Shown: one piece after another, positions 1-64,000 of the stretch
Numbering within the stretch: the stretch's first letter is position 1
Layout: every line of letters begins with the position of its first letter
Virus genome (UHGV): UHGV-0218015
Length of the DNA stretch: 64,000 nucleotides
Reading direction: 5' to 3' (one strand)
From: a virus
Notes under the pieces: model-generated
What the model saw: the letters and a program-made list of their open reading frames with translations, nothing else
Told to the model about the DNA's origin: nothing
Database searches by the model: none
Made by a program: the position numbers and the translations under genes

Positions 1-1470
1 ATGGTCATGTCGTCGTTCCGTATTCCTGGCGACTCAAGGCCGATCTCAAGACCGATTAACTTGCCATTCATTCGTCGTGGTGGGTTGATGAACTATTACG
101 GGACAACGTACCACGTTGCGCCTGTTATTCATCAGCCGGGTATCTGTCGTGAGCATGGTGGGGTGTTTGTTAATTTTGACTTTAAACGTAAAGCGTCACT
201 AAAATTCTGTAAGCACCCGGTACGTATTTTAGTGAATGGGAAGAAAGAAGAGTTGTTCTTGCCCGGAACAAACAATTTGTTTAAAGCCAAAAACGCCACA
301 CATCCTGATACGGACGAGAAACCGTTAATGTACTGGTTATTCGGACGTTATGGATTTAAGGAAGCCATCAAACGTTATACTGGTGTGGATGTAGAGATAT
401 ATCCTGCATTCAAAGTACCTGAAATCGATCTCGATAAAAAAGTAGTAATCGGTTCAGGTGAACCTAAGCATAATCGGGCGATTATGTACGTAGTGACGGT
501 TCCTGCAGAGGCTTTACCGAATCTCGATAAAGCGGGATGGGATCAAAACGAACACTTATTACTCGTAGCGATTTCTGCATTCTTTAAAGCAGCGCACTAT
601 TATTGCGGAAAACAAGCGATTAAAAACGGCAACGTTGTTCCTTTACCGCCGTTGTTTACCGCTATTAATGAACTTGCAATGGAGGACGATGTTGTAAACC
701 TGAATTCCTCCGCAATTTGGCGGGAGATTTTGGGGAGAAGTATTGTTGGACTTAAACCGTCTGATATTGAACTGGCACACAGCATGACGAAACACTATAC
801 GGAGTGTGAACGCTACGTTAACTCAACATTCCGTGGCGAGTTAATGATGTCAGATCCCGATATCCCGGACGATATGGATATGTTTGATTTCTTCTGGTAC
901 GCGACGAAGTTGATGGTGAGAACGCGCCTCACGAAACAAGGCGATATTCCGTCAATGTATGGAAAACGTCTGACCGTAACAGATTACCTGTTATTAGGTG
1001 AGCGTGGTTTTACACCTACCATTGCTGCGATTCGTTTTCACTTGGGACAAACGGAGAATAGAACACCGGAGTCTTGTGCGAACATGATACGCAGTGCGTT
1101 GAATAAAGACATTGTAACCAGCCTGGTATTGCGGAACATTACCGGTAACGGCGGTGTAAGTTATTTCAACGCTTCTACAGAGTCTATGGTGCTGGGGGTT
1201 TCAACCCATGCTATCAGCCAGACAGAAACAGAATCAAAACGTAGCAGCAAGGGCGGTAAGACGGTTAACCTTAACGACCGGACAAAACATGCCTCTGCAT
1301 CTCATCTGGAATGTGGTAACGTGTATTACATTCCGAAATCATCACCGTTCAAATCGGGCATTCTCAATCCGTATATGAAGACGAATACCCAACTGGTGAT
1401 GGTACGTAATCCAAAACTCAACGACTTGATCCAAGCAACCGAAGAAGACATTGCGAAGATTGGCCGTTAA
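1..1470 (+). CDS. hypothetical protein (489 aa); ORF starts at window position 1, upstream extension cannot be excluded
   Basis: Long ORF in + strand gene array, followed after 40 nt by next gene with AGGAG RBS; no recognisable motif. Confidence 0.5.
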   Translation: MVMSSFRIPGDSRPISRPINLPFIRRGGLMNYYGTTYHVAPVIHQPGICREHGGVFVNFDFKRKASLKFCKHPVRILVNGKKEELFLPGTNNLFKAKNATHPDTDEKPLMYWLFGRYGFKEAIKRYTGVDVEIYPAFKVPEIDLDKKVVIGSGEPKHNRAIMYVVTVPAEALPNLDKAGWDQNEHLLLVAISAFFKAAHYYCGKQAIKNGNVVPLPPLFTAINELAMEDDVVNLNSSAIWREILGRSIVGLKPSDIELAHSMTKHYTECERYVNSTFRGELMMSDPDIPDDMDMFDFFWYATKLMVRTRLTKQGDIPSMYGKRLTVTDYLLLGERGFTPTIAAIRFHLGQTENRTPESCANMIRSALNKDIVTSLVLRNITGNGGVSYFNASTESMVLGVSTHAISQTETESKRSSKGGKTVNLNDRTKHASASHLECGNVYYIPKSSPFKSGILNPYMKTNTQLVMVRNPKLNDLIQATEEDIAKIGR

Positions 1471-1509
1471 CGAATTAAATTATAGAAAAGACGTAACAGG
1501 AGTATAATA

Positions 1510-3150
1510 ATGGCAACTGTCAATAAAGACGCAATTCGTAACCACATCTATAGCACAATCTCTAGTGGCCGCGACGAACTTTTATCATACCTTTGTAATC
1601 AAGCACGTGCTGCCGGAATGAATGACGACAAATACATGGATAATGCTGTTACCGTCGCCACGTGGTTTGTATACAACCGTCGTCCAGATAACGAAACTGC
1701 ATCGGCGATTCTGGCAACATTTAAATCGACGCTGTATAGTGACTTACTGGGGCGTGGTATGCAGCCATTGGACCCGCGTATTCACAGCCAGCTGGAACAG
1801 GAATTCCGTACGGCGAATCAGTATGCGGTACAAGCTAAACAGCTTATGGGACATTCGAGCTCTTTCGCTGGCCCAACAATGCCCGCTTCGCCGAGCTTAG
1901 CGATGCCCGCGTCTAGCTTTACAGGCAGTGGCCACGGTAGCCCACGACCAGCAACAGCGGTAGAAGGGGGTTCTATCCCAATGTCAACTTACGATCCGCG
2001 CACAGCGGAACAGAAGCAAACAGCGCAACCGCAAGGTAACTTCGGTCAGCCTGCACAACAACCAGTGCAACAGGCACAGCTACAACCGACTGTTTCGCAC
2101 TCTATGGTGGAAGCTAACAAGCCGCGTGAGCTCGACGAGAAAACCATCGAAGAACTTGTCGAACGTTACAATAAACCTATCATCGATCATTTCCGGGTAG
2201 AAATTGTGGAAGACTATTTAGATCACGAACTTAGAGAACAGATTAAGAAAAACATTCTTACGCCAAAAGAACTCAACGAACGCATCAAAAATTCACCGTA
2301 TTCAAGCCACCGCAATTGGTCTGAAAAGGTTGACGAAATCATCGATAATAAAGACATCGATTATTGCGTCTATGATGAAGCGGACGTGATGGTGAAAACC
2401 GAAAGCGAGTATAAATTGTTCCCGATGGTAAGTACGGACTCGAGCAAAACTTACCTTCAAGAATTTTATACCGCCACCCGTCAGGCAATTGATGGTATTG
2501 AAGACATTCGCGATATTGACGATCCGGAAGAGATGCTGAAGAATACTATCGAAATGGTGTTCCACATCCGTAAAATGTCTGAATGCCTACTGCAATATTT
2601 CAATAGCCAGGCTGAGGAGCCAGAAACGTTGAAACAAAGCTGTGTGGAGTTCTGTCAGCAGTTTAACGCAACACTCACTGTTTTGGTTCACAACGCTATT
2701 TCTGTTGCGACAAACTACGGTAAAGGTATCCCAGGTACGAAATTTGTGCAATTCGATTGCAACTTAAGCGATCTCGAATATTTCCGTGACACTCTGTTCC
2801 CGCGCACCATCGGTGAAAATGGCGTAACCACGGCTGCGGATTTCTTCCGCGAACTGTGCTTGCTGGTCGCACGTTCTGTTCGTAAGCTACATTTCCGTCT
2901 GAAATCTAACGATCATGCTATTGAAATTTGCCGCGTAACGTACACCATTCAGCTGCCTGCGGATTATCCGTCTGCGAAAGGACGCAATATCGTAGAGATT
3001 TCCTCATTCGGTAATGCGTTTGAACCTATCGTCGGTATCTATGAAGCAATTAACCAACGCGCACCTGAAGCTATTGTGAAGCTGGCTACGCCGTCGGCAT
3101 CGTACACGCTGCTTAGCAATGGTGAAATTACCGCGCCGGTGCGTTACTAA
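1510..3150 (+). CDS. hypothetical protein (546 aa) with central Ala/Pro/Ser/Gln-rich low-complexity linker
   Basis: ATG preceded by AGGAG RBS (1497-1501); long ORF; disordered segment MPASPSLAMPASS...QPAQQPVQQAQLQ. Confidence 0.6.
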   Translation: MATVNKDAIRNHIYSTISSGRDELLSYLCNQARAAGMNDDKYMDNAVTVATWFVYNRRPDNETASAILATFKSTLYSDLLGRGMQPLDPRIHSQLEQEFRTANQYAVQAKQLMGHSSSFAGPTMPASPSLAMPASSFTGSGHGSPRPATAVEGGSIPMSTYDPRTAEQKQTAQPQGNFGQPAQQPVQQAQLQPTVSHSMVEANKPRELDEKTIEELVERYNKPIIDHFRVEIVEDYLDHELREQIKKNILTPKELNERIKNSPYSSHRNWSEKVDEIIDNKDIDYCVYDEADVMVKTESEYKLFPMVSTDSSKTYLQEFYTATRQAIDGIEDIRDIDDPEEMLKNTIEMVFHIRKMSECLLQYFNSQAEEPETLKQSCVEFCQQFNATLTVLVHNAISVATNYGKGIPGTKFVQFDCNLSDLEYFRDTLFPRTIGENGVTTAADFFRELCLLVARSVRKLHFRLKSNDHAIEICRVTYTIQLPADYPSAKGRNIVEISSFGNAFEPIVGIYEAINQRAPEAIVKLATPSASYTLLSNGEITAPVRY

Positions 3151-3194
3151 GGGGCTTCGTGCCCCCTAATCTATAGACACCACAGGACAGTATC

Positions 3195-3443
3195 ATGGCA
3201 GCCTATGTTGATTATAGTAAAACAAAAATTGAGTTAAAGGAGATTGATACCGCCGCTCGTTTAAAACAACAACTTAATCTGGAGTTATACCAACTCCAAG
3301 TTCGGATACATGAACGCGAACAGCTCATTGAAAAACGCCCAATTTTCATTGACGAACGCCAAGTGAAACTGATCACTGCGGAACTGGAGGTAATGGCCGC
3401 AGAGAAATTGTTGTTAGAAGAACGCATTGCCGCTATTGTTTAA
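3195..3443 (+). CDS. small coiled-coil-like protein (82 aa)
   Basis: ORF ends just before hairpin terminator at 3455-3487; heptad-like Leu/Glu/Lys-rich sequence. Confidence 0.45.
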   Translation: MAAYVDYSKTKIELKEIDTAARLKQQLNLELYQLQVRIHEREQLIEKRPIFIDERQVKLITAELEVMAAEKLLLEERIAAIV

Positions 3444-3454
3444 TCGCCCCCACA

Positions 3455-3487
3455 GGAGAGCTTCGGCTCTCCTCCTTTATTTTTATT
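3455..3487 (+). terminator. rho-independent terminator
   Basis: Stem GGAGAGC / loop TTCG / GCTCTCC followed by TCCTTTATTTTTATT. Confidence 0.7.
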
Positions 3488-3531
3488 CCCCAATTTATTA
3501 TAGCCGCCCACTATAGTGAGGGAATGAGGAA

Positions 3532-3831
3532 ATGATTAAATATGTTGTTATTAATGTAAACTACGAACGTAGTCCACGTTTTCGCTTCGAATTACCTGAA
3601 ACCGAAGCAACCATGGAGTTTAATCGCTATTTATTAGAACATTCAAACACCAAAATCAATCACGGTAGATACTGGCTTATCTACTACAATGCCCGTAATG
3701 AATTACTGAAAGCAGTTGAGAAATCAGGTCAGTCGGAGCTGTTAGCGAAACTGATGGCGTACGATAACGATCCCTTAGCAATAGGAGTTATGTTAGACCT
3801 TGTTATTAAGAAAGATGAAATAGCGTGGTGA
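3532..3831 (+). CDS. hypothetical protein (99 aa)
   Basis: ATG with GAGGAA RBS; ORF ends before bidirectional terminator. Confidence 0.5.
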   Translation: MIKYVVINVNYERSPRFRFELPETEATMEFNRYLLEHSNTKINHGRYWLIYYNARNELLKAVEKSGQSELLAKLMAYDNDPLAIGVMLDLVIKKDEIAW

Positions 3832-3890
3832 AAAAAGAAAAGCTACTCCGACCCCAGAAGGGTCGGAGTAAGCTCGAATTATTTTTTTTT
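3831..3890. terminator. bidirectional terminator between convergent genes
   Basis: Stem CTCCGACCC / loop CAGAA / GGGTCGGAG flanked by an A-run (3830-3845) and a T-run (3882-3890). Confidence 0.7.
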
Positions 3891-3895
3891 GCTAT

Positions 3896-6613
3896 TTAGA
3901 GAGTTTCGTCGGTGTTGTCGTCTGTACCGGTATCCGTCTCGTCCGTGTCTTCAGCAGAAACGTCTTCTTCCGATGTCGTATCGGTTTCCGTCGTTTCTTC
4001 ATCAGACATGTCCAAGTCTTCATCACCACCCAGATCGTCACCACCTAAGTCCTCATCACCACCTAAGCCGCCGTCGTCTTCAGACCCGCCACCAAAGTCG
4101 CTACCCCCGCCGAAGTTATTGGCGTCCTCAGGATTCAAATCAGCCGCTTTTGCTAAGGTTTCAACTTTACCTGTTGCACGCTTAGCTAACTGAATCAACG
4201 TTTTAGATGCTGATGCGATTTCATCAGAAATCATCTTGACGTTTTCGCCACGTTTATCTTCGTCGTAGATCAAATCAAACAGATCGGTTTCTATGCCCTG
4301 ATTGCGTAGCCAGTTACGCGTATAGAACGATTTAATCATCGTCTTGAGATCATCAGGCTGCATTTCGATACCTTCATTCTGAAGCATATTTGAAATGTCG
4401 TCGGTAACAACCAGATCCGCCAGTTTCTCAATGAACTCATAGCGTTTGTCGAACAGATCCGCTTGTGAAGAAGAAGCTGATGTGTCTGGTGGTGGTAAGG
4501 TGACTTTCATGCCATTGATGAACTTCGCCAGATACTCTGACGTTTGCTTGGTCAAGTCTTCACTTGTTACGTTAGGATTTTGATTGCGAATATATTCAAC
4601 GATAATACGAATCAATTCTGCTTGTAACTTAGGAGAGGCTTGCAAACTGTTTGTCACGTAGCGTGTTAACGGCGTAGACAGGATTTCTTGTTTCTTCACG
4701 ATTTGCTGAGTCACCAGCAGTGACTTGGAATAAATCTGCGAAGCAAATTCCAGGTTTTCTGGTGTCAAAACAAGATCCGGGTCTACACACGCGATGTGGC
4801 AAGTACGACGGAGTAAGTTTTCATCGATTTGCTGATCGGGCACTTTATACTCAGGCGTTGTGTCCGAAACTGACACTTTATGACTGGCGTAGTATTCGTT
4901 ACCCGTCACGTTAAATGCAATCCCGGCATTAGCCCCCATTGACCAGGCATCGTTGATATCGCCCCACATCGGTAAACGACGATTATAGGAGTTGAGGATA
5001 TCCGATTTAACTTGGTCAACTGTTTTCTGACCGTTCATATCGTCCGGCGATAACTCAATGTCATATTGCATGTGACGCGCTGAGTTCAACACTGAAGAGT
5101 TCATTGTTGCGAACAACAGCGCCATCCTGACCGTGGAGATGATAAAGGAACGTTCGGTAATAGACACCCCGATACCATCTTCGTTAAAGTCGGTTGCAAA
5201 GTAGCATAAGTTATTAACCGGGATATAGACAACCTGTGTGTGACGTTTTGCGAGGTGACGTGCCAGTAGAATACGACCGAAGGTTTCGGTAATTTTCATG
5301 CTGATTTCGGCACCACCCAACGCTTGACTTAAAGCGCGGGTAAATTCGTTCTCAGCAATCTCGCTGCAACGTGCACTTAAACGGTTGGCGATTTCAGGCG
5401 TTATACGAGAGGTATTACCCAAGCCTAAATTAGAGCGGTTGATAATACTGTCTGTCATGCCGTCGTTATTAAGGTAGTTCATAAAGTTCGCGTCCCCGTA
5501 AAGTGAGGAACGTGAGTTGATGAAGTTACCCATATCGTCAATAATGGTCAGAAACCCAATAGGGTTACGAACGTCGTCACCAATAACCAACGGGGCGGTA
5601 GACTCAGCAGGGAGTAAACATTCGAAATAGTCGATCTGGTTGTTTTCATCCATCGAAATAATCGGGATGTTACCATAAAGCTGAGTTTTTGGTGTACTTT
5701 TGTACGCTTCGTTCAGATCACCTAAGTTGATGAAGCCTTTTTCAGCTGCATCACGCTGACGATCGTTAAACTGTTGATTAACTTCATACGGCGCAGCACC
5801 TGTCGGTGTGGCAGGCTTTTCATATGCGGCTTGCTCTAATTGGCCGTAGAGACCAGTACGAGCGTTCTCATGCGCGATTCGACGATAAGCATGGGGCAGT
5901 AACGTGATACGTGGGTTGTCGGTAATCGAGATGTCCATTTCGAACTTATCTGAGAACATCTTATCATGGTTACTGAAATTGATTTTCAGTGATTGTGGTC
6001 CTTTAACAGGTCCACGGACACGACTCAGAATAGATTCCACACCTACGCGTTGCCCGTCATCTTGCGAGTTGATTGGGCCGAGAATACCGAGTTGTTCTTC
6101 GAAATACGCGGCTTGAGAACGACGCATGGATTCGGTAGCGATTTTGGTGTCTAAACCGAACAGCTGGTCAAATCCATTGTCCGAGATTATCATCACTGGA
6201 CTTGCGCCTTTTGTTTTTAACGCGTCGTAAATCCACTGATATAATTTCTTAGGTAATTGACGTACGTTATCATGATAATCACGCGTTGGTGTCAGTAAGT
6301 CATTACGTAAGTCAATTGGAATGTCTGCGATGTTGTCGTAAATCAACGTGGTGTTGATTAAGTCTTTTGTCGACAGCAAGCTCGAAGTTGCAATGGTAAC
6401 AATCGTTTCGAGTTCAGGTAACGCATCAAAGATACGTTCCGCATTTTTGATAGTACGAATACGCGAACTTACAATTCCTGCAAGTTCCTGACGTGTTGGC
6501 GTAGAACCACCCTCGCTACGCGTACCGCGTTGTTGCTGGGGTGCTGGGCCCGTAGTTTTACGAAGAATTGCAGCTACGGCGGGGTCGCCCGTTAATTTAC
6601 TAATATCGTCCAT
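3896..6613 (-). CDS. large hypothetical protein (905 aa) with highly acidic Gly/Asp/Glu/Thr-rich C-terminal tail; possible virion or portal-like protein
   Basis: Long - strand ORF with GGAGA RBS 5 nt upstream of ATG; C-terminal GGDEDLGGDDLGGDEDL...TDETDTGTDD low-complexity tail. Confidence 0.6.
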   Translation of the reverse strand: MDDISKLTGDPAVAAILRKTTGPAPQQQRGTRSEGGSTPTRQELAGIVSSRIRTIKNAERIFDALPELETIVTIATSSLLSTKDLINTTLIYDNIADIPIDLRNDLLTPTRDYHDNVRQLPKKLYQWIYDALKTKGASPVMIISDNGFDQLFGLDTKIATESMRRSQAAYFEEQLGILGPINSQDDGQRVGVESILSRVRGPVKGPQSLKINFSNHDKMFSDKFEMDISITDNPRITLLPHAYRRIAHENARTGLYGQLEQAAYEKPATPTGAAPYEVNQQFNDRQRDAAEKGFINLGDLNEAYKSTPKTQLYGNIPIISMDENNQIDYFECLLPAESTAPLVIGDDVRNPIGFLTIIDDMGNFINSRSSLYGDANFMNYLNNDGMTDSIINRSNLGLGNTSRITPEIANRLSARCSEIAENEFTRALSQALGGAEISMKITETFGRILLARHLAKRHTQVVYIPVNNLCYFATDFNEDGIGVSITERSFIISTVRMALLFATMNSSVLNSARHMQYDIELSPDDMNGQKTVDQVKSDILNSYNRRLPMWGDINDAWSMGANAGIAFNVTGNEYYASHKVSVSDTTPEYKVPDQQIDENLLRRTCHIACVDPDLVLTPENLEFASQIYSKSLLVTQQIVKKQEILSTPLTRYVTNSLQASPKLQAELIRIIVEYIRNQNPNVTSEDLTKQTSEYLAKFINGMKVTLPPPDTSASSSQADLFDKRYEFIEKLADLVVTDDISNMLQNEGIEMQPDDLKTMIKSFYTRNWLRNQGIETDLFDLIYDEDKRGENVKMISDEIASASKTLIQLAKRATGKVETLAKAADLNPEDANNFGGGSDFGGGSEDDGGLGGDEDLGGDDLGGDEDLDMSDEETTETDTTSEEDVSAEDTDETDTGTDDNTDETL

Positions 6614-6624
6614 TGGGGTCTCCG

Positions 6625-8808
6625 ATGCAGAGATTTAACATATTTCGTGATCAGAACATCACGTTGGCGAAATCGCTGATTATTAAATCAGAATCAATCG
6701 CACAACAGATGAATCTGGCAATAACCGAGAACGGCGGTTTCGTTTCCGATAACCGTAGTACGTGGCGATACTACCTGCATTTAGCAGGACAACGTCACGA
6801 AATGGATAAACCCATTTACATAACGTCGCTCGACACGCAAGAGCAGATAGAATTAACGACAGCCAACCTGTCCCGTCATAAAAAGACCTCTAACGTTTTT
6901 CGTTCGAATGCTGAGTACATCGAGGCGTTGATCGCAAGTTATCCCGAATACGCGATTTATATTCGCGGCGTCTTTACGCCAATCGATTTAAAATACGCTT
7001 TACGTGTAGACGATTGTTCTATTTTGTATTACGACAGCTCGTTAGTAGAATCGCAAGAGACGTCATTGATTAGCCGACTGGAAGCGAGAATTCGTGCGGC
7101 ACATGTCCGTTACATGGCTGAGGGTTGGAAGGTCCACAACGATGCGTTTGTGTTAGCTTTCTATTGCATGTTGTTTCCTCAGTTACCAGGCATAATTGGT
7201 TATATACGTTCTTCTTTACAGCATACGACAGAAACGCACTCTTTCTTCGTTACCGAATTTTTAGCTTCGCATCAGGAACTGCATGAGTTTATGCCGTATC
7301 TGACTCAGAAACAAAAATTCATTCTTTATCGGAATATCCGATACTGGGAACGCAATTCAGGGAAAGAGGAGATCTTCGATTGGCAAATCGATGCGCTATT
7401 GACAGGTTGGGGAATGCCTGCGGTTGGGTATAATGTTGCACAGCAGATTCACGAACCGAAAGATAACGATGATAATTCCTTAACACCGTTACCTATCGGC
7501 TATCAGCAATCTTTAAACTACACAGAGAAAGACTCTGGACGCGATTTGGATATTGTTGCCACTACGGACATAATCCAAAAAGAGGTGGGGTTAGCGTATA
7601 ATAACCCGGCGTACGAACCGGAGTATCAAGAAGACTTAGACACCCGACTGAGTCTGACACAATACCCCAACTTAACGACGAAACTCGTAGAAGTCACCGC
7701 TGTTGACCCAGAAGCTATTGAGCGTTTTGAATACACACATAACCTCTTTAATGAATGGGTGCATTTGGTCGCGAAGGGAAAATACAGCATCTACCACGAG
7801 ATTCTTAACCCGACCAACGGCGACACGTTAAAAATGAGTTCGAAAGAGCTGTTGGCGTTGTTTTTGTACGCGGCGTATAAAGGCTACTCTGATGTCGCTC
7901 TTGAAGAAATCCCGGTATTTAACGTTTTTGATGTTTTGATTAAACGATGGGTTTCGTTCGATGAAATGGAACAACATCTTATCCCGAGTTGGGAACACCG
8001 TTTCGACGCACTGATTAACTACTACACCGATACCCACACCGAGGTAGTCGGAACCATTCTCAGTGCCGATGAACTTTACGATACGGTTAATGAAATTATT
8101 TTGCAGAAGCGCCGTCGTTGGCGTTACAGCCAAAACCGCCGTAAAATTCCCGACCGTGCAGCGGGCCTAATGTTGTTCGATTACCATTATCGCGATTACC
8201 GATGTGATTTAAAGTTAAAGTATCGTAACTACGATGAGTTCTTTAAGACCTTCGGTTTAGACTACACACTGGTCTCCGCAGAGACGTGGCAAGATATCGC
8301 AACTGATGCATTGAACACCGCAACAAACCTCGAAACGCGTGCAACTATTTCGCAATCTGAAATACAGCGTGCGATGGTTCGATTGATGACCAAGCTTTCG
8401 TCGTATACCGTACATTTTGCTGCGCGGATGGGGTCAGATTCTTACGACGTTATGGACCCGCTTTGTCCAATCTTAGGGGATATCCCTATGAGTGGGGAGG
8501 GTACAGTTACCATCATTGAACCTCTCTTAGGCGTACAGTCAGTTACGCGACATCAACACATGACGACGGACAAAGTGCTTCCCGCAGCGCCGGTGATTAA
8601 AGAGCTGTCCATGCCGCAACACATCAAACTACGGATGAACATTTACATGGGTATCCGTGTGAGAGTGAATCAGCAAGTCGTGGTGAATATTAATGAACCG
8701 ACCACCGGGGTTGTTAAGGTCAAGTCTTCACTTGACGACTGGGCGTTAAGCGAACAGGTGAAAATTAACGATCTCGAAGGGTTTACGTTAGACCAGCTAC
8801 CTAAGTGA
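6625..8808 (+). CDS. hypothetical protein (about 727 aa; ORF track start 6613 is TTG, ATG at 6625 preferred)
   Basis: Long ORF; ATG 6625 preceded by GGGG at 6615-6618; start lies within 12 nt of the divergent 905-aa gene start. Confidence 0.55.
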   Translation: MQRFNIFRDQNITLAKSLIIKSESIAQQMNLAITENGGFVSDNRSTWRYYLHLAGQRHEMDKPIYITSLDTQEQIELTTANLSRHKKTSNVFRSNAEYIEALIASYPEYAIYIRGVFTPIDLKYALRVDDCSILYYDSSLVESQETSLISRLEARIRAAHVRYMAEGWKVHNDAFVLAFYCMLFPQLPGIIGYIRSSLQHTTETHSFFVTEFLASHQELHEFMPYLTQKQKFILYRNIRYWERNSGKEEIFDWQIDALLTGWGMPAVGYNVAQQIHEPKDNDDNSLTPLPIGYQQSLNYTEKDSGRDLDIVATTDIIQKEVGLAYNNPAYEPEYQEDLDTRLSLTQYPNLTTKLVEVTAVDPEAIERFEYTHNLFNEWVHLVAKGKYSIYHEILNPTNGDTLKMSSKELLALFLYAAYKGYSDVALEEIPVFNVFDVLIKRWVSFDEMEQHLIPSWEHRFDALINYYTDTHTEVVGTILSADELYDTVNEIILQKRRRWRYSQNRRKIPDRAAGLMLFDYHYRDYRCDLKLKYRNYDEFFKTFGLDYTLVSAETWQDIATDALNTATNLETRATISQSEIQRAMVRLMTKLSSYTVHFAARMGSDSYDVMDPLCPILGDIPMSGEGTVTIIEPLLGVQSVTRHQHMTTDKVLPAAPVIKELSMPQHIKLRMNIYMGIRVRVNQQVVVNINEPTTGVVKVKSSLDDWALSEQVKINDLEGFTLDQLPK

Positions 8809-8815
8809 GAGAACC

Positions 8816-9343
8816 ATGGCATATCGTGTCGATTTAACGAAAGCACCTAAACAAATTTTAGTAGACCGGATTAACTACGTATTTAGTCTATCCTATACTG
8901 CTGATAACATCGAGTTTAACGCAAACGGCGTTCAACCACTAACTTTAGCAGAACGCCAACGTTACGGACTAGAATCAAAGGTTGCTGCCGTCTTCCGTAA
9001 CGGCGTTGTCGGTAACCAGGAATTCATTTTAACTCGCGTTGATTTGGCAACGTTCTTGGCCGATGAACCGGTGAGTGTACCGAAAGGCGCAGTAACGTCC
9101 AGCGAAGAGTTGGCTGATTATATCGTCGCACAAACAGGGCTCGACCTGCGTGCCGACGACATTATGATTGAGCCGATTTCAGAGGAACTGGATTCTTATG
9201 ATGTTCGTCTCGTCCCGAATCATTTGTCTTTTAAAGGAACGATTCCGGTCGTATTTACTGATTCCACTCCACGCAAATTGGCGTCTCTTGTGACGAAATT
9301 GGCGTTGGATGGGTTCCGCCCAGGAGAATTAATCAATGTCTAA
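8816..9343 (+). CDS. hypothetical protein (175 aa)
   Basis: ORF 8 nt after previous stop, same-strand array. Confidence 0.5.
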   Translation: MAYRVDLTKAPKQILVDRINYVFSLSYTADNIEFNANGVQPLTLAERQRYGLESKVAAVFRNGVVGNQEFILTRVDLATFLADEPVSVPKGAVTSSEELADYIVAQTGLDLRADDIMIEPISEELDSYDVRLVPNHLSFKGTIPVVFTDSTPRKLASLVTKLALDGFRPGELINV

Positions 9344-10223
9344 TGTCAAAGTTTACGACGGTAAACTCTCGACGGTAACGCTTAATGCGATGCGTTTAGC
9401 TACCGCATTAATTACCGGTGCTGACGTGCAATACCCACAAAAATCCACACTGAATGAGTTCTATAAACTCATGCAAACGCCAGTGCCGGATGGTAAAGCG
9501 CGTCCTCATTTGCAGTACATGGCAATTGGCAACCGTGGTCATATGGTCGACACCTCTGATGTGGTGGCTGACGTTGTACCTGTAGGTAAAGAACCTATTG
9601 CTTCCGGGATGTTTTCCCGCGTTCCGTTTGTCCTGCGTACAAAAGACAATGATCTGTCTGACGAACAGCGTAAGAAATACGCCTTCCGTACTCTGGAAAC
9701 CATCAATAAACGTCAGTATTGGGCGTATTACTTAAAACGTATCGACATGCGTGCTGTAAAAACGTCAGACTACGATATCAAGCGTGAGAACGGCGTTGAG
9801 ACGGTCGAAGACTTTGTGTACACAGACACGGAATTAAACCCCGTGCCGAAAGTATTGCCGGATTACGATTACGATGACGATGGTACTGTCGCAATTCCAG
9901 ACGGACGTTATGTCGAATCTGGTGCTGACCTGGTTATTCCGTGGACAGACTTTGATGTTCAGGAATACATGCACGTAACGAGCATTATGCGTGGTAGTCC
10001 GCGTAGTTCAATTATCTCTGAACTGGCACTCTGTTCTGGGTTAGACCAGGTAGCGTCCGGGGATTCTGCAGCTGGGTCTAAATTCAGCTATAACGAGGCG
10101 ATTGGGGTCCAGGCGCTGTACTATATTTCGATGTTTACCAACCTGGCACAGACGAATGACAAACTGTCTTTGACCATTCGCATCGGACAACCTGCGCCGT
10201 TCTTCCTGGGGACAGCTAACTGA
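9336..10223 (+). CDS. hypothetical protein (295 aa)
   Basis: ORF overlaps upstream stop by 8 nt (translational coupling). Confidence 0.5.
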   Translation: MSNVKVYDGKLSTVTLNAMRLATALITGADVQYPQKSTLNEFYKLMQTPVPDGKARPHLQYMAIGNRGHMVDTSDVVADVVPVGKEPIASGMFSRVPFVLRTKDNDLSDEQRKKYAFRTLETINKRQYWAYYLKRIDMRAVKTSDYDIKRENGVETVEDFVYTDTELNPVPKVLPDYDYDDDGTVAIPDGRYVESGADLVIPWTDFDVQEYMHVTSIMRGSPRSSIISELALCSGLDQVASGDSAAGSKFSYNEAIGVQALYYISMFTNLAQTNDKLSLTIRIGQPAPFFLGTAN

Positions 10224-10867
10224 TGTTGATACCCGAGCCGAGACTTCCAGATAAGATGGTAAGAATCGCGGCAATAGACCCCGGTACGAGCCATCTTGGT
10301 ATGGCAGTATTGGATTGGGAATACGGCAGCGATCAAGCCGAAGTGGTTTGGGCTGATACCATGCATGTATTAGACCCAACGCATCCAAATGCGTTCGCAG
10401 AGTGTGTCGGTAAACGTGACGATCGTTTAGTTAAGCTCGAAGCTTGTTACCGTGAATTTCTTCGGATTGCCTGCCCAACTTTCGTTGCAACTGAGACACC
10501 GTTCATGCGGAGAGCAAAACTCTCCGCTTATGAATCTGGCGTCGAACTACAATTAATGTTGCGACGTACTTTGTGGGATATTTACCCGGAGAAAATTTTA
10601 CACGGCTTCAATCCTATCATTGTAAAATCATTCGTTGGGGTGGAGGCGAAGGGGACGGATAAAACCGATATGTTTCGGGCCGTGACCAAGCTCTACCATG
10701 ATCATGCTTTGTTTGATATTACAACGTTAGATGAGCACAGCATTGATGCTGTGGCGGTGGGAAATATTTTCGTCAGGGTAAATCTGTTAAACTTAAACAG
10801 CTTGCTACCGCCTAAACAAAAGTCGACTAAGACCTCCAGGCGGAGAAGGCGTCGGAGAAAACGTTAA
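10223..10867 (+). CDS. putative RuvC-like Holliday junction resolvase (RNase H fold) with poly-Arg C-terminus
   Basis: RIAAIDPGTSHLGMAV matches the RuvC N-terminal catalytic Asp motif (IDPG); internal ATE and C-terminal DEHSIDAVAVG motifs; tail SRRRRRRRKR. Confidence 0.5.
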   Translation: MLIPEPRLPDKMVRIAAIDPGTSHLGMAVLDWEYGSDQAEVVWADTMHVLDPTHPNAFAECVGKRDDRLVKLEACYREFLRIACPTFVATETPFMRRAKLSAYESGVELQLMLRRTLWDIYPEKILHGFNPIIVKSFVGVEAKGTDKTDMFRAVTKLYHDHALFDITTLDEHSIDAVAVGNIFVRVNLLNLNSLLPPKQKSTKTSRRRRRRRKR

Positions 10868-11445
10868 TGGAACCAAGCACACAAGCACTACCCACTGAAA
10901 TACTTGACTTGCTGATTCAAGCTGGAAACAAAAAGTTAAGTAAAGAACAATCTGAACAGTTAACGAAACTCTTGAAAGCGGCGTATGGGGATGAAGTCGA
11001 TGTTGACGTTACCCGTTCGGGAACAAAGATTCTTTCCGACTTACGACCGACGTTAATTGATAATTTAGGCAAACTATCAGAACAATTCCATCAGCAGGCA
11101 ACTGATGCTGTGGAATCTCTCGGGGATGAGGTTAGTAAAGAAACCATGCTAACCTTATGGCCGAAATTAGCCGCTTCCCAGAAGTTCATTATTGCCATTC
11201 TGACGTTGGCGACGGTTATTGTAACGGGGTTCCTGGGTTACGACACACATCAGCATTTTCCAGAAGACAGTCTAGATGTTCTGATTGTGACGTTGGTACC
11301 GTTCTTTGCATTGGTTGTTTTTGCGACTTGGCCGATTAAAACGTTGGCTTATAAGTCTCTTGAGATAGCCACAAAAGTTGTTGAGAAGAAGCTTGAGAAA
11401 TCAGGCCAGCTTAAGTCGAAGACAGAAAGCCCAACAACGAAATAA
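10867..11445 (+). CDS. putative membrane protein (192 aa)
   Basis: Two hydrophobic segments (FIIAILTLATVIVTGFLGY, LIVTLVPFFALVVFATW). Confidence 0.5.
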   Translation: MEPSTQALPTEILDLLIQAGNKKLSKEQSEQLTKLLKAAYGDEVDVDVTRSGTKILSDLRPTLIDNLGKLSEQFHQQATDAVESLGDEVSKETMLTLWPKLAASQKFIIAILTLATVIVTGFLGYDTHQHFPEDSLDVLIVTLVPFFALVVFATWPIKTLAYKSLEIATKVVEKKLEKSGQLKSKTESPTTK

Positions 11446-11450
11446 TATTA

Positions 11451-11489
11451 ACCTCTACCTTCGGGTAGAGGTTACTTCTTTTTATTTTT
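11451..11489 (+). terminator. rho-independent terminator
   Basis: Stem ACCTCTACC / TTCG / GGTAGAGGT followed by TACTTCTTTTTATTTTT. Confidence 0.75.
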
Positions 11490-11526
11490 ACAATTTTTAA
11501 ACATAGTGTGAGACTTAAAAGAAGGA

Positions 11527-12189
11527 GTGTTAATTGTGGAACCGTTACGCTTAATGACCAGAACGTTGCTGATACCTATTCAGGAGCTGAAGGTTGGACC
11601 GTTGGTCGCCTCTAATGGGGAAATTGTTGATTTCGTTAAAGACGAAAAAATTGTTACGACCGCTTTTCAAGAGACGGTCCATCGCTATTATCGTGCAGTG
11701 CCTTTATCCGGCAGTTTAGATTGTCCGGGTGTGGAGGGGAGTACGTCTGCGTTAATAGCGGAGCACTTAGAAAAGAAAGGGTTTGGGGTTGGGAAGGGAC
11801 AGGTTTTTGTAGACGCTGTCGAATTGAACGAGTATCAGAACGACCTAAGACTTCAGATAAGGAGATTACTCACCCGCTATGGTATTTTCTCGATTAATTG
11901 TAAGTTTGACGACGTTCGGATGTTAGACCACGGTTTTACTACCGCCCTTAAAATCTGTCGCGGTAAAAGATTCATTCAGTTTGTTTGGTGGGTGCCGACC
12001 CTACGTGGTGAGAGAAAAACGGTGGAAGGGTTGTACGGTTGGGCTTTATGGAGCGAAGTTCCAGTAACGAAACTCGATGCAATTATTCCACAACATCGAA
12101 ACGTCCCACTTAGCAGTTTATTTACTTCTGGTGGGAACACCACGTGGGATGAATTTGTTAAAAATGTTTTATCGATAGGGGAACAATAA
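11527..12189 (+). CDS. hypothetical protein (about 217-220 aa; likely GTG start at 11536 after AAGGAG)
   Basis: ORF after terminator; AAGGAG at 11517-11522. Confidence 0.45.
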   Translation: MLIVEPLRLMTRTLLIPIQELKVGPLVASNGEIVDFVKDEKIVTTAFQETVHRYYRAVPLSGSLDCPGVEGSTSALIAEHLEKKGFGVGKGQVFVDAVELNEYQNDLRLQIRRLLTRYGIFSINCKFDDVRMLDHGFTTALKICRGKRFIQFVWWVPTLRGERKTVEGLYGWALWSEVPVTKLDAIIPQHRNVPLSSLFTSGGNTTWDEFVKNVLSIGEQ

Positions 12190-12665
12190 TGCAACCGTTA
12201 AATATTACCGAAGACAAAATCTCTGCTAAATTTCCTGAATTGTGCGAATATGTGAAAGACTTAAATTCGATTCGTGAAACGCCGGTTAGAATCACTTTGG
12301 CCGTTGAAGACGATATTACACATGGGGTTGCAATCTGGGAACCGGGGAATCTTATTTATCTGGTGGTGGCCGAGGGTTCTCGTCGCAGTGGTGTAGGTTC
12401 CTTTTTACTGAAATATGTTCAACTCAATTCAGATCGTCAAATGGTGATGTGTCGTGTTCATCCCTCAAACATCGACGGTCTATGTTTCTTTTCCAAAAAA
12501 GGCTTCCAAATAGACCGATGGTTTATTGCCAGTGACTCCCGTCGGTATTTTCGTATGACGAACAGTAACATTGATTCGTCATACACCCCGCCAGAAGAAG
12601 GATATTTGGTGGATTTTATTGAAAACACCCCCATCTTTCTCTCTGTTGCGGATAAGATTTATTAG
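12189..12665 (+). CDS. hypothetical protein, possible GNAT-like acetyltransferase (158 aa)
   Basis: Segment VVAEGSRRSGVGSFLL resembles the GNAT motif A acetyl-CoA loop (R-x-x-G-x-G); weak. Confidence 0.35.
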   Translation: MQPLNITEDKISAKFPELCEYVKDLNSIRETPVRITLAVEDDITHGVAIWEPGNLIYLVVAEGSRRSGVGSFLLKYVQLNSDRQMVMCRVHPSNIDGLCFFSKKGFQIDRWFIASDSRRYFRMTNSNIDSSYTPPEEGYLVDFIENTPIFLSVADKIY

Positions 12666-12684
12666 AAATGGTTGAGAGCCCAAA

Positions 12685-13161
12685 ATGATTCGTGTCGAAT
12701 ATGAGACGCGGTGCTTGGAAGGCAATAAAGCAAAAGTGTTACGTTGCGTTGAAGTTATCCCCGCTCACGAGATTGACTTGCGTACAGGTCGTGTTCGGGG
12801 TGTTCCTGTAACGATAATAGAACATAATCCTTGTTCGCAATTTAAAGAGAAGGCAACTCCAGTAGTACGTTCTCGGCGACGAGAGGACTTTTCTGATCTC
12901 CGCAAATCTTTTACACGGCACTACCGACGTAGTAAATGGAAAGCGCTGGTATTAATTTTAGTGGATGATTTTATTAAAGACTTGGTTTGGGAGGAGGTGC
13001 TAAAAGAGCGCGGTTTTACACCCAAGCCATTCTCGTATCACTGGGAACGTTTCAAAAAGAAATATCGCGAAGCGTTATGGTTTTCGCCGAACACGCGGAA
13101 CATGATTCCGCGCTTAGAGTCGAAACCATGGCTACGCGAACATCTTGATGAGGTATACTGA
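12685..13161 (+). CDS. hypothetical protein (158 aa)
   Basis: ORF in compact array. Confidence 0.45.
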   Translation: MIRVEYETRCLEGNKAKVLRCVEVIPAHEIDLRTGRVRGVPVTIIEHNPCSQFKEKATPVVRSRRREDFSDLRKSFTRHYRRSKWKALVLILVDDFIKDLVWEEVLKERGFTPKPFSYHWERFKKKYREALWFSPNTRNMIPRLESKPWLREHLDEVY

Positions 13162-13553
13162 TGAAAAGATCTGTTATTACCCTTTTTCTAACGTTACTTT
13201 CATTTTCCGCGATAGCGGAATTTAAACCGCACGATATTAGTCGTTTTGAACCTACGGTGCCAGGGGATAAACCTGTCGTATTTAAATCTACCGACCAACC
13301 AGTCGTTGCGGTTCAAAACGATGAGTTTGCCACGGTAAATTATGGCAAAACCGAACTGTGCCCAGCGGGTGGCTACTATTTGGTAAATATCAAACGACGT
13401 ACATATCAGTTTGTTGATCCTGGAAGCTGTTCTGCCGGTGTAAAGGTAATGTTAGAAACTGTACCCTATGTAAATAAAAGTATTAAAATACAACGTTTAA
13501 CTTTTTATGTCGGTGATGAGATCACCGCACGCTACCCGTTATACGGGTATTAG
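13161..13553 (+). CDS. putative secreted protein with N-terminal signal peptide (130 aa)
   Basis: MKRSVITLFLTLLSFSAIAEF: basic N-region, hydrophobic core, AIA-E cleavage-like site. Confidence 0.5.
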   Translation: MKRSVITLFLTLLSFSAIAEFKPHDISRFEPTVPGDKPVVFKSTDQPVVAVQNDEFATVNYGKTELCPAGGYYLVNIKRRTYQFVDPGSCSAGVKVMLETVPYVNKSIKIQRLTFYVGDEITARYPLYGY

Positions 13554-13576
13554 TGATTAACCCCCGCGGAGTTTGT

Positions 13577-14215
13577 ATGTCTTTTGTAATTGATTTTGAA
13601 GTTGGTCATAGACAGAACTTACTCAACCTCGTCAGCTACTGTAATAACGGCAGTGTACGTAAAAAGCTTTCGGCTGAGAAAGTGGATGTTTCTTTAATGG
13701 GTGCACCCACACCGGAAGGTCGGTATCGGGTAAAGTTAACTAACCGCAACGATATTAACGACGCGGTGATGGTATCTTACACAAAACTTCAACTAAACGA
13801 CTTTCTTGAGATTCCCGGTAAGTATCTGGATTGGTTCGATTTCGAAAACGGCCAACCGAAAAATTACGATAAATGGGCAAAGTCCGCGAAAGCGTCAGTA
13901 GAGAAGATGTGTCAAGATCGTGGTATGATTTTGTCACGTGCATGGGACACTGGCTCGCAGTGCCATGTTGAGTATGATGACGATCTTGAGCGCTATGCGG
14001 TAGTTTACGAATGTGATTCGTTTATTTATAGCGCACGAAATCGTTTTATTCTACCGCTTCATATTGGGCAAATTATTACGAATAAAACCCTTGACGGACT
14101 TAACTACAACAACGAACTGGATAAGCGCCCTTTAGCTGACTTAGATGGTGAGTTGGATGTCTGGATGGGTAAAGCGTTACTCGAAACTGCCGTTTTAAGT
14201 AGTTTAGAAGAGTGA
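13577..14215 (+). CDS. hypothetical protein (about 212 aa; ATG 13577 preferred over track start 13553)
   Basis: GCGGAG RBS 6 nt upstream of ATG at 13577; ORF ends before terminator. Confidence 0.45.
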   Translation: MSFVIDFEVGHRQNLLNLVSYCNNGSVRKKLSAEKVDVSLMGAPTPEGRYRVKLTNRNDINDAVMVSYTKLQLNDFLEIPGKYLDWFDFENGQPKNYDKWAKSAKASVEKMCQDRGMILSRAWDTGSQCHVEYDDDLERYAVVYECDSFIYSARNRFILPLHIGQIITNKTLDGLNYNNELDKRPLADLDGELDVWMGKALLETAVLSSLEE

Positions 14216-14228
14216 TATCGTCAACGAT

Positions 14229-14272
14229 AGGAGAGAACCTTTTCGGGGTTCTCTCCTGCTTTCTTTTTTTTT
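14229..14272 (+). terminator. rho-independent terminator
   Basis: Stem AGGAGAGAACC / loop / GGTTCTCTCCT followed by GCTTTCTTTTTTTTT. Confidence 0.75.
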
Positions 14273-14302
14273 CACTTCACAACTTCAGTATGGAGGTGAC
14301 AA

Positions 14303-14851
14303 ATGTATAAAATCGCTATTATTGGTTCTCGAGAAACGCCCGAAGACACGATGCAAGAAATGTTGGACGTGTTGCAACGCGGGTTCAAAATTCTTCGTAA
14401 TAAACAGCACAAAATCGAAACCCGTTCGGGTGGTTGTTATAAAGGGCCAGACCAATTACAGTTTATGTTAGCGCGTACTGAACCAGGTCCACATATTTGC
14501 TATTTGCCCGACGATCGTAAGTTGTGGTTACGTAAGTTACATCCGAATGTTGACTTTCGCGTTATCCCTCAAGACATTCGTTATCGTGGGATTGTGGCAT
14601 CGCTTCACCCTAATCCCGATAAGCTATCGGATATAGCTTGGGCTTTGCATGGACGAAACTTAAATATTGTATCCGGTGACGCTTTAGACAACCCCGTAGA
14701 TGCGGTCTATTATTACGCTGAACACGATAAAAAGGGAAATCCAAAAGGTGGTACAGCAATGGGTGTCCGCTATGCGCAGTCACTGAACATCCCTTGCTAT
14801 TATCATGTTACGGATGCATCTAAGTGGTTAGAAGACCTACGCTTATTATGA
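14303..14851 (+). CDS. hypothetical protein (182 aa), possible Rossmann-like SLOG/DprA-type domain
   Basis: N-terminal KIAIIGSRETP resembles the GSR nucleotide-binding loop of DprA/SLOG folds; weak. Confidence 0.35.
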   Translation: MYKIAIIGSRETPEDTMQEMLDVLQRGFKILRNKQHKIETRSGGCYKGPDQLQFMLARTEPGPHICYLPDDRKLWLRKLHPNVDFRVIPQDIRYRGIVASLHPNPDKLSDIAWALHGRNLNIVSGDALDNPVDAVYYYAEHDKKGNPKGGTAMGVRYAQSLNIPCYYHVTDASKWLEDLRLL

Positions 14852-14901
14852 AGTTAGTCAGGGCGGGCTTCTCCCCGCTTTAGCTTAAAATGGGGTAAAG
14901 G

Positions 14902-16035
14902 ATGTCAACATTAGATTCCGATTTAGAAGTCCTTTGCGATGACTACGATCGATTGGTCGCGTTAGAGTCGCTTAATGTTAAAGACAATTATCCGGCGATT
15001 GTCGCTATCCGAAAACGGTGGGTTTTAGACGATGTGCAGGTTGCGCTAGAGTCTGCAGCGATGATGGAACGCGCGCAATTTGTTGCGGACACTGAGCCTT
15101 ACGCAGGAGTAGGTAAAGCGGTCGCACGCGCGACCGGCAGAGCGGTTAAAGGGGCTAGTCGTGTTGCTGGAAAGGCAGCGGTAGCGGGGGCTAAGGCAAC
15201 TGGAAACTTCGCAGGTAAGCATTCTAAGCAACTTGCGTTACGTTTTGTCGACTTCGCGGAAGCCGCCGGTAAAGAAGTCATAAAGGAATTAAAAGAAGCG
15301 ACGTCTAAAGCGACGACTTTAGAACGCAAACTGCAAAAGTTAACCGCAAAGCTAAGTTTACTCGGCATCAAGGACACGTTAAAGCCTGTCGACTGCGACA
15401 CGGGAAGTTGGACAACCAAAGTTTGTTTAGAAGACAAGCCTAACGTAAAAGCATGTATTGAATTCAGTAAGAACCTGAGCGCAATGGATGCGATGGTCAA
15501 CGAGTATACCGTTAAAACACGCACTATTATCGGTAAGAGCAAGAAAGTTACCGAGAGCGGTTTGGAGAAAGTGGGTCGGTCGACGAACTGGGCGATTAAA
15601 CGAAGCGCAGGACTGTTCGGTATTATTGATCCGTTTAAAACGGTGAAAGCGTATCCGTGGCCTGGTAACGTGGTGGTCGTTGAACACGACAACGGTAAGA
15701 TTGAGTGGGCGATTGCCCGCGATGGTGATTTTGGCCACACAATCAAATCTCTGAACTTGCACGAAATCGGTTCAGCTCTAGACGCTGTTAGAAACATTAT
15801 CCGAGCGTTACGTCAGCGTGGTACGAAACGACGTAGTGTTGGTTATACCGGTATTTACGATGAAGTTCAGCGAATGAAAAAAGAGCTGAAATCGTTAGAT
15901 GGCCGTGAGTTACGCGATGCTACTGTCCGGTATAAAAACGCGCTGCGTTTAGAAGATGCCTTTACTACTTCGTTGGTGCGTGTTGCGGAGGGCTTACTGG
16001 AATGGTGCAGGTTGTCGCTGATTGAGGTTAAATAA
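14902..16035 (+). CDS. hypothetical protein (377 aa) with Ala/Lys/Gly-rich segment
   Basis: Long ORF; GGTAAAGGATG context. Confidence 0.5.
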   Translation: MSTLDSDLEVLCDDYDRLVALESLNVKDNYPAIVAIRKRWVLDDVQVALESAAMMERAQFVADTEPYAGVGKAVARATGRAVKGASRVAGKAAVAGAKATGNFAGKHSKQLALRFVDFAEAAGKEVIKELKEATSKATTLERKLQKLTAKLSLLGIKDTLKPVDCDTGSWTTKVCLEDKPNVKACIEFSKNLSAMDAMVNEYTVKTRTIIGKSKKVTESGLEKVGRSTNWAIKRSAGLFGIIDPFKTVKAYPWPGNVVVVEHDNGKIEWAIARDGDFGHTIKSLNLHEIGSALDAVRNIIRALRQRGTKRRSVGYTGIYDEVQRMKKELKSLDGRELRDATVRYKNALRLEDAFTTSLVRVAEGLLEWCRLSLIEVK

Positions 16036-16502
16036 TGCGTATTACTATTATTCTCAAACCCGACAGTAAATACGGAAAGTTATACGGCGACCAGGTACTC
16101 AAACTGCACAACATGCTGTTCGCAGAAGAGAAAGTGCGTATTAGTCAGTTAACCGGACGTGACACGTTCAACCCCATCGAACGTTTAGAAGAGATTTGGC
16201 CTCAAGATTATCTCTGTGCGTGTGCGGTGGACGACAACGAACAGCTTCTGGGATTTATGACGTTCTCAATGGGTTCTTGCTCAAAGGACACGTTTGTTTA
16301 CATCGGGAATTACTATGTGGTTCCTGAAGCACGCTCTCAAGGGGTAGGCCGTGCGCTTATGGACAAAGTCCGTGAATACGGAAAGTCCAAAGGCTGTGGT
16401 TGGATGAGTCTGGATGTGTTAGACAACAACGTTAAAGCTATCTCCTTGTATGAGAAGATGGGATTCCGTACCGAATGCAGGGAAATGATAAAGGAAATCT
16501 AA
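16035..16502 (+). CDS. GNAT family N-acetyltransferase (155 aa)
   Basis: VVPEARSQGVGRALM (motif A R/Q-x-x-G-x-G/A) and LYEKMGF (motif B) typical of GNAT. Confidence 0.6.
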   Translation: MRITIILKPDSKYGKLYGDQVLKLHNMLFAEEKVRISQLTGRDTFNPIERLEEIWPQDYLCACAVDDNEQLLGFMTFSMGSCSKDTFVYIGNYYVVPEARSQGVGRALMDKVREYGKSKGCGWMSLDVLDNNVKAISLYEKMGFRTECREMIKEI

Positions 16503-16503
16503 A

Positions 16504-17136
16504 ATGGCTGCAAGATTAGTACCGTTTCATGACGGGTCTAGATATACTTTTGGTGTAGAGCGTTACGCTGTGGGTTTTCGTCCTGGTTGGAGAGTGGTAC
16601 GAATCGATAAAGCGTGTTGGTGTTTACCGACCGGCATTTTTGATTACTTTACACCTGAAGCTTTAACGCGGTTTGTTTCTCTGGGTTCACCCACTCAACG
16701 TGCGGCGTGGGAAAAGAATATTCGTTGTCGTTATTTGGGTAAAACACGAAACGCGACAGTCCGTGGCGTTTATCACGTAAGAAGTCGTTGGTTACACGTC
16801 GAGCCGACACACCCACGATGTGCAGTCACACCCTTTAATGGGGAGTATAAAGGTCAGGTATACACAGGATTGCATTTTGCTTTTCCAGACAACCCCGATC
16901 TTAATTACTTTTTAGCCACCCAGAAAAACGTTACGTTGTCTACGTTCTATAAATACCTTTTGTTCTATCCTGCGTATGTCGTTGCAGAATATGAACACAA
17001 AGCATTTCCCCTACCTTACGGTAGAGACAGGAGATTAGCAGGATGTTCTATCGAGAACTTCAGCAATACACCGACGCTCTCCGAAAAGCGACCATCGATG
17101 CAGACAACAACCTCAGAGATGTCGTTAGCGCTATAG
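16504..17136 (+). CDS. hypothetical protein (210 aa); 3' end overlaps next ORF
   Basis: ORF 1 nt after previous stop; the last 94 nt overlap ORF 17043..17414 in another frame. Confidence 0.4.
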   Translation: MAARLVPFHDGSRYTFGVERYAVGFRPGWRVVRIDKACWCLPTGIFDYFTPEALTRFVSLGSPTQRAAWEKNIRCRYLGKTRNATVRGVYHVRSRWLHVEPTHPRCAVTPFNGEYKGQVYTGLHFAFPDNPDLNYFLATQKNVTLSTFYKYLLFYPAYVVAEYEHKAFPLPYGRDRRLAGCSIENFSNTPTLSEKRPSMQTTTSEMSLAL

Positions 17137-17414
17137 AACAGTGTTCGGATGTATTGTATGCGGAAACGATTGAATCGCCAACTCACGACGGTGTGAAATC
17201 GCTCCAGCTACACGTTTGTAGTAAACACGGTAGTCTGTCGTTAAACTTCCGTGTAGGTTTAGATTATTACATGGTTCGTAAGAGCTATTTAAGTTGTGAT
17301 GGCGACCTCTATCCGGTTGTCTGGAACAACGATTATTCTAAGTTTGTTTATCCGCTTGAAGAACACCGACGCACGGTTTACGAATTTGTGAAAGCTGTTC
17401 TTGAGGGGTTCTAA
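17043..17414 (+). CDS. hypothetical protein (123 aa)
   Basis: ATG preceded by GGAGATTAGCAGG; ORF ends 14 nt before next gene. Confidence 0.45.
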   Translation: MFYRELQQYTDALRKATIDADNNLRDVVSAIEQCSDVLYAETIESPTHDGVKSLQLHVCSKHGSLSLNFRVGLDYYMVRKSYLSCDGDLYPVVWNNDYSKFVYPLEEHRRTVYEFVKAVLEGF

Positions 17415-17428
17415 GAGAGGGCCTTGTA

Positions 17429-18034
17429 ATGTCAGAGATGATTCTCGATTCATTACTATTGATTACAGTATCGTATATCAACAAAACAGGCAAGTTGCCT
17501 AAACGTGGCGTTACTATCGAACGTGACGGGTTTAAACACCGCTATCCCTTAACGAAAATTTTGGATTTAGCTGCACGTTTAGCCAAGATGCGTCGACCGA
17601 ATAGCGAAGCGGCTCCGAAATACGTATTGCTGGTTTTACAACGCGCGATTTCTGAGGTGCGACGTAAACGTCGCCGTGCTGCGTTTCGATTTTATCCAAA
17701 CTCGACGCAACAAGTGGTGGGGGAATACAGCAATATGGTCGTTGATCTTCGTGCAGGTCGGAGTAATGTAACTGGGTTGGCGTATAACCGCCTTAAACGC
17801 ATTCTGGACGACAGTGATGCTTTAACCACACCGCAAGAGGGGCAAGCAGCTCTAACGCTTCTACGTGACGCTGAGCTCGTTATTGTGGACACCGCCGTGC
17901 AGGCAGCAAGAATGCAACATTATCTTGCTAAACAAGGGTTAGTCTTGCTGTGCGTAACTTCTGCACAGGCTGCTAACCTCACCTCACCGGAAACGTCAGA
18001 AGTGTGGAGTGGTCCGATTGTTGACCACCAATAA
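17429..18034 (+). CDS. hypothetical protein (201 aa)
   Basis: ORF followed by terminator hairpin 18042-18078. Confidence 0.5.
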   Translation: MSEMILDSLLLITVSYINKTGKLPKRGVTIERDGFKHRYPLTKILDLAARLAKMRRPNSEAAPKYVLLVLQRAISEVRRKRRRAAFRFYPNSTQQVVGEYSNMVVDLRAGRSNVTGLAYNRLKRILDDSDALTTPQEGQAALTLLRDAELVIVDTAVQAARMQHYLAKQGLVLLCVTSAQAANLTSPETSEVWSGPIVDHQ

Positions 18035-18041
18035 AACCTTA

Positions 18042-18078
18042 CCCCTACTTAACGGTAGGGGCGGGTTTCTTTTTTATT
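18042..18078 (+). terminator. rho-independent terminator
   Basis: Stem CCCCTAC / TTAACG / GTAGGGG followed by CGGGTTTCTTTTTTATT. Confidence 0.7.
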
Positions 18079-18083
18079 GTAAA

Positions 18084-18126
18084 TTATTACAACTGTTACC
18101 CTCATTGTGAGAAGTTTCACTTAACG
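18084..18126 (+). promoter_or_regulatory. degenerate copy of the conserved promoter-like motif plus hairpin
   Basis: ATTATTACAACTGTTACCCTCATTGTGAGAAGTTTCACTTAACG shares TTAC...GTGAGA...CACTTAACG with the 42262 copy. Confidence 0.3.
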
Positions 18127-18148
18127 TGCGTAAAAAGGTAAAACTATA

Positions 18149-18772
18149 ATGCTTAAGACAGTGTCTATTGATGGTCCTGACTTTTCTGGGAAATCAACGT
18201 TGTGTAAAATGGTAAAAGCGATGTTGGAATCCGCCGGATTAAAAGTTTGCGTTCGGAACCATCCGACATCTGAAACCGAGGCGGGCATTCGTGCACGCAG
18301 TTTGGTTGTACAGTCTGCTTCGAATACAAAAATTGCTGAAGCGATGTGTGATGATTTCCTTCACACGTTGGACCACGTTGTTGATGAATACGATGTTGTT
18401 ATTTTCGATCGCTTCTGTCCTTCAACGATTGTTTATCAGGGGACAGATGGTAAGGACGTGGTTTTCCAACGTAAGCTAACTCGTCATTTCCACACTCCTG
18501 ACCTTTATGTTTGGACAGATGTTGATTACCCAACAGCGTTAGCGCGATTTAAGAAACGTGTAGAAGAACAAGGTAAGAATTGGGATGATGAGGTACTTAC
18601 AGTTAAGTATCTAAAGGACAACCAATGTTGGGATGGTTTACGTGACCATTATCGATTCGCGCACCACATCCTAACAGAAGGCGGTTGTCTTCACACGTTA
18701 TTACCGGTAACGCAGAATGACGATTACCGTTTGAAAGCCGCAGAGATTGTTACGCACATTTTAGCGAACTAA
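18149..18772 (+). CDS. thymidylate kinase-like dNMP kinase (P-loop)
   Basis: Walker A SIDGPDFSGKST; DRFCPSTIVYQG and PDLYVWTDVD...ARFKKR parallel Tmk DRH..S..AYQG and lid regions (recalled alignment, not computed). Confidence 0.6.
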   Translation: MLKTVSIDGPDFSGKSTLCKMVKAMLESAGLKVCVRNHPTSETEAGIRARSLVVQSASNTKIAEAMCDDFLHTLDHVVDEYDVVIFDRFCPSTIVYQGTDGKDVVFQRKLTRHFHTPDLYVWTDVDYPTALARFKKRVEEQGKNWDDEVLTVKYLKDNQCWDGLRDHYRFAHHILTEGGCLHTLLPVTQNDDYRLKAAEIVTHILAN

Positions 18773-18779
18773 CCGCTTA

Positions 18780-18816
18780 GGTACCACCCAACGGTGGTAC
18801 CTATATTTTATTTTTT
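18780..18816 (+). terminator. rho-independent terminator
   Basis: Stem GGTACCACC / CAAC / GGTGGTACC followed by TATATTTTATTTTTT. Confidence 0.8.
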
Positions 18817-18860
18817 CTCAGATATATATTACTTAGGTGAGAGTTACAATTAACTCTTTA
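18815..18860 (+). promoter_or_regulatory. conserved phage promoter-like motif with downstream hairpin (copy 1)
   Basis: TTTTCTCAGATATATATTACTTAGGTGAGAG followed by hairpin GAGAGTTA-CAAT-TAACTCTT; near-identical motif at 37886 and 42258. Confidence 0.55.
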
Positions 18861-18891
18861 CACCGACTTGTTAACCTAAAGGAGTATTACC

Positions 18892-19251
18892 GTGGCTTAC
18901 AATCACAATTCCATCGTTCTGGCAAAACGTAAATTTGGCCTTCATTTGTCTTACGTAGTTTGTCATTTGACCACGAAAGACATTACCCAGCGTGAGCTTG
19001 CCCAGCTTGCGAAAGTTTCACAACCCGTTATCTCATCTATTAAGAACGAACGCGTAGAACGTTTAAGCTTGCCGATTATGATGAAAGTTGCTGATGCGAT
19101 TCGTCTGAAATATCAGATTAGTTTTAATTCCGTTAAGGGTCGTTGCTCAGTAACCGTTCACGTAGAGTCCGCATTGGACTACGTTGCAAACACGTCCATT
19201 AAACGTACCAAGAAGAATGTGCGTTTTATCACTAACACTGTAACACACTAA
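18892..19251 (+). CDS. helix-turn-helix (XRE/Cro-like) transcriptional regulator (119 aa), GTG start
   Basis: ITQRELAQLAKVSQPVISSIKN matches the HTH_XRE pattern; GGAGTATTACC-GTG RBS context. Confidence 0.5.
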   Translation: MAYNHNSIVLAKRKFGLHLSYVVCHLTTKDITQRELAQLAKVSQPVISSIKNERVERLSLPIMMKVADAIRLKYQISFNSVKGRCSVTVHVESALDYVANTSIKRTKKNVRFITNTVTH

Positions 19252-19272
19252 TCAACCTGAAGGAGTAATATC

Positions 19273-19929
19273 ATGGCACCGAAAACTAAAGAAACTGTAA
19301 AGAACGAGACTAAAGCCAACGAAGTTCAACCGGCTGCGAAGGTTGAACTTTTACCCTGCGTTAATGAAATAATTGGGGTGAAATTCTTAACTTTTAATCC
19401 GTATACTGACCTGGTTTTCGATTTTTATCAAGACCAGCCTTTCAACTTATTCACACTTGTCTGCACTTATAATGGCGACATTTTGGCGGTTGCGCCTGGC
19501 CTTAATAGAGACAAGTTACTTACAGGTACGGTTATTACTGAAATTCTCCTGCGGTTAATGCATAAGTTTGAAGGGCCTGAACTTGACAAAATCGGTGTTA
19601 AGTTAGCTGACCTACTAGTCAATGCTGCCGACTGGTTGAGTTTTAACCCTTCTATCTATTTCCATTTCAATACAAATATTCTTCACGCCGTAACAGACGA
19701 TGGTAAAAAGTATCGCATCTTAATTAAGGGTGGGGTGCAACAACCTTTGTTCTCTAGACAAAACTGCCATATTAAGTTTTCGCCTGACTTGGTAGAAGTT
19801 TACGGCCAGCGAGTAGCGACTGGCCACTACGAGGTCCATCTCAGATTTTTCAATTACCTGTATGAAAAATTAGGGAAAGCTGGCATGACACCCAATCTTG
19901 CTTTCACAAGCTCTGCCCCTTTTGCGTGA
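19273..19929 (+). CDS. hypothetical protein (218 aa)
   Basis: GAAGGAGTAATATC-ATG RBS; ORF followed by terminator. Confidence 0.5.
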   Translation: MAPKTKETVKNETKANEVQPAAKVELLPCVNEIIGVKFLTFNPYTDLVFDFYQDQPFNLFTLVCTYNGDILAVAPGLNRDKLLTGTVITEILLRLMHKFEGPELDKIGVKLADLLVNAADWLSFNPSIYFHFNTNILHAVTDDGKKYRILIKGGVQQPLFSRQNCHIKFSPDLVEVYGQRVATGHYEVHLRFFNYLYEKLGKAGMTPNLAFTSSAPFA

Positions 19930-19941
19930 TGTTTAATAATT

Positions 19942-19975
19942 GGGGAACTTCGGTTCCCCTTTCTTTTTTGTTTTT
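19942..19975 (+). terminator. rho-independent terminator
   Basis: Stem GGGGAAC / TTCG / GTTCCCC followed by TTTCTTTTTTGTTTTT. Confidence 0.8.
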
Positions 19976-20023
19976 ACAGCTTTAGCGTATTGTTTTGAGA
20001 CGACCTTTTAAGGAGTAATTAAC

Positions 20024-21022
20024 ATGGCTTTTAGGAAGACTATAGAACGTACCGCCACGGATTTAACAGTAGGTCGGTTAGCACGTAGAGATATTCGCAA
20101 CCCTCAACTTCAGGCTTGTTTATCTGGCCCTAACGGTGCGGTGATTCGTGAGGCGTTGTGCAATAGTGAACTGAATACGTTCTCTTTACAAAAAGGAAAA
20201 ACAATTCAAGGGTTTATCATCACAAAACACATTTACGGCGATCCAACGTTACACTGCTTGTATATGCATGAAATTGTACCAGGTTGTTTGAACAAACTGA
20301 ACCTACTACTGGTACTCGACTACACCGGTTTTACGTATCTTAATCGAATCGCCAGTGGTGTAGAAGAAATCTCTGAGCTTAATGACTTAGGATTTAGACA
20401 CACCCACACCACATACCGTTTAGGTACACGCTCGTTATTGGATATCGCTCTACCAACGAACGTGAAGAACATCTCTGGTGATTTTTATAAAGAGTTAACC
20501 GCTGCACAACGAGAACAGCTTATGTTGCTTTTAGGCGCGAGCGTAGTTGAAAACATCAACGCTGACCCTGTGGGCCGCTCACGACAAATCATGCCACAAG
20601 TCGAAACGTTGGTGGAGTTAGTACGTCACGTCAACCACCACACCTATGTTTGGATGGACGGCAACGATGTTGTGGGCGTGGTGCAAGTTAAATTGCGTAA
20701 TCTTAACGAGTGTGAATTAAAAGCCATTGCGGTAAGTGAAACACATCGGGGGCGTGGTATCGGACGGACTTTGTTATACCGTGCTCTGCAGATTGCATCG
20801 ACAACAGCGGCACCATTGGAGATAGGGTGTTTCAATAACAACCCTGCATTTAGACACCTGGTCGTCGAATTATTTAAATTTCGGTCCTACGAGTACGAAT
20901 TTGTTTTAGTGCGCGACGATGACGTCGTCAGTTGGGAGCGTCGGAAAAATCGTGTCGAGCTGGTGTTAGGCGACGAAGTATCATCGTTACAAGGCGGATA
21001 TAATGCGGAAACCAATTATTAA
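20024..21022 (+). CDS. protein with C-terminal GNAT acetyltransferase domain (332 aa)
   Basis: C-terminal IAVSETHRGRGIGRTLLYRAL (GNAT motif A); AAGGAGTAATTAAC-ATG RBS. Confidence 0.5.
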   Translation: MAFRKTIERTATDLTVGRLARRDIRNPQLQACLSGPNGAVIREALCNSELNTFSLQKGKTIQGFIITKHIYGDPTLHCLYMHEIVPGCLNKLNLLLVLDYTGFTYLNRIASGVEEISELNDLGFRHTHTTYRLGTRSLLDIALPTNVKNISGDFYKELTAAQREQLMLLLGASVVENINADPVGRSRQIMPQVETLVELVRHVNHHTYVWMDGNDVVGVVQVKLRNLNECELKAIAVSETHRGRGIGRTLLYRALQIASTTAAPLEIGCFNNNPAFRHLVVELFKFRSYEYEFVLVRDDDVVSWERRKNRVELVLGDEVSSLQGGYNAETNY

Positions 21023-21818
21023 GTGGATGGGTGGGAAAACACGTGTTTTAGGGGAATTACAAAAGGTCTTGCCTAAACGTACAACCTTTGTAGAACCGTT
21101 TGTGGGTGCAGGGTCTGTTTTCCTAAATACGAATTACAGCCGGTATATTTTATCGGATTCTAACCCTGATTTGATACGCTTACTTTGTGTTGCGCGTGAA
21201 CAGCCTGAAGAACTGATCGCTGCGTCGCAGCCGTTGTTCTTAGACGGTAATACTACTGTAAAGTATATGGAGCGTCGTGAGCTGTTTAATAGCGGTAAAT
21301 CGATGTCAGAAGTTGAGCGTGCTGCGATGTTTTTATACTTAATGCGTCACGGTTATAACGGTATGTGTCGCTATAACAGTAGCGGTGGGTTCAATGTTCC
21401 GTTTGGACGTTACCCGAATGGGGTTTATTATCCATTAGAAGAAATTCGTGACTGGGCTAAACGTTGTGCGGAAGTTGATTATCTGGAAATTGTTTGTGAG
21501 GACTTTCGTTCTGTATTAGCACGGACACCTGAGGATGCTGTGATTTATGCTGATCCTCCGTATATTCCGTTATCGGATACTGCGAAACATGCGCAATACC
21601 ACCGTAAAGAATTCTCACAAACGGATCATCGTGAATTGGCCAAGTTACTACAGCAGCAGGTGGAACGTGGCAACAGTGTCGTGTTGTCAAATGCAGACAC
21701 CCTACTCACCCGAGAAATTTATTACGGTTTTGAGTGGCGCAGTATTGAGGTTGGTCGCTATATGGGTGCGTCTGGCGCTACTCGGAAAACGGTGACTGAA
21801 TTACTGGGAGTGCTCTAA
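21003..21818 (+). CDS. dam: DNA adenine methyltransferase (Dam family, GATC N6-adenine MTase)
   Basis: KWMGGK, EPFVGAGSVFLNT (SAM-binding FxGxG), YNGMCRYN, NVPFGRY and DPPY catalytic motif, collinear with E. coli/T4 Dam. Confidence 0.9.
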   Translation: MRKPIIKWMGGKTRVLGELQKVLPKRTTFVEPFVGAGSVFLNTNYSRYILSDSNPDLIRLLCVAREQPEELIAASQPLFLDGNTTVKYMERRELFNSGKSMSEVERAAMFLYLMRHGYNGMCRYNSSGGFNVPFGRYPNGVYYPLEEIRDWAKRCAEVDYLEIVCEDFRSVLARTPEDAVIYADPPYIPLSDTAKHAQYHRKEFSQTDHRELAKLLQQQVERGNSVVLSNADTLLTREIYYGFEWRSIEVGRYMGASGATRKTVTELLGVL

Positions 21819-22591
21819 TGCGTATAGTGGATATTGACGATTATCGTAATGACCATTTAGCAATTGGTGTGGGTGGTAGAATAGTTTCGCTAACCCGTCT
21901 ACGAAAAGGGTTGATAGAAAAAGACATCATTCGCGAATCTGAAGATCCGACCTTTATCATTCTTTCGAACACGAATCAGCTGCAATGTGTCTTCTCCGGT
22001 CGCGCCGATGGTAAGATTTTCTACATGTCGGCAATCGTTGTGTTTGCGAAGAAGAAAATTAATTTCGCACAACTCAAACGTTTGTTAAATGTAGAGGTGT
22101 TTGATGTCACATACCCTGCCAATGACCTAAAACGTCGCGATCAGTTAATGGCGTTCTTGCGTATGCAGCCGTCGTTCATCGATTATGAGCTGACGTTTAC
22201 TGAAAAACCTGAAGTTCGCACCGATTTGCCTGATGTAGATGATATTGAATCTCTAACGTTAGAAGAAACGTTTACGATCACTAAGGTGGTTAATGTCAGC
22301 TTGGATACGCGCTGCCTGGAATTGTTAGCGATTGGTGCAGCAGAAGGTTTGTGCTGCCGTAAAGATGGTAAAGTTGAAGGTATCTTAGTCTATTCGAAAA
22401 TCAACGAAAAGACGTTTGCCACCGAAGGTTTCTTCTATAACGATTGTACTTACGGGAATGCGCTCTTGACCACGTACTACCGTATTGCGTATTTAAAGGG
22501 CGCAACCGTGCGTCTTACTTTTCCATATTCAGCACCTCCATCGATGCCTGGTGTTGAGGCAGAAGCATTAACTGGTCATTTTATCTTTTAA
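21818..22591 (+). CDS. hypothetical protein (257 aa)
   Basis: ATG overlaps dam stop (ATGA coupling). Confidence 0.5.
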   Translation: MRIVDIDDYRNDHLAIGVGGRIVSLTRLRKGLIEKDIIRESEDPTFIILSNTNQLQCVFSGRADGKIFYMSAIVVFAKKKINFAQLKRLLNVEVFDVTYPANDLKRRDQLMAFLRMQPSFIDYELTFTEKPEVRTDLPDVDDIESLTLEETFTITKVVNVSLDTRCLELLAIGAAEGLCCRKDGKVEGILVYSKINEKTFATEGFFYNDCTYGNALLTTYYRIAYLKGATVRLTFPYSAPPSMPGVEAEALTGHFIF

Positions 22592-22600
22592 GGACATTGA

Positions 22601-22828
22601 ATGGAAATCAAACGTATTGTAACCAAAGACAAAAAGATTGCTTATGTTGCAGGTGATAACGAGTTCTCGGCGGTTATTAATGCTGAGAACGTGCTGATTA
22701 TCGGTTATCCAGGTAAAGATATTACTCGCAGTCATCAACGTGTGATTGACAAACTTATCGCCAAAGCAAAAGCGCGTGATGGTGTTGGTTCAGCACAAAC
22801 CCATACCGGGTTAACGTTGGTACTCTAG
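22601..22828 (+). CDS. hypothetical protein (75 aa)
   Basis: Short ORF in array. Confidence 0.4.
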   Translation: MEIKRIVTKDKKIAYVAGDNEFSAVINAENVLIIGYPGKDITRSHQRVIDKLIAKAKARDGVGSAQTHTGLTLVL

Positions 22829-22866
22829 CCAGCAGGTAATATGACCTCTTAACTGGAGACTTAGAG

Positions 22867-23373
22867 ATGAAAGAGACTCTGGATTTTAATCAGCTGGAGC
22901 AGCACGATTTTGATCTCGGTGTTCGCGACTTAGAAGCTGACTACGAAACACGTTGTAAAGAATTCTTTAATCGCTACGGGCAATTGATTACCGGGGCATC
23001 TGAAGACACAGAATTCTCGTTAGACGATTTCGAAAAGATTCTGTCTTGCTTTATCACAGACAGCTTAGCGAAACAGGCATTGCTGGTAGAACAGAACCTG
23101 CAAATGGTGGAGCCTACAGATGCTCACGCTGTGCTAAAAGAATCCATTATTCCGAACGACGAAATTATGGATGCGGTAGCAGGTATTCGTGGTACGTTCG
23201 ACGCAGCCGTGGAAGACTATGCCGAACAGCTTCGTGAGTCTGGGCTAACGTTGTGTGCGCCTGCGGGCGAACAGTTACCTTCTGAAGAAGAAACGGAAGA
23301 AGCACGTAATCGCTTAGCGCGTTATGTGATTACTTCTGTGTTAGTAGACGATCGCGAAGAAAACGTACTGTAA
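22867..23373 (+). CDS. hypothetical acidic protein (168 aa)
   Basis: ORF followed by terminator 23379-23416. Confidence 0.5.
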   Translation: MKETLDFNQLEQHDFDLGVRDLEADYETRCKEFFNRYGQLITGASEDTEFSLDDFEKILSCFITDSLAKQALLVEQNLQMVEPTDAHAVLKESIIPNDEIMDAVAGIRGTFDAAVEDYAEQLRESGLTLCAPAGEQLPSEEETEEARNRLARYVITSVLVDDREENVL

Positions 23374-23378
23374 ACCTT

Positions 23379-23416
23379 CCCTCTCTCCGTTTGGAGAGAG
23401 GGAGTATTTATTTTTA
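23379..23416 (+). terminator. rho-independent terminator
   Basis: Stem CCCTCTCTCC / GTTT / GGAGAGAGGG followed by AGTATTTATTTTT. Confidence 0.8.
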
Positions 23417-23471
23417 CGCTTTCGTGTCTAATTATGCACACGTAAACAAAATTAATTGAGGAACAGCTTAA

Positions 23472-23789
23472 ATGTGGTTAAGTGCGATTCACCGTGATTT
23501 ACCAAAACAAGAAATGGTATTTACCGTTGGGGAACCAGCAACTGTAGTAGGTGTTGCTAAGTTCGAAAGGGTGGAAGAAGGTCAATTCGTCGTAGTAGAC
23601 GACAACGAGAACGAATTCATGTTGTTCCACCCTGAGGTCGATACCTCTGAAATCTGTGAGGGTTCTCTTTTGTTATCCTGGCAAATCCCTGAAACTAAAG
23701 AATGGAAATGGTGTGTTGCTAAACCGACAAATGAAGCCGGAACCGCATACGTGTTTGGGGAAATCTATGTCGAACCAAAACCACACTAA
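23472..23789 (+). CDS. hypothetical protein (105 aa)
   Basis: ORF with GAGGAACAGCTTAA-ATG context. Confidence 0.45.
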   Translation: MWLSAIHRDLPKQEMVFTVGEPATVVGVAKFERVEEGQFVVVDDNENEFMLFHPEVDTSEICEGSLLLSWQIPETKEWKWCVAKPTNEAGTAYVFGEIYVEPKPH

Positions 23790-24075
23790 TACCGACGAAA
23801 CGAATTTACAGCGCTTGCAACGGACACTAACTGCACCGCTAGGTGGTGAGGTTCACGAACGTTGGGTAATTGGGAGGGTGGTAGAAATTGACTATCCTCA
23901 GGATCAGTTACTGTTAAAAAACTGCTCAACGAACGTGCCTTTCACGTTACCGCGCACTGTGTTCCGCCTTACACCCAACGTTGATGAAATACTGACTATT
24001 GACAGGAAACTTCTATCGATAGAACTTCAGCATTTCCCGCTGCCTGGTAAGTCGGTTAATATTGCGCTATGTTAA
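23767..24075 (+). CDS. hypothetical protein (about 102 aa; ATG 23767 preferred over track start 23656)
   Basis: ATG at 23767 overlaps the end of the previous gene; the track ORF from 23656 lies inside the previous gene in another frame. Confidence 0.4.
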   Translation: MSNQNHTNTDETNLQRLQRTLTAPLGGEVHERWVIGRVVEIDYPQDQLLLKNCSTNVPFTLPRTVFRLTPNVDEILTIDRKLLSIELQHFPLPGKSVNIALC

Positions 24076-24089
24076 TGGCTGTCTAAAAA

Positions 24090-24130
24090 ATTTAAGATAT
24101 ATTTCATCTATGTGAGAATTCTCACTTAAC
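24090..24130 (+). promoter_or_regulatory. variant copy of the conserved promoter-like motif plus hairpin
   Basis: AAGATATATTTCATCTATGTGAGAATTCTCACTTAAC: perfect palindrome GTGAGAA/TTCTCAC, 20 nt upstream of gene 24149. Confidence 0.45.
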
Positions 24131-24148
24131 TAAATGGAGTAATCTAAA

Positions 24149-24418
24149 ATGGCTAAGATCTATATTGTTGAAAAACGTGCAGGTAATGTACTTTCTTATT
24201 ACGAAGAAGGTAAACCTGAGAAAATCAAAACACTCAAACTCGACGGTTTCAATGTGAAGAGTTTACGTAAGGGCGTGAAGATTACCTTTAAAGGTCTGGT
24301 TCGCGCAGGTAACTTACAGATTGTTAAGGACGATGGTACGATGGTTGCATTAGCACCTGTCAGTGCTGCGAAAACGACAGCAGGTCGTGGCTGCTACGGT
24401 AGCAGTCGTAAGATTTAA
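24149..24418 (+). CDS. hypothetical basic protein (89 aa)
   Basis: TAAATGGAGTAATCTAAA-ATG; ORF followed by terminator. Confidence 0.5.
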   Translation: MAKIYIVEKRAGNVLSYYEEGKPEKIKTLKLDGFNVKSLRKGVKITFKGLVRAGNLQIVKDDGTMVALAPVSAAKTTAGRGCYGSSRKI

Positions 24419-24426
24419 GCAGTGCC

Positions 24427-24466
24427 CCTCTCTCCTAACGGAGAGAGGGTACTTTTATTTTTCTTC
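24427..24466 (+). terminator. rho-independent terminator (same stem sequence as 23379)
   Basis: Stem CCCTCTCTCC / TAAC / GGAGAGAGGG followed by TACTTTTATTTTTCTT. Confidence 0.8.
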
Positions 24467-24475
24467 GAGGTGTAT

Positions 24476-24965
24476 GATGACAACAGTTTTAGTAACAAAC
24501 GATTACATTTTAGCTGACCGACTTGTGGATTATGGTGGCACGGTTAAAGAATTGCCCAAACTGCACAAACACAAAAACAAGTTTGTTTTCTACACGGGAG
24601 AACTTGTACTGGACACCGAATTTTGGAAAATATCGATTACCGCTGCTATAGAAGAATATTTAGACGAGGATAAACGTCAGAAAGTTGAGCCCTTGCTTGC
24701 AGATCTTTTCGAAAAAGAGCGAATATTCGATCAAATAGTCATTTTTACGGTTAGAGAAACACATTGGCTGACATTAGTGGCAGATAAGTTTAAAACGTTT
24801 GTGATAAATAAAAATGCGGTTTGGGCAACGGGTTCTGGTGGAGGATTTGCGCGGGCTGCTTGGGCAACTGGAATATCAGAAAAGAAAATTATGCCATTGG
24901 TAGGTTCTATTGATCCGTCTAGCTCGACCACTTACGACTTGTTTTACAGGAAGGGTTTACGATGA
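24476..24965 (+). CDS. hypothetical protein (about 163 aa; ATG 24476 preferred because the track ORF from 24363 spans the terminator)
   Basis: ATGATG at 24476 after CGAGGTGT; upstream part of the track ORF overlaps gene 24149..24418 and the terminator. Confidence 0.45.
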
Positions 24966-25483
24966 AGATAAATGCGGTTTTAATCGGCGATGAAATATTC
25001 GTGAATACAAAAACACAATATTTGTATTACGAAGGTATTACCGTAATAGACGATTATTACGGTAAGTACGGTTGGTGGATTCCGTCCCCTAACTCTTTAC
25101 GATTAGAAGATGCATTAACCGCCGAAAAGAACAAATTGGATACCGATTGGACTTATATCAGTTCCGTAATTGACGCCAGTGGCCGAATTAAAGATGTCTA
25201 CTGGACTAAGGAGTCAGGTTGGCGCGTTACGCTACATCATCCCGCACCGGTAAGACTGCTGTACGACCACTCGGACAGTTCTGAATTAGCGTTTACCATT
25301 GAGACGCTCTCGCTACGTAAAGATTTAGATAACGTGGGTAAAGGGAAGTGGTCGATTGAACGTGTAGAGGAAATTCTTAGTCACTTTAAAGCCAACAACA
25401 AATTTAAACGTTGGTGTACATTACCTGAGCTAGTAGAGGAGTTGAAAAAGCGGGACTGCAAGCCGTTACCTTTTAACCCGTAG
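24962..25483 (+). CDS. hypothetical protein (173 aa)
   Basis: ATGA start/stop overlap with upstream gene. Confidence 0.5.
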   Translation: MKINAVLIGDEIFVNTKTQYLYYEGITVIDDYYGKYGWWIPSPNSLRLEDALTAEKNKLDTDWTYISSVIDASGRIKDVYWTKESGWRVTLHHPAPVRLLYDHSDSSELAFTIETLSLRKDLDNVGKGKWSIERVEEILSHFKANNKFKRWCTLPELVEELKKRDCKPLPFNP

Positions 25484-25528
25484 TCTTTTTTACAACTGTG
25501 GCTATTTTAATGATTAGGAGAAAAGAAA

Positions 25529-25993
25529 ATGAAATGTTTTGAATCTAAAGAAATTGTTGAGTTGTTTAAGCAGCGTGAGAAAACCGCTTTCCGTGACCTG
25601 TACGATTCTGACTATCGTCCTCTGTTTGCGGTATTAATGCGACTGGATAAAGAACCCGAAGTCGCGTTAGCAGAAGTCCAACACCACCACGTCAGTTTCG
25701 TATTAACCGAAAACATGAGCCGGTGGGTAGATGCTATGCTGATCCGTATTGGGCTCTTGGAAACGCCACACCGTTGGGAAGTGGTTATTCAGAAATCATT
25801 ATTCCCACGGGAAGACATTTTCAACAAATATCGTCCGAAACAGTATTACAACCACGACGGGTCGCCGAAACGTGCTTTCCTGGCACCGCAACACTTCGTA
25901 ACCTATGTAACGTTGCGTTACAAAGACACCGTGGTGCCGTTTGACACCTACCTGGAGATGCGTGAGATAATTTTAGGGAAGAATCCGATATGA
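25529..25993 (+). CDS. hypothetical protein (154 aa)
   Basis: TAGGAGAAAAGAAA-ATG RBS. Confidence 0.5.
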   Translation: MKCFESKEIVELFKQREKTAFRDLYDSDYRPLFAVLMRLDKEPEVALAEVQHHHVSFVLTENMSRWVDAMLIRIGLLETPHRWEVVIQKSLFPREDIFNKYRPKQYYNHDGSPKRAFLAPQHFVTYVTLRYKDTVVPFDTYLEMREIILGKNPI

Positions 25994-26472
25994 TTCAATT
26001 TTCTGTTGACGCAGAAAGATTGGCGTCATTTAAAGACCGTGCTCAGTTTGCAGTTAAAAACGGCTATATTGAAAAAGGTGTTCGTGATACCTGTAAACTA
26101 ATCAACGACCATCCGCATCTGGCGACAATGTGGAGTTGTGAAGGCCACGGTATGTATTCTAAATCGCCAGGAAACTTGCATATTGTTTTTGCAACAGATG
26201 GTATCGGAAGCCAGCTTCCAATGCAGGTTATGTCCGAACTTGCAAAGTCGGATTTACCTAATTTTTGGAATCTTAGTTTGTGTCGTCTTTATATACCGGA
26301 CGCATACACGGATTTGGTATATCTTGAACCTGATTACGGGCTAAACACCGACGACACGTCTTACTGGTCTTGGAAAATCGGATACATGTGCTTGATTAAT
26401 CGTCCAGTATTAATTGAGGCACGACAGGCTCTTTATAAAGCATTTCACACAGTATTAGTTGAGAATAAATAA
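25990..26472 (+). CDS. hypothetical protein (160 aa)
   Basis: 4-nt start/stop overlap with upstream gene. Confidence 0.5.
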   Translation: MIQFSVDAERLASFKDRAQFAVKNGYIEKGVRDTCKLINDHPHLATMWSCEGHGMYSKSPGNLHIVFATDGIGSQLPMQVMSELAKSDLPNFWNLSLCRLYIPDAYTDLVYLEPDYGLNTDDTSYWSWKIGYMCLINRPVLIEARQALYKAFHTVLVENK

Positions 26473-27164
26473 TGGCTACCAAACAAAAGAAACCTCGTAA
26501 CAAAAAGTATAACCCGAAAGCGGCTGCTAACCGTACCGCGCACACCATTGCTGAAAATGCGTTAAACCGCATTACTTTCGTCGGTAGCTCTATTCGTCCT
26601 ATCGGCCCGTACGCGGGCCGTGGTTTCCAGTTTACAACGTCACCGCGTATGCGCATGGCAGCGACTGATATGTTAATCGGTGGTTTGTTTGACGAACCGC
26701 GTAACTGGAAACTTTGGGTTGCGCATCTGTACGAAACAGATAACGGTGTACAAGCAGAAACCATCGTTGCAACGCTTGACGACTACACGTTAAGTGATTT
26801 CTGCCAACATGGTGACAAAATCATTAAATCGCTACGTGAGACAGAAGAAAACTACTTCGGTTATGCTTTTGTTGCTGCACCTAACGAACGTTATGATTTC
26901 GACCAGGGAGAAGAACGCTTACTGGAAAACTTCATGCATTCTGGGCTGTTAGACAAATCCCTACACCTACCTGAAGAAGAACTGATGGTTACGCGTAAGG
27001 ATATGGTAACGTTGCTGTTAGCCGATCGTGGTCGTTTTGATGTTACCGAATCCCATGTACGTAAAGTGCAGAAACTTGTGGATAAGGTAGACGAAACTGA
27101 TCTGGACACTAACGAAGTCGCAACCCGTATTCAATCGGTGGTCAATCAGGAAGAGGATTACTAA
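26472..27164 (+). CDS. hypothetical protein (230 aa), basic N-terminus
   Basis: ORF coupled to upstream stop. Confidence 0.5.
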   Translation: MATKQKKPRNKKYNPKAAANRTAHTIAENALNRITFVGSSIRPIGPYAGRGFQFTTSPRMRMAATDMLIGGLFDEPRNWKLWVAHLYETDNGVQAETIVATLDDYTLSDFCQHGDKIIKSLRETEENYFGYAFVAAPNERYDFDQGEERLLENFMHSGLLDKSLHLPEEELMVTRKDMVTLLLADRGRFDVTESHVRKVQKLVDKVDETDLDTNEVATRIQSVVNQEEDY

Positions 27165-27166
27165 AC

Positions 27167-27697
27167 GTGATAGCGCGACTTGTGAGTTGGTTTAAGCAAC
27201 GTCGTGCAAAGGCGGTCGAATGGCCGCCTATTACGCATGACGAGAAAGTGGCTCTTTTTTTGGGATATAACAAAGACTTGGGGAGATTAGGCGAGTTAAT
27301 GCACTTAACGGAACGCCAGGTTTTTGCTAAGATTTCGAGCACCGAGTTGCGTAAAGAAGTAATTCCCCACCTATCCTTTTTAGGGCAGGTTTATGCAAAG
27401 ACGACAGAGGAATTTTTATCAACCCAAGGTAGCGAACGGCCACATATTCGGTTTTCCGTCGTAGGTGAACCTGATACGGTAGGTGAAATCGATTTTAAGA
27501 TGCTGTATCGCAGAATAAAAGATGATGGGTTTATACATGTTAAACGATTATCAAAAACTTCTGTGGTGATTTATCATCGCGCTGATCAGGATTTGTTAGG
27601 GTGTGTTATAAGGCTAACAAATTTACATAGTTTTTACGTTGACTTACTTACAGAGTTTTATCCAGAACCTTGGTGTTTTATAGATGAAAATAAATGA
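27167..27697 (+). CDS. hypothetical protein (176 aa), GTG start
   Basis: GTG 2 nt after previous stop. Confidence 0.45.
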   Translation: MIARLVSWFKQRRAKAVEWPPITHDEKVALFLGYNKDLGRLGELMHLTERQVFAKISSTELRKEVIPHLSFLGQVYAKTTEEFLSTQGSERPHIRFSVVGEPDTVGEIDFKMLYRRIKDDGFIHVKRLSKTSVVIYHRADQDLLGCVIRLTNLHSFYVDLLTEFYPEPWCFIDENK

Positions 27698-27896
27698 CGG
27701 ATATATCATATCAGCAATTGTTTCGACTACACTGATTGTAGCGATGTTGATGTTCTACGTTAAGACGTCTGACGAATCACGTAGAGACTCCCTTTATCGT
27801 GAATGTATGTCAGACACTACTGTAGATAATCCACGTTACGCTGAATTAGTAATGGCGTGTACGGAATACGCTAATCGAATGGGAGGAGGGAAATGA
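27684..27896 (+). CDS. small single-pass membrane protein (70 aa), paralog of next gene
   Basis: TM segment IISAIVSTTLIVAMLMFYV; shares Y-x-x-C...A-C pattern with 27893..28090. Confidence 0.45.
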   Translation: MKINDGYIISAIVSTTLIVAMLMFYVKTSDESRRDSLYRECMSDTTVDNPRYAELVMACTEYANRMGGGK

Positions 27897-28090
27897 AAAT
27901 TTGGTTACCGATTCTAGTATTTATCCTTATCGCAGGGGCACTCGCAAGTGCTGAGTTAGACAACCGTACTTTAGAAACGAAACGTGAGTTGTATCAGGAC
28001 TGTATAAAGGATTATACTCCAGGTACAGAGCTTCATGCACAGGCTGTAAGAAGCTGTGCGTTGATGGCTGAAACGCAGACTCGTTCCTAA
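27893..28090 (+). CDS. small single-pass membrane protein (65 aa), paralog of previous gene
   Basis: TM segment IWLPILVFILIAGALASA; YQDCIKD...SCALMAE parallels YRECMSD...ACTEYA. Confidence 0.45.
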   Translation: MKIWLPILVFILIAGALASAELDNRTLETKRELYQDCIKDYTPGTELHAQAVRSCALMAETQTRS

Positions 28091-28464
28091 TGCGTATCTG
28101 GACGCTACAACTCGCTAAGTGGCGGTTAGCTAAGCAGAAAGGATTTCACGCGGTGGATATCACCGTGAAGTCAGGGCGAAAGGAACTCGCCCCCGACTGG
28201 GATTTCCTAATGGCGTATAAAAATTCTGCCCAAGACGCTGCCGCTGAGCGTGAATACACGATAAAGTATTTGTACAAACTCGAACGACTGTTAGATGCCG
28301 ATGCCGAAGTTTTAGTGTCGTTACTCAGACACGAAGACCTGGTTTTGATGTGTTATTGTCCTGCAGGTAAGTTTTGTCATCGTCACCTACTGGCGAACAA
28401 ACTTCAAGAAGTGGGAATGACGTTCGGTATCGATGTTGAGTTATGTGGAGAACTAACGGTCTGA
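28090..28464 (+). CDS. hypothetical protein (124 aa) with C-Y-C...C-H-R motif
   Basis: ORF coupled to upstream stop; MCYCPAGKFCHRHLL Cys/His cluster. Confidence 0.45.
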   Translation: MRIWTLQLAKWRLAKQKGFHAVDITVKSGRKELAPDWDFLMAYKNSAQDAAAEREYTIKYLYKLERLLDADAEVLVSLLRHEDLVLMCYCPAGKFCHRHLLANKLQEVGMTFGIDVELCGELTV

Positions 28465-28490
28465 TTTGATATTTAGCTGTAAAATGACTG

Positions 28491-28538
28491 TCTACCGCCC
28501 GATTCTATGGGCGGTAGATGTTTTTTATTTTTTTTTGA
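28491..28538 (+). terminator. rho-independent terminator
   Basis: Stem TCTACCGCCC / GATTCTAT / GGGCGGTAGA followed by TGTTTTTTATTTTTTTTT. Confidence 0.8.
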
Positions 28539-28552
28539 TCTGGGAGGCTATA

Positions 28553-29113
28553 GTGGCCACATACGTACCTGATTTAAGTCTGTCCTCAGCCGAATTGGTG
28601 GTCGCTTTAATCAACCACGATAACGGTTCACGGTTGTCTCTAAGCGAAATTCGTATTAGCAACACTATGGCAAACCTGTCCCCGACTACGTCGCGTCGTA
28701 ACACACTGACAGAGATTACAAAAATCAGGAAACCTGATGGTGCTTCTGTAGTTGTTTATTACGACCGCTTGGATGCGGACAAAGTGTTAGCGTCCGAACC
28801 TATTTTGATTTCGTTAGATGGTACCGAAGACAACCTTCGTGACATTTTAGGTGTTGTAAATGAATTCTGCGGAACGAACTTACAACCCGAGGATTTACAT
28901 GCTTCAGATATCACTTTAGGTAACGATCCTATTGCTGTCAACGTTGCTGACGATTCTCCAGCGTGGGTGAATGCGTTTATGGTGACGTTATTTGATAAAA
29001 CTGAACGGGCATTAGCAAACGAAGAAGATGCAATCTTCTGTATTGGTGACGATGCTGTTCTTACATTTGAGGTTCCAGATGGAGACTCCGCTGAAGAAAA
29101 CCCGGCTACATGA
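28553..29113 (+). CDS. tail-fibre-associated accessory protein (about 186 aa; GTG start after GGGAGG), paralog of 35204..35716
   Basis: VATYVPDLSLSSAELVVALINHDNG...VVYYDRL parallels MEKFTPDLSLTSLNMVISLVNHD...QIYYNRL; sits directly upstream of the fibre gene. Confidence 0.5.
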   Translation: MATYVPDLSLSSAELVVALINHDNGSRLSLSEIRISNTMANLSPTTSRRNTLTEITKIRKPDGASVVVYYDRLDADKVLASEPILISLDGTEDNLRDILGVVNEFCGTNLQPEDLHASDITLGNDPIAVNVADDSPAWVNAFMVTLFDKTERALANEEDAIFCIGDDAVLTFEVPDGDSAEENPAT

Positions 29114-29318
29114 ACTTGACGGTTTTTCTGGTAATGGAGGCCAAAGCAAACGTTTATCAAGACTTAGTAAACCCAGATCATGAGAACGCGGAGTTGGGCA
29201 TCACTTTCACGTTAGAAGATGATGGATTAAAACCAGTATAATAATCCGCTTATAAAAATGTTGGGGGAGGTGTTTTACCTTCCCAGATCTTTTAGCTCCA
29301 GATAGAGAATTAAATATC

Positions 29319-32300
29319 ATGGCTAAAGCGGTAAAGAAAATACGTTTACACGACTTACATCCGTACACCGGGGATATCGGTGAAGGCGTTTTACTTTTTT
29401 CGAAAGACGAAAAAGATTATAAGTTACCAGTCCGCGAGATCGTTGCGGACATTGACACCGTCAGAAGTGCGGTTGCTGATGCACAAACGGCTGCGGCCAA
29501 ATCACAACAGTCCGCAACAGAAGCTACGAAAGCTAAAGATTTAGCAGAAACAGCGAAGCAACAGACCACCACTTTAGCTTCCACAGTTAATGAGCAAGCG
29601 GGAACCGTCGCCACTAAAACTGCGGAGGTTAACAAAAAACACGCTGAAGTTTTAGCAGCGAAAACTGCCGTAGATACTGTTTCACAATCAGTAAATGAGA
29701 AGGCTCAAGCTGTCGCCGCAAGCGAACAATCTGTGACAGCTGTAGCGGCTGATGTAACTAAGAAAGCAGAAACGGTTACGCAACGGGCCGGACAGGTTCA
29801 ACAGACCGCTACCAGTATCGCAAATACTGCGGCTTCAATTGAGGCCAGTAAGGGCGCGGTGGAGAAGGTTGCTGCGCAGGTTACGAAAGATAAAGAAAGC
29901 TCAGAAGGCGCAGCTACACGCTCGGAGTCAGCCGCTCTGCGTGCGGAGAAAATCGCTGCACAGGGTTTAGTTGACGCTAGTACGACCGGTAAAGGTATCG
30001 TTAAACTTAACAATACCCTGACTAGCGAATCCGTGACGGAGGCTGCCACACCGTCCACGGTTAAACAGCTGAACGACGAATTACAGTTAAAAGCCGATAA
30101 ACATTCGCCGAATTTTACGGGTAACCCGACATCACCAACGCCTCCAAAGGACTCGAATGACACGAGCATCTCCACAACGGCCTGGGTGCGTGCTGCTATC
30201 GCGGAATTGGTTGGTTCTTCACCTGAGACGTTAGATACCTTAGCGGAATTAGCTACGGCGTTAGGTAATGACCCTAACTTCGCAACAACGATTACTGAGA
30301 AACTTGCACAGAAGCAACCTATCAGTCCACTACTTACTGCTATTGCCGCAGTCACAACCGCAGCAAACAAGCTCCCTTATTTCACTGGCACTAATAAAGT
30401 CGGGTTAACTGACTTTACAGAAACCGCCAGAACCTTGTTAGCAAAAGGGACAACTGCGGATATCATCAATTTCTTGGGATTAAAAGCCACTGTAGATAAA
30501 GCGAACTCTGCGTTACAGAAAAACTCTAACGGTGCTGATATCCCCAATAAAGAAACCTTTGCTCGCAATATTGGTCTATCTCCTGATACCTATCTGCGTT
30601 TCCGTGGTGAAATGCCCGCAGATGCTGATATTAACACATTTGCTCCAGATGCCAATTACACAGGAACATGGTCCAAGTCGACATCAACAAACGCATCGAT
30701 AGCAAAACACTTCCCGGAAGACGGTGCGGTAGGTTATCTAGAAGTGTATAAAGCGGGCAACTACAGTGGAGCGCAACGTTTTACCTGCCGTAATGGTAAC
30801 GTGTACAACCGCATGTTGTCAGCCGCGTGGAACGGAACTAATGGCCCGTGGTCACCGTGGAGAATGGTAACTACAGGTGTACGCCCGTTATCTACATCGA
30901 TCGATCTGAACTCCTTAGGCGGCGCTGAGCACATGGGTAACTGGCGTAACTCGTCCAGTTCGTTAGCGGTGTTCGACAGACATTATCCTGAAGAGGGCGG
31001 TAATGCGCAAGGCGTATTAGAAGTCATGGAAGGCGGTCTTTATGGACGTTTACAACGTTACACCACTCGTCGTGGTACGATGTATGTCCGTGGTTTGACT
31101 GCGACTTGGGATTCGTCTAATCCGCAGTGGGAAGATTGGATTCAGGTTGGGTATCAGGTAGACGGTGCCTACTATAAGGGTAGCTTTAACGACTTAACTA
31201 AACCGGGTCGCTTTAGTGTTACCGGCGAGGCTACAGACGGTCCGTTAACAGACTCTGCTGGCGCAACCTTGCTAGGCGTTTGCGAAGTTACCTTACGCTT
31301 AGACGGTTCAGGTGTTGAACAAAATTATACCACATACGGTACAGGCGCAACTTCGAAAGGTCGCAAGTTCCAACGAATTCGTACAGGAAATGCCTGGAGC
31401 GAATGGCGAGAGATTTTCACATCCTATTCACTCCCGTTGGCTTTAGGGATCGGTGGGGTTGCTGCTAAGGTAGATCCGTTAGACTGGCAAACCTTCGACT
31501 TCGTTCCTGGCCAGATGATAAGTACACCATTGAATACCATGAAAAACATTCCTGCGGGAATGGATTGGGGTGTTATCGACGGTAACTTGGTTACTATTCT
31601 TGTAGGGGCGTCGGAGGACACCGGTACTGGCCGGAGTATGTTGGTCTGGCGTGGTACAGTGTCTACTGCTAACTATCGCTTCTTTGCTGTTCGCGTCGCT
31701 GGTGAAAAGGGTAAACGTACTATTACTAGCCGCCAGATGCCCGTATTGAATGCAGCGCATACGTGGGCAGAAAAACAGACCTTTGCAAAAGGGTTATCAG
31801 GTGAGTTAACAGGCAATGCTGCTACGGCAACGAAACTGAAAACAGCCCGTTTAATCGGCGGTGTAAGTTTCGACGGTAGCGGAGACATTAGCCTCCCTGG
31901 TGTAAACCAACAGGGTAATCAAAACACCTCTGGGAACGCGGGAACCGCAACCAAATTACAAACGGCTCGAAACATCAACGGTGTGAAATTTGATGGGTCT
32001 AGAGACATCAATATCAACACGTTGGTAGGACGTGGACGTGTTACTGCACTGACTGGATCAAACAAAGGTACACCCGGTATTCAGATGTACGAAGTTTACA
32101 ATAACGGTTATCCAACCGCTTATGGTAACTTACTGCATTTGGGCGGTTCTGCTGCGCTAGGCGAAGGGGAACTGTTAATCGGATGGTCGGGGACGAGCGG
32201 TGCGCACGCACCCGTTTATATTCGTAGTCGACGTGATACTGCTGATGCGCCGTGGTCAGATTGGGCACAAGTTTATACTGCCCGTGATAGCATTCCTGGT

Positions 32301-33758
32301 GTAAATGCCACAGGTAATCAGGATACTACCGGCAACGCCGCTACCGCGACGAAACTGAAAACCGCTCGCAGGATCGGAGGCGTTAGCTTTGACGGTACAG
32401 GTGATATCAATTTACCGGGCGTTAACCAGCAAGGCAACCAGAATACGACAGGTAATGCAGCGACCGCTACTAAGTTACAAACCGCACGTAAGATCGGCGG
32501 TGTGGTGTTCGATGGGACAAAAGACGTTAATCTTCCTGGTGTAAACCAAACCGGTAACCAATCGACTACGGGGAATGCGGCGACAGCGACTAAGCTACAG
32601 ACTGCTCGAAATATAGGTGGCGTAGCTTTTGATGGTACTAAAGACATCAGTTTACCTGGAGTAAACCAAACAGGGAATCAGTCGACCACCGGAAACGCAG
32701 CCACGGCAACAAAGTTGCAAACCGCAAGAACCATCAATGGTATTGCGTTTGATGGCACTAGAAATATATCGTTAGGGCCAGCCGAAATAGGTTGTCCGGC
32801 ATCACCTAGTGGTTGGTTAGAAACTGGCGCTAATGGCGGTGCAATAACTACAGCACAGCTAGTGACGTTATTGAAAAATAACGGCGCATTTACCACAAGA
32901 TCGTGGGTTGCTCGCTGTGCGTGGGCTTATGCCGCCAGTGCGTCCATACCTCACAGCGAGACGGGTTGTGGTGTCATTCCGTTAGCTGGGGCCGTTATAG
33001 AAGTCATTAGTAACGGCAACAGCACAAACAACTACACGATCCGTATAACGACCGCCACAACGACGAGCGTCGGCGGAGCACTCACTAATGCGGAGTTTAT
33101 CTACGTATTTAACGGCGATGGATACTCACCAGGCTGGCGTCGTGCTTACAATACGAGAAACAAGCCAACTGCTGCGGAAGTGGGCGCGTTACCGTCAGGG
33201 GGCGGTACTGTAGGCGGTGATTTAACCGTTAATGGTAAATTGGCCACTAAATACCCTGATTTTCGAATCGCTTACGGTACCTACGGTTTTATTTTACGTA
33301 ACGACGGTGCCAATACCTATTTCTTAGTAACCGACGCCGGACAAGCCGCAGCGGGTTCCTGGAACGGATTACGCCCGTTGTCTTTTAATAATTCTAACGG
33401 CCAAGTAAACTTTGGACATAACGTTACTGGCAACGGTAACGGTTCGTTTAACGACGTACAGATTCGTTCTGACCGTCGTAACAAACGTAATCTGGTGAAG
33501 CTGGATAAAGCTTTGGATCGGTTAGAGTTACTAACCGGTTATTTGTACGAAATTCAGCATCCTGATGACGGTTGGCAGACTTCTGTAGGTCTAATTGCTC
33601 AGGACGCATTAGAAGCGTTACCTGAACTTGTGTCAGAGGACGACGATGCCATTTCAGGCGAAAAACGTTTACGTCTAAATTACAATGGCGTTATTGCGCT
33701 GTTAGTAGAGGGTATGAAGTCTCTTCGCCGAGAGCTTAAAGAACTCAAGGGGAATTAA
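29319..33758 (+). CDS. long tail fibre protein (1479 aa) with tandem fibre repeats and C-terminal intramolecular chaperone (peptidase S74) domain
   Basis: About six 38-aa repeats GNAATATKLxTAR-IGGV-FDG--DI-LPGVNQ-GNQ; C-terminal SDRRNKRNL...GLIAQDALEALPELV...LNYNGVIALLVEGMKSLRRELKELK matches the S74 autoproteolytic chaperone of endosialidase-type fibres. Confidence 0.85.
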   Translation: MAKAVKKIRLHDLHPYTGDIGEGVLLFSKDEKDYKLPVREIVADIDTVRSAVADAQTAAAKSQQSATEATKAKDLAETAKQQTTTLASTVNEQAGTVATKTAEVNKKHAEVLAAKTAVDTVSQSVNEKAQAVAASEQSVTAVAADVTKKAETVTQRAGQVQQTATSIANTAASIEASKGAVEKVAAQVTKDKESSEGAATRSESAALRAEKIAAQGLVDASTTGKGIVKLNNTLTSESVTEAATPSTVKQLNDELQLKADKHSPNFTGNPTSPTPPKDSNDTSISTTAWVRAAIAELVGSSPETLDTLAELATALGNDPNFATTITEKLAQKQPISPLLTAIAAVTTAANKLPYFTGTNKVGLTDFTETARTLLAKGTTADIINFLGLKATVDKANSALQKNSNGADIPNKETFARNIGLSPDTYLRFRGEMPADADINTFAPDANYTGTWSKSTSTNASIAKHFPEDGAVGYLEVYKAGNYSGAQRFTCRNGNVYNRMLSAAWNGTNGPWSPWRMVTTGVRPLSTSIDLNSLGGAEHMGNWRNSSSSLAVFDRHYPEEGGNAQGVLEVMEGGLYGRLQRYTTRRGTMYVRGLTATWDSSNPQWEDWIQVGYQVDGAYYKGSFNDLTKPGRFSVTGEATDGPLTDSAGATLLGVCEVTLRLDGSGVEQNYTTYGTGATSKGRKFQRIRTGNAWSEWREIFTSYSLPLALGIGGVAAKVDPLDWQTFDFVPGQMISTPLNTMKNIPAGMDWGVIDGNLVTILVGASEDTGTGRSMLVWRGTVSTANYRFFAVRVAGEKGKRTITSRQMPVLNAAHTWAEKQTFAKGLSGELTGNAATATKLKTARLIGGVSFDGSGDISLPGVNQQGNQNTSGNAGTATKLQTARNINGVKFDGSRDININTLVGRGRVTALTGSNKGTPGIQMYEVYNNGYPTAYGNLLHLGGSAALGEGELLIGWSGTSGAHAPVYIRSRRDTADAPWSDWAQVYTARDSIPGVNATGNQDTTGNAATATKLKTARRIGGVSFDGTGDINLPGVNQQGNQNTTGNAATATKLQTARKIGGVVFDGTKDVNLPGVNQTGNQSTTGNAATATKLQTARNIGGVAFDGTKDISLPGVNQTGNQSTTGNAATATKLQTARTINGIAFDGTRNISLGPAEIGCPASPSGWLETGANGGAITTAQLVTLLKNNGAFTTRSWVARCAWAYAASASIPHSETGCGVIPLAGAVIEVISNGNSTNNYTIRITTATTTSVGGALTNAEFIYVFNGDGYSPGWRRAYNTRNKPTAAEVGALPSGGGTVGGDLTVNGKLATKYPDFRIAYGTYGFILRNDGANTYFLVTDAGQAAAGSWNGLRPLSFNNSNGQVNFGHNVTGNGNGSFNDVQIRSDRRNKRNLVKLDKALDRLELLTGYLYEIQHPDDGWQTSVGLIAQDALEALPELVSEDDDAISGEKRLRLNYNGVIALLVEGMKSLRRELKELKGN
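31790..32770 (+). repeat. in-frame tandem coding repeats (about 114 nt units, about 6 copies) inside the tail fibre gene
   Basis: Repeated ACGAAACTGAAAAC/ACTAAGTTACAAACCGC... units encoding NAATATKLQTAR-GGV-FDG. Confidence 0.8.
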
Positions 33759-33762
33759 AGAT

Positions 33763-33790
33763 AGGGGGAGTAATCCCCCTAATTTAGTTT
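33763..33790 (+). terminator. putative terminator hairpin (weak T-run)
   Basis: Stem AGGGGGA / GTAA / TCCCCCT followed by AATTTAGTTT. Confidence 0.4.
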
Positions 33791-33799
33791 GGAGGATTT

Positions 33800-34345
33800 A
33801 TGGGGGTAGCATCCGGCTGGGTTGGAAGCTCAGCAAAGGCAGTAACCGGTCAGGAGTGGATGAGTGTGGCAGGTAATAAGCTTAAACTGAGCACGCCATT
33901 TAACATGTCGCAGATGGTCGGGCGTAGCGTAGAGGATCTTAAACTCGTTGTAGGCCGATCAACCTATGTTGTTTTGGTGCAGGCTACGAACACGCAGTGG
34001 GTTCCTATTACAAATACGTATGGGGGGTATTCGAACAACTCTACAACAACGGGTGCTGGTTCTACAGTATCGAATCGTGTGCAAACACAAAATGCGGCCG
34101 GTTCGGTGTCAGGTTCGATCTTGGGTTGTAGCGTCACACATCTTAGCCAAGTACAAAATACTGGTATTATCTACATGGCCCTAACCAATGGACCAAATCA
34201 GAATATTACGCTTTCGTTTAACGGAACGAAGATTACTTTTCTACCGTACTCCTACAGTAACGGCGTCCGGCGCTATGAGGCTAAGACGGCAACCAACTGG
34301 TTATTTAATCAGAACGGTGCAACAATTTCAATAAGTGTAGTCTAA
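33800..34345 (+). CDS. tail-fibre-module protein (181 aa), paralog of 34599..35105; possible distal adhesin
   Basis: N-terminus MGVASGWVGSSAKAVTGQEWMSVAGNKLKLSTPFNMSQMVGRS shared with the downstream paralog. Confidence 0.5.
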   Translation: MGVASGWVGSSAKAVTGQEWMSVAGNKLKLSTPFNMSQMVGRSVEDLKLVVGRSTYVVLVQATNTQWVPITNTYGGYSNNSTTTGAGSTVSNRVQTQNAAGSVSGSILGCSVTHLSQVQNTGIIYMALTNGPNQNITLSFNGTKITFLPYSYSNGVRRYEAKTATNWLFNQNGATISISVV

Positions 34346-34355
34346 GGACAGAAAG

Positions 34356-34586
34356 ATGTTAAGAAAAGTTTTACTGGGTTTCGCATTGCTTACAGTAAGT
34401 GGATGTCAACAACTACCCGAACCTGTATGTTACGGCACAGCTAAGCTGGGTAATGAAGAGACTACGATCAATATTTTCGACGTAAAAAAGCAGGGCAGAT
34501 ACACACTTTATAAAGCTGATCATCATTATAATTGGCGTTGGGTTGGGCGTGGTGCTTTCGATTCAATAACATGTAGAAAATCTTAA
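34356..34586 (+). CDS. small lipoprotein (76 aa), candidate Llp-like superinfection-exclusion or receptor-blocking lipoprotein
   Basis: Signal peptide with lipobox LTVSGC (MLRKVLLGFALLTVSG-C); located inside the fibre module. Confidence 0.55.
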   Translation: MLRKVLLGFALLTVSGCQQLPEPVCYGTAKLGNEETTINIFDVKKQGRYTLYKADHHYNWRWVGRGAFDSITCRKS

Positions 34587-34598
34587 CAGGAGATCGCG

Positions 34599-35105
34599 AT
34601 GGGGGGGGTAACCGGTTCGTGGGTCGGTTCTTCGGCCAAGAACGAAACGGGCGAACAATGGATGAGCGCTGCTGGTAGTAAATTAGGATTGGGTAGACCT
34701 TTTATGATGAGTCAAATGGTGGGACGATCTATGGGCTGTAAAATTGCAACCGCTGCATATAGCGATTCTTTAGGTAAGAAATGGGGCGCAGTAGGACCAA
34801 GCTGGCCGTTAAACCAGAAAAATCAGGGAACCATTCAAAACGCGGGTAACTGCGGGGTGGGAACTTTAGTAGGTATTGAGTTACAGTTAACGACGATAGT
34901 TGCCAACGCAAAGCCTACTTTAGCGGTTTACTTACAAGGAGGCAGAGCCTCTAACATTACCGTAAATTTAGGTGGTAACACCTGCGCGCTGGCCTATCAG
35001 CAGGTTATTAACGGACAGCATTATTACTGGACTAATAACATCAGCGCTGCGTTCCAAAACGTGATGAAATCGACAGGCGCACTGCGTGATTTGAGAATTA
35101 GCTAA
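34599..35105 (+). CDS. tail-fibre-module protein (168 aa), paralog of 33800..34345; start codon fused to a G8 tract
   Basis: MGGVTGSWVGSSAKNETGEQWMSAAGSKL...MSQMVGRS; ATG followed by GGGGGGG (34601-34608). Confidence 0.5.
   Translation: MGGVTGSWVGSSAKNETGEQWMSAAGSKLGLGRPFMMSQMVGRSMGCKIATAAYSDSLGKKWGAVGPSWPLNQKNQGTIQNAGNCGVGTLVGIELQLTTIVANAKPTLAVYLQGGRASNITVNLGGNTCALAYQQVINGQHYYWTNNISAAFQNVMKSTGALRDLRIS
34601..34608. repeat. G8 homopolymer inside the start of gene 34599
   Basis: ATGGGGGGGGTAACC read directly. Confidence 0.9.
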
Positions 35106-35139
35106 TTATTTTCAACTGAAAGCGGTTGAAAATAATCGT

Positions 35140-35149
35140 GGGGGGGGGG
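35140..35149. repeat. G10 homopolymer in the intergenic region upstream of gene 35204
   Basis: AATCGTGGGGGGGGGGTGAATG read directly. Confidence 0.9.
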
Positions 35150-35203
35150 TGAATGTTTTTTAGTCAATATTTTATGACCCCCAACCGTAGGAGGTAAACA
35201 TAC

Positions 35204-35716
35204 GTGGAAAAATTCACACCAGATTTATCACTAACTTCACTTAACATGGTTATTTCACTGGTTAACCATGACCTCCAACTTGACTTGCAAGAGAACGAGG
35301 TTGAAGTCAGTGACGTAAAAACCAGTGATGAAATGGATCGTGACTCCACTGCCATTGTAAAGATTAAACGTCCTGGAAACAGAACGTTGCAAATCTACTA
35401 CAACCGTTTAACCGCAGAGCGGTGGTTAAACCAACAACCTATTCTGGTAAAAGTAAGAGGTGAAGGGTTTAATGCACACGATCTTATCGAATCCGTCAAT
35501 GCCGTTTGTGGTGCTAACTTACAAACCGACGATTTAACCGACCAGTCGTTCACGGTAGGTAAAGACGCGGTAACGCTTAGCATCGCTCCGAATTCCATCG
35601 CTTATAAAGGACAGTTCTCCGTGGTGGTTTTCGGCCCAGATGAAACACCGTGTGGCATCGGTGATGATTCTGTCGTGTTGACGTTTGACAATAAAATCTT
35701 AACTTTTGGAGAGTAG
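35204..35716 (+). CDS. tail-fibre-associated accessory protein (170 aa, GTG start), paralog of 28553..29113
   Basis: TAGGAGGTAAACATAC-GTG RBS; sequence parallels the 28553 gene; directly upstream of the tailspike gene. Confidence 0.5.
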   Translation: MEKFTPDLSLTSLNMVISLVNHDLQLDLQENEVEVSDVKTSDEMDRDSTAIVKIKRPGNRTLQIYYNRLTAERWLNQQPILVKVRGEGFNAHDLIESVNAVCGANLQTDDLTDQSFTVGKDAVTLSIAPNSIAYKGQFSVVVFGPDETPCGIGDDSVVLTFDNKILTFGE

Positions 35717-35719
35717 TAG

Positions 35720-37840
35720 ATGAGTCAGCCAATTGGAAAGAAACGTATCCATGAACTCGACAATTTCTCTGGCGATCTCAAAGGTGCGTTAGTTCTTCTT
35801 TCTAAGGAAGAAAAAGAATATAAAATTGATATTGCAAAACTTCAGGGCACGACGGAGCCGGAGTATTACTTCGTGATTCCTATAGCCGGGCAATCTAATG
35901 CGATGAGTTATGGTGAAGGGTTGCCTCTACCGGCGACGTTGGACGCTCCCGATCCGCGAATTAAACAGATGGCGCGCCGTGCGAAGGTAACGCCTAATGG
36001 GGCTGATTGTAAATATAACGACGTCATTCCAGCGGATCACTGTCTGCACGACGTGCAAGATATGTCCAAATACTCGCATCCCAATGCCAATTTGAGCAAA
36101 GGTGAATACGGATGTGTGGGTCAAGGTCTACATATCGCGAAGCGTCTTCTCCCGTATATTCCTAAGAACGCCGGTATCTTACTAGTACCCTGCGCACGCG
36201 GCGGTTCTGCTTTCACGGGTGGTGCAGAAGGTACCTTCGATGAAGCCACAGGAGCCACTGAGTCGTCAATGCTATGGGGGGTGGAGAAACCGCTTTATAA
36301 AGATTTAGTTAGCCGGACCAAAAAAGCTCTAGAAGTTAATCCTAAAAATAAACTCTTGGCTGTAGTGTGGATGCAGGGAGAGTATGATCTGACTAAAGTA
36401 CAATACGCACAACAACCAGCGTTATTTAACGCAATGGTAGAGCGTTTCCGAACTGATCTCTCTGACCATCTCTCTCAGATGCCCGAGTACGACACCGCCG
36501 AAGTACCATGGATCTGCGGGGACACTACCTATTATTGGAAGGAAAAATATCCTGCCCAATATGAAACCGTATACGGTAATTATCGTAACAATGAACAAAA
36601 AAATATCTTTTTTGTTCCATTCATGTACGACGATAATGGCCAACGTGTACCGACTAATGATCCCACTGACGATCCTGATATCACTGGTGCGGCCTATTAC
36701 GGTGCTGCCTCCCGTACTGTTAAAAACTGGACGTCTGAAACAAGGAATAGCCATTTCAGTTCTTGGGCACGACGCGGTATTATCTCAGAGAGAATAGCTG
36801 CCGAGATATTATCAAGAACAGCGATTGGTGCAATGTTCCTGACGAAGAACGACACTAAGAGCTCCAAAGACAATAAGAATGTGGTAAGAAGCTATACCCC
36901 ATTAGTAGAGTCTGTGGGTTATAACGGACGTCGTGGGGATGGTTCCCTGAAAGGGCAAGGTTGGAACAATATCGTTGATTGTAACGTAACCGTGCAAGAT
37001 TCTGAGGATGGAAACGGGCATTTCGTCGAATTAAGAAAGGCTGTAAAGATGAAACCTTGGAATGTAACTAAGTCAATGACATCTGCTGCGGACATGATAC
37101 GTTACGGTGGACGTCTGACCGTTACTTTTAGACTAAAAGGTGATTTAGCAGCAGATCGTTTCGGATTAGGACTTTATTGGCGTATTTCCGCGTCCGACCT
37201 ACCTTCTGGTACTACATTTGCTGACGCTGGTGTGGCTGAGACGAACCCGTACCTAATGTCTTTTTTCTTACAGACCGACGCTACGAATCTTAATCTGATG
37301 CATCATAAAAAGCAAAATGCGAAATTAGGAACTTTTGGTGCGTACGATAATAACTGGCATACGCTTGAAATCATTTATCCTGGTGCCAATAAAACCACAG
37401 TCACACCTGTGCTGGACGGTACGAATGGTACTCCATTTGATCTGGCGAACAGTCCAGCTAAGACCGATTTGAACGAATTGGTTCTGACGGATATTACGAA
37501 AGTTACTGCCTATGATATCGATATTTCTAAGTTTGAGATCTCGGTCAATCGTGATTCTGGTAGCATAGTGTTATCTGAGGAAGATGTGTCGTCTTATGTG
37601 TATTTCCCACCCACCAACCGTGGCGGCCAACTTACTATTCCTGATCTAGAATATAGTGTGGGCAGAAATATTCAGATCGTGGCAAATAAGGCTGGTAAGA
37701 TCACCGTTAAACCGGAAAATTCAAACGTTCTCATCACTCCAAAGAGTGGGACAGAAGGTCTTGCCAAACCCATTGATACCAATGAAAGTATTACGCTAAT
37801 GCAGATTGGTTCCGATGGTAAAAGCTGGGTAGTTATTTAA
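35720..37840 (+). CDS. tailspike/tail fibre (706 aa) with putative SASA/SGNH-type carbohydrate esterase domain
   Basis: N-terminus MSQPIGKKRIHELDNFSGDLKGALVLLSKEEKEYK parallels the 1479-aa fibre N-terminus; FVIPIAGQSNAMSYGEG resembles the GQSN(M) active-site motif of sialate O-acetylesterase-like esterases. Confidence 0.6.
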   Translation: MSQPIGKKRIHELDNFSGDLKGALVLLSKEEKEYKIDIAKLQGTTEPEYYFVIPIAGQSNAMSYGEGLPLPATLDAPDPRIKQMARRAKVTPNGADCKYNDVIPADHCLHDVQDMSKYSHPNANLSKGEYGCVGQGLHIAKRLLPYIPKNAGILLVPCARGGSAFTGGAEGTFDEATGATESSMLWGVEKPLYKDLVSRTKKALEVNPKNKLLAVVWMQGEYDLTKVQYAQQPALFNAMVERFRTDLSDHLSQMPEYDTAEVPWICGDTTYYWKEKYPAQYETVYGNYRNNEQKNIFFVPFMYDDNGQRVPTNDPTDDPDITGAAYYGAASRTVKNWTSETRNSHFSSWARRGIISERIAAEILSRTAIGAMFLTKNDTKSSKDNKNVVRSYTPLVESVGYNGRRGDGSLKGQGWNNIVDCNVTVQDSEDGNGHFVELRKAVKMKPWNVTKSMTSAADMIRYGGRLTVTFRLKGDLAADRFGLGLYWRISASDLPSGTTFADAGVAETNPYLMSFFLQTDATNLNLMHHKKQNAKLGTFGAYDNNWHTLEIIYPGANKTTVTPVLDGTNGTPFDLANSPAKTDLNELVLTDITKVTAYDIDISKFEISVNRDSGSIVLSEEDVSSYVYFPPTNRGGQLTIPDLEYSVGRNIQIVANKAGKITVKPENSNVLITPKSGTEGLAKPIDTNESITLMQIGSDGKSWVVI

Positions 37841-37845
37841 TTTAA

Positions 37846-37889
37846 ACCGTAGGATGGACTTAGTCCATCCTACGGTTTTTATATTTTTT
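37846..37889 (+). terminator. rho-independent terminator
   Basis: Long palindromic stem CCGTAGGATGGAC...GTCCATCCTACGG followed by TTTTTATATTTTTT. Confidence 0.85.
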
Positions 37890-37936
37890 CTCAGATATAT
37901 ATTACCTAGGAGAGAGTGAAATTTACGTTCACTCCA
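37886..37936 (+). promoter_or_regulatory. conserved phage promoter-like motif with downstream hairpin (copy 2)
   Basis: TTTTCTCAGATATATATTACCTAGGAGAGAG followed by hairpin GAGTGAA-ATTTACG-TTCACTC (stem differs from copy 1 but pairing is preserved). Confidence 0.55.
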
Positions 37937-37963
37937 TTAGTTATAGCCGAAAAGGAGGATTAG

Positions 37964-38815
37964 ATGTCACACCCGTATTATCTCCCGCGCATTCTAGCAA
38001 ATAGGGACCCCAGTTATTACTACGAACAAACAAAGGGATTTGTTGAACGACTTTATATTCGTGAATTTAATACCGATGAAATGACAGATGGCCAGTATCT
38101 AGAGTATCTAAAAGACCTTTACGCTTTTTCAAAATCGAATAAAGGTAGGTTTGGACGTTACTCAGTCATTAGAGATGATGAATATCGTCATTTAGCTAAG
38201 CCTGTTACTTACCCTATTGTTACACGCGCCTATACATCGGATAGGCAATATATCGCTGAGCTAAAATTTCCATTGCGGATAGACGGGCCCCAAATTAGCG
38301 CTATAGAAGTAGAGATTCAACCAATTGCTGAAGACTATATTGAAGACTACTTCAAGAAAGCTAAAGACGTACTCGAGGAGGGTTTAAGCTACTCTGAAGA
38401 AGGAACGATCTGTCTTCTCTCGTTACTCACGAAGACTTATATCACAGCAAATTTCCGTATCTCCGATTCCAGTAACTACAATACACTTACCCCCTCTAAA
38501 ACAAAACCTGTTTATTGGGACGATCGGCTAGTCGACAGACAACGCTGGCTTACTATCTTAGATAGAGTAAAATTCGAGCCACCTAAACACACCGAAGACG
38601 ATTTTATTTTATTGCACAACTTCGAACCAATTTATATTCCAACGCATTTTGATCAAGCCTTACGTCATCGGTTGAAGTATGTGTTGGAATTACGGTACGG
38701 GAAGATAAATGGGCTGACCTGTTCTGGTGAATTGGGTGAAGAAGAACGCGAGAAGATAAAAATCGTGTATGATAAGTTGGTTGAAGATTACATTAAGAAG
38801 GAAGGGCAATTATGA
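37964..38815 (+). CDS. hypothetical protein (283 aa)
   Basis: AAAAGGAGGATTAG-ATG RBS downstream of promoter motif. Confidence 0.55.
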   Translation: MSHPYYLPRILANRDPSYYYEQTKGFVERLYIREFNTDEMTDGQYLEYLKDLYAFSKSNKGRFGRYSVIRDDEYRHLAKPVTYPIVTRAYTSDRQYIAELKFPLRIDGPQISAIEVEIQPIAEDYIEDYFKKAKDVLEEGLSYSEEGTICLLSLLTKTYITANFRISDSSNYNTLTPSKTKPVYWDDRLVDRQRWLTILDRVKFEPPKHTEDDFILLHNFEPIYIPTHFDQALRHRLKYVLELRYGKINGLTCSGELGEEEREKIKIVYDKLVEDYIKKEGQL

Positions 38816-39255
38816 AACCAAATACTACTAATGGCATTATGTTGCTTTGTGATTCTGAAACGTTAGCAAACCGTATTCGTGGTTTGATGCAAGTACGTTG
38901 GCAGCAGAAAGTTCTCGTGGATTACGATGCACCGTTTGTTCACATTACCTGGTTGCCAGAAGCTAGTGATTTCAAAGAACGTATAACCACGAGAAGAATT
39001 AAAGAATGGTTATCGGCAATCATTAATAAACAGATTACCGTTATCAATTTCCAACTTTTCGGTACCGCTGAAGAACATGAAATCTTGAAACAGTGTTTAA
39101 GAGACTTGGGTCTTTCCTCTTCTGTTCGTGGTAGCTGCTATACGGCTTACTTTATCGGTTCACTTGAACTGTTTAAGAATACACTAATGCTTCAACTAAA
39201 AGACGACTACAAACTTTTAGATAAAATCGATTTCGAATTCCCAGGCATGATTTAA
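38812..39255 (+). CDS. hypothetical protein (147 aa)
   Basis: ATGA overlap coupling. Confidence 0.5.
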   Translation: MKPNTTNGIMLLCDSETLANRIRGLMQVRWQQKVLVDYDAPFVHITWLPEASDFKERITTRRIKEWLSAIINKQITVINFQLFGTAEEHEILKQCLRDLGLSSSVRGSCYTAYFIGSLELFKNTLMLQLKDDYKLLDKIDFEFPGMI

Positions 39256-39266
39256 GGAACTATAAC

Positions 39267-40109
39267 ATGTTACGGTTCGAACTCACCGAAGAAGAAAAAG
39301 TCATCAGCAGGTTTAAGATCTCCCCTATCCCCACTGAAGAACAAATTAAGGAAATCGCTGAGTTACAAAAAACGTACACCTTTTACTATAAAGTTAAATC
39401 GGAATCGTTTAACATTTTCTGGGTAGAAGGTGATGTCGATTTTCCTAACAAACTCATTAGTGCGATTACGGATATTTTAGTACGATCTGTTGAGGTGTCT
39501 AAAGATCCAGAATTACACGATCAAATGACTTGTGGGCTAAAGGACAAGCCAACTACGAAAGGCAACGCTTACTACACAAAGGAGTTCCCACTTACCCCCA
39601 AACAAGCAGATAAAATTGGACCAATACTATACCATTTTTTCAGCGATAAATTCACGTATGTGATTGAAGACAACATGCTTAAAGTGAGCTATGAATATAC
39701 TGCTTATCGATCTCCTATAAATCAACTATTGAAAGATATAGAGGGCGAAAATATTCTGCTATTTACCGTTGAAAACATTACAGAAGCCGGTGCTGATGAG
39801 CTTATCAGTGTTGTGAAAGGTGAATACAAGCTCGCCGAAATAATGATTTATCAAAGCAGATATCTTAAAGGTGACTTGCATCTCCTGATCAAAAACGAAC
39901 CACGACTTCTTAAAACTTTGGAAACCCATGCGAAGAAAATTAAGAGAGACAGTGAATCTTTTAAACACGTTCTCGAGAAATACGAGAAAGAAGTCAGCGA
40001 ACGCCTTTCACGCCACCTTTTTGGGGAGTTCGAAAATCACATTGACAAATACGCCCAGTTGTTTGATAAGTTTTGTAACGAGATGAGAGAAATTCGAAAT
40101 CTCAAATAA
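39267..40109 (+). CDS. hypothetical protein (280 aa)
   Basis: AAGGAACTATAAC-ATG. Confidence 0.5.
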   Translation: MLRFELTEEEKVISRFKISPIPTEEQIKEIAELQKTYTFYYKVKSESFNIFWVEGDVDFPNKLISAITDILVRSVEVSKDPELHDQMTCGLKDKPTTKGNAYYTKEFPLTPKQADKIGPILYHFFSDKFTYVIEDNMLKVSYEYTAYRSPINQLLKDIEGENILLFTVENITEAGADELISVVKGEYKLAEIMIYQSRYLKGDLHLLIKNEPRLLKTLETHAKKIKRDSESFKHVLEKYEKEVSERLSRHLFGEFENHIDKYAQLFDKFCNEMREIRNLK

Positions 40110-40151
40110 CGAAGGCTTAATCACACCACCATTTACCTAAAGGAGCATTAA

Positions 40152-40667
40152 ATGTCAGTAAATATTAACATGAATCTTTATACTAAACGTGAACGTCAGA
40201 TTCTGGCGAATCAACCTGGTGTTACGACTATCGACGGTAAACCTATTGACCGTTTAAAAGTTATCGTTGCGCGAAATTGTCATGAACACGATTGGGACAT
40301 CACTTACTTCCGTTGTTGTTCGGTCGCAAACGCGCTTACTCAACTCTCTAACTACCACTCAGGACCGCTATTAAAAGACTGGGTTTGGTTAGTGCCTAGA
40401 ACACCCTCAGCAATTGAGTATCCCGCTGGACTAGTTTATATTCGACCTGTCGCTTATCCAGAGCGTCTGAAAGAATATCTTGAAGTTATCTGGAACCGTC
40501 CTCGTAAAGAGCTGGTGACGATTATTAATTTACTGCAGCAGATCGAAATCCCTGGCGTTTCGAATTTGAAACTCACGTCTCGCGATATTAACCAGGCTTA
40601 CTGGGAACTGGAGTGGACAGAACCGAAATTCGAAAACACTAACCGTATTTTCTTGCACCGGGGGTAA
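40152..40667 (+). CDS. hypothetical protein (171 aa)
   Basis: CCTAAAGGAGCATTAA-ATG conserved RBS context. Confidence 0.5.
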   Translation: MSVNINMNLYTKRERQILANQPGVTTIDGKPIDRLKVIVARNCHEHDWDITYFRCCSVANALTQLSNYHSGPLLKDWVWLVPRTPSAIEYPAGLVYIRPVAYPERLKEYLEVIWNRPRKELVTIINLLQQIEIPGVSNLKLTSRDINQAYWELEWTEPKFENTNRIFLHRG

Positions 40668-40669
40668 AA

Positions 40670-40951
40670 ATGTTAGATTGGTTGTTGGGTTTAATTAACT
40701 CACGTCAACAGGAGCTTTATAAAGAAAACACGCGATTACGGCAGGAGCTTAGTAACAATCGTCAAACCAAACGACAATTAATTCGGGTGGTAAAACAACA
40801 GGCGCGTTGTATACGTGATATCGATTATCAGTATCACCGTCTGAATACCTTAGACCCAACAACAAAAGCCCTCGGTGGAACAATCGGACACGCACGGAAA
40901 GTCAGTCACGATGCGTTAGTTCGATTAGATACAATAGAAGAGAAACTGTGA
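40670..40951 (+). CDS. hypothetical protein (93 aa)
   Basis: ORF coupled 2 nt after upstream stop. Confidence 0.45.
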   Translation: MLDWLLGLINSRQQELYKENTRLRQELSNNRQTKRQLIRVVKQQARCIRDIDYQYHRLNTLDPTTKALGGTIGHARKVSHDALVRLDTIEEKL

Positions 40952-40957
40952 TTAGCT

Positions 40958-40980
40958 CTCCCTCGGGAACACCGAGGGAG
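40958..40980 (+). promoter_or_regulatory. GC-rich stem-loop without T-run at intergenic junction (possible RNA processing or translational control element)
   Basis: Stem CTCCCTCGG / GAACA / CCGAGGGAG, 5 nt upstream of the GTG start of the next gene. Confidence 0.3.
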
Positions 40981-40985
40981 ATAAG

Positions 40986-41384
40986 GTGATTTACATGATA
41001 CGTTTATTTTACTTAAAAAGGCGTTTGTCATTAAAAGCCCAACTGTTTGTTAACGAGAAAGTTAAAAACTGGCTGTGCGGTAAAAGGGTACAATATGTCG
41101 TTAAAGAAGGCGACTGGTATACGGAGGTTGTGACTTCCCCTAACGGTGAACTTATAAACGTTACTATTCGTGACGTTATGGTTAAGGTTGGTAGGGGTGG
41201 CGGTCGGTTGTTTGAATCGGAAACTATAAGAGTCGCTGCTAAACAATTGAAAGATGGTCGAGTTTTATTCAATGTTACCGCCCAGAAATACTACGACAAT
41301 TTATTCGAGTGTCAACGAGCAATGGACAGAATGACCCGTGAGATGCGAAGAATGCACATTACGGAGATCACAATAGGAGTTTAA
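40986..41384 (+). CDS. hypothetical protein (132 aa)
   Basis: GTG start after AAGG; ATG at 40995 is an alternative. Confidence 0.45.
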   Translation: MIYMIRLFYLKRRLSLKAQLFVNEKVKNWLCGKRVQYVVKEGDWYTEVVTSPNGELINVTIRDVMVKVGRGGGRLFESETIRVAAKQLKDGRVLFNVTAQKYYDNLFECQRAMDRMTREMRRMHITEITIGV

Positions 41385-41695
41385 TGATGGAAAATAAAAT
41401 CGCGAACACATCGGCACCTGAGAACATTGTCAATTATATTCTCAGTGGCGGGTTATTAGAAGACAACAAAGAAACGTGCGATAAACTCGTTTCTCAACTA
41501 CTGCCTATTCGTTCAGAATACTGCGAAATCGTTATCTTAGGTTCCGAGTATTGTGTACGCTCTTACTGCCGACGTTTCGAAGCTTTACGCGTTCCACGTA
41601 CGTTAGGCGGCGTAATACTTTTAGTCTCTAACTTCCACAGTGCACACGTTCGTGTTGCAACCTGGATTGCAAACGGTGGCGATAATGGTTTTTAA
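41384..41695 (+). CDS. hypothetical protein (103 aa)
   Basis: ORF in array. Confidence 0.45.
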   Translation: MMENKIANTSAPENIVNYILSGGLLEDNKETCDKLVSQLLPIRSEYCEIVILGSEYCVRSYCRRFEALRVPRTLGGVILLVSNFHSAHVRVATWIANGGDNGF

Positions 41696-41981
41696 ACTAA
41701 TTCGACTATTTAAACGTAAGAAATGTCCTGTCTGCGAAATTAATGAAAAGATTATTGCTAAGCAAGACGAGCTAATCAAGCAACAAGATAAGTTGCTCAC
41801 TGAAATGGGCGAACGCTATTTTAAACTTTGTGCTATTACCGAACTGATTAGTGAAGGTGTGTTAACGAAAGACGGTGGGTTAGAGTTGGTCAAGAAGGCA
41901 ACGATTCACTGTCGCCCTGAAGTAGAAAAATATAAACTTGAAGTGAAACGTGAAATGTGGGAGATCATTAATGAAGCGTGA
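41685..41981 (+). CDS. hypothetical protein (about 98 aa; ATG 41685 preferred), C-P-V-C motif
   Basis: ATG at 41685 overlaps upstream stop; the track ORF from 41640 overlaps the previous gene by 56 nt. Confidence 0.4.
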   Translation: MVFKLIRLFKRKKCPVCEINEKIIAKQDELIKQQDKLLTEMGERYFKLCAITELISEGVLTKDGGLELVKKATIHCRPEVEKYKLEVKREMWEIINEA

Positions 41982-42252
41982 AACGGTTGTATTTCGTAGT
42001 AATGGTGATGTGGTTTTGTATCGTGGTAAGAAACGTATTCGTACGTTAGAATACCGAGAAGCAAAACGTTTCGTTGAAGAGTGTGCGTGGTTAATGCATT
42101 ACGAAGGGAACTATCGCGCCATCTTAGAAGCACCGCGTTTAGAACGTGCAGTTGCGCAGATGGCAATAGGTAATCCTAAGAACTGTTACCTGGCCCGTAA
42201 GCCCAAATACCTACAGCGTGTCTCGCTAGGCAGTTTTATTGCGGGTTTTTAA
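41950..42252 (+). CDS. hypothetical protein (100 aa)
   Basis: ORF overlapping upstream gene end. Confidence 0.4.
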   Translation: MKCGRSLMKRETVVFRSNGDVVLYRGKKRIRTLEYREAKRFVEECAWLMHYEGNYRAILEAPRLERAVAQMAIGNPKNCYLARKPKYLQRVSLGSFIAGF

Positions 42253-42257
42253 TAAAA

Positions 42258-42310
42258 ATATTTTCAGATATATATTACCTAGGTGAGAGTTCAGTTACTC
42301 TCACTTAACG
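42258..42310 (+). promoter_or_regulatory. conserved phage promoter-like motif with downstream hairpin (copy 3)
   Basis: ATTTTCAGATATATATTACCTAGGTGAGAG followed by hairpin GTGAGAG-TTCAGTTA-CTCTCAC, then CTTAACG. Confidence 0.55.
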
Positions 42311-42333
42311 AAACCATTTTAGGAGAATATACC

Positions 42334-42828
42334 ATGAACTTCACTAGACTTGATTACACTAACGAATTAGTCGACAAAGAAAAATACAAATTCACGATTG
42401 ACTTGGGTTACGGGCTGTGGGACGTAGAAAAAGATATTCTACACAAAGAATTCCGTGAGCAATTCGGTGCATTATTCTGCGCAGGATTCCGTAGAAATTC
42501 TATTGATATCGGTTATGGTGCAACACCGTATAGCGACGAAGAAATGTTTAAGCTGATAACACAGATTATCGGAACTCGTGTGGCTAAACGTTTTAATTAT
42601 TCTAACGAACTTGTTTCGAAAGAACATTACAAGTTCACTGTTAGACTACCTGTTCCTCTCTTTAAAGAAGATAAGAATAGACTCTATAAAGCCCTACAAA
42701 CCGAATTCGGTAAAACGCTCAAAGTAGGGTTCCGCAGTCGTAGTATCGATATCGGAATTAGCGTAGACGTGTGCAGTGACGATGACCTTTACGAATTAGT
42801 TTCGGAAGTTATCGGAAAACACCTCTAA
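42334..42828 (+). CDS. hypothetical protein (about 164 aa) built from an internal tandem duplication of an 80-aa module
   Basis: AGGAGAATATACC-ATG; halves NFTRLDYTNELVDKEKYKFTIDLG...GFRRNSIDIGYG and RFNYSNELVSKEHYKFTVRLP...GFRSRSIDIGIS align; the track start 42283 lies inside the promoter motif. Confidence 0.55.
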   Translation: MNFTRLDYTNELVDKEKYKFTIDLGYGLWDVEKDILHKEFREQFGALFCAGFRRNSIDIGYGATPYSDEEMFKLITQIIGTRVAKRFNYSNELVSKEHYKFTVRLPVPLFKEDKNRLYKALQTEFGKTLKVGFRSRSIDIGISVDVCSDDDLYELVSEVIGKHL

Positions 42829-42872
42829 GCGTAAATTAACGCTTCAGCTTGTAAAACCAAAAGGAAAATAAA

Positions 42873-43649
42873 ATGAAAACTATCGAGTTTAAGAATAGTA
42901 GTCTTTGGGCATACACGCACATCATTACGAGTTTCCTGAAAAACGTTACTCCACATCTTGCTTATCAGATTTATGGGAATGAGCTCACTATCGGTGGTTT
43001 TAACGAGGATGAATTAAAACGAGCAAAAGAGTTCATTGACGATGTTCTTCGTGGTGAAGCAACGTGTTTAGTTGCATGTTACGTTGCTAAAGACAAAGGA
43101 AGATTAAACGTCATGGCAATTTTCAGATCGTTCTCCGAAAAAGTATACGAAGTTGAGAAGATTAGTCATACCGTTTATATTGTTTACTTTAAACGTTCGG
43201 CGGAGAAAAACGCTGATAAAATTCTGGAGTATTTCGACTGTAACCCGGGGGAAGGTATGGATGTCTATACGCTCGGTTACGATGGGGTACCTCACCGGAA
43301 TAACCTTATTCGCATTGACGAACCTTTTTCAGTCAATGACGATTCCTCGCCTATAGAGATGGTTCTGGTACACAAAGATCGATTCGCGCATTACGATTCT
43401 GATACTATTCAACGTGTCCTGAACAACGTTAATATTCAGTTTTCACAAACCGAGCACTTAGTACGTGCATGTCTTAGGTCTAATGGCACAACATCATTTT
43501 TCTTCGAACGTCAAACTGTTTGGCATACTTATCTGGCTCTGATGGAAGAACTTGATAGGATCGAGCCAGTTCAGGTTGGTGCAAATTGCTTATATTGGAT
43601 AAAAACAAAAGGGTTCATGAATGAAAACGCTCAATTCAGATTTGCGTGA
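42873..43649 (+). CDS. hypothetical protein (258 aa)
   Basis: CCAAAAGGAAAATAAA-ATG RBS. Confidence 0.5.
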   Translation: MKTIEFKNSSLWAYTHIITSFLKNVTPHLAYQIYGNELTIGGFNEDELKRAKEFIDDVLRGEATCLVACYVAKDKGRLNVMAIFRSFSEKVYEVEKISHTVYIVYFKRSAEKNADKILEYFDCNPGEGMDVYTLGYDGVPHRNNLIRIDEPFSVNDDSSPIEMVLVHKDRFAHYDSDTIQRVLNNVNIQFSQTEHLVRACLRSNGTTSFFFERQTVWHTYLALMEELDRIEPVQVGANCLYWIKTKGFMNENAQFRFA

Positions 43650-44049
43650 TTACATCCGTCAGTACCCAGCCAGTATTCCTGTACTGGCGTCGCTTACGCT
43701 TTCAGGTACTGACGTTAACATCTTAACGGTGGAACAGTTCCACGAGATAATAAAAACCGCTTATAACTCCATTACCGCAACGTCAGTACGTAAACGTTGC
43801 GATTATCCCGACGGGGATTTCGGCACCGAGATGTTTACAGATTATGCGGTTGCGTTTCTGTTAGGGCGACACTGCCTCGATAAACTTAACACTGCTGTAG
43901 AAGGGGAAACAGTGACGGAAATAGTCAACGCTTGGCAGCAACGTATTCTGAGCGACGCTTACTGCCGACAGGCGTTAAAACGAATGTCCACAACGGCGAT
44001 TACAAACGACCAGCGTGCTTTAGAGTTCTTTAAGCACAATTACAGCTAA
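43621..44049 (+). CDS. hypothetical protein (142 aa), paralog of 44910..45341
   Basis: MKTLNSDLRDYIRQYPASIPVLASL parallels MFFVLNDEIRNYIRNNPIALGVLAGF. Confidence 0.5.
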   Translation: MKTLNSDLRDYIRQYPASIPVLASLTLSGTDVNILTVEQFHEIIKTAYNSITATSVRKRCDYPDGDFGTEMFTDYAVAFLLGRHCLDKLNTAVEGETVTEIVNAWQQRILSDAYCRQALKRMSTTAITNDQRALEFFKHNYS

Positions 44050-44071
44050 TTTACCAAAAGGAAAAAATGAC

Positions 44072-44833
44072 ATGTTTAATATCGAAATTACCCCGCTCGT
44101 TAAAACTGAAATCCGTCCGGTTCCTGAAGCACAGTTACTCGATCAACTTTATCGCATATTCCTGGATAAAGGTGTACATTTCCGTGTAGAGCAGGTCAAC
44201 GATGAAAGCATCGTATTCTACTGGACTCACTGCAACGATTATCTTTGCGACACTATTGCGAAAGAAATCGGTGAGTTACTCAACTCAGCAGAAGGTACCA
44301 CGAACACTCGGGTGGAAACGACCGAGACTGAACAACCGAAAGTAGAAGAACAGCAGAAAGACGAACCACACGTCCTCTGGTACGAAGGTAAGAAGATTAA
44401 GGAAATTAAAGAAGCGTTAGAGACCCTCTATCCCGACGATTTAGGCATTTATTCGGATAACGATAAGATCGTCGTTCGATTGAAGAAAGACGATCGTAAT
44501 CTCATGGAAGAAATTAGTTCTATCGCTGAGCTGATCGATAACGATGCCGTTCGACTTATTTCGATTCACGGTATCGGAAAAGATACCGCTGATGAACTCA
44601 TGCGTGTGGCTGTGCACGAACACAAGGAGAAAATTCGTCAATCCGTTTACAAAGGTGAAACACTCACCGTTTTGATCGACAACGATGTTGAGGTTTTCAA
44701 ATCATTAACGAACTTTTTGCGAATTGTTTCAACGGATTCTTATATCGAAAAAGCACGTGCCTTGGTTCTCGAAAAGCTTTTTAATATTTACAACAAAGAT
44801 TGCGATTGTCCTAATTGTCAAAAACGTCGTTAA
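44072..44833 (+). CDS. hypothetical protein (253 aa) with C-terminal CDCPNC zinc-ribbon-like motif
   Basis: ACCAAAAGGAAAAA-ATG; C-terminus NKDCDCPNCQKRR. Confidence 0.5.
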   Translation: MFNIEITPLVKTEIRPVPEAQLLDQLYRIFLDKGVHFRVEQVNDESIVFYWTHCNDYLCDTIAKEIGELLNSAEGTTNTRVETTETEQPKVEEQQKDEPHVLWYEGKKIKEIKEALETLYPDDLGIYSDNDKIVVRLKKDDRNLMEEISSIAELIDNDAVRLISIHGIGKDTADELMRVAVHEHKEKIRQSVYKGETLTVLIDNDVEVFKSLTNFLRIVSTDSYIEKARALVLEKLFNIYNKDCDCPNCQKRR

Positions 44834-44858
44834 TTAACGATATTCTAAATTCAACCAA

Positions 44859-44891
44859 GGGGTGGATTACCACCCCTCTATTATTGTATTT
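44859..44891 (+). terminator. rho-independent terminator
   Basis: Stem GGGGTGG / ATTA / CCACCCC followed by TCTATTATTGTATTT. Confidence 0.6.
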
Positions 44892-44909
44892 ACCTAAAGG
44901 AGTATTAAA

Positions 44910-45341
44910 ATGTTTTTCGTATTAAATGATGAAATCCGTAACTACATTCGTAACAATCCGATTGCTTTGGGCGTTCTAGCAGGTTTCTGTCGTCCAAATA
45001 CTGACTTCGATTTAGTTAAGTTAGAAGAATATCAGGAAATTGTGAATACTAACTACATGCACATCTGTAGCTGGGGTAAACGTCCTCGCGAAGAGTACCC
45101 TGTAGGTGAGTTAGGTGACACTATGCATCGTGACCAGAATCTGATGCACGAATTCGTTGAATACACACTGGAAAATCTTAACTATCCGCTTCTTGTCGAC
45201 ACTGTACCAGAAATGGTTGACGAATGGTTAAGTCGTGTTTACAATGACCCTACTGCCAACAAGTTACTGAGTCAGATGTCACAAACTTCTCGTGACATCG
45301 ACACTCGTACGCTGATGTACTTAGCACACAACGTTCGCTAA
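44910..45341 (+). CDS. hypothetical protein (143 aa), paralog of 43621..44049
   Basis: CCTAAAGGAGTATTAAA-ATG; paralogous N-terminus. Confidence 0.5.
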   Translation: MFFVLNDEIRNYIRNNPIALGVLAGFCRPNTDFDLVKLEEYQEIVNTNYMHICSWGKRPREEYPVGELGDTMHRDQNLMHEFVEYTLENLNYPLLVDTVPEMVDEWLSRVYNDPTANKLLSQMSQTSRDIDTRTLMYLAHNVR

Positions 45342-45348
45342 CCTTACT

Positions 45349-45402
45349 CCGCTATAGGCTTCGGTCTATAGCGGAATTAATTTTCTTTCCCTTTTCTTTT
45401 TT
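45349..45402 (+). terminator. rho-independent terminator
   Basis: Stem CCGCTATAG / GCTTCGGT / CTATAGCGG followed by a T-rich tract. Confidence 0.75.
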
Positions 45403-45508
45403 GTTATTTTGACGCTGCTTTACTTACCTTCTACTCGACTATTCCTATGCTGGCTGAGGGATGTAAAACGACCTCTTAAACCTTTTTTACTTATTGTGAG
45501 TTAACGCG

Positions 45509-46357
45509 ATGTCTCTTACGTCAAAACAGAAACTGCTAAAACTCATCAACACTGAAAACAATATTGTTCCGCCATTGACCTTCAGTGATGTTGATATCGG
45601 CGAACCTACTGGTACTGGGGTTGATACCCAGGTGGTTCTGACTTCTAAACTCAAAGGCGATGAGTCTACTACTTTAACGGTGACTTACCATCGTCGTAAT
45701 TTGCCCGAATACCTAACAGGTGAGTTGGTATTCGGTAACGACGGTGTTGTAACCGCCTCAGATTTGCTTAACGCAATCAACGCAAAATACGATTTAAATA
45801 TTCTGCCATCGGATATCGTTGATGCGAAAGTTGAAGGTAAAACCCACCAACTTACCGCTAACGAGAAATCTTACGAGTGGTGTGGCGAAGTGACGCTTAC
45901 GCTACGCGATCCTATTGATCTGGCTAAATTGCTACCTGTTACTCAATTAGAAAACCTGGTAGAGTATCCGTCCACTAAGAAAGGTAACGCTGCGGTTTAT
46001 TCTTACCCAATTGACTTCACCGCAGAAAAAGATTACCTTGATCCAATTACCATCAACGGCACCGTAGACTTAGTAGAGTTAGCTACTAAACTGACTAACG
46101 TTGTTGATGAGAAATGGGTAAGCGTACCTAAGAACGCTGCTAATAACTTGTTCGGTGCTAAGGTTATCTACGATGGCCCTACCGCAGGTTTCGAAGGCGC
46201 AAATGCGAAGTACACGCGTGTGCTGGTACTCGCCCTAAGCGGTATGTGTTCTAACCTGACCGGTAAACTGTTAATTCACTTTAACGGAACCGATCGTCCG
46301 AAGTCGAAGATTGAATTAGCCAAGACTAATTCGGTCTTACCGGGATTCTTAGATTAA
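45509..46357 (+). CDS. member 1 of a four-gene paralog family (282 aa), unknown function, possibly virion-associated
   Basis: N-terminus SKQKLLKLINTEN...LTFSDVDIGEPTG parallels 46371, 49515 and 50113 products. Confidence 0.55.
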   Translation: MSLTSKQKLLKLINTENNIVPPLTFSDVDIGEPTGTGVDTQVVLTSKLKGDESTTLTVTYHRRNLPEYLTGELVFGNDGVVTASDLLNAINAKYDLNILPSDIVDAKVEGKTHQLTANEKSYEWCGEVTLTLRDPIDLAKLLPVTQLENLVEYPSTKKGNAAVYSYPIDFTAEKDYLDPITINGTVDLVELATKLTNVVDEKWVSVPKNAANNLFGAKVIYDGPTAGFEGANAKYTRVLVLALSGMCSNLTGKLLIHFNGTDRPKSKIELAKTNSVLPGFLD

Positions 46358-46370
46358 GAGGATTACAGTA

Positions 46371-46847
46371 ATGACCAGTCAAGAAACTATTTTCGACCTT
46401 ATTAAAAAGGCTAACCCAGACGCCGAGCTCGACACCGCCAAAGTCACATTGGGTGAGCCCGTCGTAAGTACCGGTACGTACAACACCGAAATTACGGTTG
46501 TGCCGGTTAAAAATCTCGGTTATGTTAATAAGCAAACGTTCCAGTATAACCGCATTGATGCAGGTTTGTATTTCCTCAACGTATTGCCGAAACTGTTAGT
46601 TGAGACAGCAACCACGACTGCGGACCTGCTGCCTGTAATTAACGAGCAGTATGGCTTAACCCTTACCGAAGACGATGTGTGGGTAGAGCAGGTTGGTGCG
46701 TTGCCGCTAGACGGCAGTGCAATCGAGCACGGTATTTTCTTCCGCCCCGAGTGTCTAACCTGGGTCGGTGGTTTTACAGTGCGTGTTGCGCGTAAACCGT
46801 CTGTCGAGACACCGCCAGCTAAGCCATCGCGCGCTAAGAAGAAATAA
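46371..46847 (+). CDS. member 2 of paralog family (158 aa)
   Basis: TIFDLIKKANPDAELDTAKVTLGEPVV parallels family N-termini; GAGGATTACAGTA-ATG. Confidence 0.55.
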   Translation: MTSQETIFDLIKKANPDAELDTAKVTLGEPVVSTGTYNTEITVVPVKNLGYVNKQTFQYNRIDAGLYFLNVLPKLLVETATTTADLLPVINEQYGLTLTEDDVWVEQVGALPLDGSAIEHGIFFRPECLTWVGGFTVRVARKPSVETPPAKPSRAKKK

Positions 46848-46852
46848 CTACA

Positions 46853-46886
46853 GGGTGGGGTAATCCCACCCTCTTTTCTTTTTTTG
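46853..46886 (+). terminator. rho-independent terminator
   Basis: Stem GGGTGGG / GTAA / TCCCACCC followed by TCTTTTCTTTTTTT. Confidence 0.8.
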
Positions 46887-46909
46887 TGTAAAAAGAGGAG
46901 TTAAAGAAA

Positions 46910-47500
46910 ATGGCCGAACGTTGGACTAAAGAAGGTATTATTGAATCAAAAACAGATTTAGAGGGTGGGTACGTCAATGACCCTGACGATAAAGGTGGGG
47001 AAACCTGTCACGGGGTAACACTGACAACTGCACGCGAATACGGGTACAAAGGAAGAATGAAAGATCTGACCCGTGCGCAAGCGTTTGATATTTACGATCG
47101 TGGTTGGTGGAAGAAACTTAAACTCGATGAGATTTTCGCTATCTCGCCGATACTCGCCGACAGGATGTTTGATTTTGGTATTAACTCTGGTCGTGTTAAC
47201 TGTGTGAAATCGTTACAACGTATTCTCAACGTTTTAAATAACGAAGGGAAACTTTACGCAGATATTGACACCGATGGTGGTATGGGACCTAAAACACTAG
47301 GTGCTCTGAATGCTTATCTGAATTACCGTAAAGGCGAGGGATTAGGCATCTTAATCTTTGCGTTAATCTCACATCAGGTAACCTACTACACGGAAATCTC
47401 CGAAAAGCGTAAGAAGAATGAAAAATTCGCTTACGGCTGGTACGGACGCGTGTACAGGGAAATGCCGGATTATGTAGTGAAGGCGGGGTTAGTAAAATGA
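46910..47500 (+). CDS. endolysin, glycoside hydrolase family 108 (lysozyme-like) with C-terminal peptidoglycan-binding domain
   Basis: LEGGYVNDPDDKGGETCHGVT matches the GH108 catalytic-site signature; AGAGGAGTTAAAGAAA-ATG RBS. Confidence 0.8.
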   Translation: MAERWTKEGIIESKTDLEGGYVNDPDDKGGETCHGVTLTTAREYGYKGRMKDLTRAQAFDIYDRGWWKKLKLDEIFAISPILADRMFDFGINSGRVNCVKSLQRILNVLNNEGKLYADIDTDGGMGPKTLGALNAYLNYRKGEGLGILIFALISHQVTYYTEISEKRKKNEKFAYGWYGRVYREMPDYVVKAGLVK

Positions 47501-47601
47501 ATTGGTTTGCTAAACTCTTAGCACTATTGTGGAAAGCGTTAACGTCTGGACGGAAACGTAAAGACGAAAAGCGTGGGTACGAATTTTTCTGGTTTCTATA
47601 A
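47497..47601 (+). CDS. small hydrophobic peptide (34 aa), candidate lysis accessory (holin-like or spanin-like) protein; not in ORF track
   Basis: ATG overlaps endolysin stop (ATGA); MNWFAKLLALLWKALTSGRKRKDEKRGYEFFWFL, amphipathic N-terminus and basic C-terminus. Confidence 0.3.
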   Translation: MNWFAKLLALLWKALTSGRKRKDEKRGYEFFWFL

Positions 47602-47616
47602 GGGAAGGTGTGGGTA

Positions 47617-48282
47617 ATGGAGAAGCTTCAATATAAACGTTTAGACAATAAGTGGTTTGTATTAACGGAGGATTACCATTATCCGTTTACGTTACGCGAG
47701 ATTTATCACGACCACGTACACTTAGACCGTGCGGTTTATTTAACGGGTGTATTGCCTGACACGCAACTGTGGTTAACAGCACCGAAAGGGTTCGTTACCG
47801 ATTTAGCGTCAATTCCTGATCACCTCCAGGGAATTTTCCATCCTGACGGACCGTGGGCACCTGCGGCCTGTATTCACGACTTACTCTATCAAAAATGCAA
47901 CACGGAGCGTAGCTATCCCATGACACCGGGTGGTAACGTTTCGCGTTTCATCGATAAAGAGTTCTCTGACTTAACTTTCCTGCGTATTATGCAGTCGTTG
48001 GAAATCTCGCCTTATATCTGCCAAACATTTTATAAGGCCGTTGTTGAATTCGGCTGGGATGCCTACGTAGATCCTAATGCAAAGCCATCCTACAGCACTA
48101 ACGCGTTTCGTACGTTAGATTACAATCGAAACTATTTATTCGTTCGCGAGTTTAAGGAACCTGCAATCCCTGACCACGAACGTATTGATATCACCACAGA
48201 TTGTCCCGTTAATGTCAAATACCTGAACATCAAACGGGCTTTTCTGTCTGGGAGGGAAGATGTTTCATCCAAATCCGAGTAA
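47617..48282 (+). CDS. hypothetical protein (about 221 aa; ATG 47617 preferred over track start 47608)
   Basis: AGGGAAGG RBS before ATG 47617. Confidence 0.5.
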   Translation: MEKLQYKRLDNKWFVLTEDYHYPFTLREIYHDHVHLDRAVYLTGVLPDTQLWLTAPKGFVTDLASIPDHLQGIFHPDGPWAPAACIHDLLYQKCNTERSYPMTPGGNVSRFIDKEFSDLTFLRIMQSLEISPYICQTFYKAVVEFGWDAYVDPNAKPSYSTNAFRTLDYNRNYLFVREFKEPAIPDHERIDITTDCPVNVKYLNIKRAFLSGREDVSSKSE

Positions 48283-48775
48283 CTTTAAACTCAGAGAGTT
48301 AGTACCACAGTCCTATATTGCCAAATACGGCGATTCCGCAATTCGGTTTATGAATCCGTTGTTAATGATCTCCCTACAACAGATTCGTAATCGTTTCGGC
48401 AGAATGGTGATTAACTCAACTGCCGCACAACAGCGCGGACTAAGAACCTTAGATTTCTTTATTAATCAAGAAAAGCCTAAGGGTGGTAGTTATAAACAAC
48501 GTGCGTTGCAGCTTTACGCCGATTCAGGAAGTCAACACAAATTCGGTAACGCCATTGATGCAACGTTGTTGGATAGCACCGTAAAACAGGTTCACGACTA
48601 TATCGCTGCTAACCCTGACGAGTTTCCGTTCATTCACTTTATTGAATGTGACATCAGTTGGTTGCACATTGACGTTCGTAACCAGCCTAACATTACTTTC
48701 TGGTCACCAAATCGTGGTACTGTGAAAGTTGTTAAGCAAAAACCAATCGATTGGAGCGCCTTAGTCGAGATTTAA
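48260..48775 (+). CDS. putative peptidase M15-family cell-wall hydrolase (171 aa)
   Basis: SQHKFGNAIDA (H-x-x-G-x-A-x-D zinc-binding motif) and downstream WLHID histidine typical of M15 peptidases. Confidence 0.5.
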   Translation: MFHPNPSNFKLRELVPQSYIAKYGDSAIRFMNPLLMISLQQIRNRFGRMVINSTAAQQRGLRTLDFFINQEKPKGGSYKQRALQLYADSGSQHKFGNAIDATLLDSTVKQVHDYIAANPDEFPFIHFIECDISWLHIDVRNQPNITFWSPNRGTVKVVKQKPIDWSALVEI

Positions 48776-48860
48776 CTATTTCTAAGGTGTTTATACCTTA
48801 TTTTGTATAAAGACGCTCAGAATGCGTTTTACGCACGATTTGGCGGTTAAAATGAATATA

Positions 48861-48895
48861 CCCTACTCCCGATAAGGAGTAGGGTAGTTTTTATT
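48861..48895. terminator. terminator hairpin between convergent genes
   Basis: Stem CCCTACTCC / CGATAA / GGAGTAGGG followed by TAGTTTTTATT. Confidence 0.7.
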
Positions 48896-49382
48896 GTTCC
48901 GCAGGATGGAGCATTGTTCCAGTGTCAGACGCTACACCTTCTTTACAGTGGAAGAAAGTAATGCCTTTACCATCACCCGTTTTATATTCTAAAGTAGAAT
49001 ACGCAAACGTTGGCGTTTTTGAAAGTAAGCCATTTACACGATAGTAACGTTGTCCTGTGATAGGATCAATATTCCCATTAACTTTACCTAATAAATCTTT
49101 ATAAAGTTGCGGCGACTCAATCTTGCCGTTTGGCCAAGTGGCTACCCAGTTAGCACCAGTATCGAGTACAGTTACTGACCCTAGCATTATATTAGTCGAG
49201 CTGACGACAGGTTTGTAATTTGCAAAATCTTGCTCTGCACCCATACAGGTGTAAATAACCATATCATGTGGCTCCACCGGCACAGTCGAGAATTGGCCGT
49301 TACCATTCGGTTGTAAGGCACATCCTGCCAATGAAAAAACACCAACCATAACGATAAGAAAACGTTTTATCATACTCTTCAC
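48891..49382 (-). CDS. lipoprotein (163 aa), isolated - strand gene in a + strand region (moron-like)
   Basis: Signal peptide plus lipobox: MKSMIKRFLIVMVGVFSLAG-C; own upstream intergenic region (49383-49514) and downstream terminator. Confidence 0.7.
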   Translation of the reverse strand: MKSMIKRFLIVMVGVFSLAGCALQPNGNGQFSTVPVEPHDMVIYTCMGAEQDFANYKPVVSSTNIMLGSVTVLDTGANWVATWPNGKIESPQLYKDLLGKVNGNIDPITGQRYYRVNGLLSKTPTFAYSTLEYKTGDGKGITFFHCKEGVASDTGTMLHPAEQ

Positions 49383-49514
49383 CTTTTATAAAAAAGTTAA
49401 AGTTAATTAATTTTACAAGCAACCCTTCTGCCGCCTGTCATAACTATTAACACCGCTTCTATAATCCGAACAATACTATGCAAACCACCCATACTACTTA
49501 CGAGGTAAAAAACA

Positions 49515-50045
49515 ATGGCTAAAACTTTTCAACAGCAGCTTATCGAACTTATTAACACTAAAAACAGCTCTCTGAGCTCCGCTCTCACCGTAGCTGATGT
49601 TGACTTTAGTGCTGTCGCTGACTTCACCGGAGAAGCTGGCCGCAACACTAAAATTACTCTGACCGCCAAGGCAGAAAGCCAGAACTTCAAAGGCGAGAAA
49701 GAATTCCACTATACTCGTCTTTCCTGCGACATCGTTGGTGAAGTTGAAGTAACTGCACCTACTACCGATTTCGATTCACCAACGAAAATCCTGGCAAAAG
49801 TTAACGCAGCCATGGCTGAGAAAGGGTACACCGATGACGAGTTCGGTGAAAACGACCTGCAAACTATTTCCCGTGAAGAAGAAGGCAAAACCATTTACGT
49901 AGTAACTGTTGTGGCTGGACACCTGAAGTTCCTGCCAGGTACTGTTGCAACGTATAAAGTTACTCCTCCGGCTATTGAGAAAGTAGTATTGAACGGTTTG
50001 GAAGGTGAACTGGATGGCTTCACCGCACCAGCGCCTAAAGAGTAA
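49515..50045 (+). CDS. member 3 of paralog family (176 aa)
   Basis: FQQQLIELINTKNSSLSSALTVADVDF...NTKITLTAKAESQNFKGEKEFHYTRL parallels 50113 product. Confidence 0.55.
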   Translation: MAKTFQQQLIELINTKNSSLSSALTVADVDFSAVADFTGEAGRNTKITLTAKAESQNFKGEKEFHYTRLSCDIVGEVEVTAPTTDFDSPTKILAKVNAAMAEKGYTDDEFGENDLQTISREEEGKTIYVVTVVAGHLKFLPGTVATYKVTPPAIEKVVLNGLEGELDGFTAPAPKE

Positions 50046-50052
50046 TTGATTC

Positions 50053-50090
50053 GGGGGGGGGTGGTAACCTCCCCCGATATTTCTTTAACT
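50053..50090 (+). terminator. terminator-like hairpin containing a G9 tract
   Basis: GGGGGGGGGTGGTAACCTCCCCC hairpin followed by GATATTTCTTTAACTTTCATTTT. Confidence 0.5.
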
Positions 50091-50112
50091 TTCATTTTAA
50101 GGATTTAAGATA

Positions 50113-50643
50113 ATGGCAGCTACTAACCAGATGATGTTAGTTGCGCTTTATAATGCTGCTAACACAGAGCTACCGCATCAGGTCACTGATAAAGAGGTAA
50201 CTTTTGGTCAACCTGTCGCTCTTGAAAAGGGCGATAAAAATACCAAAGTTACCATGACCGCACGTACAGAGTCTGAAAATTTTAAAGGCGCAATCGAACT
50301 GCATTACGATCGTCTGGAACCTGGCGTTATCGGACGCATTGAGGTAACGGACGATTTGGCTCTCTGGACTGGAGAAAACGAACTACGCGACCGATTACAG
50401 TTCTACATCAATAAAGTAAAACCTGACGACTCTATCGCGCCTGGTGACGTTGAGTACACCACCGAAGACCAGAAAGACGAACACGATAGCGTCACTCTGC
50501 GTACGGTAACTTGTACCGTTACTGAAAAGAACCTCCGTTATAAACCGGGTGTAATGGCAACTTTCGTAATTACGCCGAAAGTTGTTGATAATCGTATTGA
50601 CCTGGCCACCACCGACGGTGAACTTGACGGCTTTACTGCTTAA
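50113..50643 (+). CDS. member 4 of paralog family (176 aa)
   Basis: NQMMLVALYNAANTELPHQVTDKEVTF...NTKVTMTARTESENFKGAIELHYDRL. Confidence 0.55.
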   Translation: MAATNQMMLVALYNAANTELPHQVTDKEVTFGQPVALEKGDKNTKVTMTARTESENFKGAIELHYDRLEPGVIGRIEVTDDLALWTGENELRDRLQFYINKVKPDDSIAPGDVEYTTEDQKDEHDSVTLRTVTCTVTEKNLRYKPGVMATFVITPKVVDNRIDLATTDGELDGFTA

Positions 50644-50667
50644 TCGCTAAGTCAACTACTACAACAA

Positions 50668-50720
50668 AAAATAATAAGTTTACCTACCTCCTTTACGGAG
50701 GTAGGTACTTTTTTATTTTA
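50668..50720. terminator. bidirectional terminator between convergent + and - gene blocks
   Basis: Stem TACCTACCTCC / TTTAC / GGAGGTAGGTA flanked by an A-run upstream and TTTTTTATTTTA downstream. Confidence 0.8.
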
Positions 50721-51387
50721 TCCCCATTTCCAAAGCGTACGCTCGGATGGTATCATAATCACGCCGCTCGGCTAAAAGCCGAAGCTCTTTTTTCTGCTCG
50801 GTTTTCTGCCCATGCAATTTCTGATCACGTTTCACAATCGCTGCCATCAGTTCTTTGCATTGTTCCAACGTGAACGGTTCTATTCGTGCATTCGACGTAT
50901 CCAACCAATATTCCGGGGCGGTTTCAGACTGAATATACTGACTTAACATCTGTCGCGATGCGTCGTCTGTTTGGAAATAACACCCATTTAACTTAATGGG
51001 TGCATAACGCTGTTCCTCATAAAGACGTTCCATCTCTATCATGATTTTCTGAACATCTTGATAGATATAACGTGCAGTTGATCGAACGTTGTTTCGTATT
51101 TCTTCTAAATCAATCTCAAGAACATCAGCGATAAATTCTTTCGCTTTCTGTAGAGTGAAATTAGCCTCAATCTCCGACATATCGTAACTACGCATCTGTT
51201 CGATTGCGGCCTTATCTTCCAACCCATCGATTAATTTGTAGTGTAGAAGCGCACAAAAACCCGCACGACCACGATCCTCGTTGCCAATTCGTTCCATGTA
51301 ATTACCGTGGCGATCGATTGGAAGCCCTCGTGAGAAATAACGTTGACGTATTTCCTCTTTCGTTAAGCCTTCGTCAATAACAGACAT
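50713..51387 (-). CDS. hypothetical protein (224 aa), last gene of the rSAM/Cys-rich operon
   Basis: - strand ORF overlapping upstream gene by 25 nt; ends at bidirectional terminator. Confidence 0.5.
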   Translation of the reverse strand: MSVIDEGLTKEEIRQRYFSRGLPIDRHGNYMERIGNEDRGRAGFCALLHYKLIDGLEDKAAIEQMRSYDMSEIEANFTLQKAKEFIADVLEIDLEEIRNNVRSTARYIYQDVQKIMIEMERLYEEQRYAPIKLNGCYFQTDDASRQMLSQYIQSETAPEYWLDTSNARIEPFTLEQCKELMAAIVKRDQKLHGQKTEQKKELRLLAERRDYDTIRAYALEMGIK

Positions 51388-51935
51388 TCATCTTCTCCTT
51401 TAACTAAACCTAGCTCAATTAACAATTCAAAATCGATTTGGCGAAATTTGTTATCAAAACCAGAATCCCAATCGATGTGTAATCCTTGTCGTTCTTCATC
51501 GGTAAGTTCAGGATAAATTAAATCATGGAACGCTTCACGTTCCTCGTAAAATCCATCGATAGTAGAATCTGGATTCCGCATTGCGTAAATCGTGATGCCC
51601 GGAAAGGATAATCCTAATGCTGTTATAGATTCGACGCTTGGTTCTTGCAAGGCCCTGCGTAATAGCACGATTTTATGTCGTGGAAAATCTAGTACACGTT
51701 GTTCAAACCCAGGATTCCGTTTCTCAATTTCTGTAACTGAAAGATCGGTGAGTTCTGTGCAATACATTGGGATAACTACAGTTACTCCGTGGCGAATTAA
51801 TAATCGTTTAACATCGTCAGTGAAGTCTTCACCATTAATTTGCACATAACAACCAAACAATTTTGTAGTTTCTAAAAATTTTTCCAGAAAACGGAATTTA
51901 CGCTTCGTAATATTGTGGATCAGAATTGGCTTCAT
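51363..51935 (-). CDS. hypothetical protein (190 aa) in rSAM/Cys-rich operon
   Basis: - strand ORF overlapping the SPASM rSAM gene end by 38 nt. Confidence 0.5.
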   Translation of the reverse strand: MKPILIHNITKRKFRFLEKFLETTKLFGCYVQINGEDFTDDVKRLLIRHGVTVVIPMYCTELTDLSVTEIEKRNPGFEQRVLDFPRHKIVLLRRALQEPSVESITALGLSFPGITIYAMRNPDSTIDGFYEEREAFHDLIYPELTDEERQGLHIDWDSGFDNKFRQIDFELLIELGLVKGEDECLLLTKA

Positions 51936-53220
51936 CTTTGGTTTCTCTCAATTGTTTTTCTTTCTGGGTACGTTCACGTACGCAACGAGGGCAATAACAC
52001 ATGCTATTGTCATGAAAATCTTTCACTGACGTCGTGCCCATTTTCTGTTTCCAATATTCCGCAACCATCAACTTTGCAGTTGTCCAGCCGCATTGACGGC
52101 GTTCAGCGTGATAAGCTTTGCGATCTTCTAGCGTCCCTTCTCCATTCTCGTAAGATGCAGCCGCACAACTACCACAAGCGTGCTTCATTGGACAACCTAA
52201 ACAGGTTTCAGGATAGTTGGTGTATTGCGTCTGAATCTCTTCCAGCAATTTCCCGTCATCTAAGCTAACGAATTCCCGGCCAACTAATTCAAATACGGCA
52301 GAACGTGATGTTACGGTTGACATGAAACGGTTACAACCGAAGATCTTACGATCAAATCCTAAGCAGGTCATGTGTGTTAACGTACCGCAGAACGGGCGTA
52401 AACGTTCTGGATTCAAACGTACAGTATCGTTATACAATAACTGATCACGCCAGTTTGGTTCCCAGATAGTATCAAAATCTAACCCGTCTGGAATGATGTG
52501 CGACAAAGTGTTACGTGGGTTGGTGTGTAAGCCCTTCTCAACCCAATAATCAACCACGTCCATCATCTGCAATGCGATTGAAGTAGCCATGCTCCGTGGC
52601 ATAATGTCTTCGAAGGTTACGTTGCCAGAAATAGTTCCGCCGCCAGTAATATCAATTAATGATTTCATTCCAGCAGCATAGAACGGTAACGTTTCCAACG
52701 TAAAGGTCGCTTTTACACCAAGTTCTGCAATACCGACTTCTTTTAAGTAGTTATAGCCCCGCACAGCGGCCTCGTAAGATCCTTCACGAGTTGTTGTAAA
52801 AATCCGGTACTTATCGTGCGATTCGGGCAATCCATCAATAGACACGCCGATAGAAAGCCTGTCTTTCCAACGTTCAATAATTTCTCTATTCAAAGGTCTA
52901 TCTAACAACGTTCCGTTAGTAGAGATGCTAAACATAAACGGCCGATTATGTTTTTCGCATAACTCTTCTGCGGTTTCAAATGCCGCCTTTAATAGTTTAG
53001 GCTGCATAAACGGCTCACCACCGATGATATCGATAACGACCTCGATGTTTGTCAGATCTTTATCTCGTTCAAAACAAGCGTGTAGAAAATCAACAATATC
53101 CGCCGCTTTGTTATTACGGGGATACTTACGTTCGTAACAATACTCACAGTCCAAGTTACACGATAAATTTGTAACAATTTGATAAGTCAGTTGTTTTGGA
53201 TAACTATTTTCTTGACTCAT
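51898..53220 (-). CDS. radical SAM enzyme with C-terminal SPASM-like auxiliary Cys cluster domain (440 aa), putative peptide-modifying maturase
   Basis: N-terminal CNLDCEYC (C-x3-C-x2-C), GGEP SAM-binding motif, C-terminal CGTLTHMTC...GC and CLGCPMKHACGSC (C-x2-C-x5-C-x2-C) clusters. Confidence 0.8.
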   Translation of the reverse strand: MSQENSYPKQLTYQIVTNLSCNLDCEYCYERKYPRNNKAADIVDFLHACFERDKDLTNIEVVIDIIGGEPFMQPKLLKAAFETAEELCEKHNRPFMFSISTNGTLLDRPLNREIIERWKDRLSIGVSIDGLPESHDKYRIFTTTREGSYEAAVRGYNYLKEVGIAELGVKATFTLETLPFYAAGMKSLIDITGGGTISGNVTFEDIMPRSMATSIALQMMDVVDYWVEKGLHTNPRNTLSHIIPDGLDFDTIWEPNWRDQLLYNDTVRLNPERLRPFCGTLTHMTCLGFDRKIFGCNRFMSTVTSRSAVFELVGREFVSLDDGKLLEEIQTQYTNYPETCLGCPMKHACGSCAAASYENGEGTLEDRKAYHAERRQCGWTTAKLMVAEYWKQKMGTTSVKDFHDNSMCYCPRCVRERTQKEKQLRETKDEANSDPQYYEA

Positions 53221-54142
53221 TTTCCGCCCCTCTATTACGCTCTGCCATCACTACACGACGAATGTACTCGTAAGCTTCTACACCTATTGAGGAGGCTAGT
53301 TGGTTACACCCTGCTTTTGTAGTTATTGGTACATTTTTAAGTTGGTTTTCTTCCCCGTCCGCGTCTATCCTGAGACTTTCGCTACAGACATTACAAGCAT
53401 GATCGAAGAATCTGTTTACAATAAAACCGCAGTCTCTAGAATTTAGAACGTTTAATCTTTCTATATTCTCCTGAATTCTAAAATACCCGTAAATAAAGTT
53501 CATAACGTGATCGGGAGATAACGGTTTTGGCATGTTTTTATCTAGTAATAAGGACATGGAACGAAAACCGTAATGATAGATAGCAGTATGTAATTGAATG
53601 ATATCTTCATGCCATCTTTTGTTGGATAAATTCTCCCTCGTAACAACAGCCCAAGTGTTAACATTATTCAAGCTGTAAATTACTTCTAACGCTTCATGAC
53701 AATTATCATCAATAAAGCGCTTAAAAGGCCGTTCGGAAAGATTAAACCCATCGATGCTAACATATATAGCATCGAATTGTTTTAACAACGGTAGATGCGA
53801 TTTACGCATTTTTAAACCGTTCGTGAACATCTGGTGTTTGAGTTCAGGACGGATCGTTTTTAATTCGTCGACAAACGCCTCAATCTTTCGAGTTGCCAGT
53901 AGCGGTTCACCGCCAGTCCACTGAATTTCAGTAATGGTTGGGTTAGACGCCAACGCTTTCAAAATTCGTTCACGTTGAAACTCTCGCGGAGAATCTTCAC
54001 GATGCATGTAATAGGCTCCGCCGCAGAAGCTACAGTCCAGATTACATTTGGATGTAGCAACTACGGACAATACGGTGGGTTTATTGTATAAACGATTCGA
54101 TAACCTTGGCTCTACGTCGGTTGTCATTGCAGGTGAGTCCAT
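53204..54142 (-). CDS. radical SAM enzyme (312 aa), paralog of 56177..57091
   Basis: SKCNLDCSFCGG (C-x3-C-x2-C), QWTGGEPLL; C-terminal C-x12-C-x2-C; three nucleotide-identical patches with the paralog. Confidence 0.8.
   Translation of the reverse strand: MDSPAMTTDVEPRLSNRLYNKPTVLSVVATSKCNLDCSFCGGAYYMHREDSPREFQRERILKALASNPTITEIQWTGGEPLLATRKIEAFVDELKTIRPELKHQMFTNGLKMRKSHLPLLKQFDAIYVSIDGFNLSERPFKRFIDDNCHEALEVIYSLNNVNTWAVVTRENLSNKRWHEDIIQLHTAIYHYGFRSMSLLLDKNMPKPLSPDHVMNFIYGYFRIQENIERLNVLNSRDCGFIVNRFFDHACNVCSESLRIDADGEENQLKNVPITTKAGCNQLASSIGVEAYEYIRRVVMAERNRGAENESRK
53457..53539. repeat. 83-nt patch 100% identical to 56421..56503 (between radical SAM paralogs)
   Basis: CTTTCTATATTCTCCTGAATTCTAAAATACCCGTAAATAAAGTTCATAACGTGATCGGGAGATAACGGTTTTGGCATGTTTTT present in both genes; further identical patches 53782..53818 = 56747..56783 and 54002..54055 = 56966..57019. 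Confidence 0.85.
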
Positions 54143-54149
54143 CTATTTT

Positions 54150-55037
54150 TTAAATATAGCCAATGGATAACAAAGGATCGTCGTAAGCGTTAACTCCAGG
54201 TTTTAATACAAACGGTGAATTGTAAGCCTCAATAATACGATTAAGGTCTTTATAACGCACGTTTAAACGTTCTAGATCCGCTAACGTTACGTTACGTTCC
54301 AATACCGCCGACACTGCCGCTTTTTCTTCATCAGTTAACGTGACTTTCGTCATTAAGAAACTAACAAGTTTCGCTAAATCTGCTTCCGATGACGGATGTT
54401 CACCAATACGTGTTTGAATTAAATGCTGCATCCATGGTTTACGAATACGTTTTGTGATTTCATGTTCATCTGTAAGGGCAACCCATACTGAACGTTCACG
54501 ATCCCACATAAATTTGTAACTGTACGCCATCAGATCTGCTAAACAGTTGATGCCAAGTTCCTCGTAACCTTCTATTTCAATATACGGTTCAGTATCAACA
54601 TAGTTTTTTGTTTCTACAGGAACCAGGGCATAAAAGTACGGGAATGAACCAAGATAGTCTGGAGACCACCAACGTCGTGCTACAGGCTTCGCATTCAACT
54701 CTTTAAATGGCGTAAAGAACAATTCCAAATCTACAGAATTATTCAGAATACCGTCACTAAAGAAATATTTACCGTCAACCAATTTACCGCGTAAATCTGA
54801 ATCACCGGTAAACACCACTACGCTTTCTGCTGTCAGATCGCGTATTTTAAAAGTGTTTTCTACTGAATAGTTATTGCGATCGGTAAAAAAACGACCACGC
54901 ACTTTGGGCCATTCGCCAGGTAACTGGGTTAACAAACGAACTTTATCTTCCAAATGAGCGCGTATTGAATCGGGGGAAGAAATATGAAGTGGGTGGTTGA
55001 AAATTGTTTTATAGGCTAAATGCAAATCGTTTTTCAT
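54150..55037 (-). CDS. hypothetical protein (295 aa) in rSAM/Cys-rich operon
   Basis: - strand ORF, 7 nt downstream gap to rSAM gene. Confidence 0.5.
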   Translation of the reverse strand: MKNDLHLAYKTIFNHPLHISSPDSIRAHLEDKVRLLTQLPGEWPKVRGRFFTDRNNYSVENTFKIRDLTAESVVVFTGDSDLRGKLVDGKYFFSDGILNNSVDLELFFTPFKELNAKPVARRWWSPDYLGSFPYFYALVPVETKNYVDTEPYIEIEGYEELGINCLADLMAYSYKFMWDRERSVWVALTDEHEITKRIRKPWMQHLIQTRIGEHPSSEADLAKLVSFLMTKVTLTDEEKAAVSAVLERNVTLADLERLNVRYKDLNRIIEAYNSPFVLKPGVNAYDDPLLSIGYI

Positions 55038-55049
55038 TGATTACTCCAA

Positions 55050-55568
55050 TTATTTTACGGTCAATCTGACGTTCAAGGTATAGAACCCGCCACGCCATTG
55101 CCTGCCGGTAACTTCAAATTCTGCAGTAAAGCCGTTTGATTTACTCGGTTGCTGCTTAATCGCCATGCTTCCGCCGGAATTACTTAATACTTCTAATGAG
55201 ATAGAAGCAGAAGATGCATTACCGATAGAGTCTATCTTAAAACTAGCCGCGTCTGTAAAATTAACAGTGATACCATTACCCATTGCAACTTGAGGGTAGG
55301 CGTAGGACTTTCCAGACAGTAACGATTTAAAGACCCTTATCGGTTTCTCTCTACCGGTTGACGTTACGCATTGAATAAAGACAGCCCCAGTAGAGAAATT
55401 GATACGAACAGTATCTTTAGCGTGTAGCTTAGACTCAACATAAACAACGGCTTTGTTGTCGTAGGTTGGTCTTGAAGGGGTTGGCGTAGAACCACCGCTA
55501 GAGGGCTTACTTACCCCCCCCCGCCCCCTTACTACAGCTACCGCTGCACGACCAACTACATCCGCCAT
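55050..55568 (-). CDS. hypothetical protein (172 aa) with Gly/Ser/Pro-rich N-terminal linker; 5' end overlaps Cys-rich peptide gene C across a G-homopolymer
   Basis: Only in-frame ATG is at 55568, 62 nt inside gene C; N-terminal codons span GGGGGCGGGGGGGGG (C9-G-C5 on + strand, 55514-55528). Confidence 0.4.
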   Translation of the reverse strand: MADVVGRAAVAVVRGRGGVSKPSSGGSTPTPSRPTYDNKAVVYVESKLHAKDTVRINFSTGAVFIQCVTSTGREKPIRVFKSLLSGKSYAYPQVAMGNGITVNFTDAASFKIDSIGNASSASISLEVLSNSGGSMAIKQQPSKSNGFTAEFEVTGRQWRGGFYTLNVRLTVK

Positions 55569-55716
55569 TACAATTATAATGACTTAAAGGTAATCCTGCG
55601 AGATTGTTGGTTGAGGAAACCGTTCCTTGGTTTGCAATATAGTTGTTTGCATTAGCGGTGGTGATATATCCCTCCGCCGTTACTAATCTGTCGCGTATGT
55701 TTTTAAGACTTATCAT
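55507..55716 (-). CDS. Cys-rich peptide C (69 aa): conserved leader plus short C-x-x-x repeat core; putative RiPP precursor
   Basis: MISLKNIRDRL leader; core HYNCNGGCSWSCSGSCSK parallels peptides A and B; starts 3 nt after the stop of peptide B. Confidence 0.55.
   Translation of the reverse strand: MISLKNIRDRLVTAEGYITTANANNYIANQGTVSSTNNLAGLPLSHYNCNGGCSWSCSGSCSKGAGGGK
55514..55528. repeat. homopolymeric tract C9-G-C5 (+ strand) at the junction of peptide C and the 172-aa ORF
   Basis: TTACCCCCCCCCGCCCCCTT read directly from sequence. Confidence 0.9.
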
Positions 55717-55719
55717 TTC

Positions 55720-56118
55720 TTATCTTCCAGTACACGATTGCTGACATCCGCCTCGACATGAACCTGAACATGTTCCGGTGCAACTACTTGAACAACCGCC
55801 CGAGCAATTACCTGTGCACCCTCCTGAGCAGGTACTGCTACAACCTGTGCAACCTGTACTACATCCTGAAACACAGTTCGCTGAACAGGAAGAACCGCAG
55901 CCGCCGGAGGCGTTGCCGGTACAGCCGCCCGAACAACTTGAGCACGTCCAGCTACAGCTACCTCCACAGTCATAGTGATTTCTCGGCTGTCCTCCAAACA
56001 GATCGCTATTATTAGTGGCTTTACCACGAATATAGTTCTGCACCGCACCTGTATTTTTTAATGCAGTAGAGTCTATGTTATCTAGCCGGGCCTTTAAAGA
56101 AGATAAACCAATCGCCAT
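55720..56118 (-). CDS. Cys-rich peptide B (132 aa): about 50-aa leader plus (C-x-x-x)n core with about 21 Cys; putative RiPP precursor
   Basis: Leader LSSLKARLDNID...; core DCGGSCSWTCSSCSGGCTGN...CSGGCSSSCTGTCSGSCRGGCQQSCTGR with Cys at nearly every fourth position. Confidence 0.65.
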   Translation of the reverse strand: MAIGLSSLKARLDNIDSTALKNTGAVQNYIRGKATNNSDLFGGQPRNHYDCGGSCSWTCSSCSGGCTGNASGGCGSSCSANCVSGCSTGCTGCSSTCSGGCTGNCSGGCSSSCTGTCSGSCRGGCQQSCTGR

Positions 56119-56176
56119 TTTAATACCTACTGGTTTAGTGCCCCCTAGGACACATTATAATTCACTTTCTGTAAAA

Positions 56177-57091
56177 TTATCGTAGTTTTTCTGAGACTCT
56201 ATTCTTAGCCCCTACCACACGACGTATATAGTCGTAAGCATCTAATCCAACCTTTCTGGCCAAGTCACTACAGCCGTGTTGCGTTACGATTTCAACGTTC
56301 TTTACTTGGTTCTGGGCACCGTCAGACTCAATGCGAAAACAACGACTACATGTGTTACAGGGTTCATCAAATAACGCATTTAGCGTAAACGCACATTCAC
56401 TTCGATTGGACGAATTCAGTCTTTCTATATTCTCCTGAATTCTAAAATACCCGTAAATAAAGTTCATAACGTGATCGGGAGATAACGGTTTTGGCATGTT
56501 TTTGTCCAAAACCAGCGACATCTCACAAAAACCATAATGGTAAATGTGGTTATGTAACGCAATTATATCTTCGTACCAACGTTTATCCCCAATACGCTCG
56601 CGTGTCAAAACCGCCCAAGTACGAATATTTTTCAATTCGTAAATTGTCTCCAAAACCTCGTATTGTTTTTCTTCGATAATCCGCATGAACGGACGCTCTG
56701 ATTCTTTGAATCCATCCATGCTAAAAAAGATACTATCAAAACCCTTTAACAACGGTAGATGCGATTTACGCATTTTTAAACCATTGGTATACAGGTAATG
56801 TTCGCAACGAGGATACTTCTCCCTTATCTCTTCTATAAGGGTATCAATTTTACGCGTGGCAAGTAATGGTTCGCCCCCTGACCATTGGATATTTGTGATA
56901 GTCGGGTTATTTTCCAGCGCCTCGATAATACTTTCCTTTTGTACTTCTGCGGTTGTATCCTCTCTATGCATGTAATAGGCTCCGCCGCAGAAGCTACAGT
57001 CCAGATTACATTTGGATGTTGTAATCACGTTTAACGTTCTCGGATTACTGTAAAGCTTATCGGATACCGTCGGTCTAGTAAGTTCTTCCAT
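56177..57091 (-). CDS. radical SAM enzyme (304 aa), paralog of 53204..54142
   Basis: SKCNLDCSFCGG, QWSGGEPLL; shares identical nucleotide patches and PKPLSPDHVMNFIYGYFRIQENIERLN with the paralog. Confidence 0.8.
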   Translation of the reverse strand: MEELTRPTVSDKLYSNPRTLNVITTSKCNLDCSFCGGAYYMHREDTTAEVQKESIIEALENNPTITNIQWSGGEPLLATRKIDTLIEEIREKYPRCEHYLYTNGLKMRKSHLPLLKGFDSIFFSMDGFKESERPFMRIIEEKQYEVLETIYELKNIRTWAVLTRERIGDKRWYEDIIALHNHIYHYGFCEMSLVLDKNMPKPLSPDHVMNFIYGYFRIQENIERLNSSNRSECAFTLNALFDEPCNTCSRCFRIESDGAQNQVKNVEIVTQHGCSDLARKVGLDAYDYIRRVVGAKNRVSEKLR

Positions 57092-57110
57092 TCGAATTGA
57101 TCCTTATTTT

Positions 57111-57506
57111 TTATGGGTTAGAACAACCACCTGCACAAGAACCACTACACCCCGAGGAACAACGTCCAGCACATCCCCCACTACAAGTCCCACTACATCC
57201 TGAACAACCACCCGAACACGTTCCGCTACAACCACTGCATTGATTACCACACGCAGAGGAACAGCTTCCTACGCACACCGATGTACATGTACCTGAACAA
57301 CTCGTACAACCATGCGTACAACCGTTTGAGCATGTCCAGCTACAGCTACCTCCACAATCTAATCGACCGGGTGTCCAACCTGAAAATGAATCAGCAGCGT
57401 TATGTGCTTTCGACGCAACTTGCGGATCAACACGTGGGCCAGTTGCCATTTGGTTCTCTACGTTGGTGATTCGGTCACGCACATTTTTAACACTGATCGC
57501 CATCAC
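57111..57506 (-). CDS. Cys-rich peptide A (131 aa; ATG at 57503 likely start): leader plus (C-x-x-x)n core with about 23 Cys; putative RiPP precursor
   Basis: Leader MAISVKNVRDRITNVENQ; core DCGGSCSWTCSNGCTHGCTSCSGTC...CSGGCAGRCSSGCSGSCAGGCSNP; AAGGA RBS. Confidence 0.65.
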   Translation of the reverse strand: MMAISVKNVRDRITNVENQMATGPRVDPQVASKAHNAADSFSGWTPGRLDCGGSCSWTCSNGCTHGCTSCSGTCTSVCVGSCSSACGNQCSGCSGTCSGGCSGCSGTCSGGCAGRCSSGCSGSCAGGCSNP

Positions 57507-57515
57507 GTATCCTTA

Positions 57516-57560
57516 AAATAAAAAAGAATGGAGGACTACGTCCATAAACATAGTTCCTCC
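57516..57560 (-). terminator. putative rho-independent terminator or attenuator (- strand) between fibre genes and the Cys-rich/rSAM cluster
   Basis: On - strand: GGAGGAACT...AGTCCTCC hairpin followed by ATTCTTTTTTATTTT. Confidence 0.5.
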
Positions 57561-57570
57561 TGTAATTAAA

Positions 57571-58770
57571 TTATTTCGTACCTGCTTCTGCCTGAACGTC
57601 ATCACGGGACGTCAGGTTAGCGTTAACGTGTACTGAAGCCTGAACCACACCACCGTATTTCTTGTGGAGATAACCTGTGTGTGGGTTATCTGCCGCAATA
57701 TGGTTTTGTAGGTTCTGATTCGCCTGACTGATTGCGTTCGTGTTATTCGCAACCTGTTGTTTAAGCGCATCCAAGTTTTGTTGCAGATTATCAATTTTCT
57801 GATCGGTCTCATTACCCCGCTGTTCTAACGCAGCAATGCGCTGAATCGCTTGGTTGAGTTTGGTGTTCAGATCGTTGATATTTTTCTGTAACTGTAACAC
57901 TAACGAGTTTAGGTTCGCCAGCGCCAGTGCCATTTTCTGATAGTTTTGTGCAACGACGTTAAGTTGGTCGTTCCACGCTTCCAGAGATTTGACAACAGCA
58001 TCAATACGTTTTCCTAACGCTTCGTCCGCTTTCTTCAATGCATTGATATCGGCAATCGTTGCATCAATGGCTGTCTGAACACTGCGAATTAAAGCGCGGA
58101 TCTCCGTTTCCGTTAACCCGTTAACCTGATGAATATCCAGATGGTGGACATTACCAGTAGAGTTAATGTGCGCGTTCAGCGCGTCCAGGAAATCGTTTTT
58201 CAGGCTATCGAGAATCGCTTTGATGTTCTCAAGCTGTACAGCATCACCCGCAGTTATCGCATCTTTAATGCCAGCGAGCACTGTAATGATATATTCGAAG
58301 CCGTAAATATCACCGACGTCTTTATACGTTGGTGCTGAAGGAAACGTGTCCGGCACATTTCGCAAGTCTTTAAAGCCAACAGTTCGATTATCGAGTTTCA
58401 ACTCGGCAATCGCTTGCTCAATCGCGGTCACATTTGCAGACTGAGGACCACCAACTACTTGCGCCGATACCGTGATATCGGTCGGAATCGCGGTGTTCGT
58501 TACAACAACCGCCATTACCACTTCCCGGTTCTTCGTCAATTTCTCATAAGCCGGGTGTGCAAAAATCAGTTCATAGTCCGTTCCACGCTCATATGTCGCT
58601 CCAGGTCGATTGGCAACCCGCAAGCGGAACGTATCGGCATAAAACGGACCATCAGGGAAAGCAAACGCACGGTTAACTTTGCCTGTACCTAACGTAATCT
58701 GACGCTCCACGGCGTTAGAGGTTAGGGTTCCCGTTAAATCTAAAGGGTATTGGTATACAATGGAGGCCAT
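57571..58770 (-). CDS. fibre-like structural protein with long C-terminal coiled coil (about 399 aa from ATG 58770; track ORF extends to 58896)
   Basis: AAGGAGAG RBS 6 nt upstream of ATG 58770; N-terminal FPDGPFY motif shared with the 1728-aa protein; heptad-rich region (LEQRGNETDQKIDNLQQNLDALKQQV). Confidence 0.6.
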   Translation of the reverse strand: MASIVYQYPLDLTGTLTSNAVERQITLGTGKVNRAFAFPDGPFYADTFRLRVANRPGATYERGTDYELIFAHPAYEKLTKNREVVMAVVVTNTAIPTDITVSAQVVGGPQSANVTAIEQAIAELKLDNRTVGFKDLRNVPDTFPSAPTYKDVGDIYGFEYIITVLAGIKDAITAGDAVQLENIKAILDSLKNDFLDALNAHINSTGNVHHLDIHQVNGLTETEIRALIRSVQTAIDATIADINALKKADEALGKRIDAVVKSLEAWNDQLNVVAQNYQKMALALANLNSLVLQLQKNINDLNTKLNQAIQRIAALEQRGNETDQKIDNLQQNLDALKQQVANNTNAISQANQNLQNHIAADNPHTGYLHKKYGGVVQASVHVNANLTSRDDVQAEAGTK

Positions 58771-58810
58771 GGCCACTCTCCTTAATCCGAGACGTCCTTG
58801 TCTCGTGGCG

Positions 58811-61800
58811 TTAAGATGTAAACATAAGATTGAACTGGAGTTTATCGATATCGCGAGTTTGTGCTGGGTTAACCGCATCGTACGTGGTTGCCACATAGAC
58901 CGTTAACGTGCCGTCAGAATACGCGGTTTTCACCGGTGGTGTAGTCCCTGTCTGTCCATCAGTTACAATGACGACAGGTTGAGCCGGGAGTTGACGAAAC
59001 TGACTCTTAACCGCTTTATAGACCAAACCAGATTGTGCCGCTTGCTCTGTGGCGGTGTACACGATAAACGGTGTGTCGATATCTGTCTGTTTAATGACAG
59101 TGTTCGTCTCAACGTCAATCAGCTGAACAGCACCAAATTTGGTCCGGTAACTATCGTATTCATTTTTTGGAATGACAAACGTAGCATGAAGGCGGACTTC
59201 GGCGGCTGGCTTAAATCCCGCGTGTTCTTTTTCCAGGTAACTGTTAGCAGTTAGCGTTACTGTCTGTTCAGTCATCGTACCGCCAGACTGATTTAGCCCG
59301 TAACGAACTTGAGTTATACCTGTCGGGGCCGCAAGCCTGATTTTCAGTCTACGATTAGCAGTACCAGGATCGCCAGGTACTTTAACACGCAGACTCAATG
59401 CCAGATATGCATACTCGCCAGTAGTCGGTTTCGTATACGCGCCCAACCACTTCATGTTCGCGGTTGCTGCTTGTTTGTTCTCAGAAGCAGTAGCCGCTGC
59501 AACGTTCGCAGCAACCGCTTTCTGCCAGAACTGGTCAGCGCAGTTCTCATACGCCACCCTGCTGATACTTTTATAACCTGAATAGGTTTCCTGTACCGGC
59601 AACCTGGAACGTGTTGTAATCCCGGACAACGTATTCCATTTCTGACCATCGACATACCCAGCACCCTTGCTCGCAGATGCTGTAACGACTTTAACGGGTT
59701 TATTAACCAGCGTTAATAGTGGGCCAGTTTTCCTGTCGAATGCCTGCGCCACATCGTGTTGATCAACAATCGATGCATGATTTTCCAGCTCTTTTACGCG
59801 ACCTAACCGTTTTACTTTATCGATACTGATATCCGTAATACGGTTCGAATCAGTGGTTACAGTCCCAACAAACAGTCTCGACGAGGTATCAGCTAACTGC
59901 TCTAAACCGATGCGGTATTGGGCAGTAGAACCGACCACTTCAGCATAAACGTAGAACGTCTGGTTAGCATGATTAGTCGGGAATTCATCGCTTAAATCAA
60001 CGGACCATCTTGGAACGGTATATCTTTTATTTCCAAAACTTAACTCGGTTTCCTCCGTCAGATAGAAATTCCAACCGCTCTGTGTTTGTACGCCGCCAAT
60101 AATAATCTTATCGATAACAGTATATTTTTTGTTAAACAAATCAGAGATTCTATACTGTTCGCCACCGAGATACAACTCGTTTAAATCTTCCGAGTTACAA
60201 GTCAATAGCGCGATGCCCGAGAGATCGGGTATATAGACTTCAGATGTATTATTCAGCTTATACGTATAGCCCCACGCCCGATGAATTTCGCCGGTAAACC
60301 ATTCGCCTTTTTTAGTCAAGTTTATCCCAAAAGCAAAAGAAATCTCTGATCCTACAAGATTCCCACCAACCAGGTTATGTATTGAGAATCTGAACTTTTG
60401 TCCGTCTTGCGAATAAAGGAAAACTTGACCGGAGCGTTGTTTAAGTTCACCATTAAAAGCTGTGGGTGAGAGATTAATGGCGTTACTGGCCACTTTTTCC
60501 CTGAACGTCATCATTCTCGCTTCCGAACTAACGAACCTTATGACCCCGTTGGTTATAGTCGGTTTTACCTGAAAGAAGTAAAAAGCAAACTTATTTACCC
60601 CGTCAGTGTCTTTATAGATAAGACTCACTATCGCGATACAAAGCGGACCACCAGACATCGTTTGACCAAGCACCCAAAAGGACAAACTGTAGTTGTTCTT
60701 TTTGGTCTTAGCTACGCTAATCCGCTCATAGGCGTTGCCGTTAGATGCCCCGGAGAACTGGCTGGACTGAACAATATTAGTCAGCTTCGCCCATTCTGCC
60801 GCATCGATAGACAACCGATCACTACCCACCGTAGTGGTACCGTAAACAACTGTACACGGTTTACTTTCGGCACCGATAAAATAAGCCCCTTCTAGTAGGC
60901 CGTTCGGTATTTCTGGCGTAACAACCAGCGGTATATTTGTCAATATGCCGTATTCGTTCGCTGTTTTTTCAACACGGCGGGATGTTGGTCCAAAACCACC
61001 GTATCCAGGATAACCATAGGTCGTATTTTTATCATATTCGGCTTCAATGAAATAAGCCGATTTTTGATGTTTAAGCCATACTTTGTTTGTTCCTGGGAAG
61101 AACAATGGGAAGGTCATAGACGGTTTCCACACCGAACCCACCACAGGGTTTATCCGATTTTCAAACGTAGATTGCCCCTCATACCCCACACTCAACTTAA
61201 CATAGTCCAGATAACTAACTCCTTCTGGGAGTTTCTGGTAATGGAGAGATGGTGCGAGTTGTTTTTCTGTCGAACAGCAGCAAGAATAAACCATATCACC
61301 GACACAGATTCTATTGTCGGCCATATAGCCAGAACTTCGAGTAGCCCATTTCCATTTCAGCTCTATTTTTGTTCCGTCTTTTAAGTAACAACCTGTAGTA
61401 TCGATTTTGATTGGGAAGACGTTAGTTGTCTCTAACCCAACCTCCCCGGTTAATAGGTCAAGACGATAAGCACCATTCCATGGCCCGAATGTGGTACCTT
61501 TCGTTGAAGAAAAACCAAGACAAACACCAGACACGCCGACGGTTAACAAGTGACCGTCCTTAACAACGGGCGTTATCCATCTTGACGACCCTCTAGTTAA
61601 TTGTAAGTTCACTGTCCACAACGCTTTGCCTTCCGCAGTGAAGTAGGCAAGACGCTTCGTATTCGGATTATCTACATCGAACGCGCCAGGTTCAACCAAA
61701 TCGGCACACTTACCGATTTTTCGTGTAGACCTTAAATCAACCTGTTCAAACCGATCGGTTTTATTAAGCCGCAATAAGCCAACACGGAACATGGGTTGTG

Positions 61801-63997
61801 GGGTATCCTTAATGTAGTCCACCAGAGTATTGTTTTTCAGATCGGCCATTAGCATCGTACGCAAAACATAGACGCCGTTATCGGCTATGACCACACGATC
61901 CATGAACATATTCGGCACAAATTCCCATGTTGTTTCTGAAACAAATTCTGAGAAAGTTACCAACCTGACATCGGTATGTTTGGTGTAATCCATTGAACCG
62001 TTCAGTTTAACTAAATAATAATTATTGTCGCTGCCCTTCGCTATAAATGCTTCGGTACCAGTAACGGTAATTTCTTTTAGTTCCACCCCCGGATAATTCG
62101 TCTCTAACCCTTTCGGCTTATAACGGAAAGTTGTTTTGTAAATTTCACCGAGACTTTTGTCGTTTTTTAACCCAGCAACAGCGTAATAAATACCCTCAGT
62201 TCCCGGAAGGGCGGATTTAGAGCTAATTAAAGCATAAAGCTTACCTTGTTGTACCCCTATAACCATCTGGAGCGCATCCATGTTTTTACCATAACCTTCG
62301 TAATTACCCATCGACAAGATCGGCAATATCGAATTGTTGGTATATTTGCTCCCGGCCGTTGTCCATGAGGGCAAGAGGGTATTCAGTTTATCAGAGACCT
62401 TCTTAATCTCTTTTGCGAACAGCCACCCTTGGCGTGATGTGACGGCTTTATCATTCGTGGTATCAATCGCATCCCACAGCTGTAAGATACCGTCCACTGT
62501 TGCGCTACCAATCGGGACATTATCCAAATCAGCGGTAGTGTGCGTGTGTACCTTCAAACTTTTATTTTTCAGCACGTTCGCTAATGCTTTTGTTACCGGT
62601 TTAGCGATGGGTGTGGTGTTATTCATCTTATCGATACCGAAATCGGCCTTCGTTAAGGTTAACACCATGTTGTCGCCTGTCTTAACAAACCCTTTACCGT
62701 TAACCGTGTAGTCGTCGTCAACGTACAAGTCCAACCGGTTTTTTAACTCGGTCACAGCCTTTTGGGAAATAGCAGTGCCTAGCGCTACAGAGGTTGCGAT
62801 ATTCGTAATCGAAAACACCCCATAAACCGACTCGGTTGCTGTGGGAATATTCGCGTTCAACGTTAGTGGGTTAGACTGCTTCGCTGTACCGTACGGTTTT
62901 ACGGTATCTGACGATTTGAAATAGGCATTCGCTTCAAGTAACGTTACAGACGTCAGGTACATGTTCACCATTTCTGGTGTAACGAGATACACAGAGTTAT
63001 AGACCGGTGCTAATACATCCTGTTCTGACCCAGAGTGTACCCAAAGCGTATTCAGACCCGCACTGAACTCAACCGCTAAACCGGATTCGTTGTTGTCCTG
63101 GTCTGCTTTAATCACTAACGGCTGCGGTGAGGTAATTAACCACTTATCACCACGGATGCTGATGATGTGTCCGCCCGGCGTTTTAAACGTTAATTCATTA
63201 CCGTTCGTGGTGCCCCAACGACCGTAAACGGTACCGAGGGCTTCACCCATTAGCTGTTCAACGTCTGATTGCTCAATGCCCGCCGAACCCATCAGCGTAG
63301 CCAGTTGGTCAATTGTCAACCCAAACGCTTTTGTAGCGTCAACAGCACGTCCTAAAACCGGAAGGGCCCCAACGTCATTGGTCGTATACTGGTGAGCGTT
63401 AGGATTAAGGTGGTGTTGGTATAGTTCTTCATCGAAAATCTTTTTACCGTTCTCGTAAATCAGGTTAGTGACTTCGGTGAAGGCCGCATCTAACTCTGTT
63501 GAACGCTGAACGATTTTCTTACGGATATCGTTCAACGCTTTAACGACCTCGTCCCTCAGAATAGCTTCTTCTAAGTTAGCAGGGGGGTCGATTGGTTGAA
63601 TAACCGGCGCGTACGCCATTAACTCCGACCAGTCCACGTTACGCGGGTCTTTCAGGTCAGTACGAACTAAGAACTTCCCGATTTCAGATTGCGGTACACG
63701 ATACTGCCGTGCTACCCCTAAAATCTCATATTCGATTTCTGTTGCAGTAAGCAACATAAACCCGCCATAAATCTGATCTTGTTCAGCTTCTGCGAGTTCT
63801 TTAAAGTAATAGCCTAAATAGTAGTCCAACCCCTCAATCAGAGTACGACGTCCGTTAGGCGCGGTATCGTCGGCTACTGTGAGTTTTAATCCGATACGAT
63901 AAAAAGGTCCTTCAGGCGGAATGACCACGTTAAATCGGTTAGGGTACGTCGTTGTGCTTAGCGTACCGTTAAACTGCGCCGCGTCTTCTCTCGGCAT
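58811..63997 (-). CDS. very large tail fibre or baseplate-like structural protein (1728 aa); start is 3 nt from window edge so N-terminus may be incomplete
   Basis: 5.2-kb ORF, Gly/Thr/Tyr/Asn-rich; N-terminal PPEGPFY...GLDYYLGYYFKEL parallels the N-terminus of the 57571 protein. Confidence 0.6.
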   Translation of the reverse strand: MPREDAAQFNGTLSTTTYPNRFNVVIPPEGPFYRIGLKLTVADDTAPNGRRTLIEGLDYYLGYYFKELAEAEQDQIYGGFMLLTATEIEYEILGVARQYRVPQSEIGKFLVRTDLKDPRNVDWSELMAYAPVIQPIDPPANLEEAILRDEVVKALNDIRKKIVQRSTELDAAFTEVTNLIYENGKKIFDEELYQHHLNPNAHQYTTNDVGALPVLGRAVDATKAFGLTIDQLATLMGSAGIEQSDVEQLMGEALGTVYGRWGTTNGNELTFKTPGGHIISIRGDKWLITSPQPLVIKADQDNNESGLAVEFSAGLNTLWVHSGSEQDVLAPVYNSVYLVTPEMVNMYLTSVTLLEANAYFKSSDTVKPYGTAKQSNPLTLNANIPTATESVYGVFSITNIATSVALGTAISQKAVTELKNRLDLYVDDDYTVNGKGFVKTGDNMVLTLTKADFGIDKMNNTTPIAKPVTKALANVLKNKSLKVHTHTTADLDNVPIGSATVDGILQLWDAIDTTNDKAVTSRQGWLFAKEIKKVSDKLNTLLPSWTTAGSKYTNNSILPILSMGNYEGYGKNMDALQMVIGVQQGKLYALISSKSALPGTEGIYYAVAGLKNDKSLGEIYKTTFRYKPKGLETNYPGVELKEITVTGTEAFIAKGSDNNYYLVKLNGSMDYTKHTDVRLVTFSEFVSETTWEFVPNMFMDRVVIADNGVYVLRTMLMADLKNNTLVDYIKDTPQPMFRVGLLRLNKTDRFEQVDLRSTRKIGKCADLVEPGAFDVDNPNTKRLAYFTAEGKALWTVNLQLTRGSSRWITPVVKDGHLLTVGVSGVCLGFSSTKGTTFGPWNGAYRLDLLTGEVGLETTNVFPIKIDTTGCYLKDGTKIELKWKWATRSSGYMADNRICVGDMVYSCCCSTEKQLAPSLHYQKLPEGVSYLDYVKLSVGYEGQSTFENRINPVVGSVWKPSMTFPLFFPGTNKVWLKHQKSAYFIEAEYDKNTTYGYPGYGGFGPTSRRVEKTANEYGILTNIPLVVTPEIPNGLLEGAYFIGAESKPCTVVYGTTTVGSDRLSIDAAEWAKLTNIVQSSQFSGASNGNAYERISVAKTKKNNYSLSFWVLGQTMSGGPLCIAIVSLIYKDTDGVNKFAFYFFQVKPTITNGVIRFVSSEARMMTFREKVASNAINLSPTAFNGELKQRSGQVFLYSQDGQKFRFSIHNLVGGNLVGSEISFAFGINLTKKGEWFTGEIHRAWGYTYKLNNTSEVYIPDLSGIALLTCNSEDLNELYLGGEQYRISDLFNKKYTVIDKIIIGGVQTQSGWNFYLTEETELSFGNKRYTVPRWSVDLSDEFPTNHANQTFYVYAEVVGSTAQYRIGLEQLADTSSRLFVGTVTTDSNRITDISIDKVKRLGRVKELENHASIVDQHDVAQAFDRKTGPLLTLVNKPVKVVTASASKGAGYVDGQKWNTLSGITTRSRLPVQETYSGYKSISRVAYENCADQFWQKAVAANVAAATASENKQAATANMKWLGAYTKPTTGEYAYLALSLRVKVPGDPGTANRRLKIRLAAPTGITQVRYGLNQSGGTMTEQTVTLTANSYLEKEHAGFKPAAEVRLHATFVIPKNEYDSYRTKFGAVQLIDVETNTVIKQTDIDTPFIVYTATEQAAQSGLVYKAVKSQFRQLPAQPVVIVTDGQTGTTPPVKTAYSDGTLTVYVATTYDAVNPAQTRDIDKLQFNLMFTS

Positions 63998-64000
63998 CGT

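What the first reader, a model, noticed from the sequence alone, without database searches (positions are those of the whole stretch)
57516..58770. The Cys-rich/rSAM cluster is transcriptionally attached to the tail fibre genes via a hairpin/T-run attenuator
On the - strand the order is the 1728-aa fibre-like protein, the coiled-coil fibre protein, a hairpin plus T-run (57516..57560), and then peptide A with its own AAGGA RBS, with no recognisable promoter motif in between. Expression would depend on read-through from the late structural operon, which suggests the modified peptides are made together with fibres and may be virion- or adsorption-related rather than a lysogenic-conversion cargo.
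Basis: inference. Interest (0 to 1): 0.55.

Follow-up and report, generated by a model that had tools for sequence, protein, structure and literature searches.

The report
Terminator hairpin hiding a phage promoter
Between a giant phage's tail-fibre gene and its cysteine-rich peptide/radical-SAM cluster, the reported hairpin plus T-run is real and conserved. It overlaps a conserved phage-specific promoter-like motif, so the cluster probably has its own transcription start and need not rely on read-through from the fibre genes.

Summary
The window is from a jumbo phage related to Salmonella phage SPN3US (phiKZ-like, uses its own RNA polymerases).

**Anatomy: confirmed.** The gene order, the hairpin 57560..57530, the T-run 57529..57515, the AAGGA site and peptide A are all as described. 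The hairpin is far more stable than shuffles. It is kept in four phage genera, and its two arms co-evolve.

**Premise "no promoter": wrong for this family.**
- TTACA (57565..57561), a 14-base spacer and TATG (57546..57543) lie across the hairpin, with TATG at its apex.
- This geometry equals the mapped phiKZ middle promoter P78M.
- In SPN3US, TTAC[AG]-N14-T[AG]TG occurs 35 times, against 3-7 at other spacings.
- 24 of those sites sit just upstream of non-structural genes.
- In the window, 4 of 5 such sites are upstream-intergenic, against 1 of 21 at other spacings.
- "AC" and TATG are invariant in all 17 relatives. The T-run is not: it is absent in Derbicusvirus.

**Best model (inferred, no transcript data).** The site is a compact terminator/promoter junction. 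Fibre transcripts stop or pause at the hairpin. Cluster transcripts start at G 57543 in the loop and so escape it.

Read-through may add to expression but is probably not required. SPN3US virion proteomics did not detect the cluster's proteins.

The parts
58811..63997 (-). 1728-aa baseplate/fibre protein, homologue of SPN3US gp168
   Evidence: ORF. SPN3US gp168 is a 188-kDa virion tail protein of paralog family C (PMC5694885). Synteny.
57571..58770 (-). 399-aa coiled-coil virion protein, homologue of SPN3US gp167
   Evidence: 79% identical to the SPN3US 'virion structural protein'. Matches phrog_2163 at 1e-103. gp167 was detected in virions.
57561..57565 (-). TTACA, the predicted -22..-18 promoter element, preceded by the A/T-rich TAATTTAA
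   Evidence: Exact match to TTACR-N14-TATG. The 'AC' is invariant in all relatives. Same element and spacing as phiKZ P78M, AAAATTACC-N14-TATG (PMC4666361).
57530..57560 (-). Conserved hairpin. Its 5' arm fills the promoter spacer, and TATG is the apical loop.
   Evidence: -17.7 kcal/mol, z = -5.9. Hairpins in 9 divergent relatives give z from -4 to -7. Native hairpins average -18.8 kcal/mol against -8.7 for arm-swapped chimeras.
57543..57546 (-). TATG, with the predicted transcription start at G 57543, 40 nt upstream of the peptide A ATG
   Evidence: Invariant in all 17 sequences from four genera. phiKZ-type promoters start at the G of TATG (PMC4666361, PMC12809450).
57515..57529 (-). T-run ATTCTTTTTTATTTT. 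It is the terminator tail for upstream transcripts and a U-rich leader for transcripts starting at 57543.
   Evidence: Present in Seoulvirus and Asesino-like phages, weak in Machinavirus and Kwan, absent in CR5, Derbicus and Phobos.
57510..57514 (-). AAGGA ribosome-binding site of peptide A
   Evidence: AAGG is invariant in alignment A1.
57111..57503 (-). Peptide A: 130 aa, a leader followed by a Cys-rich CXXX-repeat core
   Evidence: TIGR04114 at 20.2 bits (cut-off 20). phrog_6085 at 3e-40.
56177..57091 (-). Radical SAM protein, 304 aa. This extra copy is found only in the window's closest relatives.
   Evidence: PF04055 at 8e-14. Present only in the window, L003 and L009.
56119..56176 (-). 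Gap before peptide B, holding TTACA-N15-TGTG and a small hairpin. A possible second, weaker promoter-like site.
50713..56118 (-). Rest of the cluster: peptide B (56118..55720), peptide C (55716..55507), a 172-aa ORF, a 295-aa protein, rSAM 312 aa, rSAM/SPASM 440 aa, a 190-aa protein, and a DUF4376 protein of 224 aa
   Evidence: The order is conserved in four genera.
50681..50707 (.). Terminator-like hairpin scored on both strands, at the end of the cluster

Best explanation
The 64-nt gap between the fibre gene and peptide A is a compact terminator/promoter junction of a phiKZ-like jumbo phage.

- Promoter. A phage-specific promoter of the phiKZ 'middle' type (A/T-rich + TTACA at -22..-18, 14-nt spacer, TATG at -3..+1) lies directly after the fibre gene's stop codon.
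- Hairpin. A conserved inverted repeat is built into this promoter. Its 5' arm is the 14-nt spacer, its loop is the TATG, and its 3' arm and T-run are the first ~30 transcribed bases.
- Upstream transcripts. RNA coming from the fibre genes contains both arms, folds the hairpin and (in this clade, where a T-run follows) terminates or pauses there.
- Cluster transcripts. RNA initiated at G 57543 in the loop lacks the 5' arm and cannot form the hairpin. It runs through a U-rich 40-nt leader into peptide A and the rSAM genes, as far as the terminator-like hairpin at 50707..50681.

The cluster is therefore most likely an autonomous transcription unit, switched on by the promoter class used for non-structural genes. 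Read-through from the fibre operon would be an optional extra.

Shown: the hairpin, its covariation, the motif, its fixed spacing, its genome-wide upstream-of-gene placement, and its conservation.
Inferred: that the motif is an active promoter, its timing, and that the hairpin terminates.
For: Identity of the phage:
- It is a relative of SPN3US, with about 80% protein identity.
- Such phages transcribe with their own virion and non-virion RNA polymerases (PMC7598289).

The motif at this site:
- Window sequence: TTACA-GGAGGAACTATGTT-TATG.
- SPN3US sequence: TTTACG-AGCCGGACTATGTT-TATG.

The motif genome-wide:
- SPN3US spacing scan, TTAC[AG]-Nk-TATG: 22 hits at k=14 against 0-4 at k=6..23.
- SPN3US with T[AG]TG: 35 hits at k=14 against 3-7 at k=11..17.
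- 24 of the 35 lie in RefSeq-intergenic DNA, 18-180 nt upstream of a same-strand gene, where intergenic DNA is about 4.4% of the genome (annotation). Four of the 24 (around positions 317, 550, 2794 and 2840) lie in unannotated stretches at the start of the record, so what they precede is less certain.
- Window: 4 of 5 hits at k=14 are intergenic and upstream of genes, against 1 of 21 at the other ten spacings.
- CR5: TTAC gives 9 and TAAC gives 8 at k=14, against 0-4 elsewhere, so CR5's TAACG version of the site fits its own genome.

Match to an experimentally mapped promoter:
- phiKZ P78M reads AAAATTACC-N14-TATG, the same geometry.
- The phiKZ middle motif AAanTTACc lies near -24, and the start is at the G of TATG (PMC4666361).

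Conservation:
- 'AC', TATG and AAGG are the invariant columns across four genera, while the stem sequence changes.
- The two arms co-evolve: natives average -18.8 kcal/mol, chimeras -8.7.

The same design elsewhere:
- SPN3US 200931, upstream of the mazG gene.
- CR5 locus position 34141.

Gene class: the annotated downstream genes of this motif class are non-structural, such as thymidylate kinase, SMC, an exoribonuclease, GNAT and HslV. SPN3US gp161-166 are absent from the virion proteome.
Against: - No transcript mapping exists for any SPN3US-like phage in the libraries searched. Promoter activity, start site and timing are all inferred.
- In vitro, purified phiKZ non-virion polymerase did not use middle promoters, so the enzyme form that reads this class is unknown even in phiKZ (PMC4666361).
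- Asesino-like and phiEaH2 phages have AAACA instead of TTACA. That variant shows no spacing peak in SPN3US. Kwan has a 15-nt spacer.
- The hairpin is conserved in Derbicusvirus without any T-run. Termination therefore cannot be its only, or universal, role.
- SPN3US gp168 and gp167 are expressed although hairpin/T-run elements precede gp168 with no obvious promoter. Read-through of such elements evidently happens in this operon.
Confidence: 0.6

Rival explanations
1. The hairpin plus T-run is only a leaky terminator, there is no promoter, and the cluster is expressed solely by read-through from the late fibre operon, so it is made together with the fibres.
For: - The hairpin plus T-run is canonical in this clade.
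- The genes are co-directional and tightly packed, and the cluster always follows the fibre gene in four genera.
- Hairpin/T-run elements with no recognisable promoter also separate other co-expressed virion genes. Examples are the window's 49515 and 50113 paralogs and SPN3US gp169/gp168.
- phiKZ transcription units overlap extensively through terminator read-through (PMC10914365).
Against: - It does not explain why 'AC' and TATG stay invariant at a fixed 14-nt spacing while the stem changes.
- It does not explain why this exact motif recurs upstream of genes genome-wide.
- Derbicusvirus has no T-run.
- The cluster's proteins are not in the SPN3US virion proteome.
Confidence: 0.15
2. A structured promoter. 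The inverted repeat works at the DNA level. Extrusion or easy melting presents the non-template TATG single-stranded at the loop to the phage polymerase, so the hairpin is part of promoter recognition rather than a terminator.
For: - phiKZ non-virion polymerase binds TATG on the non-template strand in opened DNA. Its extra specificity is proposed to come from the propensity of the DNA to separate (PMC12809450).
- TATG sits exactly at the apex in all 17 relatives.
- TATG sits at or next to the apex in the other hairpin-bearing sites: SPN3US 72661 and 200931, and CR5 34141.
- The hairpin persists without a T-run in Derbicusvirus.
Against: - 20 of the 22 strict TTAC[AG]-N14-TATG sites in SPN3US have no hairpin beyond background, so a hairpin is not needed for this motif class.
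- Hairpins with TATG in the loop are not enriched in the window overall: 64 observed against 71 in shuffles.
Confidence: 0.1
3. An RNA-level element other than a terminator. Candidates are a 3' stabilising stem-loop or processing site for the fibre mRNA, a protein-binding operator, or a leader mini-ORF whose translation opens the hairpin. In the window the mini-ORF is ATG 57552 to TAA 57514, MFMDVVLHSFLF; an in-frame ATG also sits at the apex (57545).
For: - Covarying stem with a conserved loop.
- An ATG is always at the apex, and a purine-rich 5' arm (GGAGGA, GAGGA) lies 9-10 nt upstream of it in several lineages.
- The hairpin is kept where no T-run exists.
Against: - The mini-ORF's length, sequence, frame and stop are not conserved (sequences, read by eye), and its putative Shine-Dalgarno is buried in the stem.
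- It explains neither the invariant T before ATG nor the 'AC' 15 nt upstream.
- No Rfam family matches.
Confidence: 0.1

Closest known systems
phiKZ middle promoters, for example P78M (Ceyssens 2014; Yakunina 2015, PMC4666361)
   Same: - An A/T-rich element ending in TTAC about 22 nt upstream of the start.
- TATG overlapping the start site.
- An identical TTAC-N-N14-TATG geometry in P78M.
- Placement upstream of mostly non-structural genes.
   Different: - A different phage lineage (Seoulvirus-like, enterobacterial host), with a sharper consensus: TTAC[AG], and T[AG]TG accepted.
- No start site has been mapped here.
- The 14-nt spacer and start region are occupied by a conserved hairpin, which is not described for phiKZ middle promoters.
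Intrinsic terminators of phiKZ-like phages (conserved stem-loop + TTAT; PMC10914365, PMC11512511)
   Same: A stable, moderately G+C-rich stem-loop (about 13 pairs with a bulge, 6 of them G-C) followed by a T-rich tail, placed right after a stop codon. Such terminators are often leaky, giving nested transcription units.
   Different: - The loop is sequence-conserved (TATG).
- The T-run is lost in one genus while the hairpin is kept.
- The usual arrangement in these genomes is terminator then promoter (hairpin, T-run, TTAC...). Here the promoter element comes first and the hairpin lies inside the promoter.
N4 virion RNA polymerase hairpin promoters
   Same: A phage polymerase promoter in which the key bases are displayed on a small DNA hairpin.
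   Different: This is an analogy only. The polymerase family is unrelated, and most sites of the present motif class have no hairpin.
CXXX-repeat peptide / radical SAM maturase systems (TIGR04114/TIGR04115) and PapB-type ranthipeptide maturases
   Same: - The downstream cargo is a set of leader + Cys-rich repeat peptides with an rSAM/SPASM enzyme.
- The best enzyme hits are TIGR04115 at 3e-34 and PapB at 2e-33.
   Different: - The enzyme scores lie far below the families' cut-offs: 119 against 350 bits, and 116 against 340.
- The system is phage-encoded, has two or three rSAM genes, and is embedded in a tail-fibre module.

Membership tests
Intrinsic (factor-independent) terminator | Stable, G+C-containing stem-loop directly after the upstream gene | tested here: met
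   31-nt hairpin starting 10 nt after the TAA stop. -17.7 kcal/mol, z = -5.9.
Intrinsic (factor-independent) terminator | U-tract immediately 3' of the stem, conserved with the hairpin | tested here: inconclusive
   Window: ATTCTTTTTTATTTT, with 6 T in the first 8 bases. The tract is weak in Machinavirus and Kwan and absent in CR5, Derbicus and Phobos, although the hairpin is kept.
Intrinsic (factor-independent) terminator | 3' ends of transcripts map to the T-run | not testable with these tools
   No transcriptome of this phage or of SPN3US was found.
Transcription attenuator (regulated leader terminator) | Terminator lies in a 5' leader downstream of the promoter that it regulates | tested here: not met
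   Upstream of the hairpin is the end of a coding gene. The only promoter-like motif places the start inside the hairpin loop, so its transcripts would lack the 5' arm.
Transcription attenuator (regulated leader terminator) | Conserved alternative (antiterminator) structure, leader peptide or ligand/protein sensor | tested here: not met
   The mini-ORF over the hairpin is not conserved in length, frame or sequence (sequences, read by eye). No Rfam leader or riboswitch matches. The only other pairing is between the A-tract and T-tract flanks.
phiKZ-type middle promoter | A/T-rich element ending in TTAC, centred about 22-24 nt upstream of the start | tested here: met
   TAATTTAATTACA, with TTAC at -22..-19. 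The SPN3US consensus is WWWT-TTAC-G. The phiKZ motif is AAanTTACc (PMC4666361).
phiKZ-type middle promoter | TATG at -3..+1, at the spacing seen in a mapped promoter | tested here: met
   N14 after TTAC[AG], as in phiKZ P78M. TATG is invariant in 17 relatives.
phiKZ-type middle promoter | Motif recurs genome-wide at fixed spacing, upstream of genes in sense orientation | tested here: met
   SPN3US: 35 hits against 3-7, with 24 intergenic and upstream. Window: 4 of 5 against 1 of 21. CR5: 17 against 2-7.
phiKZ-type middle promoter | Primary transcript 5' end at the G, with middle-phase kinetics | not testable with these tools
   Needs dRNA-seq or ONT-cappable-seq, or primer extension in a time course.
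Host sigma-70 promoter | -35 and -10 hexamers with a 16-18 nt spacer | tested here: not met
   No site lies in 57507..57570. Sigma-70-like sites in 49-64 kb are fewer than in shuffles, 15 against 27.
Early (virion polymerase) promoter of this phage | GATATATATTAC(C/T)TAGG(T/A)GAGAG-like motif | tested here: not met
   Exact copies lie only at + strand 18821, 37894 and 42267. None is in or upstream of the cluster on the - strand.
CXXX-repeat rSAM peptide system (TIGR04114/TIGR04115) | Precursor scores above the TIGR04114 cut-off | tested here: met
   Peptide A scores 20.2 bits and peptide B 22.3 bits, against a cut-off of 20. This is borderline.
CXXX-repeat rSAM peptide system (TIGR04114/TIGR04115) | Maturase scores above the TIGR04115 cut-off | tested here: not met
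   118.9 bits against a cut-off of 350. It is the best hit, tied with PapB at 116 against 340.

The most novel reading that the evidence does not exclude
The conserved, co-evolving inverted repeat is itself a promoter determinant. By extruding or melting easily, it hands the non-template TATG to the jumbo-phage multisubunit polymerase as single-stranded DNA at a hairpin loop, much as N4 virion polymerase reads hairpin promoters. The same sequence, once transcribed from upstream, would act as a terminator. This would supply part of the 'missing specificity' of the 4-base phiKZ-type promoter, and would show one element coding a stop for one transcript and a start for the next.
Probability: 0.1. 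Interest if true: 0.75.

Novelty: new variant of a known kind. Interest (0 to 1): 0.4.

Why it matters
- **Expression of the cluster.** The finding changes how this phage peptide/radical-SAM cluster should be read. It is probably an autonomous unit driven by the promoter class of non-structural genes, not a passive tail of the late fibre operon. Timing and virion association must be measured, not assumed from gene order.
- **A testable motif.** It gives a concrete candidate promoter motif, TTAC[AG]-N14-T[AG]TG, for SPN3US-like jumbo phages. I found no transcription map for them. The motif shows that the phiKZ middle-promoter geometry extends to enterobacterial relatives.
- **A compact design.** The arrangement (promoter spacer = 5' arm of the terminator, start site = loop) lets one 50-nt element end one transcript and begin another that is immune to the terminator. 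That is useful for annotation and for phage engineering.

Tried and rejected
- **Near-identity search.** Megablast of 55-59 kb against phage genomes found nothing. Protein-level searches were needed.
- **Sigma-70 scan.** It is uninformative for a phage with its own polymerases.
- **TATG-in-loop hairpins as a general class.** They are not enriched in the window: 64 observed against 71 in shuffles. Only 2 of the 22 strict motif sites in SPN3US have strong hairpins. I therefore dropped the idea that the hairpin is a general part of the promoter.
- **RNAalifold on a MAFFT alignment.** It gave no structure because the 3' arms were misaligned. I replaced it with single-sequence folds with shuffles and an arm-swap chimera test.
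- **-22 element variants.** TAAC and AAAC variants show no spacing peak in SPN3US. TAAC does peak in CR5.
- **Rfam.** No family matched.
- **Literature.** There is no paper on SPN3US transcription or on this cluster. The SPN3US infection time-course proteome (PMC6384053) is not held.
- **GC content.** The cluster is only slightly lower than the fibre genes, about 0.40-0.42 against 0.44-0.49. This is not decisive for horizontal acquisition.
- **Leader mini-ORF.** Considered and judged unlikely, because it is not conserved.
Full report
**What the window is.** Protein searches place it in the SPN3US group of phiKZ-like jumbo phages. The rSAM/SPASM protein is about 82% identical to SPN3US and the coiled-coil protein 79%. 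Nucleotide megablast found nothing, so this is a new relative. IMG/VR holds closer ones, 93-98% identical in the fibre protein. These phages carry a virion and a non-virion multisubunit RNA polymerase. phiKZ, the type member, develops independently of host RNA polymerase (PMC7598289; PMC4666361). The absence of sigma-70 motifs therefore says nothing about promoters.

**The observation.** On the - strand the order is exactly as reported:
- 1728-aa protein, 63997..58811. It is the homologue of SPN3US gp168, a virion tail protein.
- 399-aa coiled-coil protein, 58770..57571. It is the homologue of gp167, detected in virions.
- Hairpin, 57560..57530.
- T-run, 57529..57515.
- AAGGA, 57514..57510.
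- Peptide A, from the ATG at 57503.

The hairpin folds at -17.7 kcal/mol with z = -5.9, and none of 200 shuffles does as well.

**The cluster downstream.**
- Peptides A, B and C share a leader and a Cys-rich CXXX core. They give borderline TIGR04114 hits and match phrog_6085.
- There are two paralogous small rSAM proteins and one rSAM/SPASM protein. The latter's best hits are TIGR04115 and PapB, both far below cut-off.
- Three proteins of unknown function are present.
- A DUF4376 protein ends the cluster. This domain is common in tail-fibre-associated proteins; that point rests on my own knowledge.
- A terminator-like hairpin, scored on both strands, closes the unit at 50707..50681.
- The core order is conserved in Seoulvirus, Machinavirus, Wellingtonvirus and Derbicusvirus.
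- The extra rSAM right after peptide A occurs only in the window, L003 and L009.

**Comparative anatomy of the gap.** I took the sequence between the fibre stop codon and the peptide A start codon from 17 loci.
- Every one folds into a hairpin, at -13 to -25 kcal/mol. Nine representatives give z from -4 to -7.
- The stem sequences differ between lineages: GGAGGA/TCCTCC, CGGAC/GTCCG, GGGTCATG/CATGACCC, GAGGAC/GTCCTC, CACGGGC/GCCCGTG, GGGCGA/TCGCCC and GGGTG/CACCC.
- Swapping 5' and 3' arms between lineages destroys the fold. Natives average -18.8 kcal/mol and chimeras -8.7. The arms therefore co-evolve and the structure is selected.
- The T-run is not conserved. It is strong in the window's clade, SPN3US and Asesino-like phages, weak in Machinavirus and Kwan, and absent in CR5, Derbicus and Phobos, where the stem runs straight into GTTAAAGGAAGC.
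- Three things are invariant: the ribosome-binding site, a TATG at the hairpin apex, and an 'AC' 15 bases upstream of it.

**The invariant bases are a recurrent motif.**
- In the complete SPN3US genome, listing TATG in upstream regions showed many sites of the form T-rich-TTTAC(G/A)-N14-TATG.
- A spacing scan is decisive. TTAC[AG]-Nk-TATG gives 22 hits at k=14 and 0-4 at every other k from 6 to 23. Allowing T[AG]TG gives 35 hits at k=14 against 3-7 at k=11..17.
- By the RefSeq annotation, 24 of the 35 lie in intergenic DNA, 18-180 nt upstream of a gene on the same strand. Intergenic DNA is about 4.4% of the genome.
- Four of those 24 (around positions 317, 550, 2794 and 2840) lie in unannotated stretches at the start of the record, so what they precede is less certain.
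- The annotated downstream genes are non-structural: an HslV-like peptidase, thymidylate kinase, an HTH protein, GNAT, an SMC-like protein and an exoribonuclease. None is an annotated virion protein.
- A near-variant site (ATACG-N14-TATG, outside the 35) lies upstream of the mazG gene.
- In the window, 4 of the 5 k=14 hits are intergenic and upstream of a same-strand gene. Their G positions are 11510, 18109 and 23436 on the + strand and 57543 on the - strand. Only 1 of 21 hits at the ten other spacings is so placed.
- In 170 kb of CR5, both TTAC and TAAC peak at k=14 (9 and 8 hits, against 0-4). The TAACG at CR5's own peptide A site therefore fits that genome's consensus.

**Link to experiment.** phiKZ middle promoters carry AAanTTACc centred near -24. 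Some also carry TATG at the start site, and the G of TATG is the mapped start of late promoters (PMC4666361; PMC12809450). I read the mapped middle promoter P78M in the phiKZ genome. It is AAAATTACC-N14-TATG, the same geometry as here. In the window the motif is TAATTTAATTACA-GGAGGAACTATGTT-TATG (57565..57543). This predicts a start at G 57543 and a 40-nt leader.

**How the two elements fit together.**
- In most SPN3US sites of this class a terminator hairpin and its T-run come first and run into the TTTAC element. No hairpin surrounds the TATG.
- At the peptide A site there is no room for that, because the TTACA starts 5 nt after the stop codon. The hairpin lies inside the promoter instead. 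Its 5' arm fills most of the 14-nt spacer, TATG forms the loop or closes it, and the 3' arm and T-run are transcribed.
- A transcript started in the loop lacks the 5' arm and cannot terminate itself. A transcript arriving from the fibre gene has both arms.
- The same design, including a T-run, occurs upstream of the SPN3US mazG gene (ATACG-tattagggtgtcca-TATG-gacaccctacttatttttttt). It also occurs at CR5 locus position 34141 (TAACA-agggggacattcat-TATG-tcccccactacccttattttttt).
- A T-run-less version follows the SPN3US major head gene at 72661.

This is my preferred model. The structure and the statistics are shown. Promoter activity, timing and termination are inferred.

- The premise that no promoter exists is not tenable, so dependence on read-through is not required.
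- The promoter class and the SPN3US virion proteome argue against simple co-expression with fibres. The proteome contains gp160 and gp167-173 but not gp161-166.
- Two cautions apply. The RefSeq record of SPN3US does not annotate peptides A and C, and it annotates an out-of-frame ORF over peptide B. If the database used for that proteome was similarly annotated, which I could not check, those peptides could not have been identified.
- The strict conservation of the cluster's position within the tail-fibre module remains a genuine hint of a fibre-related role. Read-through can still contribute.

**Rivals.**
- *Pure read-through.* This leaves the invariant, fixed-spacing, genome-wide motif unexplained.
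- *DNA-level structured promoter.* It is attractive because phiKZ polymerase reads TATG on opened non-template DNA and the hairpin survives without a T-run. However, most sites of the class have no hairpin.
- *RNA-level role.* Options are a stabiliser, an operator or a leader mini-ORF. This cannot be excluded, but the mini-ORF is not conserved and no Rfam family matches.

**Novelty and score.** Both components are known kinds: phiKZ-type promoters and intrinsic terminators. New here are the sharp TTAC[AG]-N14-T[AG]TG motif for SPN3US-like phages, which I found described nowhere in the libraries searched, and the nested terminator-in-promoter arrangement conserved over four genera. I rate this a new variant of a known kind, of moderate interest (0.4). 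The anatomy is confirmed and the mechanism revised.

Noticed in passing
L001 10269..11298 (SPN3US NC_027402.1 about 143400..144220): The SPN3US RefSeq record does not annotate peptides A and C. Over peptide B it annotates an out-of-frame ORF (ACQ60_gp100). Several relatives annotate antisense ORFs there. The Cys-rich precursors are therefore largely missing from public annotation, and probably from proteomics databases.
   Followed up: partly
window + strand 18821..18832, 37894..37905, 42267..42278: Three exact copies of GATATATATTAC, within TCAGATATATATTAC(C/T)TAGG(T/A)GAGAG, each just after a terminator hairpin. They look like the early (virion polymerase) promoters of this phage, by analogy with the AT-rich early-promoter consensus reported for phiKZ.
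   Followed up: partly
window 56119..56176 (-); L003 and L009 equivalents: The gap between the extra rSAM gene and peptide B holds TTACA-N15-TGTG, followed by a small hairpin that differs compensatorily in L003/L009 (GTGTCC..GGGCAC against GTGCC..GGCAC). It may be a weaker internal promoter created with the duplication.
   Followed up: partly
window 56177..57091 and 55050..55568 (-): A second small rSAM gene lies directly after peptide A. It occurs only in the window, L003 and L009, which points to a recent tandem duplication of the peptide/rSAM module. The 172-aa ORF after peptide C has only 41-47-aa matches in relatives, overlaps peptide C, and may not be a real gene.
   Followed up: partly
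SPN3US (L019-L023) 229185-, 158671-, 161412-, 138239+; window about 49470 (+): Upstream of late structural genes (sheath, gp170, baseplate, gp160-like) there is (A/T)AGTATGA without a TTAC element. GTATGA is 6.8-fold enriched in upstream regions. It is probably the late promoter class. The window has ACTATGC about 45 nt upstream of the 49515 gene.
   Followed up: partly
window 28489..28520 (+): A strong 11-bp hairpin with TCTATG at the 3' end of its loop, followed by a long T-run. It lies between two + strand genes and has no TTAC element at the N14 position. The next gene probably starts at GTG 28553, not at the TTG 28466 listed by the ORF tool.
   Followed up: no
window 53751..53775 (-), inside the 312-aa rSAM gene: A perfect 9-bp inverted repeat with loop TATATGT (TCGATGCTA-TATATGT-TAGCATCGA) within coding sequence. 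It is probably chance. Conservation was not checked.
   Followed up: no
window 57514..57552 (-): A 12-codon mini-ORF (MFMDVVLHSFLF) runs from ATG 57552 across the hairpin and T-run and stops inside the peptide A ribosome-binding site. An ATG is always at the hairpin apex in relatives, but the ORF's length, frame and sequence are not conserved.
   Followed up: yes
window 49515..50643 (+): Two paralogous 176-aa genes, apparently related to the abundant SPN3US virion protein gp160 (assigned by size, abundance and genomic position, not tested). They are separated by a G-run hairpin plus T-rich tail and an AAGGA site, with no promoter-like motif of any class found here. This would be a better candidate for true read-through coupling.
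   Followed up: no
window 49000..64000: Sigma-70-like promoter matches are fewer than in shuffled sequence: 15 against 27.2 +/- 4.8. This is consistent with a genome that does not use, or avoids, host promoters.
   Followed up: no
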